Shown piece by piece: positions 1 to 64,000 of a stretch of DNA of 64,000 bases. Location of the stretch: assembly GCF_964204865.1 (NCBI RefSeq), contig NC_135256.1, positions 11,532,001-11,596,000 of the forward strand, in the 5' to 3' direction. The DNA comes from Styela clava (Eukaryota). The position numbers and the translations under genes are program-made. Position 1 is the first letter of the stretch. Each line of letters begins with the position of its first letter. The notes under the pieces were generated by a model. That model had not been told where the DNA came from. It did no database searches and worked only from the letters and a program-made list of their open reading frames with translations.

Positions 1-186
1 CAAATGGTTGGTTGTATTGTTGCAACAAATAAAACGCGGAATTAGTGAATTTCTCGGCTCAATAATCTACTGTTTTTTTTTATTCATATGACCCCCATTA
101 GACACTCATGCTTTGATTTGAACGCAGCTCATTTGGCAGCCACGTTCCAGGCTCTCCAGCTATGCTCAGGGTGTTGTTTTTGTTAA

Positions 187-627
187 TAGGCTTACCAGAC
201 GTCCCGGTTTAGCCGGGACAGTCTCGATTTTGACAAGCTGTCCCGGCGTCCCGTTCGGTAGACTCAAATGTCCCGGTCGTGCAATATGACAGTCATAATT
301 GTTTTTTTTCATTAAATATCGATCGATAAATTGTTTTTTATTGTTCATGGAGGCAGTCAATCTATCACTAATTTGCGAGTCGTTTCACTAGTTCAGAAAT
401 ATAATCCTATATGTTATAGGTATTATATATATGTCTAATTAACAATTTAACATCTAACGTTAGCCTTACGGCTGTTAAATTATTCAAAATGCTGAAGGGA
501 AGTAGTTTTTCAATGATTTGAATATTACTATTATTCATATGAGTTGAAGCGTTGAAATCTAACCCAAGCTTTGTCCAATCTGCATTGTCCCGTGTTTTTG
601 TTTCATATATAGCATACGGTAAGCCTA
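187..627. mobile_element. Non-autonomous hAT-like MITE (TAGGCTTACC termini)
   Basis: TIR taggcttacc (187-196) / ggtaagccta (618-627); subterminal GTCCCG repeats at both ends; flanks ttgttaa / ttcttaa resemble a decayed TSD. Confidence 0.65.
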
Positions 628-1756
628 TTCTTAAAGAATCTATCGATCCAAGTTTGCGTCTTGATGAACAATAGTTTTAGGAAATGATTGATGACTTGGT
701 TCAAGTATCTAGTGAGAAAACGACAATAATGAAATGTTATGTTTAGCTATACAAATATATTGAAGCCCATGCTTGGAAAAGTTTGGTACCTTCCCGGATA
801 TAACGTCGACCTTGAACAATTTGTAATATAAGGATTATGCAAAAACGAAAAATGATTCATCGTTTTATCTAAAACGATAATTTTGCCAAAAATGACCCAG
901 GCTGCTAATCTTTATTCAGAAAGGCCACAGACTGAATTGTTGTAGATTAGACAAAAATGCACAGAAATAAGTGATCAACAGCATGACAGGCTGACAGCTG
1001 GCATTAAAATTGTTACGTCGAACAAAAAACTTATAATGCGTAATCCGCATTTTGTCACAAATCAGCTCTTTGCTTGAAAATAGTATGCGCGATAGTAGCA
1101 TTCCTTTAAATTCCTTTGACACAAAATGCTTAAGACGGAGAAATTCGCCAGAGGGCTAATACTTTTGTTTATTTTTTTACATTTTCTCTTAGTCCCATAT
1201 GGGGCATAGTATTTCACCGATTGCGAATTTTTTCTGTTTTATTTTCTTTATGCGCGAGTGCGCGACATTTCTGTTCATATACCTGAGAATATTCATATAT
1301 ATTTTCCGCACTATTGTTAGACCTTTGAAGCCAGCAATTTGGAATTACATTTAAAATTTTAGACTAGTGCCTCATGATTTGATCTATATTTTGAAAAAAT
1401 TGAAGAAACTACAACTCATGGTCGCCAGTAAGCATGTTGTGATATGTAATATATATGATATTGGAATGAAACATAAGGCCCATCCTCACCCTGTTGATGC
1501 AAGATAAATATACAATTGCTTACTTACGATTATTTACCTTTGGTTGACCTACATACGTCGCAGTATTACAAGGAATTCGAATTCTTGCGTGATGATAAAG
1601 GGCATTACGAGATTTATGACTGAAACATACACACTATTAAAGGCCATCGACATAACTTCGCGTGTGTATATTATATATAATATGTATGTAGAATTTACTA
1701 TCTCACATTAAGGCTACTTTCACTTGGCATGACTTTATATGAATTCCCTAACTTAC

Positions 1757-2549
1757 CGTCAATATCGTCTTCCGATACAGGGTAATCTGCCGGTGGAAGT
1801 TCAGGAACTTCTGTTGTTGAATTATTTCGCCTTTCATTTTCTGGTGAAGGCAAATACATATCTTCCTTTGATACAAATCGTAATGATTTTTGTCGAATTA
1901 GTCCAGTCATTTTCCAGTTTTGTACATTTGGTGATTCGTTGCTTTCCGATTCGTTGTTTTCTACATTGTTAATGTGATCTATGCCATTTATAGCCTCATT
2001 TTCCTCATCCACGCCTCCGTATTTTTCTTCTGTATCAGATTCGTTTTCAAAGTCATTAACTATTGAATCAAACATATCTAGAATTTCCTTCTCATCAATC
2101 GACAAATTAGAATTTGTATTGTTCTCCATTTGTTCGCTTTGCTCAAATAAAGTTTTTGGTTCGATTTCCCCGTTTGGTAATTTTGAGTCTGAATTATCCT
2201 CAGGAGTTTCAGTTTTTGTGAATGAGGTAAATATATCTTCCGAGGACTGCTGATTTGAAGAATTTACTAAAGGTACTTGTTGCAAATTTTTATCACCGAG
2301 TAAATTAGATTGTTCATCCTTACTGGCTATAGTAGTTGGTACAATATCAAATCCGTCAATATCATGAGGTTTAAATTCATCTTCGAAGCCATTTACATTC
2401 CTCGTTTCGCCGTCGCAGGAAACTGTACGCTCCTGGCTTTGTCCACTGTATTTTGGACCTCGTCCTTTTTTGTTACTATGCTTTACACCAGAACCTTCAG
2501 ACAGTTTTTTGTCTTTCCCACGGACCCACTTTTGCACTCTTTGAAACAT
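1757..2549 (-). CDS. First coding exon of an unidentified protein with an acidic, low-complexity N-terminus; gene continues beyond the left edge
   Basis: Open frame MFQRVQKWVRGKDKK...VPELPPADYPVSEDDID; acceptor TTTTTCAAG before 2581; ATG at 2547-2549; strong donor G|GTAAGT at 1757/1756. No recognisable domain. Confidence 0.7.
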
Positions 2550-3220
2550 AATTATTTGCCACACATTGGAGTACTATTATTCTTGAAAAATACAAAAGAA
2601 GATATTATTTTAGCATTGAGAAACCTATTATTTTGGGAAAATCATGACCCTAATTGTCAGTTATTCGTCTCTGAAGATTACATGCTCTGGTATGTATAGT
2701 CTTTGATGGCAGAACTTGGAACTCTTGAGTGTGCGTGTGCGTCTGAAACCCATGATATACCTATTCATCTAGAACTAATAAATACGTTTTTCCTAGTACA
2801 TTCCTGCCTGTACAGTAACAATTAGGAAACTACAACACCGTCTTTCAAATTTTTCAAAAAGCGGATTAGTTCCCGTAAAAGCACATTATTTTAACTGATT
2901 TTAAATTGACATCAATTCCGAAAGACATTGAAAAAGATTGAAAATGCATATTTTGCGTATTGGTTGGAATCAACAATACGAAACGTAACCATACAAATTC
3001 ACTTCTAGCAACACACGGAGTTATAAATAACAATATCCAATATTTGCAAGGCGCTCTTGGCTTGTCGATGAGCTAATTTACGAGATGAAAATTACGAAGC
3101 TTCACAAGTACCCAAAAGGAAGTAAATAATCCCGTTGCTTTCAATAATTTACAGATTTGAATTAATATTTCTAAAAACGATCGAATAGAAAGAATTATCC
3201 CATTTTAACTAAAAACTTAC

Positions 3221-3310
3221 AGAGCGATCCAACATCATTGTTATAAAGACCCATCCGAAGACGTACGTAATACGTGAAACGATATGCTTACGGAAGTAAA
3301 AAGACGTAAC
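3221..3310 (-). other. Putative non-coding 5' exon of the left-edge gene
   Basis: Donor CT|GTAAGT at 3221/3220 upstream of the acceptor at 2581; the 5' boundary is a guess. Confidence 0.3.
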
Positions 3311-4186
3311 TGTAATATTTTTATATTCTACACAAAATATCCTTCTACTCACTATGACTAATCATGTGGAAAGCGGAATCGCAAGCAGAACAAATTTTTT
3401 AAGACAAAATTTTCCAGTACTTTTATTTGTAAAATCACCGAATTTACATTAACCTGGGGTATAGCAGCGTTCTTACTTTCTCTGCTGCTTCGTTATACTG
3501 TCACTCGCTATCAGCTGTCGGGTTCTAAATAATCGCAATATTACCTCTGCCTATTCAAGAATATTATTCCAACACAAGTTACCTTATCAAGAATAAGCAA
3601 CATTAGGCTCGTGGCTTAAACGCGTTTCAGTAGTGACTCATACCTATTCCGTACAAAATTACTAATATTTACCGATTTAGTTAAATATTCTTTTTAACCT
3701 GTTTTTCATTACCACGTGATGATAATGATTCATTCAAAAGTTTCATGACTTAGAATTCTCCATAATTAGCCTCCTGTTTGGCATTGTCGATTGCTAGTAA
3801 CGAATATCGTATCCCTGTTTCACGAAAGTGCACGTTATATTATAATCTTTACAATTCCTGCCCAACTTCAACAGGTGCAAAGCAAACCAAAAGTGTCAGC
3901 AAACAAAGGGTAGTTCGTGATATATATGAAAATGATTCAAATAATTGTATGATGATTATTGTTTTACGTAATGATAAGCAATGTCAAACATATGGATGCG
4001 AAGGTCGCGCATTAGTATCAATACGGTAAGAGATCTGAGAGCAATGAGTTTACTCCAAAAATCGGGGGCAAGCAATGCGGAAGCGGTCGAGCAGTATGGA
4101 AAGTGTTCCCCTTTAACAGAAATAGCACGATTTCGGTGAAATAATATATCAGGTATCATAAGAATCGTAGGTTTTCAAAATTAATA

Positions 4187-4275
4187 AAATAGCCTTCTAG
4201 CGAATTCTTCCATCTTGAAGTTCTAATAATTCGGAATCGAAGCGAAAAAGCGATATCTTCCCAACAACAACAATC
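4187..4275 (-). repeat. Fragment of a dispersed repeat with a (GTT)n tract; related to 48450-48590
   Basis: agccttctagcgaa...gaaaaagcgat...caacaacaacaa is the reverse complement of gttgttgttg...atcgcttttc...ttcgctagaaggct at ~48.5 kb. Confidence 0.5.
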
Positions 4276-6259
4276 ATATTAACAATAACAAGAAAGATCA
4301 ACCAAATCGATCCTTATGTCCACTTCTTGCATATTCATTGAATAATAAAAATGTGAAGAGAAGTTTGGAACTTTTCGCAGAAACTCATTTTGAACCTTTC
4401 ACATTGCTGTATAGACTTTATAAATAACATACTTAGTTATATTTTAATGAATCATTTTATGCGAAGTTTGGAAGATGGAGGCACACATAATTCTGAGATA
4501 TTTCACGTCATACTTTTAGTTGAAGTGCTTCCTGGAGCATATAAAGTTCATTCATTTCATTCAAATACTGCGGAGTACAATTTGATAAATAATCTACTTT
4601 CGTTTCAGTATTTACACAAGGTAAAGACGACAATGAGCTGTTAAACTGTTATACAATACATGTTTTATACTACGAAGTGGCAGAGCACCCTATATTTTGC
4701 ACGCTTTTTTCCGTGAAACCTACAAATTCAACTGAGCAAAGTTAAAATTGTCATCTTGGTTACTTGACTATACTCTTACTCTGATGTTCCGAATTTCCTT
4801 ACGGTAAAATGGCAATACGATAGATTATTTGACTTTGGATACACCTCCGGTACTCATCTCCGTCTGCGCACATAACAGAACGCTGAGTGTTAGTATTTGC
4901 TTTGCTTCACTATGATATTGGCAAAATTCTGTGTACATTACTGAGTAAACAAGTGGTAAAATCGATTCGATACTGATACGCGTTGGTTCAATCTTTCTTC
5001 CAAAACTGTACAAACGAGTCCCATTGATCCTACTTCTTCTTTAAAACGAAACCTTGAACCGGTGAAGCGAACGAACAAATATTAGCAATATTTTGCGAGG
5101 AAAAATACTGAGATATGTTAAATCAGATTGTTCTATTTGAATTTGTACGTCACTATGTACAGTGTACAATGCACACATGACGCGGTGTCCTGGAATTATA
5201 AGTTATTATTTCACGCTTATGCAAACAAGACAAGCACTTGAGTATTATCGCATTCACTTGAATTTCACTAACACTATTTTCAGTTTCGAGTGCCAGGAAC
5301 ATAGAAAATGCAGGTGTGCGCTTCTCGAACATTTTGGGCAGGCTATTAGTGAGACAAAAATGACTAGAAAACTTTACTTTTTGGGAAAATGTGTAAATCC
5401 TATCCTATTTTTTTATAAAATAGCCAACAGAATGTACAAATATTCTTACGAATATCGACCAAGCATACTCCATGTTCGGAAACTAGACAAATTTATTCAT
5501 ATAATAAATCATATATTTCATAAAAGAAAAACTCCCGATGTTATATCCAGTTACACGTGCATACAATGATTTATAACATTACTTGAATTAACTTGTAGAA
5601 TTTAACATTTCACAGTGGGCTTACTGACGACAGAGGGAAAAAGTCAATTGAACATTCACTGTATACACGCTCGAAAATCCGATTAATTGAGGTGTTGACA
5701 AAACTGCGGTAAGCATTGAAAAATACACACAGTACGATGCGGTTTAGACAGGCCATTGATCTCCGAAATTTGTGCGGAATATTACTAAATGAAACAAATT
5801 ATCCGTAAGTTTATATCTGATGCAAAAATGATATTGCAACCCTTTCCAGTCACGAAGTAACGACATTTTTATGGAATAGTTCTATAAAATGTTGAAAGCA
5901 GGCAATCATTAGTATTGTATCTAGACTGACAAACATACAAAACTTCAAACGAAGCGTTATGAGTAATTAAAGTGTAAACAAATGTAAGTTAGATGAGGAG
6001 TACCGTTTACAAACTTTCGCTGACAACGTAGAATCCAGAGGCCAAAATACGATATAATGAAACAATCCATAGTTTGTCACATGGGTGGTATAGTTAGGAC
6101 TGGGCATTCCGAATCGGATCAAATAGTAAATCATTCGAATCGGTTTAAACGAAAATTTCGAATTGCCACAATATTGATTTGTCAACGTCAATTCGCCCTT
6201 TTTTTTTATTGAAGCCATGTTTTTTCAATGCAATTCTGACATATGACTCTTTTCTTTCT

Positions 6260-6375
6260 AATGAGTTATCGATAAAACGTTTTTTATTGCATGTTAACGC
6301 TCAGCAAACTGTCTGAGTGATGGATTCTATGTTTTCAGTAATTTATGTGTTAAAAAAACTCATTACAATAAAAAT
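6260..6375 (+). repeat. Dispersed repeat fragment shared with 53632-53742
   Basis: Both loci read gagttat(c/t)gat..aaac...aactg(t/a)ctgagtgatggat...gttttcagtaattta. Confidence 0.5.
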
Positions 6376-7606
6376 TCCCTACTCTAATTATAATATTACC
6401 TCACTTTTCATTCCTTCATCCATTGTATTATGACGTCATTATCCATTTCGGTCCGCGGGTGGGAATTCACCATGATGTCATTATGTGTTTAAAAATGTGT
6501 TGTCACAATACATAATCCTCTTCGTAAAATACTAAATGACATCCCTTATGACGTCACAAATTTCAATTTTCAATTAAATGCCCCCTCAACAAACTTCTGC
6601 TCATACCACTGGACCGGAATATCAAGCTTGCATATCCGTTATCTTGTCACAATAATTTTGTCAGATTAGTCAGTCTTAGCACTAATCTTAGCCATCTTAT
6701 CGAAAATAATAAACTGTTCCGTACGGCAAAATTATAGCTACATATGTAGGCTATATGGTATGAACCATGGTAGACATCTATACCTAAAAAACACATCTCT
6801 AAAGTGGATATATACGGGTCTAACTAAACTACTCTACCAAACACGCAACGGTACAAAATATTTTGCGAGTAAGCGACTTCTAATGAAACTTGTAAATAGA
6901 AATTTAATATTGTTGCTTTCCTGATGTCAGTCATTGTATATCGCTGTAAATCGTTGGTCGATAACACGTCATTGTTCTTATTGTACGGAAGCAACAATGC
7001 GGAAATATAAATTCTTTAAAATCTTGTTTAGATTTCCTCTGTTAGAATGAAGCCCAACAAAAGACCATTGACAAGAGGCGACGTCAGTTGATACAACACA
7101 TGACTTTCGCATCGTAGCTCATCGTGGGTACTATTAATAACACGAACACTACTGTGAGTCGTCGCCATTCATATGAAATGATTCGAAGGTTTTTAAGCAC
7201 AAAGCATACACACAAGAACCACTAGGTGGGCGTTTCATGAAAAGGTCTAATTCTAATGTTATGCTTTAGTAAGGGCTGGTCATTCGACTAAACCAGTAAC
7301 TGAAGATTCAAAATTTCATTTTGTGAAGCTCCATTTCTTGTCCTTGTATTAGTTCTTTTAAATTAGTTATTTACCGGTTAGACTTGACCTACATTGTGAA
7401 AATACAAGTATATAAAAACGGTTGAGTCGCTTGCACATAGCATCCGTAATAAAAAATTTAAATACGACGGGATTGAGGATCAAAATCTGGTAGCATAAGT
7501 TGTAATTGTATGCCTGCCACCTGATATATTTTCAGTTCATGGTAAGGAGAAATGTTCTCGAAGTGTGGCGCTAAAGAGATATGTGATATGCCATCATGAT
7601 ATACAG

Positions 7607-7952
7607 CAGGGGTGTACAACATTTTTTGTCGGTGGGTCATATATATAACCAACTTAAAACATACATCTAGCTGGACCATACAAAAATTTTAGTTTTTTCA
7701 TGTACACAACGAATAAAATATTCGAAATGAATTGAATAATAAAACGAGTTAAAAAATTGAAATTACAGTAACAAAGGCAATGTACAAAACGGCGAAACAT
7801 TTGACACAGCGACAGGAGCAAAAAAACATGTATTTTCAACCATGTGAGCGCCTTTTCAAACATAAACTGTCAGTTCAGGATTTTATGCTCGATGGGGAAT
7901 GTTGACACTGGCCACACTAAATGGCCTGACGGGCGCTTGTTGCACACCCCTG
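7607..7952. mobile_element. hAT (Charlie-like) MITE
   Basis: Termini caggggtgtacaac / gttgcacacccctg; flanks atatacag / atatagat (decayed 8-bp TSD). Confidence 0.65.
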
Positions 7953-10097
7953 ATATAGATATACATTATATTCGCTGTTCGTGCAAACGTGGACATGGGT
8001 GAAGAACAACCGATCCGAGGGTCCTTGTGACCCATCGCGTTTTTTTTCGGTGACCCGTCAAGTCACGAATTAAGGCAAAATAGATTTTAACATTTTAAAA
8101 CCGGCCTTAATACAATATAACAATAGGCGAACTGCTGCAATATACTGTTATGCAGTTGTGCTGAGTAACAACGGGATTCAAGACTCCAAAAAACAGGACT
8201 CTGGATTTTCGACAAACTGGAAGTGAATATTTTCCGTTGCCAGGAATACCAACTAAGTAGGTAATGTTTCCTCCAAGCCAATTCAATATCACTTCCAAAT
8301 TACTGTTTAGGTACTTACGTGTTTGTAGTACGCTACAATGGTACAGACATAATTTGAACAGACTTAAAGTACCGGTACGATAATCATGAAACGTAACTGT
8401 GTTTCATTTTGTTAGTTTGATTTTGAAAATGCATAAAGTTAATTGATGCGGTGATTTGGTTTGTTTGTTATTTATTTTTTCGTTCTAGTTTTTAGGATAT
8501 ATATACTATTCTCATTGAATGAATGCATGGCTGCGAGACATCAATTACTCTAAATATGAATTTTTCTGAACTATTCCTAAAATGAAGAGTCCAAAATAAG
8601 GACTATTACTAATTTTGAATCTCGTTGACATCCCTGCCTATATTGCAGAAATGCCACATAATTTCAGTATAGCTATGTTTCAATGCCGTTTGAGTATTAC
8701 ATAATTTTCGCAGTGTTTTAATTTGCTGGTAGTAAACCTGATTACGTAAGTGATGCTTGATCTAGAAATGTATTTATGCAGTTTTATTGTAGAGTATAAT
8801 AATGTGTGCGTAGTACGCTGACTTTGCAATATTTAGATGCATTCGTAGTGTGAATTTTATAATTCATAAGCGCCCTGTAGTTTTAGTTTCAGAAATGTTT
8901 CAATGTGACTTTAGTAAACACGAAAATGCATGGTTTTCGTAGGGTTTAGATTCGGGAGTCGTAAACATAAAATCCATCAGTACAGAACATGCTGCTGTAA
9001 ACGCCAAAATATGTCAAAAATAGATTTGTCAACAGTTCACTCGAAGTCGGACTCCGATTCGATTTTGATTTCAGATGAGAACGGATTTGGACCCTGCAAA
9101 TTTTGACTCCGCTCATCTCGGGTGTCTGGTCTGCATCGATGCTGTTACAACGTTTATGACATAACAATACAATTGATCCGTTCATCTCTCGCAACTCATC
9201 TTGTTACAGTTCTTCTCTTCCGGAGTTACTGGAATTAAATGGAGGATATCTAATGTTCTTTGGGTACACGAGAACAAGGTGGTACTTTGCAGTACATACA
9301 ATGTCGCTCGGAAAACAAAAGTATCTGAACTTAAATTAACAACTATAGCAATCTGGAACAAAAATTCGAGCAAAAAAGCGAATCGAAAAATATGATTATC
9401 TTAGAATGGAATTACTTTCCAAACTCTCGAAACCATGAAAAGATTTGGCATAACAATAAAAACTGTTGTCGATAATCTCGTACACGCGAATCCGTGTTTT
9501 TTGCAAAATCGAGTACCAGAAATAATTTTAGTTCTGATATAAGTATATGCTAAGCTCAAAACTACGTATACCAACCGAAGATAACACGACTTGTGGAAAA
9601 AATGCAACAGAAAGTTTCTAATTGATACAGACATTGATTAAATATCTATGACTCACTGTCTTTTTTTCAATAATACAAATATAATTGTTAACTCACTCAT
9701 TGCAACAGGTTCGCCATGCCTGTGATAGATGCTACACCGAACTAAATTTGCCATAGGTCCGTGGTTTTCGAGAGAGATTTTTAGATTTGATTGCTCTGCG
9801 TCTTGTTTCCATTCGCTGTTCACTGTAAACGGCTTGACAACAAAGCTGGGATTAATCTCGAAGTATCTTTCAGAATCACTTTTATCAGTAACCATCTGCT
9901 AAGTTACTTCAAGTGGGAGAAAATCTGCAAATTTATAAGTTTGAGGAGTAAGAATTTCTAAGCCGCGTAGAAACGTGGAACAAATAATATTGCTGAAATG
10001 GTTACAAAATTTAGGAAGCATTATTTATTAATGACTTAAACGCGCCATTCGAGTATAACAAACGGTGGGACTGAACGCAATGAATGGCGGATTAAAG

Positions 10098-10613
10098 CAG
10101 CGTTTTCCAACCTCTTGTTCCGCGAACCTCTTCAGAGTGTTCCGCGGGGCAGGTATCAAAATTGCAACTAAACTAGTCGTCATGGCAATCTCGACCGTAC
10201 TTCGACGCCTCTAGGTCGTGAATTTGTCTCCAACTGACGACACACATCCGGACAGGCCTTGTTATCAAACAGCTGGTAAGGCTTCGTACCAGTCTGAAAA
10301 TTGTGGCATGTTCGTTAACCGTTCAATATCGTTAAATTTCGGCCTAATTATTTAAATCGTCCGGTTTACAGTAAACTTTTCAATTTTACCATAAGCTAAT
10401 TTTTTTGGAAACCACCAATCTCAATGGATTATTGCCTTAAAACTGGAAGCCACAAAAGATCTCGTGATAAGCGGGTTGTGCAAGTTGATGCATGAAGTAA
10501 TTCCATTACACAATTTTTCTATTATCGATTTTACCTTCTAATTTCTTACTGCACCGCGAGCCGATATGAAAAGCGTATAGGTGTTCCGGGGCAAAAAAGT
10601 TTGAGGAATACTA
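10098..10613. mobile_element. Decayed hAT-like MITE
   Basis: Left end cagcgttttccaacct with gttccgcg repeats; right end gtgttccgggg...aagtttgaggaatact. Confidence 0.5.
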
Positions 10614-11750
10614 AAAATTCCCCCTCCTTAATATGCCAGCGAACGTCTGCATATTGTTCGTAAATCATTTAGAAAATTTGTGCTTTTATCCATGCACGGT
10701 ATATGAACTTGCTGCTTCTGTTATAAACTTGGCACGGAGAACTAACTGAATCCTGACAAAACATTTTACCCTGATTTTCGCGGTCAACAGACACAAAAAG
10801 TACAATATTTTTACTCCGTGTACTGACATCATTAAGCAAAAAATCTCCGTATTGCACAAAAGCAACAAAACGAATGCTACAAGGTATGTACGATCAAATT
10901 CCACAGCAAATAATAAACAAATACAAAGTTAAAACTTATCTTAAGTTGCAGTAGAGCTGTCATAAAGTTCAGTGTGAAACGGTATAAATAAATGAAAATA
11001 AATAGAGAAAAAATACGACAATGTCATTTGAGGGAAGACCATTTGCGCAAACCCGCAAGAACATTTTTGAAATGTTAAATGAATTATTCTATTTAGATCC
11101 TGAGTAAAAATGATATCGTTGCATCAAACCTAGAATTATTTAATCCCCAATAAATGGAAATGGTCTCCCAAAATAAAAACAACAAAATGGTCTCCCATAA
11201 CAACATTGCGTCCAAATAAAATGGCGTCAATTGAGATATGTTGGAATATGAGATTTAGTTGGAAAAGCTACGTGCAAACCAACAAAGTACCCTCAGGCAT
11301 TCATTCAAAAACGATACTTAGAACAGTTTCACGATTAATGTGGCAATCAAGTTAATAAAAAAATTATAATCAGATACTGAAAAATGGTTACAAAGCTCAA
11401 ATATATTAAAATGAAAGATCTGAGAATGGAACACGCTCTTTACATCCAATACTTTCAAAAGTAACTCAAGTACCAGTGTCAAAAATTGAGTGGATATACA
11501 ATCATTAATGGTTTCCACATGCATCATGTCAGGAGAAAATATCGAGTCAATTTTCATCTATATCATTCATTACCTTCTAATGTCATATTATTATTGTTAT
11601 TATACATAACAAGTTATTAATATACTTCACACAGCTGAAACTATTTTGTAGCAAAAACCCCTATTTCAGGAATTTTCAAGTGGTATAAAATCGATAGGTT
11701 TGATGATAGTATTTGAACGAAGAACATATTAAACTTGGAACGAGGAAATT

Positions 11751-11756
11751 TTTATT
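11751..11756 (-). promoter_or_regulatory. Candidate polyadenylation signal of the Fos-like gene (~1.3-kb 3'UTR)
   Basis: AATAAA on the minus strand downstream of the predicted stop at 13035; not validated. Confidence 0.25.
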
Positions 11757-13034
11757 GTTGAAGTTAATACAATTACCTTTACGCGGTTAGATCAATTCGT
11801 TTTCAAATTTACCCCAATTGTTTGAAAAGTAACAACAAACTATTCATGAACAATATTCTCAAGAAATCAATAGCTCCATGAAATATGAAATTTTCAATTT
11901 GGAATAACGCCTGTTTTCGAGTATGTAACCAGGATGTATACACAAAAGCTCACTCACAAATGAAAAAAACAACAACTCTGTAGTGTTGATTAATTAGTAA
12001 ACAACAGGTTGTTGAGGAAATATTACTTACTATTCGCCATCGTGTCAAAATCAGTGGTAGAAAATCCAAGCAGAACAGTGTTTAGCTGCTGTTGAAGCGG
12101 CAAATCTTACACAGTGTTGCGTTGCGAACAATGACAACAGGCGAATCTTATTGGTGTGAGTAAATATGGTCAACCAGTAAACCGATTATGAGTGTTTCAA
12201 ACGAATAATGTTTAATTTTATCGACAGGCAAAATTGTAGTGCAATAAACATATTAGACGAATAAAAATATTAAATATTAGTTGTGTCAGTTCAATTATTA
12301 CTCAAATCGCGAAACATTAGTTGCGCTTGATAGAAAGTAAGACTTGCATTGAAAAACAGCAATTGCATTGTTTAACGATTTTTTCATCAAAGTTGAATTT
12401 ACATGATTTTACTGCGAAGACAAATCCTTCTAAATTCCAAACTAACATATGTTTCCGTTTTGACCACATTTTATGATCACAATGTTGGAATTTACTCACA
12501 GCATTCCTATTCTCTGATCTGTGGCGACACAAGGAAAAACAAGCAGCTAAGTCCATTTCCTGGTTTGAAAAGGAAATTCACTTAAAAAAAAAAACAGAAA
12601 TAGTATGTTGTGATAAGTGAACGACTATATTCGCTCTCGATTGCATAGAATCGCACAAAATATGATGCACTGCGTTCATGATTCTGACACTTGAATGAAA
12701 TTCCAGCAGACATGATACCCTTAAAAATTGGGGAAAAGGAAATAAAATATTATACAAATATGCAGTGAACTTTGGTCCTCGCCACCTCCTCACACTGAAG
12801 AAATCGAGACCTATTGCTTTAGAAAAGTAATGTTATGTTCTCACTTCCGAAAACCACCGTCGAGATGCGTGCCCATACATCTTGGTGAAAATCAAATTGG
12901 TAAGTGCACGATCATAACAATGGATAAAAATTGTGCATGAGTTTTCCTGTTCACATTGGATGGTTAGATACCAATATTAACTTCGAAAGATGTATTCCAA
13001 CAATGAAACTCAACTTGTCGTGTGTGAGTGAACT

Positions 13035-13099
13035 TTATGCTTGAGTTGTTACTTGGGGAGGTGATGATGAAATTTTTGACGCAGATGATTCATTGGTAT
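13035..13099 (-). CDS. fos: Fos-family bZIP transcription factor, probable last coding exon
   Basis: Acceptor TTTATTTACAG, phase 1 matching the preceding exon; reads (D)TNESSASKISSSPPQVTTQA*. Confidence 0.55.
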
Positions 13100-14531
13100 C
13101 TGTAAATAAAACCACTATGAGTAAATAATGCAACACCGTGATTTCATCCCAACTCTTACTTGAAAACATAATGATTACACTAGACGGGAAACGAAGGAAA
13201 GAAAGTAGACGTCGCAAACGAATCCAGTGTGATTTCATGTTTGGATTATTCAGGATCACTTGATTAGTCAGGAAAGGGATTATGGCCCTTATTTATTTAA
13301 CCATTTTTGGAAATCGTTAGAATATTAGACTGTCTGGTGAAGTCAAACATTTTTCATTTGACATCCTTGGGGAGAAGCAATGTACTAGTACTTGGTAAAT
13401 AGAAGAAGCTGTTTGGACAAGGGGAAAAGATTCTATAAGAATCATTATTTTACTTCACTCTAAAGCCATTCTTGAGTAATTTCACGACAATTTACCAAGT
13501 TTGATTCCCATTTTATAACTGTATATTGCATGCATTATGATTTGTTATATATTACTAGTCCCTATTTTCTACTTTAATTTAATAATCAAAATTATTTCAG
13601 ACTTGCTGCATATGAACCAAGGTTAATAGATTTCGTTGTAATCAATTGCAACCAAATCTTGGTGCTTGGAGTTCATATTACCTGCATGACAATCTAGGCC
13701 TGCTTATTTTATTGAACCTTCAGCTCCTAAATGGATTTCTTACAGTAGTTTAGTATCGATATCAATGCACATGTTCATATTAAATTTTCTGTTTCAATTT
13801 AATTTATTTTTATTATAGATTAAAAAGATTTTTTCCAAACTTAGATCACATTATAGTTAATTATCTGTATTTCAAAAAGCGCATAAAAAATTATCCTCCA
13901 AACCTGTTTTAATCGAGTGAAACAATCGAAATGAAACAGTCAAATTCTCGTACAAAAATACGGATGACATCAAATAACACCAACGCTGTTAATACTCATT
14001 GTTATAATGGTACGCATAATATGACTCGACGTTTCGTCATTTCCGTTGCAGCACTATTCCCTCTTGGCCCACAAAGACAAAGACTATTTACTCATTTTAG
14101 AAGCACGAATAAATATCACAAAACGCTTCATTTGAACATTGGCCAAGCGAAATTCCAAAATTTTAGATTCTGTTTACAAGTAATAACAAGTAGCAATAAA
14201 GAAAGCCAATTGAATGTGAACTGACCAAAATAAGTATGCATGAAGAGAAAAATTCCTTGCCTGCTTGAACTGAAAACTGAACCGTAACCCGTGAAGCATT
14301 TTTTGCATATTTCCAGTCAAAAGATAAATTATTAGTTTTCAGAATTTAAGAGTTTAAGCATGTCTGGCTACAATTCGGCTATAACGGATACCCAATTTCG
14401 GAACTAATAAATTTGAGGCAGAATGCTTCGAGATGAATAGAATCTGATAAATTGTTTCAATTGCAGAGCCTCGTTAGAGTTCTGTGTTGCTATTTTTCGC
14501 CACTTACAGATAGATAGAAGAATGAATAATC

Positions 14532-14641
14532 GGACCTCCTGAAGTATGCGCACCAAGATGGCGCACAACCTGAACATAGTATGTGTACCAAGGCAAGGTT
14601 CAGGTTATGCGACATCTTGGTGCGCATACTCCAGGAGCACC
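14532..14641. mobile_element. Palindromic 110-bp MITE, GG..CC termini, 8-bp TSD (Merlin- or hAT-like)
   Basis: Arms ctcctgaagtatgcgcaccaagatggcgcacaacctgaac / gttcaggttatgcgacatcttggtgcgcatactccaggag; perfect TSD gaataatc (14524-14531, 14642-14649). Confidence 0.8.
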
Positions 14642-15824
14642 GAATAATCGAAGCAATCAATGAAATTAAAAATAATGTTCAGCCCTAAGACTGTACGAGT
14701 AACCGGATGACAAACGAAAGTCAGTTTGCGCTAAACTTAATTTCTCTGGTTATCGGAGTACACAGTTTTGAGTTTCTAAGTTCTTGACTTTGGTAGTGAA
14801 ATTTTTTTTTGTCAGCATGAAGGAATCAAGTATAGAAATGTTTATCTACATATTCGGTGTTAGGCCTCCGAGGTACTGCAAATTGATCAGAAAATTCGAA
14901 AATTGTCCAAGAAATGTATTATCTTTACACTAAAACTTTCTTCTGCATGCAGTTCCCAACAAAATTGGGTTTATGTTGGTTTAACATTGAAATTGATAAT
15001 TAACAATTAAAATTAATATCAGACTGTAAATTGCCATCTACTTATCGGAAAACACAGCCTACAGAAGAATTGAGTCATTGTATAGGTAATCGTATAGCCG
15101 TATAGCGTATGAATAAACCGCCGATGTGGGAATTTGTACAAAGTCCATGGTTTCCATTTTTGCGCATTTCCATCATTGTTTAATAAAAGAACAATAGTTT
15201 ATGATAATCAAATAATAGAGTTTGTAATTTTGTGTGACAATAATCATCGCACAAAACCGAAAATCCGATTACATGCAAAAATAAGAGTAGGCAGCCACTG
15301 AGTAATACTGTTGGTAAACCACCTTGATTCATCGTTACACTATAACGTGATTTCAAACAGTGATGCAATGCTGTTTGTGCCTCTATTCAAATTAGGTAGC
15401 TGACTTGTTTTACACAATAACAAAACATAACTCAATTGTAGGATTTTCATAACCTGGCATTCGAGACTTTCGAACGAAAATTTTTAGATTCATCTATTGT
15501 GACCAAAACTTCATATGTGACTTCATGGAACGGAATTTATATGCAAAAGCGTGTATTATTATGAAAAACAGTAAGAGGGGCTCTTTGGATAGCAGCCATG
15601 TCTGCATTCGTTTGTGCGAAATCGTACATTTCCACTCAAGAATAGGCTTTATGATAACAATGTGCAAAGCTCTTGTGTATACTTTTCGTTTGAGTGTTTT
15701 GCTATAAAACAATGTGGTACGGGAGTATGAATATTAAAGTATCGTTCTTGTTAAAGGAATGGTGACCGAGACAAGCCGAAGAATTACTTCGTCAGAAAAA
15801 TCGATACAGTGAAAAAAATCTCAC

Positions 15825-16032
15825 CCATTCCACCAGACGATGCGCTCTTAAGCTGATCATCGTTTGAATTTCTTTCTTTTTCCTCGAGGGTTTTTATTTC
15901 TTCTTCGCTGATTGTTTTTTGACATGATGGTTCGTGTTCCTCCAGCATGTTACCCAATTGGAGTTTCTGAACCCGCAATCGACGCACGTTTTCTCTCAAA
16001 AGTTCCTGTTCACGTTCCAACTGCTCTGCTTC
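15825..16032 (-). CDS. fos: Fos-family bZIP transcription factor, leucine-zipper exon
   Basis: EAEQLEREQELLRENVRRLRVQKLQLGNMLEEHEPSC: heptad leucines plus the HxxxC motif of Fos/ATF3; acceptor TTCAG, donor G|GTGAGA. Confidence 0.9.
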
Positions 16033-17472
16033 CTGAACGTAATAGAAAAAATAGTGACTCATGATATTTGCATTATTGCATATATTGGTCATTGGAATTT
16101 CCAACACACACATTTCTATCATGTTTGTATGGAAATCCTCACAGTATTACCCATGTCCACCGATACCAGCGAGGCAACGATAGATGGTCGCTGTGATGCG
16201 GTGTGAGACAATAAAATGGCGTCATATTATATTCAAATTCGAATCTGACTAAAGTTTTATACCTATATGAAATCGAAACCCATCGATATCTTCAAATATC
16301 TAAAGCGTTCAAAATTTCAAAAATAACGCAATACACGGGATTTATCTTGTGTAAGATTACGGTAAGATGTTTTTTCATAATGAGCTTATATCACAACATA
16401 AAAGCTGTATGGCATATATGCCACCAAACATATTTTAGGAGAATTTCGTTAAATGTAAGGTCACGCTGACTCAATCAGAATGAAAATGGACTCCTGTTAG
16501 AGCTAAAGTTGTAGCTACCGCTACATTGCAAAAAGCTATTGACAATATAGGAATTTGTGTCGGTGCACAACTCATCAGCAAACGCAGAGATTTACGTAAG
16601 AAGTGAAGTAGTACAAGTCAATACGAGCAAGAAAGCAGCATGTGACATGTGGTGAATTCCACATAAATGAAGTGAAAAAATAGTCTTTTACTAACTAGGT
16701 GTATTATCACAAAAAGATCTACTAAAATTGCGACCGAAACCTTAATCCGAGGCTAACATAATCAGACATACGCCACAAAAGCAATATATTTTATACAATG
16801 TGTGATAATTGCAAATAATGTAGATACACAACATTATTGCCAAAATATCATTTTAATATACATTGCTGAAGGCAATGGCTTGGCATTTTTATAGTATTAC
16901 AAGTAAAATAAATTACGATGTTACCCTTTAATATGTAGATATTTAAAATTTGACATATGAAATGAATAAGTCTATCACCAAAATGCTTGACAATTGACTT
17001 AAAAACACTGAATTTGAGCAGTGTTGTGGCCATCCCCCATTAATTTGTAACATGGTTCATTTAAAGCAGTTGGGGGTTTAAAGTTTGAATTTTCTAAACT
17101 TCACAAATTGCATTTTACCTTAATGCAACAGTGGGTAACTTATGCCTAAACCAAAGAAAATGAAACAGGGCTCAAATTTGAGATAGAATATCGTTTACAG
17201 TAAACTGGAGCAAGTATTTAAACATGGAGGTGCATTCAAATACTGTACAGGGACCTTTGTAACACAAAATCAATATAAATTATTAATTTTGAACTGAATT
17301 AAATCTTGACGGCTCTGATTATCATTATCAGTTTCAGGGGTTAAAATTTTTTAATTTCATCAAAAATGGCTGACAAAATACTTTTCAATGATTGGGAGAT
17401 ACTTCATTTATATCATACACTATCTATAACTTGTTTCGTCGTCGTTTTGATAAAAGTGATCTGAGTAGCCTT

Positions 17473-17581
17473 ATGAAATTAAAAATTTAAATTTATCAAT
17501 TTTTTTTTATGTAAGGCTTCTGTTTAATTATGCTAAGCTTCACATAAGCAAAAAATGATAAATTCAAATGTTTAACTTCAT
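17473..17581. repeat. Imperfect inverted repeat (~47-bp arms, 15-nt loop)
   Basis: atgaaattaaaaatttaaatttatcaatttttttttatgtaaggctt pairs with aagcttcacataagcaaaaaatgataaattcaaatgtttaacttcat. Confidence 0.75.
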
Positions 17582-18092
17582 TACAAAAACAGTATTCTTG
17601 TATAAGTTATCACGCAACTTTACCTAAAGTCGTATGACGTGGATTTAAATAAACAGCATGTGACTTATATGTCATGAGATGTTATATTCAATATGATGTA
17701 TTGTATAATACTATACATATTACATAAATTATATTTTGTTGTGATTTGATTCATTGGTCGCCCAAGGCAAAGAGATGTTATATGTAGAACATACATACAC
17801 GATTCAACTTATTTCAAAACGATTATAACCTAACTTTGTAATTTAAACAGGATTTACTACTTAAATCAGCCCAAAACACACCCGAAAGTACATTCTCAAA
17901 ACCGAAATAAATAGTTCAGACCCAAAAGTAAAACTAATTCAGGCAATGGAACAATTGTAAGATTGGCGTTCGTATTAAGTAAATTAGTATACATTTCTGC
18001 GAATGACTATCGATGACTAAGAGTAACAATGTTACGAAAAACAAAAACTTTTAACAGTTACATGGCAAAAAAATTAGTTTAAACATGAACCA

Positions 18093-19342
18093 ATTGACCT
18101 TTCCCCTAGCATCGACTTCCTTGTTTACATCGTGACATTGGCCAATCAGCAAGATGCAAAAAGTGACGTAACAATGCTTCCTTTTCGCACTCGCTCAGAC
18201 ACTTTTCCCAATCAGACAGATTTTCAATCGTAGTCGTAAACCAGGGGTTGGCAAACTGCGGCCCGCGGGCCAAATGCGGCCCGCGAACTAATTTTTTTAA
18301 ATTTAAATGCATAATACAAAAATTGATTACAAATTTATCGTTGTCTCCTTATGGATTTGCGCGGTAACGAATCCAGCTGTACGGCGCTTTTCTGTAGTGT
18401 CAGTTCTGAGTTGTATGTCGTTTACTTGATGTTGGTTGTAATTTTTTTTTAAAAAAGTTTATTTTGATATTTAAAATATAGAAATGGAATTTTTTTCTTT
18501 CCGGGAACGGAGGGAAGTTCGCGTTGAGCGTCGGACAGAACATGTCATTACCATAAAGAAATTTGACCCCGGGACCCCAGGTTGCGCCAGTGCAAAACGT
18601 ATAATGTGTACGTCACATATATATTGCTGTGAGCAGCTTTTTATGAAATGTATTGCACTCACAATAAATTTCGTACTCGCCTGTCAAATTGTCATTTGGA
18701 TTTTGGAAGACGTAATGTGGGGAAACAAGGTTGTCATTTGATATCAAGGCCATGGCACAGAAAAACATCAAGTATAAATAAAAACAATGTATTGTTTGTT
18801 AATATATATATTTTAAAAAGGCAACACGAACGTCTCATTGTAACACAGAAATAGAAGGTGCGGGTGCGCCATAATTATAGGTTTAATCTGGCGATTGTTC
18901 GCAAGCAGAAATTAATGCGCCCGCACGCTACCGGAAATGTGTATATGCGGCCCGCGAGCCGCGAGTACACCAAGTTTGCAAACCACTGTGACGTAAGCAT
19001 TACCTCGTTTTCGCGTTTTTGAACTCTATTCGTTAGTTTTCAGTTGTGTTTCGGAAATTTAAATCAGGTAATTCAATGATCTCTCTTCCTAGGAGTTTTA
19101 ATTTAATTACAGTAATAAAAAATTGGTGTAGAAATAGCTATGATAGACTAGGCTAAAATTCTTTACCGGTACTTTCAAAAAACAGATTGTTGTATGCGAT
19201 AAATTATAATGATGGTTTGAAACACATACCCCATTTTACAGGCGCCAACTCGCAAAAGCACTCTTAAAATAGCCCCGAAAATTTTGCAATGGTAAAGTAT
19301 AGGAAGAATTTTTCGAGGGTTAAAGGTCGCGGAAAGGTCCAT
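18093..19342 (+). mobile_element. ~520-bp TIR element (ATGGACCTTTCCCC termini), interrupted by a hAT MITE
   Basis: Colinear with the intact copy at 40782-41301 on both sides of the 18242-18988 insertion; ends attgacctttcccc / ggaaaggtccat. Confidence 0.85.
18242..18988. mobile_element. hAT (Charlie-like) non-autonomous element nested in the TIR element
   Basis: caggggttggcaaactgcggcccgcgggccaaatgcggccc ... gcggcccgcgagcc...aagtttgcaaaccactg. Confidence 0.8.
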
Positions 19343-20329
19343 TTTTTTATAACTGAAACTAATTTTTCTGGGAATTTTGTCAAAACTGTTCCGATTCAAG
19401 TAAATGTTACTGCAAATATGAGTCTGATATCATTTCGATGCACCCGTTACAAAAAAAATATAAACTACCAAAATATTCGGTCATGAAAATCATCACGACC
19501 AGTACTGTATGAATCCACGTTTTTTAACTCGTGCGGACAAATTTACATAAACAAACAATGAGGTTTATATTAGTTTATAGCTATTACATCGACATACCGT
19601 AACTCAGTTAAGAAAATTGAATGACAAATTGTTTAAAAATGGATCGCATAACTTAGTCTTAGATAATGAATCTCTGCAGTTTCTAATTCTGCAGAAATCC
19701 AATTTCATTCATACCCAATTGATTATAATCCAGTTATTTGCATTGAAAAATAGGATTCGTATGAATATTTGGAATTACAGAATTCTGATTTGAGTTAATG
19801 AGCAAATTCGACAAATTAATTTTACACATGGAAATTGCAAACTACAAAAAAACTTCTCAATGAATACCCAAGATATAGAATATAGATGCTTTGATTCTAG
19901 CTGGAATATCATTGCAGTCGGTACATATGGATTCACATACCAGAGCAAATTGACATGTGCAGTAGTTATAGGCAAACGCAAGTGTAATAAAAGCTACATA
20001 TTAATACACGCATGTTTTTATATCCAATATTTAAATTATAAGAATGAAAAAGTACGGTAAATTTTAAAACACGACGGTCAGTGACAGAATTTACAGATAC
20101 GGTCATTTGAACTTTAAAGGAAGGTTTGCGACATTGTATGTTTAAAATAGAAATGATGTCTGACACGCGGAGAAAGTAATTGGCGTGACAGAAAGCCACA
20201 CCAAAAAAAGGAGGATGTTAAGAAATATAGCCATAGAAAAGTGGCGGCATAAGAAGGTCAACTGTCCTGAATGGTGCATTTAATTGATATTGTATGTCGC
20301 GAAAATTGTCTCCTTATAGACTGAAATCC

Positions 20330-20606
20330 TCGGAGTAAGGGTTCAGAGTTTGGAATGTGTGCGGATTCGGAGTCTTATTTTTAATAGTACTAATTAAAAT
20401 CGAAAATTTTCTGCAGAAAATAAATACGTTTATCTAAGCGTTCTCAACAATCTTTAAAAGAAGGCTTGCAAACGCCAAAGTTTTTATTATCAAAATTTAA
20501 TTTCTTTCCTCGTAAGTCCCAATTCCCATTAATCTAGAGTCAGTAGCTGGAGTTGAAGTCAAAGTTTTTTACAGTTCGGAGTCGACTCCAACTCCACCAC
20601 GCTCTG
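20330..20606. mobile_element. Decayed hAT-like remnant with GGAGTC repeats
   Basis: Repeated ggagtc/gactcc motifs ending gactccaactccaccacgctctg. Confidence 0.4.
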
Positions 20607-23600
20607 GAAACTTTGTTGTTAGTAGAATTCATAATGCGCAGATTTCAAATGTATATTTTGACCTGTTATATCGGCTATGAATTATATATTTCAATTTTTT
20701 TTGCAAGATCACTATAATTTTTTATAAACAAGTGAGGTTCTGCGTTGTGTCCCAGCTGGGTTGCGGTTATGTAAAGTGTAATTTTTATCGTAAATTCACT
20801 GTGCGCAGGGATATACGTTTTGAGTATAATTTATACATAATGGCAACCACTAATGAGGGCGGTCGTGCTCTGCAATGCCTGCCAAATTTCACGGCTTTCT
20901 GAAGAGTAATATTGCACATGACCTGACTTCGCAATCAGATGGTTATCATTTTCGACATTTGAAATATCAAACCTCACCCACGCAATCAATTTCGAATTTC
21001 ACTTACGATATATCACAGAAGATGGAATTTACATAAACCCAATGAAGCTGACCTGCTACGAAAATGTCAATTTCGTAATAGCTTGCACTCCGAACATGCA
21101 CACCGGCCAAGACGCAGTTCAGCTAAGCGATATCGATCGGCAAGGAGGTGATGCGACATTTCGGAATTTCTCCCATATAGCATTGAAGAAACTTCTATTG
21201 ACCCGAAAGCGTAACGATGACATTGGCGTCTCGTTATCATGTAGTTTTAACCGCAAATTAAATAGTATATTCGAAGGAAGCCATTTTTCCTAACTTCGAT
21301 TATTGGCATTCACGGTACACGGTTATTAAACGCACCGTCAAGACCATTCCCAACATTCTTTACATATTTTTCGCGATGAGGTAAATTATCGTTATTTGGT
21401 TGACTTATATTTGCGTGATTATTTAGGAGTAACGTGGATCCTAACTCTTTCTGTACATGTCCTTAAATAGGTACCTCGAATAAGTTAAGGTATCTAAAAA
21501 TAAGAGCGTTTACAGTTATACATATCATTATCTTTGTTATGGTGTGGACCACCTTTTCCCAACTTTGAAGGGAGTACTCCCCTGGGAGGTTTTTTATTAT
21601 TATAGGAGATAGGGGATGACATTCTGCATTGAATGTGCTTGTTATATTATTAATATTTTTGACTTATTTTGTATTATTTTAATACGTACTTATGGGCACA
21701 TTATAAACTGTTTTAACCGTACAAAAGCCTAAGTGCGAGTCGCCCGTATCATTCTCAAATAATCTGTGGGTAGTAAAGTAGGAATGAAGATTTCTAAAAT
21801 AAGTAAAGGAAGGGTTGTATCGTATCATAAGTCGGCAACTATACCGAATTAAGAACAAAAAATCTAAGAGGCTGTAAAATCGGTATTTTTGAGAATACCT
21901 CTGTTTCCGCGAAACATCACCATTTATTGCAAATATCTATAGGCTAACTACAAGCCTTATCGTTGGGAATCTATTGCAGATTCAGTCAATTACATTATGC
22001 ATAAAAATAACAATTTCGTTCGAATTGTGTCTTACAATGTCACAGAATCCCTATAATTCGAGTGCGTATAACGACATTATTTACACTCGACAAAACCTCA
22101 GTACGTTTGTTAAAAAAATAATAAAAATCAAAAATTTCATCATCAATATGAAATCAGAAAGAAATTCAGCTCCAGAAACGAGGTAGAATTAAAGTTCACG
22201 TGCCTCTGCGTGAGGCATTCAGTAAATAATGGGGAATCGAAAAGCTTAAAACACTTTCACAACATATCATATTATGGACTTGTAAATAATACAGTATTAT
22301 TCGAAATACCATGGATTGTTTGAAGACGGTGTGAAATTGGAACGCCTAATTTGCGTAGTTACATGGAAGCCATGGATATAAGCATTAATAGTAATATTAA
22401 AGTTCTCTACCGTCACAAAGTTTCGAGATGCAAAGAATGAATGAATTCCTTTGAAACGACTACATAAAATTGATAGGGCCACAAATTACAGGTTGTTTAT
22501 CTTATATTTTTTGAATGAAATCATCACAATCGCGTCGCTGTAAGTGGCTTCTACTTTTTAAAACGAGGTCTTGTGTGGTCCTTCCAAACATATGCTGTTA
22601 CAGAGTTAGAAAACGTTTCACAGTCTAAAAACAACAGTACAGGTCGTCTGAGCATCCCACATTTTCCCTGTCGTTTTGACGAGATGTGAAGTGTTCTTAT
22701 GTGTCGTTAATTGTGTCGTGATGACTAAGGGTTAAGAAACGGACTGTGTTTTCGTGGACAAAAGGAATTTTCTCATAACATTGGTATTCCCCGCCCAGCT
22801 TCAAAGCTCGTTGTGTTCGTCGGTAGGAAACCGAGTTCTGGCGAGGATGAAACAACGGCGCATCACACTTGGGTGGCACAACGCTTTTCCAAAGCGGTTC
22901 GAAAGCGAACAACCTCACAACACGGGTGTTGTTAAAATCAAAAATTGTCTAAAGGTGGTGACATATCCAACTCGAGTTCACTTCAGAGAAGTTATATTTA
23001 ACTTTTATGACGTCATAATTAATGGCGGGCGGCAATGGCCGACAAGAAGAATTGTTTCCGTATTGTTACACGTTTGCTTAGTTCAAAGGTATTCCCGCAC
23101 AGAAGAAACGAGTCATTTGATTTGCAAAAATGGAAACAAAGACTTCAGAAGCATAGTTTCACTATGCTCAATAAGACTGAAATTACAAAACCACTTTTCC
23201 CCAAATGTATCAAAAATATACCCCTAATACGATATTTTGACTTACATAGTAAATAAGTCGTCAATCAAAATTCGAATTTGAGACTTGCAAGATATGCTAA
23301 GCACAACATTTGTCATTCTATAATGGTAGCGCAAGGTACGAGCAAACAGTAAGACAAGCTGATTTCGGAACCCGAATTGAGCAAACTCCCATTTGTCTCA
23401 ACGGCCATGTCCCTCATTCATGACGCACATCCTGCATATTATTAAGTTCACCTTTGCATTAGGAACTCATTCCAGATTTCAAAATCTGAATGAATGTTAT
23501 GCTGAAAGGCTGAGTATCGAAAATACATAATTCAAATGGGTTTCGAATCAGTGTTGATAATTTGACTAATTTGCTTGACATTGTGTTTCGAAAACCTATA

Positions 23601-24879
23601 TTTTCAGTCTATAACAGCAGTAGCATATCTATTCAAGTGGGATACCAATCTTTGCATCAAATCTTGGCAAAAAATTATTGACGACATAGAATAGTATTTA
23701 CCGTAAGTCAATTTTCATATTCGGTTCTATAATAAATTTAGTTTCTGTTGCAAATAATTTATATATTAGCAAATTTGTACCATTCCCGCGTAAGGCGCAT
23801 AAAGTTTATGCGACATAATAGAGAACGAAATGCTAGTAGTTGCTACCAATCGAAGATTAAAGGACCCAATGAACTGTATTGGATTAGGCAACTACATTCA
23901 AAGAAATAATTGACGGATACTTTTGTATGCATTTGGTGCAGGACAACAATGCAACTCTTCCGTATATAAAGGCCTACTTTAGTTATGGGTACGCTATTGA
24001 TACTAATACGATTCTTGGATGGCCAAGCCCAAATATTTCACTATTCCGAATACATTCTGAAAAAATATTTTCGAATACAATCTAAATTGGAAGCAAGTTC
24101 ACGTGGAAAATTACATAAATCACTGAATCTTCATGCTAAACACATTAAAAACGACACAAACATAAAGGCCATAGGTTTCCCCTGTGTTGTTTTCACTTGA
24201 GATATTGTATGTTTTGATCTGCTTTTTTGACGCTTAAAATTCTCAAATTCCTAATAAAAATATTCTGAATCATTCCCGAAATCGATTATAATGAATTTCG
24301 AATGAAATCGAATATTCGATTCGTTTTGGACATCGCTGAGTCAATCACAACACAGAAAATTCCAGATCTTGCATCACCTGCCGTAAATTTTAATCTATAA
24401 ATTTATTTATTTTTAAATTATACTATTTAATTTTCTCATTATTTTAACCACCTGTTTATTTTTACATTATATCGTTCGTGTGGTATATTCGTGATACATG
24501 AATGCGTATATCATGTTATAAATATCTGGCATGAATAGCTTCAAGCATCATTATTTCTTGAGATTAAAACTGGCCTATGAATCATCATGAAATAATGTTT
24601 TTCATTCTCGCGACCATATAATAAATATCACTGTTTCTAATTTTCGTACCATTAGTTAAGATTAAATAACAGTTTCAGGAGCCGTTTAATGGATTTGGAT
24701 CGAATAAAGCAAAACAACGGAAAATGGACTTTTTGAATGTTTCAGCGATATCTTAAAATCGGGCACGATAGAAAATTGAAGTAATCTTACAATTTAAATA
24801 CTGACCTATTAATGAAATCAAATCAATGCTTTATTTACAGTACTATTAAGCTGAAAGAAAAAACAATGCGTTCGTTTAC

Positions 24880-24987
24880 CTTTTCCAAACGTTCAAGCAA
24901 CTCTCTTCTCCTGTTTCTGCATTTGGCTGCGGCAACTCTATTTCGTTCTCTTTTTACTCGCATCCGCTCACGTTCTTCGTCAGACAT
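24880..24987 (-). CDS. fos: Fos-family bZIP transcription factor, basic-region exon
   Basis: 108-bp phase 0-0 exon [36 protein letters not shown]; matches the Fos basic region ([18 protein letters not shown]) and the size of the vertebrate Fos basic-region exon; not in the ORF track. Confidence 0.95.
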
Positions 24988-27698
24988 CTAAAACCATAAT
25001 TGTTGAATATAATGAAAGTAATTACATATGTTAGTGTGTTGAAAAGCTTGTGAATCTTTGTGATTGTGAGCATTAACTCAAGCATTCTTGGTTCCACTTT
25101 ATAAGTACATTTCTTGGTAGAAAATCCCACATAAGTTTTATTAAACTATCAGTAAGCCTAAAAGTGGAGTGGCAAAAAAGCACTGAAACTTGCACATTTT
25201 GCAACTGCAGGCAATGCCGATGCGGAATGGTTACGTATTTGCAGAGATATTAGCCCATTCTGAAACAGTGCTTGTCATGAGCCCTTCTTGGAGTGTAGGT
25301 ATGAAATACACATCATAAAAAAGAATGAGAAAAACGTTGGTAGTGTATATTTTTATAAAAAATCTATCAGCAAGCCACGTTTGAATCATTTTTCCATAAA
25401 TTGTTCTGAATACTATAAAGTATTCATGGCTTATATAAATACAATAATATATGAGCGAAGTATGCAAATATCCGAGCGCATGAGACGTAGTTATATACAT
25501 TGGTGTATGGCGATTCTATTGTTTAATAGTCAGCGATAGGAATGGATCGGAAGGATGAGAAGCCTGCAAGCCATAGATTAGTCACCAAACAAGCATGTCA
25601 GTGCCGATGATTTCCAAAATAAGGATATGCACGGTGTCTATTCAATTTGAGTAACCTACTGAAACAAATGAAAATATTTGCGAAAACTATGCTATCCACA
25701 AAACAACGCATTCACCACGAAGCTCGTATTTCATTTTTTTGTTGCTATGCTATATTTTTACATACAGTATATATATTTATGAAATGCATCGCCTCTATAA
25801 CGAAAATACTGAAGTGTAATACTAATCGGGTATCTCCCCATATGGTATCGATGCGATATATCTATCACAGGCGCTTGCTTTTGATATACTTCCCGGAAAT
25901 AGTATGGCCATCCTCTTCCTTCATTTAGATCGGGGATAGGTCAACAGAGAGTGAAAATGAAATGCTTGCATATAATCGGGTTAACTGATTGAATATTTCC
26001 AGCTGATATTGGATTAGAAATTTGAATATTATATAGGAAACTATAACATATTAACACAATGAGAAAAGGTTACTATTGATTGCGAAATATCTCTCAGGCA
26101 AAAACTTTTCGTATTATGTCATTTCACCACAACATATTGTTTCGATTTACATTAATAGCAGCTTCCGAGATAAATTCAGCCTATCAATTTTGTACGTCCA
26201 AAAAGCGCTTCCATACAAGCGCAAAATGACACATTATGATGTCATATTATTCGAATTTATATTCAATCTTATTAAATCTCTGACTTCATTCCATAGTCAT
26301 GCAAATTTGAAATATAAATTAGAAATAAAGAACCCCGTCGAACTCGAAACCATAATTGAAACAACACGAGCTATGAATGAGCTCTTGATGCGCTGACAAT
26401 AACAAAGGTGAGTATACCCGTTGGCACACATATGTTGATATCAGATGACAGCATTACTTTTGTATGCCGAACAAAAATTGTTCTTTTACGAAAACAAATC
26501 AAAATTTATTTTTTGTTTTCACGGGTTTAATACTCTCATACAATGGTAGGAAAATTGTTTTCGATCGCTATAAAATTGTCGTCGTCAAGGCTCAATTGTA
26601 AGTGTGTTAACCCATTTTATTCGAACTCATTTTAATTCCAATAAGAAATCGTGGAAATGGAAATCTTCAAGGCTTGGTAGGCGCTTCAAAACGTCAATTA
26701 CTATCCGCAGGTTGCCGACGGCGAGAAGTGTTATTGTAGCCGGGGGAGAAATATAAGCTTAACTATAATCGTCATGATTGTGAACTTGACAAAAACAACA
26801 ACGTTTGAAATATATGGCTAATTCTTGTTTTTGCCAAATTCTGTGTCATCAGCAAGTCTACCCTGATTAAATCTTTGGATATATCATGGTATCTCTACGT
26901 GAGAAATAATCCGATCGCTTATTATTATTATATCATATGCACCACTTTTCGTGAATTACTGTGACCGAGTTTCGTCGAGGTAAGGGGGTTATTTAATCAT
27001 TGACGTGTGGTTAGAATCAAAACAGCGTTGTTTGTTCCTTTTATTATACACCGATGAATCACATTCGTTATACTTCTCAAATAACTGGATCCACTCGATG
27101 TCACCGAAGTTTGATTCCGATATCACCAAAGCGTTTGGTAAACAAGTGATTTGTCGAAGATCGAGTAAAATAGGTTGTTTATGTCACGCTTGAGTAAGGT
27201 CCTCGATGGAAAGTGTTTGTATTGCCTATCGTCATTATGAATTTCATTTTATGCATTTTTAATAACGACACGAGTCTAATTATAAAGTCTCATTCCATAA
27301 CTTTTACTTGTATTTATTAATAAAAGTGAATTAATAGAGATTATTTTCAGACACTACAAATCCTACGAAAAACTATCTACTGGGGAGAAATTGCCGTCGC
27401 CTATTGACTGGAACAGACAATCGTGAATTTGACTGTAATTAATGCGTAATTGTATTGGCGCTGAACACAATTTTGCTCGCGTTTTTGTGCCATACTAGGT
27501 TAACTGAATATAACTCGCTCGAACTAAACATGAAATAAAACGAAACACCACAATATTAGTTAGTATAACAACTTGGTGAGATCCCCATAAATTAGGTAAT
27601 ACCTATGAAATTGCAATTCATATGACAGCAATTAGTTTTTGTGCTATGTGAATCAATGTTTGTGGTGTTTACCTTAGAAAACATTAAAAAAAACTCAC

Positions 27699-30034
27699 AT
27701 CGTCCAAATGCACGGGTGGAGGCTTCAGATATCCTTGGTGTTGGGCGATTTGAAGAGAACCGCCATATGGCATTATCGATGCAGAATGAGATGAGAATAC
27801 TTGTTGATGATCCTGTGGGGATATTTGAACAGGGGAGAAGGTTGAAGTTCCAGCATGGTGATCAAGTGATAAGGGATGGCGAGGCTGGAAAGAATGACGA
27901 GATTCTGAAATTCCGGGTTCAAAGGGGTTGGACAAATGTTCGTAATGTCTTTGGAATGAATCGTGTGCATGATACTCCTCTCGCCGGGAAGGACTAACAG
28001 AAATATGCTGTTGACGGCCAACTAAAATATTTGAAAACACTGTTGACGAAGGTAAGATGCCCGGAAGAGATGATGATGGAGTCGCTCTATGGTCGCGTAC
28101 TGGAGGAGAAGGACTCATTGCGGTCGCCCTCAGATCGGGACTGTGACCTTGTGGGCCAGCATAATTTATGATGGAGTGCGAAATGCGTGACTGCTGGTAA
28201 AGAGATTGCTGTTGTTGCGACGACCCCTTTGTTGGCAATGAGTGTGGATTCATGAGATCTTCGTTGTGACGACCACTTAAAACAGCGTATGTTTTAGCTT
28301 CGTCCTGTACCATCATATGGGACGACCCGCTCGTTGAAAATAGTGAAGATAAATTTGAATCCGCCGTACTTCTTTGTCCAAATCCAGCTAAGAATGGTTC
28401 TTTGTTATAGGTTCCCAGATTAGTTCTGTTTTCTACTCCCATGTCACAAATTCCTGCCTTTCTATTCCAGTCTGACTTATCGTCGATGCATCCCAAATCG
28501 AATATTTGATTTTTATCTGGAGAAACAGCGCCTACAGTACACTGACTTTCGTTTAATCGTTTGGAATGTTGGTAAGGTCTTGGTCTAATTGAAAAAGATT
28601 TAGTGTATTTGCGGAATTCTCTATTTCTCGTATCTTTAGAAGGAAACTGTTTTTGGCCTAACTGATATTCACGTTTTTCCTGAAGTAAACATAAATTAAC
28701 AGGTTTATTATTGTCTTCCCCAGAGGAATCATGGGCATTGGAATAAGAACTGCTTACGGCAATTTTTTCACTGGGCCTGTCTAAACCTTGCCTTTCCCGC
28801 CCAGCACCTTGTGCACAATTGGCCTTACGCGTCAGTGTCTGAACAGGCAAATATGATGTGCCAACATCGTAGGAGGCAGCAGTACTTCTATCGTCATGAC
28901 TTAAGTTTATTTTCGTCCCAACAGGTAGTCTGCTTGCCCGATTAGATGCTGAGTCAAAACGAACCTTTTCAGTTGTGCCAACAATTCTATCTGATATACT
29001 GCCCGAGGCTGAGTAAGTTTTACCGATATTAGCTGAATAAATCGACGACTGTACGTCACTCGCTTGTCCGAAACTGGCTTCGTGCATTGCTGGATCAGCA
29101 CTGCCATATTCTGACTTCCGCTTCCACTCTTCTTCTAACAAACACGCGCTAGATTTATGCGATGCGTAATTCTTTGTCATCGGTAGGCTCGCATCGACGC
29201 GCTGATTAGACACTTTCTCGTCTACGCTTATATCACAGGATAAAAATTCGTCATGTGGCACGTTCAATCGACAAGAAGAATAGTTTGATATACGGCTTTT
29301 TGGTGATATTTTGTTAGTAAATATATCACTTGACTGAATATTAGCGCTTCCTCGACGCGAACGAGTTGCAGATATGGCCGTATCTAACTCACAAGAAACG
29401 CCAGACGATACGACACTTTTCAACACACTCTCGAATGTCGACGAACTATTGTCTCTGAGAGTTCGTCGATCTTCTTCGCCCGTTTTAGCGGAAGCCGAAA
29501 ATACGGCGCTATTCTCTCGTCTCGCGTCATCGAGGTTATGGTCCACAAGTACAGCTCCCTGCTTGTGTACATTTGCTATATAGTTATGACTGCAACTCGA
29601 GCTGGAACCTATTGTTTCGGAAGACAGGAAACGCCTTCCTGTTCTGCCAACGTGGGCGTGTTGTGAATGCCTCCGAACAGTGAAACCAGATTGTTCATTC
29701 GATCCTGTTACTATATCACAATTTAATCCAATATTTTCTGCGACTCTTTCCTCGCATTGCCGAGGGTACCGCATGGACATTGATGAATCGTTCCTCCCAC
29801 TGAAGCTGGGGTTACTGGAAGGAGACAGCATTTCTGGTGAAAATGGATCTCCACTCAAGTTTACGCTGGAAATTCCTTGCCCCATTGTCCTGTCCGCAAT
29901 TTTTTCGCAATCAGGATAAAATGGGTGCAACAAGTCAGGATCAAATTCTCCCATTGTGGGCGAAAGAGGCAAATCAACGGACTCACCCCTTTGTGTGGTT
30001 GCCCTTGGGCTCTCCGTCTGCAATATACAATTAT
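27699..30034 (-). CDS. fos: Fos-family bZIP transcription factor, 2.3-kb exon encoding a Ser-rich low-complexity N-terminal region
   Basis: 779-codon open frame; acceptor TTTTTTGCAG (phase 1); donor GAT|GTGAGT (phase 0) in frame with the basic-region exon. Confidence 0.85.
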
Positions 30035-30648
30035 CTGCAAAAAATATAAGGTTAAGTAAGCTATGAAGTTATCAGTATTTTATGAAATACCACTATCTCA
30101 AAAAGGAATTCCCAGTTTATACCCTATATCTTGAAAACTAACTCTTGGGTTCACGCGTTGGTTTGGCGTTCAGAATGTCTATTAACGAAAAATTTGCATA
30201 CTCTCTGGTTTATTCAGCGAACATCAGATACAGAACCCACCACTGGCTCTTGTCGGAATTTTTTTATCATCTCCCATGGGATTCGAACCTTACTGATATA
30301 TATTTGTTTGCATTTATGATATCAAACAAAAATCGTCAAATTGGATGATAACCACCCAAATATACAGTTTACGTTACGTACAGTCGACAACTATTTATGT
30401 ACCGCCTGCTACACAAAATCGATACTTCAGTATAATATCGTTTATTATCTCCGATTTGTACTTGAGAAGAACTAGCTAAAATCTCGCCATTTTGTTTCAT
30501 TACGCACAACATATTAAACACGAATTCTTTTAGCAAAAATATATTCATTTGTCTTGAGTAAACACTAGATAAGTTCGATGGGGAATTACTTAGCCATGAA
30601 ATAATTAGGAGAGAATTGTAATTACGGTGATTAAGTTATGTCACAAAC

Positions 30649-30741
30649 CTGGCCATTTCGGTGCAGCTTTGGGGGTCCCTCTTTACCACAAACATCTCTC
30701 GTTTTATCGGCGACGATAAAATGGCGGAGGAAAGCGCCCCG
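30649..30741 (-). other. Candidate 93-nt alternative exon of the Fos-like gene (5'UTR or poison exon)
   Basis: GC-rich island bounded by TCTGTAG| and CAG|GTTTGT; contains TAA in the phase 1-1 frame. Confidence 0.4.
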
Positions 30742-31434
30742 CTACAGATATATTTATACGACTCGGTGTAATTTTTAATTGTGTAATAACTGATATATAT
30801 GAAAGCTCCAGGTTTACAGAACCTTGATCATTATTGTCGATGACTATGAAACATTATTACTCAGTAAAAGGGCAAAAATATAATCGATGTTAATCTCCAT
30901 TATGGTAAAAATACAATAGAACTAATTATGAAAATAAAATGGATCAACTAAGTTATTGAAGAGGTATTTAAAGCTTATATATGCTAAATAAACAATGGAC
31001 GATCACGTTATTTCAAATAAAGTTCCAATTTTCTTGAAACTAAGCGAGGACTTCCTGCCTGCGTCCGTATGCTCAATTTAATTAGTCAGAGGTAGCATTA
31101 TTTCATAGGTCATGACATTTAAATTGCAAATCCAAAAAACTAGTACCGGGATTCTATTAACGCTTTTAATAGGGTGGAGTACAGAAAGAGGTTAATGAAA
31201 TGGGTGAGTAGAGACGAATTGTCGCCACGTTCATTAAATTAGCGATCTTAAATTCATGAACAAATATCTTAATTTACTAACAACGAAAAATATTATATAT
31301 AGCGAATTAAATACAATATTGCCAGATATGCTTTAAGTTTAAAACCACGTTGAAAAGATTTATCAGAGTATTATAAATATATCCGCAAATAAAATAAAAA
31401 TGAGATTCGGCAATCGATGGCCAAAATTACTTAC

Positions 31435-31700
31435 AAAATTGGGTTAAATGAATACTGTTAATATTCGTATTTGCCACGTTTTGAAGGGAATACAGTCAAC
31501 TTTCTGTCACGTGAATCCCGTCTTCTATCAATTTGGGGTTATTTTTTTGAGCGAGACCGTGTTGATTCAAAAACTTTTATAACTTTTAAAGTAGTATATG
31601 TCTTGGAATATACAAAACCATAGAAACTGTTGATAATCTTTTTTGTTTTAAACTCTACCGAAGCATTCATAAATCATCGTTGTATGTAGCTTATATATAG
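31435..31700 (-). promoter_or_regulatory. Candidate proximal TATA promoter and non-coding first exon of the Fos-like gene
   Basis: CTATATATAA at 31691-31700 (minus strand) followed ~260 nt later by donor TTTT|GTAAGT at 31435/31434. Confidence 0.35.
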
Positions 31701-32859
31701 CATTTGCCCCTTTAATTATTTAATGATGATTATCGCGACATAAATCGACCCCGAGTGAATCAGAATTACCTTTTTCGTTACACTGAACAGAGGTACGCGG
31801 AAGATTGGCAACGATGCCTTACTCTCGTTTGGACAGGTTAAATATAAAATTATAAAATAATCTCACGACACGATGCAAAATTATATCAGATTAGTCAAGG
31901 AAGAGGAAACAAATTTTGTTGATAACATTCAGAATCACGTCAATTAACTTTATTGTCAATACGTCAATGTAAAAAAAGAGTGTGATATCGATGTATTTGT
32001 ATAAAATTTCTCTAAAATAGAATCCTGGACACTGAACAATACGTTTTGTAATTTACACATATATACTTTAGAACCAACTATGGACCAAATCAGTGGTTCC
32101 CAACTGGAGGTTGGTAGGCTGCCAGGGGTCTAAGTTAACATTTACGGGAGAACGTGTGCTTTTGATATACATAATAGGAACAGAAAAGTGAAATAAAATG
32201 AAAAATATAGAGAAAACACGAAATTTTGATCCTATGTTTTATAAAGTATACAAAAAATAAGGAGCCATTTCGTCAATGGAACGTATGGCACTGTTGTCTG
32301 GAGCATAAAGAGATTGGTCGTAGCATTACGAATGAGAAACATGTATATAGTTTCGGAGCTCAATGATATCAAAGATATAATTAGTACATTACGAAACGCA
32401 AAAATTGTTAAGACATTATACTTTCGAATTCAAAATAGTATGAAATTGCTGTAATACCAAAGATTACTTGCTAATAATCTTATTGCATGTCAATTAAACC
32501 CGATTAAGATTAATATATGTTTATTTATTACTCAAATATGTTTACTATATATATACATAATATGCGCCAAGTGATTTGTTTAAATATGAACTCTTTCGAG
32601 GAACCCTCAGACATCCGTTCTACTTAATACTTAATACAGCACTGTTGATGAACATTTCGTTTTTAAGTACAGTAAATACGGAATAAATATAAATGATTAA
32701 TGGAGTATTCAAACGTTCGAAGTTAGGAGTTAAAGATAACCAGTATATCGATATATCTAAAATATATTAACGTTAGATTTATTACCACAAGTACATGGGC
32801 ATATTGCTTCATTTTGACTATTTTTTCCCATGACTTATAACAATACAAAACCAATTTTA

Positions 32860-33060
32860 ACTATGATTTATATATATTTTTCCTAAAATTACCGAAAAAT
32901 ACGCTTTGTTGAATATTATATATGGCCAGTTCAAAACGTGCTGCTACTATTCTGTCATGATGAATTCGAATCTATAAGGTTTCTTATTTTCTCCCAATAT
33001 GTTGATATGCTGGCTTTATTGGAGATTTTCGAGAAATCCTGCCCCAAAACGAGGCATTAT
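32860..33060 (+). repeat. Dispersed partial copy of the ~360-bp tandem repeat at 47.4-48.4 kb
   Basis: Shares tattatatatggccag...ctactattctgtcatgatgaattcgaatcta...tgctggcttta with 47868-47970. Confidence 0.75.
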
Positions 33061-36000
33061 TGAAATTCAGTCAATTCCAAACAACCCTCTGATACAGCAT
33101 GGAATTTGAAATTGGGACTGTGTCTATATATTACAAAGATGAATAGTGTGATGAATAATTGTTTCACTTTAATTGCTGTCGTTAGATCACTCAAAATATA
33201 CATTTCCTAGCACAAAAAAAAAGACTTATAACAAGAGTTTTGTCGTCAATATCTTTTTGATGCTGGCAATTTGAAAGCCTTAATCACATCAGTCATGTCT
33301 AACATTTTTTATGGATCGAATGTTTAAAATGTGCATCGGAACTCCGCTTCTTATAAATTAAAATATGATTAGGTAGGGGTCGAGTACAGTTTTAAAATAT
33401 TTATCGTATAAGTCGACGTTAATCCATTACCCTTACTAACAAAAAAGAATTGAGTAGGTATGGTGAGAATGGCAAACCTACTTGATTGGTTGGTTTACAT
33501 CAGCATCTTCCGAGAATACAAATTGTTTGGAAACAAGTTCGTAAAATTGTTTGTATTTTTGGTATTTGTTTCCAGAGCACGAACCCACTTACAAATCTTC
33601 GCATGTGTTTTCGTTTAATTAGGATGGCCAACGGTTAGACTGAAGAGCTCTGTGAGCCATCTTTTTTTCATCTATCTTTCGTGGATGTCGAATCTGAATG
33701 ACTCGATTATGGCAATTAATGCTCAAATTACTTTTGAATTCGTTATTTGTAGAGGAAAAGCAATCTACTTGCGAAACATCTCAGCAGTGTAAAGTAACGT
33801 AAATTATAAGATACCCATCAAACCAGTTTTGCTTGCGATGATATCATGACTAGATTAGAGTTTACACTCACGCAGATGGAATTCTGATATATTTTCTGTT
33901 TCTCAGATTTGTAGATTAAAATTCATTCACTTGAAAAACAGCAATCTTGCTGCTATTGTTTAATTTTGGTGTCAATTTACTGGATTTTACAAGAAATGAG
34001 CATTATATTGAAAAATAAATCGGAAATATGAACGAATTTCCTGAAAGATTATGGTAGTTTGATCAAAAAGACTCACGGACGTAAACTGTTGGCGTTTCCA
34101 CCTCTCGCATCATAAGTTCGGCAACATTTTATATTGAAACTGACCGAATTTCAATCAAATTGTGTATACATGAGGGTGTTATATTATTCGAATAGCGTCT
34201 GTGTACATTTCATCCATAAAAAAAGGTGATCTCTGAGCCAAATACGCAGCATTTTGTAGATGGGATCGAGTTTACAGTACGGACGACGATTTGGAGTCAA
34301 TCATATTTGATTTTTTTCAACCTCGGTACAATACGGTAACAAGAGCACCAACACAAATATGACAACAGTAATCAATCCAACGACATATCAATGATTTGTA
34401 TAAGATAAGCGCGCACTTACGGGACGGGACATATACGAAATGGCAACGCAAAGAGGTCCAAGTTTCGAGCCACATACTTTCATTTCTAAATACTTAGATA
34501 TATTCAGACCAACTATAGTAAACAAAATTTATATGATTCGACCAGTATTCATTCCTTCGGACAATGAAAAAATTAGAGTTGTTAAACTAGAAGCTTAAGG
34601 AACAATATGAGTGTTCATCGGGTGTAAAACTGAATATGCCGATGTATTCATCTTTAGTTTAATATTTTATCGTCATATGTTATGCAGTAAAAGACAAACT
34701 ATTCAATAATGATAAAGATTATGTTGAATATCCATGCTATGTTGTCAATGACCTTTTCTGTTATGCCGCATTATTACTTGCATTAATTCGTGATCCGTGA
34801 TTAAGCGCTGTATTGGTTTTTGCAAAAAAGTGTTTTACTTGGAATTCAAAAATAATCTATCGAAGGATAAATCATCGTCGGGTCAAAGGCATTAAAATAT
34901 GATATGATTAGTATTGTATGTATGTGTGATATGAAATAAAATCTTAAAATTTAAAACCTGATTTGAAAAACATTGCACAGAATATACAAAAAGCTTATCC
35001 CGAATTGAACAATGTAATAAAGATGTAATTTTATTACTTATTCTGCGAGAGTTGGGCGACTTTAGGCATCTTTCTAATGTGGTTATATTTATTGGATGTC
35101 GAAGATATCTTCCAGCACTCAAATATTTTGTGGACTGTTTTTGGAACAGGAAATGGTCGAAGTCCCTAGAAATCTGTTATTTTTATACTTCAATTTTCTC
35201 GATGGACCCCAATATTTCACCCCAAATATTGTTTTTTTTTTCTAACGCACGAAAACACCTTTCTATGATATTCGGTACACACCTTCATATGACCTTCGAT
35301 AGAATTCTCTTAACATTTGGATAATTTTTTCTAACTTTTGTGTCAATATATTTGAGTATTGCTTTCTAGTTATTTTTAAATTATCGTACAAAACGATTCA
35401 GTCGGAACATAGTCGTAAAGTAAGACTAAAACATTAATAAAATATGATTTAAGATTCGATCATGTTCGATAGCAAAAAAATGACTCTCAATTGAATCGTG
35501 CCTAGAGCAATATTTACTATTACGGATTGTATTTGGAACTCAAAGACACACCACGGGCAACAATATCATACTATAACAGCTTTTGTAATTATCTTCGAAG
35601 GGCCATCAGCTAGCATAGCCTTGTGTCCTTAGTTTATTATTACCATGCCCCAAGTTAAGAATAGACTAAATTTAATTGACTAGAGAAGAGATTGGTATCT
35701 CGGGACATTTTTGTTTTTACGGTCAGGATAACGTGTCAAGTATAATTCGAATGATTCAGGCATGATTATAAATACAACATGTCTTTTCAGGATATGTTAT
35801 CGCGGACAGGATCAACAAATGAATGCAACCTTTCATTTCGTAAGCCCATGTTCATAAGAAGTATGAATAAAAAGCTAATCGACGAGCTCGGTACACTGAT
35901 GATTTCATTCAGGTCATGTCTGTTGGGCATTTTCAGTTCGCGTGTGCTTACGAAACGGTGATTTCATCATCGCGGTATTGGAAAAGCCTATCTGCACGTG

Positions 36001-36632
36001 GTTATTACCTTAATTCATACAGTTTATAAAAAGGCTTTGTTCGGCGTTACCTAAAAGTACACTGACATTGACAGTTTCTTCATTGATTTCCGATTAACAT
36101 TGGCCTCGGGCAAACAAAATGGCGGTTAGGAACAATTGACAAGCGCTTTTACATGTCTGTATTAGTCTATCAGTTAAATTTCGCTGTTATATCTATTCAG
36201 ATTTACTACTGAATGTACTTTTTGAATTTCAATGGTCGTATGTTCATCAAAAATACGTTAGACTAGGTTTCAACACTAACTAAACCAAGATTGACAGATG
36301 ATTCATATTGAAGACGTTGAAAGACGAAGTTTATCCATCAAACTATTTTGAAACAATTATAGTTAATATGTAACAAAGTCGTCATGCTATGTTTCAACAT
36401 ATAATTATAGAATAATTCTACTAATTCTAGTAAGTTAGCACTTTTTATTATTACATATATATGAACCTTACATTTCAAACCCAGTGCTAAACTTTTGCGA
36501 AAGATTCGCCATTTTGGTTTGTATCCATGTTGCTGGAATATAAGAAAAACGTGCGAGGCAACAGCAGAGAGGATTTTGTCAACCGTTTTTCATATTCTCC
36601 AAATCAATATTATTTTAATAAAGTTAACTCAC

Positions 36633-36759
36633 CTCCGCCTTCTTCTCTAAGCACATCCATACAAGCATCAATCACTTCAGAAGGCTTGGTATACTTTCTT
36701 GCCATCACGTTCGATGTCACCACATAAGCACCAGGTGGAGAATCTTCTCTGATTTTCAT
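36633..36759 (-). CDS. fos: Fos-family bZIP transcription factor, probable first coding exon
   Basis: ATG at 36757-36759; MKIREDSPPGAYVVTSNVMARKYTKPSEVIDACMDVLREEGG; donor G|GTGAGT phase 1 joins in frame to the acceptor at 30034; total CDS 2844 nt = 947 aa + stop. Confidence 0.6.
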
Positions 36760-38401
36760 TTGCTACTGAGAGTTGCCGATGCATTCGATAAACATTGATA
36801 GTGATTGATTCTTTCTAATAGTGACTGATTTCATAAAACTCCTAGCGAATCACTCGAAATCGAAAAGCAAGTCTGCGCTGATGACACATGACTTCAAATA
36901 TTCCAATCTAACATAGGACCTATCCTTCATTAAAATTAAATAACGCAACAATGAAGTTTATTCCACTACGTTTAAAATGAATCTTTCCTATGCTGGTATC
37001 ATCTATTTCGAAGATATACCTAGTTTTGTTCATCGCAGGTTCAGACGCGATTTTTGTCAAAAAAGGGTAGAGCCACGTGAATCAGTTTTGTCTGGAATGG
37101 CATTCCACAGACATTCCGGTGATGACTGCCTGAAAAAAGTTGTCAATTCGTACGCGTGGATCGCAAATCTGAAAGAAACCTATGCTTTAAAAATCTACAG
37201 TATCACATATCGAACGTGTATAGCAAAATACCGTACATATACCCTTTACGGAATTGTGTAGCGAAGACGACTATGTGATATCATAATTATGAATCATCAA
37301 ACAGGAATAGTGATCAAGGATACCGCGACTCGTTCTTAACACGTTGTACACTTGCTTGGTTAATTGGATATTACTTCATAAGAGTAGAAGATACAATGGT
37401 TCATCTTCAAGTTATACGGATATTAAAAACTTCCGCCGGAGCTAAAATACAGGAAATTTGTGAACTGTGGCTTTGGGACAGTGTGAGGAAAAATGCCCCG
37501 CCTGCTGACGTCATTAAATCAACAACCAACCAAATCTTTCGCGAATACGAAAACAACTTTCAACAATTGTGATGATTCATCTATACCCACGGAAACCGTC
37601 TTGTACGCAATTTGTTCTTTGAGAATAGCAGCAATCTGTACCCTTTATAGCATTATTCACGGACGAAATTCCAATGTGTGGTTTCAATAATAGTGTCAAT
37701 TATTATTTTTATTTATACCACATTTATACGACTACACGGAGAGCAGATAAAACGAAAGTATATAAAACAGTCATACGAGTTTGTACTCCATTTTCGATTT
37801 CATGCCTTATTATTAAATGTCGACTGTTAATGAAAACATCAATATATTAGCATTTCATGTAAACCTTTGACAATTTGAATAATTAATTAATGGGTTTGGG
37901 TTCAGATTTATTCTTACATACAGTTTTACTTTAACTGAGTGAAATAGACTAAACTGAAATTAAATATCTGTATTTTGAAATTGGAAGTGTCACATAAATA
38001 GAGGTTATTCGTTGCTCGATAAGTAAGTAAAAAACACCAAGTAAAATTTGCAAAACACTCTCTAATAATAATTCATCAGTCATTAAAGAATTAAAGTTAA
38101 TAAGACTTCATGTTGGCAAAATATGAACGGAATGAAATATTGACTTTGTTTACGTTCCCTGGTCGAAAATCCCGATGTTGTTCATCAACCTCGGTATTAT
38201 TTAATGAAGCTTAATTACGAATACTTCGAACTTAGAATTTATGCGCGGCCTGAATAATAGTAGAATGTTGCTCATTAGTGAAATTGTTGTTCGAAAGTTC
38301 TATATCCAAATGAAGCTATCCAACTCCAAACAGATTGCAGCAGCAATAATATTAGCGAAAAATTTAAATGTTATACTGAAGAATAATTAACTTCATAAGT
38401 C

Positions 38402-38600
38402 GGCGCTCCAGAAGTATGTGTACCAATATGGAGGTAACTAATTTTGTTCGCCTATTCTAAATCAGGTTAGGTAAAGGGACGGACTGATATTCACTTAGCT
38501 AACACAGACAGACCCCGAACTCGTATTAGAAATAAAATAAGGAAAATCGGAATAAAAGTATGGCCTAACCATAACCTGGTACAGACACCACGAGAGTGCC
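38402..38600. mobile_element. Second member of the GG..CC MITE family
   Basis: ggcgctccagaagtatgtgtacca ... tggtacagacaccacgagagtgcc; TSD cataagtc / cctaagtc (7/8); internal ggttagg / cctaacc motifs. Confidence 0.65.
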
Positions 38601-40734
38601 CCTAAGTCGTTGTAAATAACAAAGAAGTCTGAAAATATCGATTTGGTGGAGACTTTCAAATACTGTTTATTAGTAGTTTATTAGTAGAACTGGCATTTGT
38701 AACCATTTTCCAGTGTCAAAGTATTCCATAAATTATACCAAAAATATTAAATTATTTTTTTTTTTTTTGTTTCTTTTTAACGCATTATATAGTATTTGCA
38801 TCAACACCACAGGGCGCTTTAAATGATTAACTCCGCATTACCTTGGCGACGATGACTCTGTTGTATAAAATTTGTCATTTACCGCTCCCCATAATCACAA
38901 CATCGCCAGATGCCATTACGACCAGTCCAAAATTTCTTAACCAAAATCAACCTCAACGATATAAATTGATTATTAAAACTCACCATTTCCAAAAATTACA
39001 AATATGATCTTGTAGTTTTAATTACTTATTAACGTGCATTAATAAATAATAGTTTAAAAAGGCTTATGCGAAAAGAAAAATAGCTTTTTCCGTAAAAGCA
39101 GATTTTAGTATCCTACCGTGAAAAATTCATTTTGTTATTATATAGTTTTAATTAGAATATGCTCAAGTGTTCTGTGACATCTTTTCAAATATCTAAGAGA
39201 TTAAACAAACACCAACAAGACGCTAATAAAATTTGAACATCATCGATTACATTTTGGTGTGCAAAATTAAAGAAATACCGAAAACCGCTCAAATATGGGC
39301 GCAAGTTTGTGCTATTCTCCTCATTTTATACTAGCTTTGTTCTTACACGCCCATTATAGCGTTTTCTGGGTATCGTCGGTTATTGATAGCTGCAAATACG
39401 TTTTTGTTATTATTCCGCAGCAGGTCCACAAGATTCCATTTAAATAATAAAAAAATTCTTTACGAATGAAATACCATTGAAGACCAGCTGATGCATGATC
39501 TCAGGTAAAAAGAAACAGTACATGCCCCGTATATATGTGTAGAAACGATATCACTGTCTATAAGATCACCGAGGTTTATACACTTTCGAATTGTGAGATT
39601 TTGTACTCAAGTGTGACACCAAGCGTCCACATTGAACATTTTCCAAAGAACCTAAACCTGGCTCTGAGACCGTTTCTGCTGGTTTCATTTTCTTGAAATA
39701 TATATTCGTCGCTTACCACTTGATAAATTAAGATGGAGATTACACATAGCAAATTTTAATGAAAATCTCAAATTCATTTGGGCGTTTAAATTTGGTATAT
39801 ATATACACGGAAAATATTAATTTGGCAAAGAAAGCAAGGGTTCTGTAATGAATACAAATTGTTGACATTTGAAAAACAACGCATAGGCATTTCGCGTAGG
39901 CCTATGTAACGTGTCACCAGTAATAAATCAATAACTTGTAAACAAACTCTGAAACCCCATCACTGTGATTTTGCGGCATATATGCTTTTTATAGTCGGCC
40001 ACTGGGTAAAAATTCGTATTTCCTTATGTTTGCTGGCGACAGGCATGATATGGCTAAAAAGATATTTTATCGCGATTCAGTTCGCTACGGCGAAAGATTT
40101 ACGTTTTCCATTAGCGCATCCAGTGACCAAGTTACTTCTCCATCCACTTGAATAATAGGTGAATCTTTCAATTCTGAAGCATGTGTGGTGAACAACATCA
40201 GTTGAAAACTATTTATTGGTATTTCTGGCTTTATTTTCTCCCATTTCCATTCGACTTTTTTTACTTCTTAGAATGGCTACAGCCAATATCTAGGAACATT
40301 TCTGAAACTATAATAGTATAAAAGTAATGCTTTTCGCCAATATGTCGAAACTTCTATCAGATTATTGCATTGAGAGTAGTTCCACCCTTTGCCGACAAAA
40401 TCTGCTATTGGTGACTTATCGCTGAAAAGCTTCTGTGTGCTACTGCGACCATTGTTGGCAAAAAAGTAACACAGACGTTAATAATTGTACATTGGTTTAA
40501 TATATTGAATTGGATATATATATATATATATCGTCCCGCTAATAACCGATTTGCGTCAGTAATTTTTGACGAATTTATGTTTTCTCGTTAAAACCTACCT
40601 GTGTGATGTTGCGCACCAGCCTGTTATTATTAAACGAATAATAAAACGTTTTTCTGAGGGAAGAAACCATTTTGCCTAAAGTCATTGATGTGACATACGC
40701 AATTTTGTAACTTTCTCAATGTTAACCAATGCGT

Positions 40735-42060
40735 ATGGACCTTTTACCTCTGAAAAATTCTTTCTATACTTTACCATGGGCATGGACCTTTCCCCGAGCA
40801 TCGACTTCCTTGTTTACTTCGTGACGTTGGCCAATCAGCAAGATGCAAAAAGTGACGTAACAATGCTCCCTTTTCGCATCCGTTCAGTCACTTTTTTCAC
40901 TCAGACAGATTTCCAAGCGTGGTCGTAAACATTACCTCGTTTTCGCATTTATGAACTCTAGTCGTTAGTTTTCAATCGTGTTTCGGAAACTTAAATATAA
41001 ATCAGATAATTCAATGATCACTCTGTCTTCTTAGGAGTTTTAATTTAATTGCAGTAATAAAAAATTAGTGTAGAAATAGCTGTGATAAATAAAATACCGG
41101 GTTTCTAAATCTGATAGACTAGGCTAAAATTCTTTACCGCTACTTTTAGAAAACAAATTGTTGTATGCGATGAATCATAATGATGGTTTGAAACGCATAC
41201 CCCATTTTACAGGCGTCAACTCGAAAGAGCACTCTTAAAATTTTGTAATGGTAAAGTATGGGAAGAATTTTTCGACGGTTAAAGGTCGGGGAAAGGTCCA
41301 TTGCAAAATTTTCAGGGCTTATTTTCAGAGTGGTTCCGCGAGTTGGCGCCTGTAAAATGGGGTACGTGTTTCAAAGCATCATTATGATTCATCGTATACA
41401 ACAATCTGTTTTTTAAAAGTACCGGTAAATTTTTTTAGCCCAGTCTTCCACAGCTATTTCTGCACTAAATTTTTGTTACTGCAATTAAATTAAAACTCCT
41501 AGGAAGACAGAGTGATCATTGAATTATCTGATTTATATTTAAATTTCCGAAACACAACTGAAAACTAACGATAGAGTACAGAAACGCGTAAACGAGGTAA
41601 TGTTTACAACCACGCCTGAAAATCTGTCTGAGTGAGAAAAGTGTCTCAGAGAATGCGAAAAGGCAGCATTGTTACGTCACTTTTGCATCTTGCTGATTGG
41701 CCAATGTCACGAAGTAAACAAGAAAGTTGATGCTCGATTCGTTAGTTTTCAGTTGTGTTTCGGAAACTTAAATATAAATCAGATAATTCAATGATCACTC
41801 TGTCTTCCTAGGAGTTTTAATTAAATTGCAGTAATAAAAATTAGTGTAGAAATAGCTGTGATGGACTAGGCTAAAATTCTTTACCGGTACTTTTATAAAA
41901 CAGATTGTTGTATGCGATGAATCGTAATGATGGTTTAAAACACATACTACATTTTAAAAGCGTCAACTCGCAAAAGCACTTTTAAAATAACCCCGAAAAT
42001 TTTCCAATGGTAAAGTATAGAAAGAATTTTCCGGGGGTCAAAGGTCGGGGAAAGGTCCAT
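40735..42060. mobile_element. Nested cluster of three copies of the ~520-bp TIR element
   Basis: Intact forward copy 40782-41301 (atggacctttccccga...tcggggaaaggtccat) sits inside a reverse copy (40735-40777 plus 41302-41736), followed by a 5'-truncated forward copy 41737-42060. Confidence 0.85.
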
Positions 42061-42183
42061 TGAAATGACTGCTTTATTTCTGAGAAACCTTATTGTGAAT
42101 GAAGTTATTACGAGGATAAAAAATAAAGATTCAGCTGGGTCTGTATGTCTATTTAATATTTGCTAAATTTCGTTAGTCTACGC

Positions 42184-42694
42184 CAGTGTTCTTCAACCTT
42201 TTTTTTATCGTGGTATACCTTTTACAATTTTTCAAGAACTTTGTATACCTGACAAATACCAATAATTATTTAAGGCTTAAATAATTATTGAATTTTAAGC
42301 ACATACATATTGTGCTGCAATATCATCATGCAATCTAATAGACTAGTGTCCGCAAGTTATAAATTTGACTGACGGCTTTAGGGTCAACGGGAATAATGTT
42401 CAACGTAAATCAAAAGGAGTGCATGGCAGCCGAAATCACCAACCCAGTCACTTGGTCGCATTATCTATATAATTTGTGACGTAACAATGTGCTCACGTCG
42501 GTTCTTTGCGTAAATGACATTTTATATTTCATGTGTGCCGCGTTTGCATTGTTGTCTCCGCTTGAATATTTTATAATTTATTATATTAGAGTTTAGAATC
42601 CCTGACTTAGGCTGTATACCCTTCATCAGTCGTATACCCAACTTATGGTTCGGTATACACTTGGGTATACCGTATACCCGGTTGAAGAGCACTG
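42184..42694. mobile_element. hAT MITE
   Basis: TIR cagtgttcttcaacc / ggttgaagagcactg; TSD gtctacgc / atctacgc; subterminal gtatacc repeats. Confidence 0.85.
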
Positions 42695-43290
42695 ATCTAC
42701 GCTACGGTACAACGTAAAAGTGAGTTTAGCCAAAGACGTGACGTACAAGTACCTCTATTTATCTACATTCGATATTAGGAAAGACCTTATTCTTTCTCCA
42801 CAAATGAAAGGAAAATTGTAAACGGGCATCTATGTAATTCAGGGCACACTAACACTTCGAAATTACACTAACACTACGACTATTACATTACAAATATTAC
42901 CACAAACTTCGTTTTATTATATTCTTATAGAAGACATGATTGAAACCCAAAGTGTTTCAGATTCAGATCCAGTTTTTCTCAAAACTGCTCAAAATGACTT
43001 ATGCAATTTGGTTATTAGCGTGACGAATATTAGCCTATCGATGCGAAGTATACTACTTTTGTTATACTGCGTGTAACAAAATTGTTATTGTATGAAAAAA
43101 ATCGTTGTTTGAAGCGGAAGAACTAATCCTTTTTAAATTCGTGATACATGGAAATATGTATCGCTGGAAGCCAATCCATGGACCCTATTAAATTCCACAT
43201 ATCACTATTTTTGTCAGAGTAGTGCCCACCCAAGTCCTTACCTGTATATAAACAATCGAAAATAAGCACACGCCAGACGACGAACAAACT

Positions 43291-43575
43291 ATGGATGGGA
43301 TTTATCACATGGGGGAAAAGAGCCGATAAGACGGCTAAATCATATGGCGAACCACGGTTTCTCGTCTGGTTACCGGATGATGCATGGACTTGATGGTGTA
43401 GGAAGCCGTAAACGACCAGCGGTTACATAAACCGCCCAACGGCGGCGAGGAGTCAAGCAATCCTCTCGCACATAATTATCCTCCATTTCCTGGATTCGAA
43501 CTCCCGCAGGGTAATCAGTGGCGAGTTAGCGATCGTCTTTATAACGCTTAGCACGATACGCCACACCGCCGAGCC
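43291..43575 (-). mobile_element. tRNA-derived SINE, copy 1
   Basis: Minus strand: A-box-like TGGCGTATCGTGCTAAGCG, B box GTTCGAATCC; body homologous to 59398-59724; short ATCC-repeat tail. Confidence 0.8.
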
Positions 43576-44450
43576 GTGATGAACACGCCAATGTTTATAA
43601 TTCTCAGGCCGTTTATTCTATTTTAAAACACTAGTGCTCATATTTGTCGAAGTCTAAACACTCCAATAAGGACCGCATTTAACACTGGACAATGTAAATT
43701 GGAGTCCTTCACATTTTTTTAAAGGGCTTGTCCCAGAACAAATGGGTGAAATTTCCCACCACTGGAAACGGCATCAAGGCGTCGGATTTTCTGGTGCCAC
43801 GACGTTTTAGTTTTCTGAAGGGTTTTCGAATTCAACTTACTATCTAATCTACTTGGTTGAATAGTCAACATTCCTTTCCTATCTTGTCACCAAATCGGGT
43901 TGTAAAATAAAGTCTAGAATGTACCATAAACCGGCACCAATTGGTAGCGCCTGTATTTTTAAAACTGAGACAGATTGGGGTGACAGACACTTTCAATGAA
44001 TTGAGACTCTGGAAGCACATAGTTTGATTGCGATGCTTGTCAGGATGATCCTCAAGAACCACCCTTTGCACTAGAAGCATGTCAACAACATTCTAAATTG
44101 GGGATGACGAAAACTAAATGGAAAACGATGTGATAAACAGACAAGATATAGCATTGAGGGTTCCAAGATGTACAGTATTCAGGACGTCAATTTGTTTCGG
44201 TCACCATCGAGCTGGATTTTTCAGATTATAGGCCAACTTGCTTACTCATATATGCATTTAACTACTCTCACAGTATGTAAGCGCACTCACATAGGGATAA
44301 AACTAGCAGTACCATATAAATCTAATATTACCTTGCCACCAAGTACTACGACTTCAATTCTGACCTAAGATGCCTTTTCACTAATTAATCAGAACAATTC
44401 AATTTTTTTTATACTTGATGTATTTTATTCCCAAGAGGGATATTAGACTT

Positions 44451-44474
44451 TCACACTCTCGATGGGTACAACAT
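44451..44474 (-). CDS. RPL35A: 60S ribosomal protein L35a (eL33), last coding exon
   Basis: TTTCAG|ATG TTG TAC CCA TCG AGA GTG TGA = MLYPSRV*; AATAAA at 44424-44429. Confidence 0.92.
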   Translation of the reverse strand: MLYPSRV

Positions 44475-44872
44475 CTGAAAAATAAATTTTCATATATTAT
44501 AATCGAATAAAATAAATGAGTTTATAAAGTCAAAAGATGTGTTAGTTTCAATCATATTCTTAATTTATTATTATAAATAACCATACAGAAAACTAAACCC
44601 AGTAAACCTGGACTGATGCAAAATACAACTGGTCATCGCCAGACTTTTGAAAGCTTGTGTTACTTTCTTACTGTAACCATACCTGTTGAAATTAAAGGTC
44701 TTGAAACTAGGTTTTGCCAAAATCTCAAATCAGTAGATTTATAAATTTTCGACATTTGCAATCCATAAAATCAACTAAAGCAAATGGAATGAGACTTTGA
44801 ATTCATCAGTCACCATATAGAAATTTCTTAGTTGTAACTTGCAATCTATGTAAAGTACCTAGTAGAACTCAC

Positions 44873-45017
44873 CACTCTTATACGATGTCCAATTGCTTTG
44901 GCTGGGAGGTTACTCTTGAATTTTGCTCGGACGACTCCACTGTTACCATGTGATCGTGTTATTTTTCCCCATATTACTCTTGTTTTATTGGGATCGCCAC
45001 CAGGAGTTCTGGTTTTC
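44873..45017 (-). CDS. RPL35A: 60S ribosomal protein L35a (eL33), coding exon 3
   Basis: [48 protein letters not shown]; AG/GT flanks. Confidence 0.97.
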
Positions 45018-45175
45018 CTGTGTAATATGAATATACAATATGACAGAAAAATAATACAGAGAATATACCGGTAATGAACAAAGCATAAGCATTCTGTCCA
45101 ATCATTGGTTAGCAGAATAAACTGAAAGAGTATATTGGTAGCAGCACCTGCCTGTACCAAGCATTAAACAAAAGG

Positions 45176-45468
45176 ATTAGGTTCAAATGTAGGTCACACT
45201 AAATATTTGATTGTGACTTTAGAACTAATTTAGGGCAATAAAATTATATCAAGATTTTGCAATGAACATCCATAATTAGGTTCGAATGTAGGTCACACAG
45301 AATATTTGATTGTTACTTAAGAACTAATTTAGGGCAATAAAAATATATCAAGATTTGGCAATGAACAGTCATAAATTAGTTTAAATGTAGGCCACACAAA
45401 ATATTCGATTGTGACTTTAGAACTGATTTAGTACAATAAAAAAAATATCAAGATTTAGCAATGAACAT
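45176..45468. repeat. Three tandem copies of a ~99-bp unit in an RPL35A intron
   Basis: Units start at 45176, 45275 and 45375: attag(g)tt.aatgtagg.cacac..aatatt.gattgt.actt.agaact.attta...aatgaaca. Confidence 0.9.
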
Positions 45469-46166
45469 ACGATAGTCTGACTAAGAGATCTTCAGGGAGC
45501 TGCACAAAAAACTACTACACAAACTTCTCGGCTGAACAACAATTAAAACAAGATGTTCAAAATAGCGAATGACTAATGTTAAACCGCATCAAAGTCGCTA
45601 TCCCAGAATTTATTAACAAACATTTTCCTTTCATATCCTTTAATTAAACAACAACTTGCCAACCGCTGAACATACTTGTTACAAAAATATTAATAAAATA
45701 AGTTTAATAATTATGTCAGTTTTTAACGAGGCTGACAGATGAAACCAGTTCGAGCCAGCAGAAAGCTTAATAGGTCTAAGAAATCAGCCATGTGTGTATA
45801 GTTTGGTAATGCAAAAAAATCTCAACTAAAAATAAACTGATTTGATTTTCCACAGATGCTACATGATGTGAAACAAACGCAATTTGTGAATTGTCTACCT
45901 TGTCTAGGAATAAAATTTATGACGATAATCCCACTACCAGCACAAGACACCAAATGAGTAGATGCAACAGTTGCTCTCATTATTTAAACAAAAGTAATTC
46001 AGTATTAAAGAGATACTAAAAGAAAATCATACTAAAGAATTATATTACATTATTTGAAGCCTTTTAAATACTATTCAAAACTGATACACATTGTTTGAAT
46101 CAGAAAATCTTAATCAATAAATAAATTGAAACAACATAAATTTCTGTACAAAATTTTGTAACATAC

Positions 46167-46322
46167 CTTTTAGCTTTGTATACATAAGCACATCTCTTTC
46201 CCATATAGAATTCTGTGCTCTTATTATCAAAAACTCCCTCAATTCGTAACAGGGCAGTGTTTTCGTGTTGATTTCTCAGACCTCTCTTATATCCAGTGAA
46301 TACAGCCTTGCACCATAATCGA
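46167..46322 (-). CDS. RPL35A: 60S ribosomal protein L35a (eL33), coding exon 2
   Basis: [51 protein letters not shown]; TTTCAG| and AG|GTATGT. Confidence 0.97.
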
Positions 46323-46567
46323 CTGAAACAGAAAGACAATCAATAGTAATGAATACTACACCAAAATCCTGAAATATCTAAAAATAACTATGAACACAGA
46401 AACTACTGTTATCTAATTTTCCCCAGAACAAAGCAGAATGTCCAGTCACAAACGACTATAAAAGCATTGTTTACAATCAGGACATATATTTGAGGCACAA
46501 TACATAAAACAATGCCAATTAAAAAACAACTGAAATAATCCATAATTATTATACAAGTTCCACTCAC

Positions 46568-46581
46568 TTATTCGAAGCCAT
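46568..46581 (-). CDS. RPL35A: 60S ribosomal protein L35a (eL33), first coding exon (MASN-)
   Basis: AAAATGGCTTCGAATAA|GTGAGT, phase 2 matching the next exon; total 339 nt = 112 aa; exon acceptor probably before 46613. Confidence 0.75.
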
Positions 46582-46947
46582 TTTCCAATTTCCCCTTCAA
46601 GACCATGAAGGATCTGAAACCATATATTAAAAATTAATTTTATATACAATTAATCAATATAGTCTATAGCTTAATACTGTACGGTAATATTAACGAAATA
46701 CCAGGGTTTACCGAAAATACTATTGTATTCAGAACTTGGAAAATCTATTCAAATATCCAATCAACTAAAAAGAAGAACGGTACAGGTAATTGTAAAGTTT
46801 TATCGACATTAATCGAAGGTAAATCACCACATTACCAACCATATGAAATATGACGCGGTATACGAACTAGCATTGTGCAAAAAAATATCAATATACAGCT
46901 TAAATAATAACTATTTACGAAGCAAAAACAATTTATGATAAACCTAC

Positions 46948-46993
46948 CTAAAACGGCCACAATGAGCAGCGAAATTGGTTGAAAAGAACGAAG
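46948..46993 (-). promoter_or_regulatory. RPL35A non-coding exon 1 with 5'-TOP/TCT-type pyrimidine start
   Basis: CTTCGTTCTTTTC (46993-46981) then donor TAG|GTAGGT at 46948/46947, typical of ribosomal protein genes. Confidence 0.7.
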
Positions 46994-47439
46994 TGAGTCG
47001 CAACATATATATCGTTGCCAGATTTTTTAAATTCGATTCATCAACGACAAATGAGAAAGCGAGAGATAAAACATTTGATTCGTTTTGGAGAATCTGTATA
47101 AAACAATTATGAATTGTAAATTATTACTTGTTTATTGTTATATAACATTATGATAACAAAATTAAAATCATTCATATAGTATCCTTACTATAAACTTTGT
47201 CGCTGTCACTTGTAGGTGTCGCTGCCTTAAGACCATTTGATGTCCCTTGCGACTTCTGTAACGCAATTTAAGTTAGTTTCCTTTTGCTTCTTTCGTTCTT
47301 CTTTCGTTGCTCCTTTTGCTTCTTTTGTTTTTTCCGCAAATTACAACAACAACTTGTTAGATGTAGAACACGGAATTTAGACAATAGTTTTAGAAAATAT
47401 TTACTCGAGTGTTTATTAAATTTGAGTTGAACCACAAAA

Positions 47440-48360
47440 CCCCATTGGAATTTTTTTCGAATTGTTAAAAATTCGAAGATAATACGCTGTGTTTGGGATT
47501 ATATACAGCCATATCAAACCGTGCTGCTACTGCTCTGCTATGATTAAATGGAATCTGAACGGTTCTCCCTTTTTCTAATATTTCGTAATGTTGGCTTCAT
47601 TGTAGGTTTTCAAGAAATCGACCAACCAAAACTGTAATTATTCAAAATAAAAAATAAAATCCACGAGAGGCCGTATAATGTTTATAGTTATTTTATACCA
47701 TTCCCAACTTATTCCAAGTGTATTAGACGTTCCGTATCGGTATATGAAACGGTAAAAAAGGTAATTGTTCAATTATTTATTAAATTTATTCGAAATACAA
47801 AACCACTTTTACCTATGATAAATATATATTTTTCATAAAATTATCGAAATATACACTATGTTTTTAGTATTATATATGGCCAGATAAAACGTTTAACTAC
47901 TATTCTGTCATGATGAATTCGAATCTACAAATTTTTTTTTCTTCTAATATGTTGTAATGCTGGCTTTATAGTAGGTTTTCAAAAAATCGCTTATTCAAAA
48001 CTGTAATTTTTCTACATTTCTAAAGAATTCACGAGGTGGCGTAAAATGTTTTTTATTTTTTTATTTTATACCTCCGATACTTGTTTTGAATGTATTAGAC
48101 GTTCAGTAACAAAGTTAAAAAATACTTGTTCAATTTTTCAGTAAATTTAGTTACATAGTTTATTTAAACTATGATACATGTATATTTTTCATTAAATTAT
48201 TTGAATATGCGCTATGTTTGGCAATATATATGACCATGTTGAACCATGCTGCTTTTCTGTCATCATAATGAAATCGAATCTATAGTTTCCCTTTTTCTTT
48301 AAATATGTCGTAATGTTGGCTTTTTTAGAGGTCATCGAGAAATACCTGCCCAAAAACTGG
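47440..48360. repeat. Diverged tandem repeat, ~360-bp unit, ~2.6 copies
   Basis: Anchors ctatgata at 47813 and 48169, tgtattagacgttc at ~47719 and ~48091, tcgtaatgttggctt at ~47583 and ~48308. Confidence 0.8.
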
Positions 48361-48449
48361 TCATTAGATCAACTGTAATCAATCATTCTCATAATACTTG
48401 TTTTACAGTTTTTTGGACACGTTTAGTGGCCATAACGATCGTTTCAATA

Positions 48450-48590
48450 TTATGTTGTTGTTGTTGTTGTTGTTCTTGTTCTTTGACACGTTTTTAAAAA
48501 ATCGCTTTTCTCTTCGAATACTGGACCAATTGCTTTGAAATTTTCAGTGGTTAAAGATTAATTTCTTCGCTAGAAGGCTATTACTTATTA
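48450..48590 (+). repeat. (GTT)n-containing dispersed repeat, possibly Helentron/HINE-like
   Basis: Microsatellite followed by ...ggaccaattgctttgaaattttc...ttcgctagaaggctatt; related copy at 4187-4275. Family assignment is inference. Confidence 0.45.
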
Positions 48591-49361
48591 TTTATATTTA
48601 TATATATATATAGCTATTATTTATTTCAAAATTTTGCGTGAATTCTATGAAATTTGATATTTCGTCTAAAATTTTGCTGTATTATTTTTTATCCATGAGA
48701 ACACGGATTTTAGTCAGTGTCATGACTGGCTGTACGTTTTGATTCTGCAAAATTCTTGCTACTGGAAATTCAGAACTCTTTTGAGGGTACCGGTAGCGTC
48801 AAAGGTACCGGTAAAGACTGATTCGCTCTGGTCTAACGTGTCCATATATTTGTGCGTAGCTCTCTTGTTTATTGCTACTGTTGCTTGTCTATGCGAACTA
48901 CAGGGTTGTCGCTATAAAAGCAGAAAATTTATCAAACATTCAATTTTTACAAAGAATGACTTTAATGAGATTATTAAAGACATGCTATATTACATTCATA
49001 GATGATAAAAATGTCATCTGTGCAGAGCAGTATCTTAGTCCAAGAAATGATTAAGAATGCATTTTATTCCTGATCTCATTCGAGCTTTCAAATTTCTGCT
49101 TTTCTAGTGACCACCCTGTATATTTTAAATGTGGCATCCAATGTTATCATGCGAATCTAGACTTAAACAGACTAATTTAAAAGGTTCCACCGAATACCAC
49201 ATAGCCGTATAATTATCATTTCATATTTACATAAACATTTTAAAGGTTCTAGGTAACATTTCGAGTGCAATCTTCTGATTGGACCCATCTCTTTCAAAAA
49301 CTTTTTCTCGTTTCGACCTTCTTAGATGCATCAGATGGAATATATATGGGTGGCACTAAGG

Positions 49362-50031
49362 CAGGGTCGTCCAACCCATGGCCGCGGGTCACATGTAGCC
49401 CGCCGAAGGTTTCCAAGTGACCCGCGTGATATTATTCGAATCCCAATGTTTTTCATAAATTTGAACCATTATTGAAACTTCTAATAAAAAGTTTTTCCTC
49501 GTCGTTTAAACGCGCGAGAAGCACCACCCAGCTATCGAAAGCTTTTTTATGTCCCTTTGTGGGCGTAATTGCTGGAGAGAGATGTTTGGATTTATTTTTA
49601 TCGTCTGCCATGTATTTCAATCTGATTTCCTGTATTTTTTCTGCGAAGCTACAAGAGGCAGTTTTCATGACCTCAATATTTGACAGCACTTACTTGTGCG
49701 AGCAAGTTTTTTCACAGATGAACCATGTCAAATCCCCATGAGATCACTAATTTCGCTGATGAAAAATTCGCTCTGCATTCACAAACTTATTGAATGAAAG
49801 CGGTGTCATACTTGACATTGAAATATATATGCGTAGTAAAAACTTTTGACTTTACTGTATCTTCGTATTTTCATTGTGCTTATAATTTTGGTTTGCGTTT
49901 TTTTTGTTTTTGTTTTTTATTAATCTGCAGTCGGCGTAGTAAAAACTAGAACATAACCACCATGTCAAGTGGCCCGCGCGATCATTCGTGAACTAAATGT
50001 GGCCCTTCGGCCAAAAACGTGGACCACCCTG
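49362..50031 (+). mobile_element. Internally deleted hAT/Charlie transposon with transposase C-terminal remnant
   Basis: TIR cagggtcgtcca / tggaccaccctg; TSD cactaagg / cactaaag; ORF end SIFDSTYLCEQVFSQMNHVKS resembles the hAT dimerisation motif (FGSTYLCEQxFSxM). Confidence 0.88.
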
Positions 50032-50589
50032 CACTAAAGAATGCGTTTCACTTACTTAACATCTTCTGAATAGCGTTTCATCTCTTAAAAACATTCTCAT
50101 AGAATTCGGTTCCTAACTAAAAAAATTAAAAACCAGTGTAAATTACATTCTAACATGGGATATCTTCCTGATATTTTACATGATGCTTGTAGACCTTATT
50201 CATACAAAAACATTTAAGCTCAATTTTGATATGATTGCTTTTTATACCTATATAGACGTTACTTTGAGTCATTCACCATTTACATGTTTTAAGTAAGTAA
50301 CCAATGCCATACACTCACATGAAAACTTTCTCTCATTAATTTAATCATCAATCAAAAATGTCAAATTCGTTAATATCATAATTGATATAGCAAGTAATTT
50401 GTCTGAATTTATATCTAGGTATATTCAATTAATGCTTATATCATCCCAACCTCTTGCTAACTAAATTATTCTTCCATTGAAAGTTTTTGATTGTTTCGGA
50501 CAAACCTACAATATCACATCCTAGATGTCTTATCACATCTAAAGCTCTTGTCTTTCACGTTATAAATATTTGTATATGATGTGTAGTGG

Positions 50590-50804
50590 CAGTAGTGGCA
50601 AATCTGCGTGAAATGGCGCCTATGGAAATGCGCCCTCTTGATCGATCGTTTACTGAAATTTTTAACTACGGTTTGTTGCTTTGGGATACATTTACGTTAT
50701 TTAAGTAATTTTTATCAAAATGTGGTTTCGCCCATTGTGCGCCCTCATCCAAATGGCGCCCGTGGCAGGGGCAGGGGTCTTCTTGCTATATATGTATGCC
50801 ACTG
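50590..50804. mobile_element. Decayed MITE with GGCGCCC motifs
   Basis: cagtagtggca...ggcgcc...gcgccc...gtatgccactg. Confidence 0.35.
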
Positions 50805-51346
50805 AGCCCAGGTATCGCCCAGAAATTCACAATTCTTCATTACGTGTCTGATCATGACAAAAGCTTGATATCTCTATGTTGCTCGCTTTTAAACAATCCG
50901 TCCCTGCATTCCCATTAATATCTCAACTTTATCCACCTTTTCTCATAGTTTTTTTCCGAAGACTAGATGTATATTTTTGTTTATTCTCTTGCTTGAATAA
51001 TAATAAAATTATTGAAGCAATATCCGTTCTCCCTGCTTATTGGTTGTCGGGGACTGGGTTTTGTTAAAGGCTAATAAGAAATGGGAGTTGGAGCATAGGT
51101 GTAAGAAGTGTCTCAAAACGTCATTTTGTCTAGTTTCTGCGGATTTCACATTAGGACGTAACAAGGTTACGACGTCACACTGGCTAGCCGCGATTTTATG
51201 GGGCGCCCTAACGCCGGGTCCGGGCCTCGTTTTTTTATTTTATATATATATCTCTGGCCGATCGTAGGCCATAGATAAATCGAGTATAATTGCTGAAATT
51301 TATACACGAAATTTATAACGATGCTTGATCATACATGATACGAATG

Positions 51347-51605
51347 AAAATTTTATATTTTTGAGGTCCTGACCCTTCGATTTCCTTCATCTGACTCTTC
51401 GATTTCCTTCATATTCTCTTATTTTGGGGTTTCTGTAGTCCACAGCTCGAGCTTCTCCTTCGTTATATAGTTCTTTGCGCCGCCCTTTCAGTGACGACAC
51501 AGATTTGACAAGCGGATATTACACATTCGCGGGAGTCAAACTTTAGTCCCCGTGAACAAATATATGGTCTACCCAGCGCCTTTACCAACTAGGCCAATTA
51601 AGAAC
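51347..51605 (-). ncRNA. Candidate Pol III unit with tRNA-like head (left arm)
   Basis: A box TGGCCTAGTTGG (51596-51585), B-box-like GTTTGACTCCC (51541-51531), first T4 at 51350-51347; cloverleaf not intact. Confidence 0.35.
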
Positions 51606-51723
51606 TTAGAAACAAGGGTCTATGGTCTAATATTTATGTATCATCTCAAAGGATTTGTAAAAAAAATATATAAAAGTCATTCATGATGAAAGATAAATAT
51701 TAGAACTTAGATCTTACTCTCAC

Positions 51724-51954
51724 GTTCCTCCTTGGCCTGGTTGGTAAAGGCGGTTGCTATACCTTTAGTTTGTTCATGGTGACCAAAGTTTGAATTCCGC
51801 GAACTTACTGTCCCGATTCAATTTCGTGTCTTCATTAATTGGATTACGCAGATATATAAAGTATGAAGGAAGCTCCAACTTATAAGAAGATAGAAATCCC
51901 AAAATCAACGAAAATGAAGAAAATCGAAGAGTCACCTTGGAAATGGAGATTTTT
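51724..51954 (+). ncRNA. Candidate Pol III unit with tRNA-like head (right arm)
   Basis: A box TGGCCTGGTTGG (51733-51744), B-box-like GTTTGAATTCC (51788-51798), first T-run at 51950-51954; cloverleaf not intact. Confidence 0.35.
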
Positions 51955-52939
51955 GAAATTTATATTCGGCTCATGCATGATCAGGCTTGATTGTGGATAA
52001 ATTTCGTAAATTATACTCGGTTTATCTACGGCCGATGGTCGGCCACACATAAAAATAAATCGCGCCGTTTCTGCCCGGATCTAGCGCCGGCCTGCCCCAA
52101 AATATGGTTGCTCGCTAGGGTGACGCCATAACCTAGTGACGTCATACGAATGTTGCACACGCCCTTTTCTACATTCCGATGACTGCTAGTTTATCCCGAA
52201 CAACTACTGGAAACCTAACAAACCAATCCCAGACTCGGAGCAAGCATGGAAATATTTTCTCATCGGTTATATCTAATATCCATTAGTTAACAAAATGTCA
52301 AAATAACAAAAACTGTAAAGATTCTAGGCACAGGACGACGAAATTTGTGACAAAGTACAGGAACTTTACCAACTTTCAAGATACCGTATTCGAATAAATC
52401 TTGCGTTCATATCTATGATAGCAGCCCACGAGCTGATAGTTATTTGATGGCAGCCCTCACAGGTCCACATCACCAAGAAAGTCTGTCCCTAACCAATCAA
52501 TACCTATCATGACCCACGATCTGGGGTGGCTAAGAAAGCGCTGACCTTCTAAAACCCGGATACAAAACTGATTAAAATAAAATGGAAAATACGATTGGTA
52601 CAATTCTAAAACACTCTATATCAAGATAAAACTGCCATTCTACATCTGCTTCACGTGAGATTATTCATCTTTTACTTACGTCTAGTACGCACCTGAAATA
52701 TATACAAATAGTCTAACACGGTGTTGGAAGAAATATTCCACAAACCGCCATGATTTTAATTAAAATAATAACTTCTAGATTAAAATTGCTATCCCCAATT
52801 CCATATTCTGCAATTAAAATTACGAGTAAAACACCCATATGCTTGGTATTGAATTTAAAAAGCATCACTTGGGATTCGATGAAAGCGAAAATTCACAGCA
52901 TTCGAAATATCTGTGCAAATTGATTCTATAACCTTAAAG

Positions 52940-53191
52940 CACTGTTCGGCAACCTTTTGTCGCTCGTGGGCCAAAATTAAGGGTTGCAAGTCGTTGGCGA
53001 GCCGCACATATTTTTAGAAAGTTGAAAACCGAACGGATGATACTTTTTATAATAAAAATCAAGCAGTGATACATCTGTCGAATAGAATATAGATTTATTT
53101 CCTCATTGCATTGCACCTAAAAAAATTCTATTTGAATCCCATTTGCGGGCCGGATTATGTTATTCTGCGGGCCGTAGGTTGCCGACCCCTG
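52940..53191. mobile_element. hAT (Charlie-like) MITE
   Basis: cactgttcggcaacct / aggttgccgacccctg; flanks ccttaaag / ccctgaag; gcgggcc subterminal motifs. Confidence 0.7.
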
Positions 53192-53855
53192 CCCTGAAGG
53201 GATGTAATGAAGATAGCCATAGACAGGGATGTGCCAAACTTTTCCGCTGCCTAGGCGAGTTTCCGATAATGGTGCCCCTTATACCCAATTTGAAAAAGGA
53301 TTTGGGAATAAACAAATTATAGCTAGGCAAATATACTAAAATTCTAAACTGCAGCTAAAATTGGATATTAAAGATATTGATAAAGTAATTGGTTGAACAA
53401 TTTTTTTACTATATTTCACGCCTTTAGCAGAAATATATGGAATATTTACTTACTTTATTCAGATTTGTAATATGGAGACCGCCTTGATTCGCTGTTCCCG
53501 GTAGAATCTGAATGATAAGTTAAAGTTTAATGACGCAGATTTTTTCACAAGAATAACAGCTATTTACATATCTGTGGCTATTTGACGAAGTACGCTGTTA
53601 TGGGGGACGGACACACGGCTGTTTTCTTCCCAGTGAGTTATTGATGAAACATGATTCTTATTGTGAGTGACGACTTAGCGAACTGACTGAGTGATGGATG
53701 TTTTCAGTAATTTATATGCCTTGAGGACCCATTAAAATAAAAGCTTGCATACAGTCATGTTTAAATATGAAATTTAACTATCTTCTTAGTAATCAAGATT
53801 CGATTATTAAGTTACCAGGTATTCCCGGCTTTAGTATTGATTGCCAGTTTAGCAG

Positions 53856-53922
53856 GTGCTCCCGAAGTATGTGCACCAAGATGACGCACGGCCTGAACAT
53901 AGTATGTGTACCAGATTAGGGT
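53856..53922 (+). mobile_element. Truncated copy of the GG..CC palindromic MITE
   Basis: ggtgctcccgaagtatgtgcaccaagatgacgcacggcctgaacatagtatgtgtacca matches 14532-14590. Confidence 0.75.
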
Positions 53923-53964
53923 GATCAGTTGCGCGCTATCCTGGCCGCATGTTTGACACCCCTT

Positions 53965-54270
53965 AACAACATCTTCCTTCTTCGCAAAGCCCTGTAATTA
54001 GGTTAAAATTTTTAAAACTTTGGCTCTATAATCAAGTTGTGATAAAAACTTTAGATTTTCTAACATTTTTAGACCAACTAGCTACCTTTCCATTTACATC
54101 GACCAATCGTCACTCGACCACCAGCAGTAACAATATCTTCCTTCTTCGCAAAGCCCTGTAATTAGATTAAAAATTATAAGGCTTTTACTTTATAATCAAG
54201 TTATGATAAACTATTTTAGATCAGTTACCTTTATACCTACATCAATCAGTCGTCACTCCACCATCAATCA
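53965..54270. repeat. Direct tandem duplication (~164 bp)
   Basis: atcttccttcttcgcaaagccctgtaatta at 53971 and 54135, colinear to tcgtcactc. Confidence 0.85.
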
Positions 54271-55760
54271 TGCCAACATATATTAATATCGATAGATTTT
54301 TCTTCATTTTTGAGCCTGTAATTTGAAAATAATAGTTATGGCTTACTTTTTAGCGATGATACAATGTTCTTGTGCAAAGTAAAAAAATTATAAACAGCAC
54401 GTTGACGCGGATTACAACCCACAAAAAATATGATCAGAAAACAAGACTTGATCCATAAAGAAAAACGTTGCAAAGCACGTAAATAAATACACTCGAAAGG
54501 TATAAGAAAAGAAAAGAAACAAGAACTCAATGCTGAAATTTATATTCATCATATAACACTCAAAATTCTGAATATGACTGAAAAAATGCGCTACCCAATT
54601 GTATCGAAATAGATTATTATTTATACAATTCAAGTTCTAGCTTATATATGCATGAAGAATGGGAGTAATCAGTTAACTTAATTATAGCTAGACCTTCCCC
54701 GCCTTAAAACTGTGAATATATCTGGCTCAGACCAGCGCAGAAACGACCTCACACTACCACGCCCTGAACCAAAATGTGGTACGCGCGCCAAATATTTTTT
54801 TAAGGTTGAAAGAGAAAAAAGAGCAGTATCAAAGAGAAACATAAGGGGAGGGAGTTGTCATTTTTAATAAACAAACAAAGATACTGTAATCTTTATCTCA
54901 CTCTAATCAGTGACCAATGATTGTTGTTTATTAGTGAAAATAAAAAACGTAGATTTATTTGGGATGTGACTGAGAAGATTGTCTGATTAAACCACATTCC
55001 ATGGAAACTTTATCAAGACAACTATTTATTTGTTGTTAGTCTTTTTGTGTTTCGTTATAAGCCCAGTCTCGACTAAACATGTTCTGGGAGTCATAATAGG
55101 GCATTGGTGACGTTTACGGGGCTCCATTCCTTTGGGTAATTATCATCGGAATTGATGTTATGCGACGTCTGTTGACATGGTCTACACTCTACAGAACTTC
55201 GCTTCATGTTTGTAATTGAGTAAGTCCGTTAGAAATTTCAAATATGTATTCATTTATTGATTATCATTCATCTATTCCACATTCGTAAGGATAAAAACAA
55301 CCAGCATGCCAGACACCAAAAAACCATAGATGTAATCGAAGATGCTCATAAATGAAGATGATATACATTTTAACCGAGGCTTGTAAAAAGTCACACAAAT
55401 TTCAAGTTAAATTAAGTTCAAATCAAACATTATTAAAAACAATAGTTCTTTAAAAATGCTTACCCTGAAAATATATTTTTGCCTCAAATTATACCAGTGT
55501 TTATATTAGGGAAGTATATATTCATTCACCAAACATTTAAATCTGCATTGTAATGAATTATGTTAGTGTGAGACTTCGACGAGAAAAATTGTTCTCAATA
55601 TTATGATTTCAAACCATCCCAAATGTTTGCATACGGTGTATTAAATTACTTTCATCTGCAATATGTATCCAAGATCATGGACTGCGTATCTGAAACTTTT
55701 CAAAAGTACTATGCATATTGAGTGGTGACTTATTCTGAAGACTCAGGGTCGTATTGTCAC

Positions 55761-56193
55761 AAGAGATGTAGGCTACCGATACCACTTTTGTCACCGATAT
55801 CGATCCGATACCAGCTAAAACGCCGATATCGATACCAATACATCGGTATTCAAAAACGGCCGATATCCCTATACCGATATTCCGCTACTATGTAATTATT
55901 ACTTTAAGTGTGCAGGGCAGGGTTAAAACAATAGTTTTCGAACACTATTTAATAGTACACAATATTCCTGATCAAAAAAAAGAAATATCACATTTATATA
56001 TATTAAAAAATTGATGTTTGGGATCCAAAGCATTAATTGATTCAGATGCATTGTGCACTGGCTCAATTAGAAAACTAATAGAATTTGGCTACCGTTGGTG
56101 GTAAAATAAATAAATGTTTATCTTTCTTATGAAACTGATACATCGGGTTACGTGCGCAATAACATCGTATTTTATACATCGGAAAATCTACTA
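55761..56193. mobile_element. Decayed hAT-like element with CCGATA subterminal repeats
   Basis: agagatg start followed by many ccgata/atcgg motifs; weak right end catcggaaaatctacta. Confidence 0.4.
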
Positions 56194-58733
56194 ATATTCG
56201 ATTGATAAATTTCTTCATAATTACCATGTAACATTAAATATTTCAATATAAAAATTCGGCAGCAATTGACAGAAAAATAATCTCTCTCTCTCCTCTCTTT
56301 GTACGAAACAATATGCTATAGAAATGGCAGCCATATCACTATCGTGTCAGCGCAGATAGTATCATTCTTTCAGCAGTACGTTTATCAGCGCCATAAACTG
56401 AAATTGAAACCACATTTTCACTCAATCTCTGAAAACCCAACTAGAGACTCTATTCTAATCAATACTGGCCGATTTTTCGATGTTGTAAATAATTTAAAAT
56501 GGTAGAATATGATTTTTACGCCACCCTGAATGAACGTGTTCTGGAAAACTTTGATGTTGAGATTCGTCATTCGCGGAAAAGTGTTAACCGAAAGAACATA
56601 AAAACGAGGTATAAGTGAGCTGTCTATAAGGACCTATAGCATTCATTCTATATAGAACATAGCTTTGCAATTATTATCCAAAAGACCCTAAAACGCCAAA
56701 AATTACTCATCAAAATATTTCGGACTACATTTATATCCCCCGCCCCTCTAGGTATCCAACTGATAACCCACCCCTCAGTCGCGCCCATATGAAAATCTTC
56801 CCTCTCAACATATAATATATAGCCTTGGAAGTGTTATGGTCCATGGTGCTCTTGATTCGGAGAAGACGTTCAAAATCTTATTCAGATATGGTAATAGTGA
56901 CGTCAGGTACATATATAAATAAAAGAATCTAAAAAAGGTGTTCCTGCAGGAGTTCATTTTGGAAGTCCATGAGCTAGTCAAAAGCAAACAAGTCAAGAGC
57001 CTCGAACCAAAGGCAAACCCCCTCCTTCCTCCACTACACAGTACAGATGCCCACTTTCACAATTATCCCGTAAAACAAACAGACAACTTTTACTGCAAGT
57101 AAATACATGTATTGTAAATATACATACGACATAAATTGTCGACATCCAAACCTATATGTTATATAACAAGATGCAGACAGAGAGAATAAAGGATCATACG
57201 AACATGCAGACATTAGAGAAATCAAAATTCGCTTTATAACTTGAATGCTTGGAAATCAGCTGATGGATTGAAAATATTGTATCGCAGTCGTGCAGTAAAG
57301 GAGAATATTTTATTGGCTCGAGAATTTGTACAGGCAATACCAATTTTGTTATAGCATTGAACAATGCTCGACTCTTGTCGTAACTTATTCACTGATAAGT
57401 ATGTTTTTGACAAATCAATTGCATCATTGTATTAAAAACACATCTCATAGACTGTTTGGTGTCCAAAATATACAAGTAGTGCAAAAACAGTGATGACACA
57501 CATACAAAAAGGTTTTATTTTCTAATTTATGGCTATGGCCATGATGTTAAGGTACTTTTCAAAATTAATTGATTCGGTTTGCACTCCCAACATAAGAAGG
57601 GAATTTCTGGCAAGTAATTATAATATTCAACAGACCCAAAATTCGTAAGCTCATATTTTCTAGGAAAGTGTTTGGCAACAGTGTTTAATATCTTATCCCT
57701 CCATATTCGCAACAGTATAATATTTTTTTAGTAACAACCTATTGCTAAATTACTACCCAAAACCACATTTACTTATTTTTGATTCCTCTGATAGATACAA
57801 ACATTTCTAACTGTTGAGCATAACTTAAAAATAAATATAGGTGAATGTTCGATTCCTCTATAGATAATACAGGAGAAAAATAGTTAGAATGGGGAATTGG
57901 GTTATTATATTCCCATTCAAGGTCACATACCTAGATGATGAATTCACCCCTACAGCAACAATATTTAAATATATAAAATACAATATCAATAATTGGAAAT
58001 ATGTAAAGCTGAAAAATAGGATATCATGGCCGCTGATTTAGCACCTCAAAAAGTTTAACATGCTTTTTAAAGTACAACACAATGTCACATTTGATTCACA
58101 TCTGACGATGTTATATCCATAGTCTCCTTATATATATATATATCCAATCCTAATTTAATCTAGCTGCAATTATAGCAAGATTATACAAAGCCCCTATATA
58201 GTGACAACCACTCCGAGAACTTTCGTTATATGAGAAATTTCAACTGTTTCAGAGTATTTTTTTTTACCGTCATATGTCATGTTTACGTCCATATACCATG
58301 TTGATTTTTCTCAAAAACACTTTTTTGAGTTTCCATTCAGTTACAATACAATAAACGGTGTAATATTTTTTAGGAAACTTTAAATGGAGGTGAAATTCTG
58401 GAAATGCTAATATTACTAGTGACAATGGCAAACTCTCTTCCAGTTACATTTGAACCAATTAGATAAAAATTAAATTTTAAATTAAGTTTTTTTTGATAAA
58501 CATTGCAGGAACAAAATAGTTTGTACCGATCAGAAGCGTAAAGAAATTGAGTGGCTGATGGGGATACAGACCAATTCATGAGCTTGACTGCTTGCTAGTG
58601 AACGAATCTTTAACCAGCGTTAATTGAATAGACATGATATAGTTTGATTATTAATAGCTTCACAATATTCTGGCTGACCAAATGTTCCAGATGAGGCGAG
58701 GGGAAGAATACAACATAATATTGTTCAGTAATA

Positions 58734-58804
58734 TCAGCATGCGCACTCGCTGGTTGATGCAGGTGTTGTCTCTTGCTTGTTAGGATCCAAAATAACTTCG
58801 TCCA
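58734..58804 (-). CDS. RAB6: Ras-related protein Rab-6, last coding exon
   Basis: (M)DEVILDPNKQETTPASTSECAC*; C-terminal CxC geranylgeranylation motif; acceptor TTTCAG. Confidence 0.9.
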
Positions 58805-58928
58805 CTGAAAATTAGAAAGAGAATCATTGATATATACTATGACCATATACAGCAGATCGATTAAAAAAAATACAGTCTGTGTCAGTGGTTGAAATAAGGC
58901 GGGCATGAACAAATCTATCAAATAATTT

Positions 58929-59011
58929 GTACTCCTGAAGTATGAGCACCAGGATGTCGCATAACCTGAATCCTAACCTGGTACACAACCTGAATTCAGA
59001 TTGTGCGCACC
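58929..59011. mobile_element. Partial copy of the GG..CC palindromic MITE in a RAB6 intron
   Basis: ctcctgaagtatgagcaccaggatgtcgcataacctgaa matches the reverse complement of the 14.6-kb arm. Confidence 0.7.
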
Positions 59012-59269
59012 GTCCAAATATTTTTCTTTCTAATTAGTTTCACACCCCCTCAATAAATGTCCACGCCCCTCTTGTGGACGCGACCTACCGCCCGAGAATC
59101 ACTGGTCTATGTGGTTGATTGATTTATATACCCGATTACTGATATATATACTGATATACTGATGATATACCCATATACCCAATAACTGCTCCACACAGAC
59201 TATTAAAGTACTGTTGCAGAAATCGAAGCGGATAATTTGAGTGGTTTAAAAGACATGTATATTACTTAC

Positions 59270-59336
59270 TTGATGGCCTTTCTTTTTCTTGTGAATTTTC
59301 CATTCCTGGTAACGCTGCCGCAACTCTGCGGAATAG
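59270..59336 (-). CDS. RAB6: Rab-6 exon
   Basis: LFRRVAAALPGMENSQEKERPS; 67 bp; AG / GTAAGT flanks. Confidence 0.95.
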
Positions 59337-59397
59337 CTAGAAGCAAACAATGGTTTAAACATGAGGTCAACAAGATAAAAAACAAACATTTGAAAAT

Positions 59398-59724
59398 TAG
59401 GATAGGATAGGATTTACATATTTATCACGGGGAAGAGGAAAGCCGATAAGACGGCTTATCCATATGGCGAACCACGGCCTCTCGTCCGATTACCATTCCA
59501 AGTCGGGTATGGGATTAGTTATATATATTGTTTTTTTTTTCGGAAGTATGGACTTGGTGGTGGAGGAAGCCGTAACCGACCAGCGGTTACGTGAACCACC
59601 CAACGACGGCGAGGAGTCCAGCAATCATCTCGCACATAACCATCCCTGCATGGGATTCGAACCTGCGAACCACTGCAGAGTAATTTTTCCTAACGCTTAG
59701 CCCGTTGAGCCACACTGCTGCGGC
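59398..59724 (-). mobile_element. tRNA-derived SINE, copy 2 (RAB6 intron)
   Basis: A-box-like TGGCTCAACGGGCTAAGCG, B box GGTTCGAATCCC, (ATCCT)n tail; homologous to 43291-43575. Confidence 0.82.
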
Positions 59725-59768
59725 AAACTCAATAAAATCACAATGGCGTTAACCATCTCATTGGGCTA

Positions 59769-59912
<144 letters not shown>

Positions 59913-60714
59913 TTAGAAACAAGAAAATGAAATAAACATAAGCAATTAACAGGCAAAGAAGACAGTTGCGTTAATGTAATCCTTTTATGTGAATTTTATC
60001 ACAAAAAGACTGGGATAAATTAACGATTTTGCGAATATTCTTTTTGAACATAAGTACCTATTACATTGATAAATATATTGTAAAAAAATATATATATTTT
60101 GAAACAAAATATTAAAATATTTCATATCTTCTTATAGGCAGTAAATTGGACAGCAACTTGCAATACAGTACTTAATGGATTCGAGTCAATTGTTCAGATA
60201 CGTAAGACAAAGTATTAAAATCCAATTGATTAATAACAATAATGCATTATCAACCTGGTAACAGGGCAATTGTCATTGTTTTAACCCAACATCATAAACA
60301 TTTTAGCAAATTGGCCATTTATTTACAAAACAACAGGAATTCCCGAAAGTAATCAACAATAAATCAATATATCGATGTCACTTCCACGGAGGTAATATAC
60401 CAAATAATAAATGATTTAGTTGCTCAAGTAGATGGAATACATCAGAATGCTTTATAACATGTATCAATACAGGAATTTCAGAGTCAAAGCCAATGAACGT
60501 ATTTAATCCATTAGCGAAAATAAGACTTAAATGCATCAATTAATTTAGATATTTATGAATAAGAAAAAGCTTAAAGAGATTAAAAAGAAATCGACAAAAA
60601 CAAGATTGCATGCCAATTCAAAATCTAAGAACTAATTAAATGGTTGAAAACTTAGAAATTGCAAAATATGCATCCACTTATACTGAAGTTTCTCACTTAG
60701 CTGGTAGCGTAATG

Positions 60715-61003
60715 CAGTGGTTGCCGAACGGCGACCCGTGGGCCAATTACAGCCCGCGTAACAATTTATTATGGCCCACCGAACTTGAGTGAAATAGTTT
60801 AACACTTTGTGTTTTTCGTTTTCTGGATACCTTCAATTGTTACATCATTATCATAGTTTGAGCATGTATATATCCGTAACAGTTCAAATATTCCGGTATA
60901 CCGGTGATACCAGTATCTGCCCCTTGCATGAGCTTACGTCTCCTGGCCCGCGAATATTCTTTCGGTTCTAATTTTGGCCAGTAATTAACTTTAGGAATCA
61001 CTG
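60715..61003. mobile_element. hAT MITE in a RAB6 intron
   Basis: cagtggttgccgaa / ttaggaatcactg; TSD gcgtaatg / gtgtaatg. Confidence 0.75.
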
Positions 61004-61104
61004 GTGTAATGAGTGACACTAATATAACCAGATAATTGCTCGATCAATATATAAATGGCTACTTGCCCAGAGCCATGTTCAAGGTAAATATGTGAAGACA
61101 CCTA

Positions 61105-61269
<165 letters not shown>

Positions 61270-61926
61270 CTAATCTAACATTCTTTAAAAAAATATGCAA
61301 TAACAAAAATGTTCGATGTGAAAAAAGTGTATGATAGTCAAAAGCAATTATAGGCGTCTACAATTGGGAGGTGTGGAAATACAATGATATCATGAGTTAT
61401 ATTCAAACTTATTAATAAAATGAAAAAAGTAAAATATTGCAGTTACAATATTACAAATACTTTCTTCTCTCTAATAGGTATTTATTTTGTCTATTTCGAT
61501 GTATCCGATTAAGGAAAATGTGGCACATATAACATTGAAAACAAAATAATATCCCCAAATCTCCTTGACAATCATCTCAAGTGTTACTTACTAACAATAG
61601 ATATACTTCTAAAAATATTACGTCCATCAAGCAACTTCAATAAATACGATTTTCAGGTAATCTAAACTTCAAGATGAATATAAAAATTCTCAATAATTTG
61701 CATGAGCAGGCATCCAGAGGAAGCAGGTAAATAATTGATGATCAAGTACAAGGCACTTCCTCGCGAGTATCAGAGCACATGAAATAAATATGACCATGAA
61801 ATAAACTTTTACTGCTCAGGCACTCACGGTACATTAAGAATTAGGTTTAATATATACGACTATATAAAGTAATTCAGCTAAATTTTAAAACACCTAATGC
61901 CGAGATTGATGAAAATTATCAATAAG

Positions 61927-62010
61927 CTTTATTTAATTAATTAAGAATTATCATAATTATACATATATATATATATAATTATAATAATTAATAAAATTAA
62001 TTAAATAAAG
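61927..62010. repeat. AT-rich palindrome centred on (TA)n
   Basis: ctttatttaattaatt...ataattata (TA)n tataattat...aattaattaaataaag. Confidence 0.75.
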
Positions 62011-62515
62011 ATTTAAAATTTGCATGTGATCAAGCTAGTAATGAGACAAAATAATATCTGAACAGATTGAAGAATTCAGAGTGCTTATCATTCTGTAATG
62101 TAATGCTTATTCAGTGTGAATATGCATCACCTACATGGGCTGTATGTATAATAAAAGCCTGTCATAAAGAGGTAAAGGGAAGGGCCAGCGCTCATTGATT
62201 TTCCCCCAGTTGAAAAAAGGCAATAAAATTTTTTTTCTCCTAACTAGGCTAGGATCTATCAAAATCCTTTTGAAATATCAATTGTATGCTTTACATGGAA
62301 ATTTAAAAAAATCAAATGATAATAAATGTAGAAATTATTATAAAATAAAGTTGTAATGATGAAATAACCAAACCGTTTTTTTTTGATACATGTCACAGTA
62401 TCTCGGTACAAATCAAAAAGCCTAATGGTTCTAAACCTAAGAGTAACCAAAATCGGTTATACCGAATGTTGAGAGGACTACTTTCAAGAGCATAGAAGAA
62501 TCACCGTATACATCA

Positions 62516-62668
<153 letters not shown>

Positions 62669-63977
62669 CTAAATATTCAACGGTAGAAATAATATCAAAT
62701 ATGAGTCAGATGTATATTCTTAATAAACAAATTAAACACCACCAAAGATGAAAAGAAAACTTTCAATCTGGAAATTCGTCAGTTAAAAATCGGCATTATG
62801 TTTTGGAATTTTTGATGACCTTAAGCAGAGATTTTATGACTTAATTTTACTCATTGGAATGAAGAAATGGCTTTGGCTTAAAAGGTTTTGATATCTATGA
62901 AGAAAGCCCAGTATGGCCAGTAGAGTATTTCCAATACATTTGTCACAATCAATGATGAGCCAAAATGTTTACGGACAATTGCACTTCAATGGACAAAGTG
63001 GTAAAAACCTGCGGTTCCTAGTAAGATAAATTTTACTGCTCTGTAATTTTGCCCTTGCATGTGAATTAATTAAGTTATTTGAATCGGTATGGTGTTCACA
63101 AGCTGAAATTGATGAAAAATCTCACAAGATTCATCAAGTCATTCTGAGACTACCTGCGACCTGGCTCCCCTCCCTGGTTTAAGGCCAGAAGTGTGAACAG
63201 GATTTGCCGAAAGACATAAGCTAAATGTTTTCTGATTTGAACTAATTTGCTCAAATAATGCTTTTAAAGACCACTATTGCTTTTTAGAAATGAATCAACA
63301 CATTTGCAATAATTATTGTGCAATAATAATCGTTAGTTCATTGGGCCACACTGGTGAATAACAAACAGAATGTAGAATATTAAAATTAATAATTCTAGAA
63401 TAACAAAATAATCAAATACAGAATGTTGTAATGTCTGATAAAATGCCTCTGGGCATACAATAAGCGATAATAGAAATATGATTTCCAGGATAAAAAAATA
63501 TTTGGGGATCAGGAGATGTAATTCTGAGTTTTGTAAGACAAAAAACTTAAAAAATGCGAAAGCGATAAAAAATTCAAGTCCGTCGGATTCAATAGTGATG
63601 ACTCACTCGCTGGTGATTTTAGTAGCTAATCAATAAATGAGCCTACAAAGTTATAGATAAAAGAAGGCAGCATAAAAGTACCAATCAATAAATGGATTCT
63701 AGAATGTATCCTACCCCATTGGGGATATTCCCAATCAAATCAATATCATTGTTTGTTTTCATACTAAATAAGATAATTTAATATACTATACACTTCACTT
63801 TAATATACTTAGCTATAGCTAATATCATTTTTTACCTAGTTACAAAAATAAAGTAACCTGCAGTGTTTAAGAACTAAGAAGATTGATGGGTCCCGTAAAG
63901 TGCTTTATATGATCTAATATAGTGTTTTTTAAGAGGCTTGGGAATTTAGTCCAGTAAAACATGTATATGATCTAATA

Positions 63978-64000
63978 CAGTGTTTCTCAACGTATGGGGC
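63978..64000. mobile_element. Start of a hAT-type MITE truncated by the window edge
   Basis: cagtgtttctcaac terminus like other hAT MITEs in the window. Confidence 0.4.

What the first reader, a model, noticed from the sequence alone, without database searches (positions are those of the whole stretch)
51020..52256. Kilobase palindrome carrying two back-to-back Pol III-like (tRNA-headed) units
Seen: arms of ~600 bp are reverse complements with patchy conservation (short near-identical blocks separated by diverged stretches). Near the centre each arm has, pointing outwards, ATAAATATTAGA about 30 nt upstream of a GTTC start, an A box (TGGCCT[A/G]GTTGGTAAAGGCG), a B-box-like GTTTGA[A/C]T[T/C]CC, then GCGAA. 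The first T4 run falls at nearly equivalent positions, predicting ~230-nt (+, 51724-51954) and ~255-nt (-, 51605-51347) RNAs. Established: A box, B box, upstream TATA and T-run are type-2 Pol III gene architecture, and retroposed SINEs do not carry their upstream flank. Inference: this arose at the DNA level and is either a divergent pair of undescribed Pol III ncRNA genes (or a SINE source locus) or a foldback transposon with tRNA-like promoters in its arms. The T-stem does not pair, so these are not tRNAs. They differ from the SINE family at 43.3 and 59.4 kb.
Basis: partly seen in the sequence, partly recalled or inferred. Interest (0 to 1): 0.78.

Follow-up and report, generated by a model that had tools for sequence, protein, structure and literature searches.

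The report
Paired tRNA-like promoters inside a transposon
The kilobase palindrome is real, but it is one of about 26 copies of a fixed inner part of a large mobile-DNA family; each arm begins with a decayed serine-tRNA gene that still keeps its polymerase III promoter boxes, and no RNA from it was seen.

Summary
In detail: two ~600-nt arms (best aligned 51152-52146) are imperfect reverse complements, and each carries, pointing outwards, a TATA-like box, an A box, a B box and a T run at the stated places. It is not a single locus. The same palindrome, with the same left/right asymmetry, lies at about 26 loci on 11 chromosomes, always inside the same flanking sequence (block D, 50590-53944) of a repeat more than 13 kb long. 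A relative of that repeat carries a decayed hAT transposase. There are no termini, target duplications or stand-alone copies, so it is neither an independent foldback transposon nor a SINE.

The unit head is a decayed class-II (serine-type) tRNA. D arm, T loop and the 36-nt distance between them match this genome's own tRNA-Ser genes; the stems are gone. The boxes diverge about half as much as their neighbours. That fits a polymerase III promoter or TFIIIC site kept in the master lineage.

Against an RNA gene: no conserved RNA fold, no Rfam family, and no contigs over the units in three probable RNA runs. Those runs instead show a spliced minus-strand transcript flanking the palindrome.

Verdict: a real, transposon-borne module of moderate interest; its expression is untested.

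The parts
51045..51660 (-). Left arm of the palindrome (its unit reads outwards on the minus strand)
   Evidence: Arm alignment; flipped self-match 65.3% over 1051 columns, E 1e-65.
51670..52235 (+). Right arm of the palindrome (its unit reads outwards on the plus strand)
51606..51723 (.). Centre: two divergent TATA-like boxes (51627-51638 minus, 51693-51704 plus). As RNA it would fold into a hairpin.
   Evidence: Fold z -5.1 (+) and -2.6 (-), as expected of a palindrome centre. A TATA-like box lies at -33/-34 in 34 of 42 units.
51733..51752 (+). A box / D-arm remnant, right unit
   Evidence: exact match to the pattern. Identical in the majority sequences of both arm types, 20 of 20. Matches 17 of 19 positions of this genome's tRNA-Ser D arm.
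51577..51596 (-). A box / D-arm remnant, left unit
51788..51803 (+). B box (T-loop remnant) plus GCGAA, right unit
   Evidence: A B box was found in 34 of 42 units, at +62 to +64 in 29. It lies 36 nt from the D arm, as in 5 of 5 tRNA-Ser genes.
51525..51540 (-). B box plus GCGAA, left unit
51950..51954 (+). First T run after the right unit (candidate polymerase III terminator, about +225)
   Evidence: The first T4 lies at +199 to +254 in 25 of 42 units.
51347..51350 (-). First T run after the left unit (+254 here; a 22-nt local duplication at 51370-51412 lengthens this copy)
   Evidence: (I3, I5).
51159..51402 (.). Outer block of the left arm. With 51924-52139 it is the best arm-to-arm conserved stretch (18-19 of 20 in most 20-column windows of the majority sequences); it starts near the T run and extends beyond it.
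51924..52139 (.). Outer block of the right arm, partner of 51159-51402
   Evidence: Not a separate high-copy repeat: 36 genome matches, nearly all at the family's loci.
50590..53944 (+). Block D of the host repeat, which holds the palindrome in every copy
   Evidence: Seven copies match the window from exactly 50590-50593 onwards.
53964..55225 (+). Block E of the host repeat. Its end (54538-55225) is shared with the hAT-bearing relative on C4.
47325..50576 (+). Blocks A, B and F: the 3' part of a related hAT-type element, joined to D at 50577-50590. It holds a transposase C-terminal remnant at 49326-49738.
52476..52692 (-). Exon of a spliced minus-strand transcript just right of the palindrome. 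Upstream exons are 53454-53507 and one ending at 54229.
   Evidence: Joints 52690>53452 and 53507>54229 in X1 and X2. Canonical GT..AG on the minus strand read.
50636..51003 (.). RNA-covered stretch just left of the palindrome (strand not known)
   Evidence: Depth table: X1, X2 and X5 are all positive here and zero from 51004 to 51739.

Best explanation
The palindrome is an old inverted duplication that became a fixed internal module of a dispersed, multi-kilobase, hAT-related non-autonomous DNA repeat. It was copied about 26 times together with that repeat. This part is shown.

Each arm begins, reading outwards from the centre, with what is left of a class-II (serine-type) tRNA gene: a TATA-like box at -34, the D arm (A box) at +8, the T loop (B box) at +63, and usually a first T run near +215 to +235. 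The tRNA stems have decayed, so no tRNA can be made. This part is also shown.

Inferred: in the lineage of source copies the two cassettes worked as polymerase III promoters or TFIIIC/TFIIIB binding sites. They would fire outwards into roughly 215-255-nt unstructured RNAs. That would explain why the boxes stayed nearly identical in both arms while the sequence between them drifted. Most present copies, this one included, are probably decaying relics.
For: Dispersed family. The 1237-nt stretch has 93 genome matches. Full-length copies are 75-86% identical in the same orientation but only 65-71% when flipped, so the arm asymmetry predates the spread. The A-box 20-mer hits 48 places at <=2 mismatches (reversed control 0). 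Of these, 44 lie in 26 loci on 11 chromosomes, and 17 loci carry a divergent pair 145-160 nt apart.

Always internal. Flanks stay alignable in 12 of 12 copies, in the 17 further loci checked, and patchily in the two most diverged loci.

Host repeat. It is more than 13 kb long with a shared left end in 4 copies. A relative on C4 has, in place of D and in order, a zinc finger (Pfam zf-C2H2_12, E 8.4e-6), a FAM200/ZBED5 RNase-like piece (Atlas 0.93) and a hAT dimerisation piece (Atlas 0.95).

tRNA origin. The five genes fetched after the D-arm motif search (5 of 5) are tRNA-Ser by ARAGORN. The unit shares 17 of 19 D-arm positions and 9 of 10 T-loop core positions with them. The 36-nt spacing is found in 5 of 5 of these tRNAs and in 22 of 32 units.

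Constraint. Boxes differ from their arm-type majority at 100 of 1766 sites (5.7%). The 5' and anticodon-like segments differ at 89 of 784 (11.4%) and +131..+235 at 422 of 3250 (13.0%). The two arm types are identical at 20 of 20 A-box sites and 32 of 34 B-block sites, but only 10 of 17 in between (read).

T-run avoidance. In +1..+205 of 33 units there are 9 T4+ runs against 91 A4+ runs, and 26 of 33 units have no T4+ run (shuffle mean 16.0, maximum 26 of 300 shuffles).
Against: No RNA was seen. X1, X2 and X5 have zero depth on 51004-51739. X2 and X5 have zero up to 52475. X1 has only two short low-depth contigs with 5-6 mismatches. These are contigs of runs only guessed to be RNA, laid at >=95% likeness on this copy alone.

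No conserved secondary structure: RNAalifold gives -2.5 kcal/mol and 8 pairs, and the folds score z +0.38 and +1.59. No Rfam family matched.

The best arm-to-arm conserved block is not the promoter head but 51159-51402/51924-52139, which lies at and beyond the T run. A simple 'unit ends at the T run' model does not explain this. The +79..+130 segment is as well kept as the boxes (104 of 1593).

Among the five closest copies the palindrome is no better conserved than block E. Copies share ancestry, so the site counts are not independent. TIRs and target duplications of the host repeat were not found, so 'hAT non-autonomous element' rests on the C4 relative alone.
Confidence: 0.6

Rival explanations
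1. Neutral cargo. A host fragment holding an inverted pair of tRNA-Ser pseudogenes was captured as filler by the transposon and has no promoter activity. The better-kept blocks would reflect gene conversion between arms, local low mutability, or a DNA-level role such as protein binding for transposition.
For: No transcripts over the units. The best-kept arm block lies outside the predicted RNA. Conservation is uniform among the closest copies. No RNA structure.
Against: Exactly the two promoter elements of a tRNA gene, their spacing and a TATA-like box at -34 are what survived. The intervening 17 nt and the acceptor stem drifted. T runs are scarce on the sense strand.
Confidence: 0.25
2. A divergent pair of host polymerase III non-coding RNA genes, or the source locus of a SINE.
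For: Type-2 promoter architecture with an upstream TATA-like box and a T run.
Against: About 26 decaying copies, all inside one repeat. No stand-alone unit among the 42 matches to one unit. No structure or covariation. No RNA seen.
Confidence: 0.05
3. A foldback or MITE-like DNA transposon nested in the larger repeat, mobile on its own.
For: Long inverted arms. Across the more distant subfamilies the palindrome is better conserved than its flanks.
Against: Homology continues past both ends in all copies examined. There are no termini, no target duplications and no copy in foreign flanks. Arms are about 30% diverged in every copy.
Confidence: 0.04
4. An intron-borne hairpin. The palindrome lies in an intron of the spliced minus-strand transcript, and its hairpin is a source of small RNAs or a splicing or termination signal.
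For: RNA-covered blocks abut it on both sides, with zero depth between. Candidate donors lie near 52461/52474 and a candidate acceptor near 50992 (read). The central 118 nt fold well.
Against: No joint across the palindrome was listed (12 joints were not shown). The arms are only 65-72% alike, a poor substrate for hairpin small RNAs. The miRNA-family hits are far below their thresholds.
Confidence: 0.06

Closest known systems
tRNA-derived SINEs (type-2 polymerase III internal promoter)
   Same: The head derives from a tRNA. Only the A and B boxes and their spacing are kept, the stems have decayed, and a T run lies downstream.
   Different: No retroposed single copies, no target duplications, no A-rich or LINE-like tail. 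The upstream TATA-like flank is copied too. Units exist only as fixed divergent pairs inside one DNA repeat.
Rodent 4.5SI / 4.5SH small RNA genes
   Same: SINE/tRNA- or 7SL-derived polymerase III genes with boxes A and B plus a TATA-like box at -31/-24 (PMC10137851; I saw only the search listing with the start of the abstract). From recall, 4.5SH genes are multiplied at the DNA level inside multi-kb repeat units.
   Different: Those RNAs are abundant and demonstrated; here no RNA was seen. Those repeats are tandem and not palindromic.
SINE module carried and amplified by a DNA transposon (V domain in MER6)
   Same: A SINE-type sequence is spread by hitch-hiking in a DNA transposon (PMC6887750; title and start of the abstract only).
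   Different: There it is a conserved central SINE domain. Here it is the promoter head, duplicated in inverted orientation.
Foldback elements / long-TIR MITEs
   Same: Kilobase imperfect palindrome with patchy arm conservation.
   Different: The arms are not the termini of a mobile unit.
Non-autonomous hAT elements (FAM200/ZBED5, 'Buster'-type; the name is recalled)
   Same: The host repeat shares 5' and 3' regions with a copy that carries decayed hAT transposase pieces. ZBED genes derive from hAT transposons (PMC3606216; start of the abstract only).
   Different: Its size (more than 13 kb) is unusual. Terminal inverted repeats and 8-bp target duplications were not found here.
tDNA / TFIIIC 'extra' sites acting as chromatin barriers (recalled, not tested)
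   Same: A and B boxes without a functional tRNA product.
   Different: No evidence of any barrier role here; it is only a possible function.

Membership tests
tRNA gene | Cloverleaf recognised by tRNA finders or a covariance model | tested here: not met
   ARAGORN finds 0 genes in the window and 0 in 22 loci. There is no tRNA hit in Rfam at E<=10 or at E<=1 in 12 copies.
tRNA gene | D arm and T loop at tRNA spacing | tested here: met
   17 of 19 D-arm positions and 9 of 10 T-loop core positions match this genome's tRNA-Ser. The 36-nt spacing holds in 5 of 5 tRNAs and 22 of 32 units.
tRNA-derived SINE | tRNA-related head with A and B boxes | tested here: met
tRNA-derived SINE | Many independent short retroposed copies in unrelated flanks | tested here: not met
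   All 42 matches to one unit lie at the palindrome loci. 44 of 48 A-box hits lie in 26 such loci.
tRNA-derived SINE | 3' tail (A-rich, simple repeat or LINE-derived) and target-site duplications | tested here: not met
   Arms continue as conserved palindrome sequence for about 400 nt beyond the T run. Flanks are shared by all copies.
Foldback / MITE DNA transposon | Inverted arms | tested here: met
Foldback / MITE DNA transposon | Arms are the element's termini, bounded by target-site duplications, in unrelated flanks | tested here: not met
Polymerase III type-2 gene with upstream TATA | A box, B box, TATA-like box near -30, T-run terminator | tested here: met
   Sequence level only. A TATA-like box is present in 36 of 42 units, a B box in 34 of 42, and the first T4 lies at +199..+254 in 25 of 42.
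Polymerase III type-2 gene with upstream TATA | A transcript of the predicted size and strand | tested here: inconclusive
   No contigs over the units in X1, X2 and X5. The data are contigs, the runs are only guessed to be RNA, and only this copy was laid.
Polymerase III type-2 gene with upstream TATA | Polymerase III / TFIIIC occupancy | not testable with these tools
   No ChIP data are on hand.
hAT superfamily, non-autonomous (host repeat) | Shares end regions with a transposase-bearing relative | tested here: met
   The C4 relative shares C16 463-1345 and the E-end, F and tail. It carries zinc-finger, RNase-like and hAT-dimerisation remnants. The Pfam hit is 1.5 bits under its cut-off.
hAT superfamily, non-autonomous (host repeat) | Short terminal inverted repeats and 8-bp target-site duplications | tested here: inconclusive
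   The left end was located in 4 copies. The right end is a tandem-repeat zone, and no matching inverted terminus was found.
Any Rfam RNA family | Score at or above the gathering threshold | tested here: not met
   Best hits are 22 bits (threshold 90.8) in the window and 37.2 bits (threshold 74) in L012. Both are miRNA-precursor models matching the central hairpin.

The most novel reading that the evidence does not exclude
A DNA transposon family that carries, as a selected working part, a back-to-back pair of tRNA-derived polymerase III/TFIIIC cassettes. They might serve as its own chromatin barrier against silencing, or as a source of transposon-borne polymerase III RNAs. The promoter boxes would have been kept by selection on the source copies for as long as the family spread.
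Probability: 0.15. Interest if true: 0.65.

Novelty: new variant of a known kind. Interest (0 to 1): 0.4.

Why it matters
tRNA-derived polymerase III promoters are known as the engines of SINEs, which spread through RNA. Here the same kind of cassette, doubled head to head with its upstream TATA-like box, was spread through DNA as cargo of a cut-and-paste type repeat. Its promoter boxes stayed better conserved than their surroundings.

If the cassettes are active, this would be a natural case of a DNA transposon seeding the genome with paired polymerase III/TFIIIC sites, which elsewhere act as boundaries and organisers of chromatin. If they are inactive, it is an ordinary decayed repeat. The practical lesson is then that such 'gene-like' palindromes in this genome should be checked for copy number first.

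Tried and rejected
LTR retrotransposon. My first idea came from the re-occurrence of 50085-50570 after block E in other copies. I rejected it. Only the C4 relative has that block as a 567-nt direct repeat, the D-type copies have it once, and homology runs on beyond it.

Helitron or tandem arrangement. Considered but not pursued, as no defining ends were seen.

Independent MITE for the outer arm block. Rejected: it has only 36 genome matches, nearly all at the family's loci.

Global alignment of the unit head to tRNA-Ser. It gave weak z scores of 2.0-2.9. The similarity is confined to the D arm and T loop, and the 36 nt between them match at about a third of positions by my hand count, roughly what chance gives.

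Host-element termini. An inverted match of the left end was sought at the right end without success.

Pfam on the transposase pieces. Four of the five pieces gave nothing relevant.

Earlier-findings look-ups. Those by place (near) and by sequence were blank.

Literature searches. None returned a paper describing paired tRNA-like polymerase III cassettes in a palindrome inside a DNA transposon. These are word searches of an open-access library and do not show that it is unpublished. No supplementary files were opened.

Spliced transcript. I read its exons separately and did not join them into a model.
Full report
WHAT IS THERE. The stretch 51020-52256 is an imperfect palindrome. The repeat finder lists four inverted blocks of 41-80 nt at 76-86%. 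BLAST of the stretch against itself in reverse gives 65.3% over 1051 columns, E 1e-65. A global alignment pairs about 51045-51660 with 52235-51670. ARAGORN finds no tRNA in the window. Rfam gives only sub-threshold matches to miRNA-precursor models over the central hairpin.

IT IS A REPEAT FAMILY, NOT A LOCUS. The own genome (377 Mb; the window is C8:11532001-11596000) returns 93 matches to the 1237 nt. Full-length copies are 75-86% identical in the same orientation and only 65-71% when flipped. Left and right arms had therefore already diverged before the family spread. The A-box 20-mer occurs 48 times at two mismatches or fewer (14 exact, 19 with one, 15 with two; reversed control 0). Of these, 44 lie in 26 loci on 11 chromosomes that also match by BLAST, and 17 loci carry a divergent pair 145-160 nt apart. 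A 271-nt query of one unit finds 42 matches, all at those loci. There is thus no SINE-like swarm of single units.

IT IS AN INTERNAL MODULE.
- With a 9.5-kb query the palindrome sits in block D (50590-53944), followed by block E (53964-55225).
- The 17 further loci checked share D flanks. The two most diverged loci (L021, L025) still show patches of them.
- Comparison of 20-30-kb stretches shows a repeat of more than 13 kb. Its left end is common to four copies (C14:1709, C6:9571, C10:2545, C2b:6932 in my oriented coordinates). Its right end is rich in tandem repeats.
- A relative on C4 shares the 5' part and the E-end, F and tail. In place of D it has, in one orientation and in order, a zinc finger (Pfam zf-C2H2_12, E 8.4e-6, 25.8 bits against a cut-off of 27.3), a piece nearest to FAM200/ZBED5 RNase-like clusters (0.93, 188 shared features) and a piece nearest to hAT dimerisation clusters (0.95).
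- The D-type copies lack these pieces.

I read the host as a non-autonomous derivative of a hAT-type transposon. I could not find its terminal inverted repeats or target duplications. In the window the copy is joined at 50577-50590 to the 3' part of another such element (blocks A, B, F).

THE UNIT HEAD IS A DECAYED SERINE-TYPE tRNA. A class-II D-arm motif occurs 722 times in this genome, much of it in tandem arrays. The five loci I fetched are all tRNA-Ser by ARAGORN. Against them, the majority head of either arm shares 17 of 19 D-arm positions (one extra base) and 9 of 10 positions of the T-loop core. The distance between the two is 36 nt in 5 of 5 tRNAs and in 22 of the 32 units where both motifs were found. 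The 36 nt in between match only at about chance level by my hand count. The acceptor and T stems do not pair. A global alignment is accordingly weak (z 2.0-2.9). Leucine-type tRNAs, which are also class II, were not compared.

IS THE ARCHITECTURE KEPT? I examined 42 units from 23 loci. These include one near-duplicate locus pair, L010/L011, and two overlapping units in L025.
- A TATA-like box is present in 36 units, at -33/-34 in 34.
- A B box is present in 34 units, at +62 to +64 in 29.
- The first T4 run falls at +199 to +254 in 25 units, earlier in 9, and not within the 267 nt examined in 8.
- In +1..+205 of 33 units there are 9 T4+ runs against 91 A4+ runs. 26 of 33 units have none (shuffle mean 16.0, maximum 26 in 300).
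- Divergence from the arm-type majority is 100 of 1766 sites (5.7%) for the A-box and B-box blocks. It is 89 of 784 (11.4%) for the 5' and anticodon-like segments and 422 of 3250 (13.0%) for +131..+235. However, +79..+130 is as well kept as the boxes, at 104 of 1593 (6.5%).
- Between the two arm types the A-box block is identical at 20 of 20 sites and the B block at 32 of 34, against 10 of 17 in between (read).

The copies are related by descent, so these counts are not independent trials.

RESULTS THAT CUT THE OTHER WAY.
(a) Arm-to-arm identity of the majority sequences is 71.7% over 661 columns and clearly uneven (0 of 5000 permutations). The best block is 51159-51402 against 52139-51924 (mostly 18-19 of 20), which begins near the T run and runs beyond it. 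It is not a separate high-copy repeat, and I have no explanation for it.
(b) Among the five closest copies the palindrome (0.48-0.97 per 50 nt) is no better kept than block E (0.82-0.98). The excess over flanks seen with 13 copies comes from the more distant subfamilies.
(c) There is no conserved RNA structure. RNAalifold on 33 units gives -2.5 kcal/mol, 8 pairs and one compensatory change. The two predicted RNAs of the window fold no better than shuffles (z +0.38 and +1.59). Twelve other copies give no Rfam family beyond a sub-threshold hairpin match.
(d) RNA. One search found runs of 'organism A'. I laid X1, X2 and X5 (guessed RNA; two studies) and X6 (holds the DNA) on 49900-55400. X6 covers every bin. 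X1, X2 and X5 have zero depth from 51004 to 51739. X2 and X5 have zero up to 52475. X1 has two short contigs (51918-52113 and 52255-52407) with 5-6 differences at depth 4-7. This is weak negative evidence only: the data are contigs, were laid at 95% or more on this copy alone, and the library type is unknown.

A TRANSCRIPT BESIDE IT. X1 and X2 carry joints 52690>53452 and 53507>54229, whose skipped ends read CT..AC. On the minus strand these are canonical introns (AAG|GTAACT ... TCATTCAG|A, and AAA|GTAAGT ... TATTTCAG|G). This also argues that these runs are RNA. RNA-covered blocks (52476-52692 and 50636-51003) abut the palindrome on both sides. Candidate donor sites (near 52461 or 52474) and a candidate acceptor (near 50992) exist, so the palindrome may be an intron of that transcript.

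CONCLUSION. Shown: the palindrome is real and old. It is a fixed inner module of a roughly 26-copy hAT-related repeat. Its two heads are remnants of a serine-type tRNA gene in which the promoter elements, their spacing and an upstream TATA-like box are what survived. Inferred (about even odds): these cassettes were, and in some copies may still be, polymerase III promoters or TFIIIC sites. Not supported: a unique pair of ncRNA genes, a SINE source locus, an autonomous foldback transposon, or a structured RNA.

CONTEXT FROM EARLIER NOTES (unchecked leads). The scan's index lists, on other pieces of this genome, 'an old ~2-kb palindrome with back-to-back tRNA-like Pol III heads' (s1-814210) and 'an inverted-repeat-bounded cassette carrying two tRNA-like Pol III genes' (s1-809997). 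Both agree with the dispersal that I measured myself. A follow-up on another window calls the organism a sea squirt (s1-825770), which I did not verify.

LITERATURE. Three searches gave no description of such a structure. The nearest analogues I saw, as listings with the start of the abstract only, are the tRNA/7SL-derived 4.5SI/4.5SH genes with boxes A and B and a TATA-like box at -31/-24 (PMC10137851) and a SINE domain spread by the MER6 DNA transposon (PMC6887750).

Noticed in passing
G000 C2:9.33-9.46 Mb and C3:23.49-23.54 Mb (not in the window): A class-II tRNA D-arm motif occurs 722 times in the genome (reversed control 0), largely in tandem arrays with spacings of about 0.5-2.7 kb. The five loci fetched are all tRNA-Ser (anticodons aga, cga, tga).
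   Followed up: partly
window 52476-52692, 53454-53507, up to 54229 (minus strand): A spliced transcript with two canonical GT..AG introns is seen in two runs of one study. Its exons are non-coding, and it runs towards the palindrome.
   Followed up: partly
window 52844-53211 and 53764-53947: Two stretches inside block D have about 200 times the depth of their surroundings in the DNA run X6 (28,000-37,000 against about 150), so they are very high-copy short repeats. Loose ends before 52946 end in CAGGGG, which looks like a MITE terminus.
   Followed up: no
window 49326-49738 (+): An open stretch 87% identical (118 residues) to a C4 piece that ends in a hAT-like C-terminal motif. It is a remnant of a second hAT-type element abutting block D.
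   Followed up: partly
window 50577-50590: Breakpoint. Seven other copies match the window only from 50590-50593 onwards, whereas their own upstream sequence continues into the host repeat. The window copy is therefore truncated or recombined here.
   Followed up: partly
window 43300-43574 and 59398-59722: Two copies (81-87% identical) of a SINE whose tRNA-like head reads on the minus strand. The family also occurs inside other copies of the host repeat and is unrelated to the palindrome units.
   Followed up: partly
window 40782-42065: A dense nest of direct and inverted repeats (arms of 104-168 nt at 83-97%). A related copy lies next to the C10 copy of the host repeat.
   Followed up: no
window 45176-45472: Three tandem copies of a 99-nt unit (91% and 67% identical to the first).
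   Followed up: no
window 51370-51412: A 22-nt local tandem duplication (TGAC.CTTCGATTTCCTTCAT) in the left arm, absent from most copies. It shifts this copy's first T run from about +230 to +254.
   Followed up: partly
L045-L047 (C6:4546600-4556000): A 2.8-kb unit repeated at least three times in tandem and once inverted at 96-98% identity. It is also present at the end of the C2b stretch.
   Followed up: no
window 27684-30023 (-): A 779-residue open frame, serine-rich and of low complexity, probably a large coding exon of a host gene.
   Followed up: no
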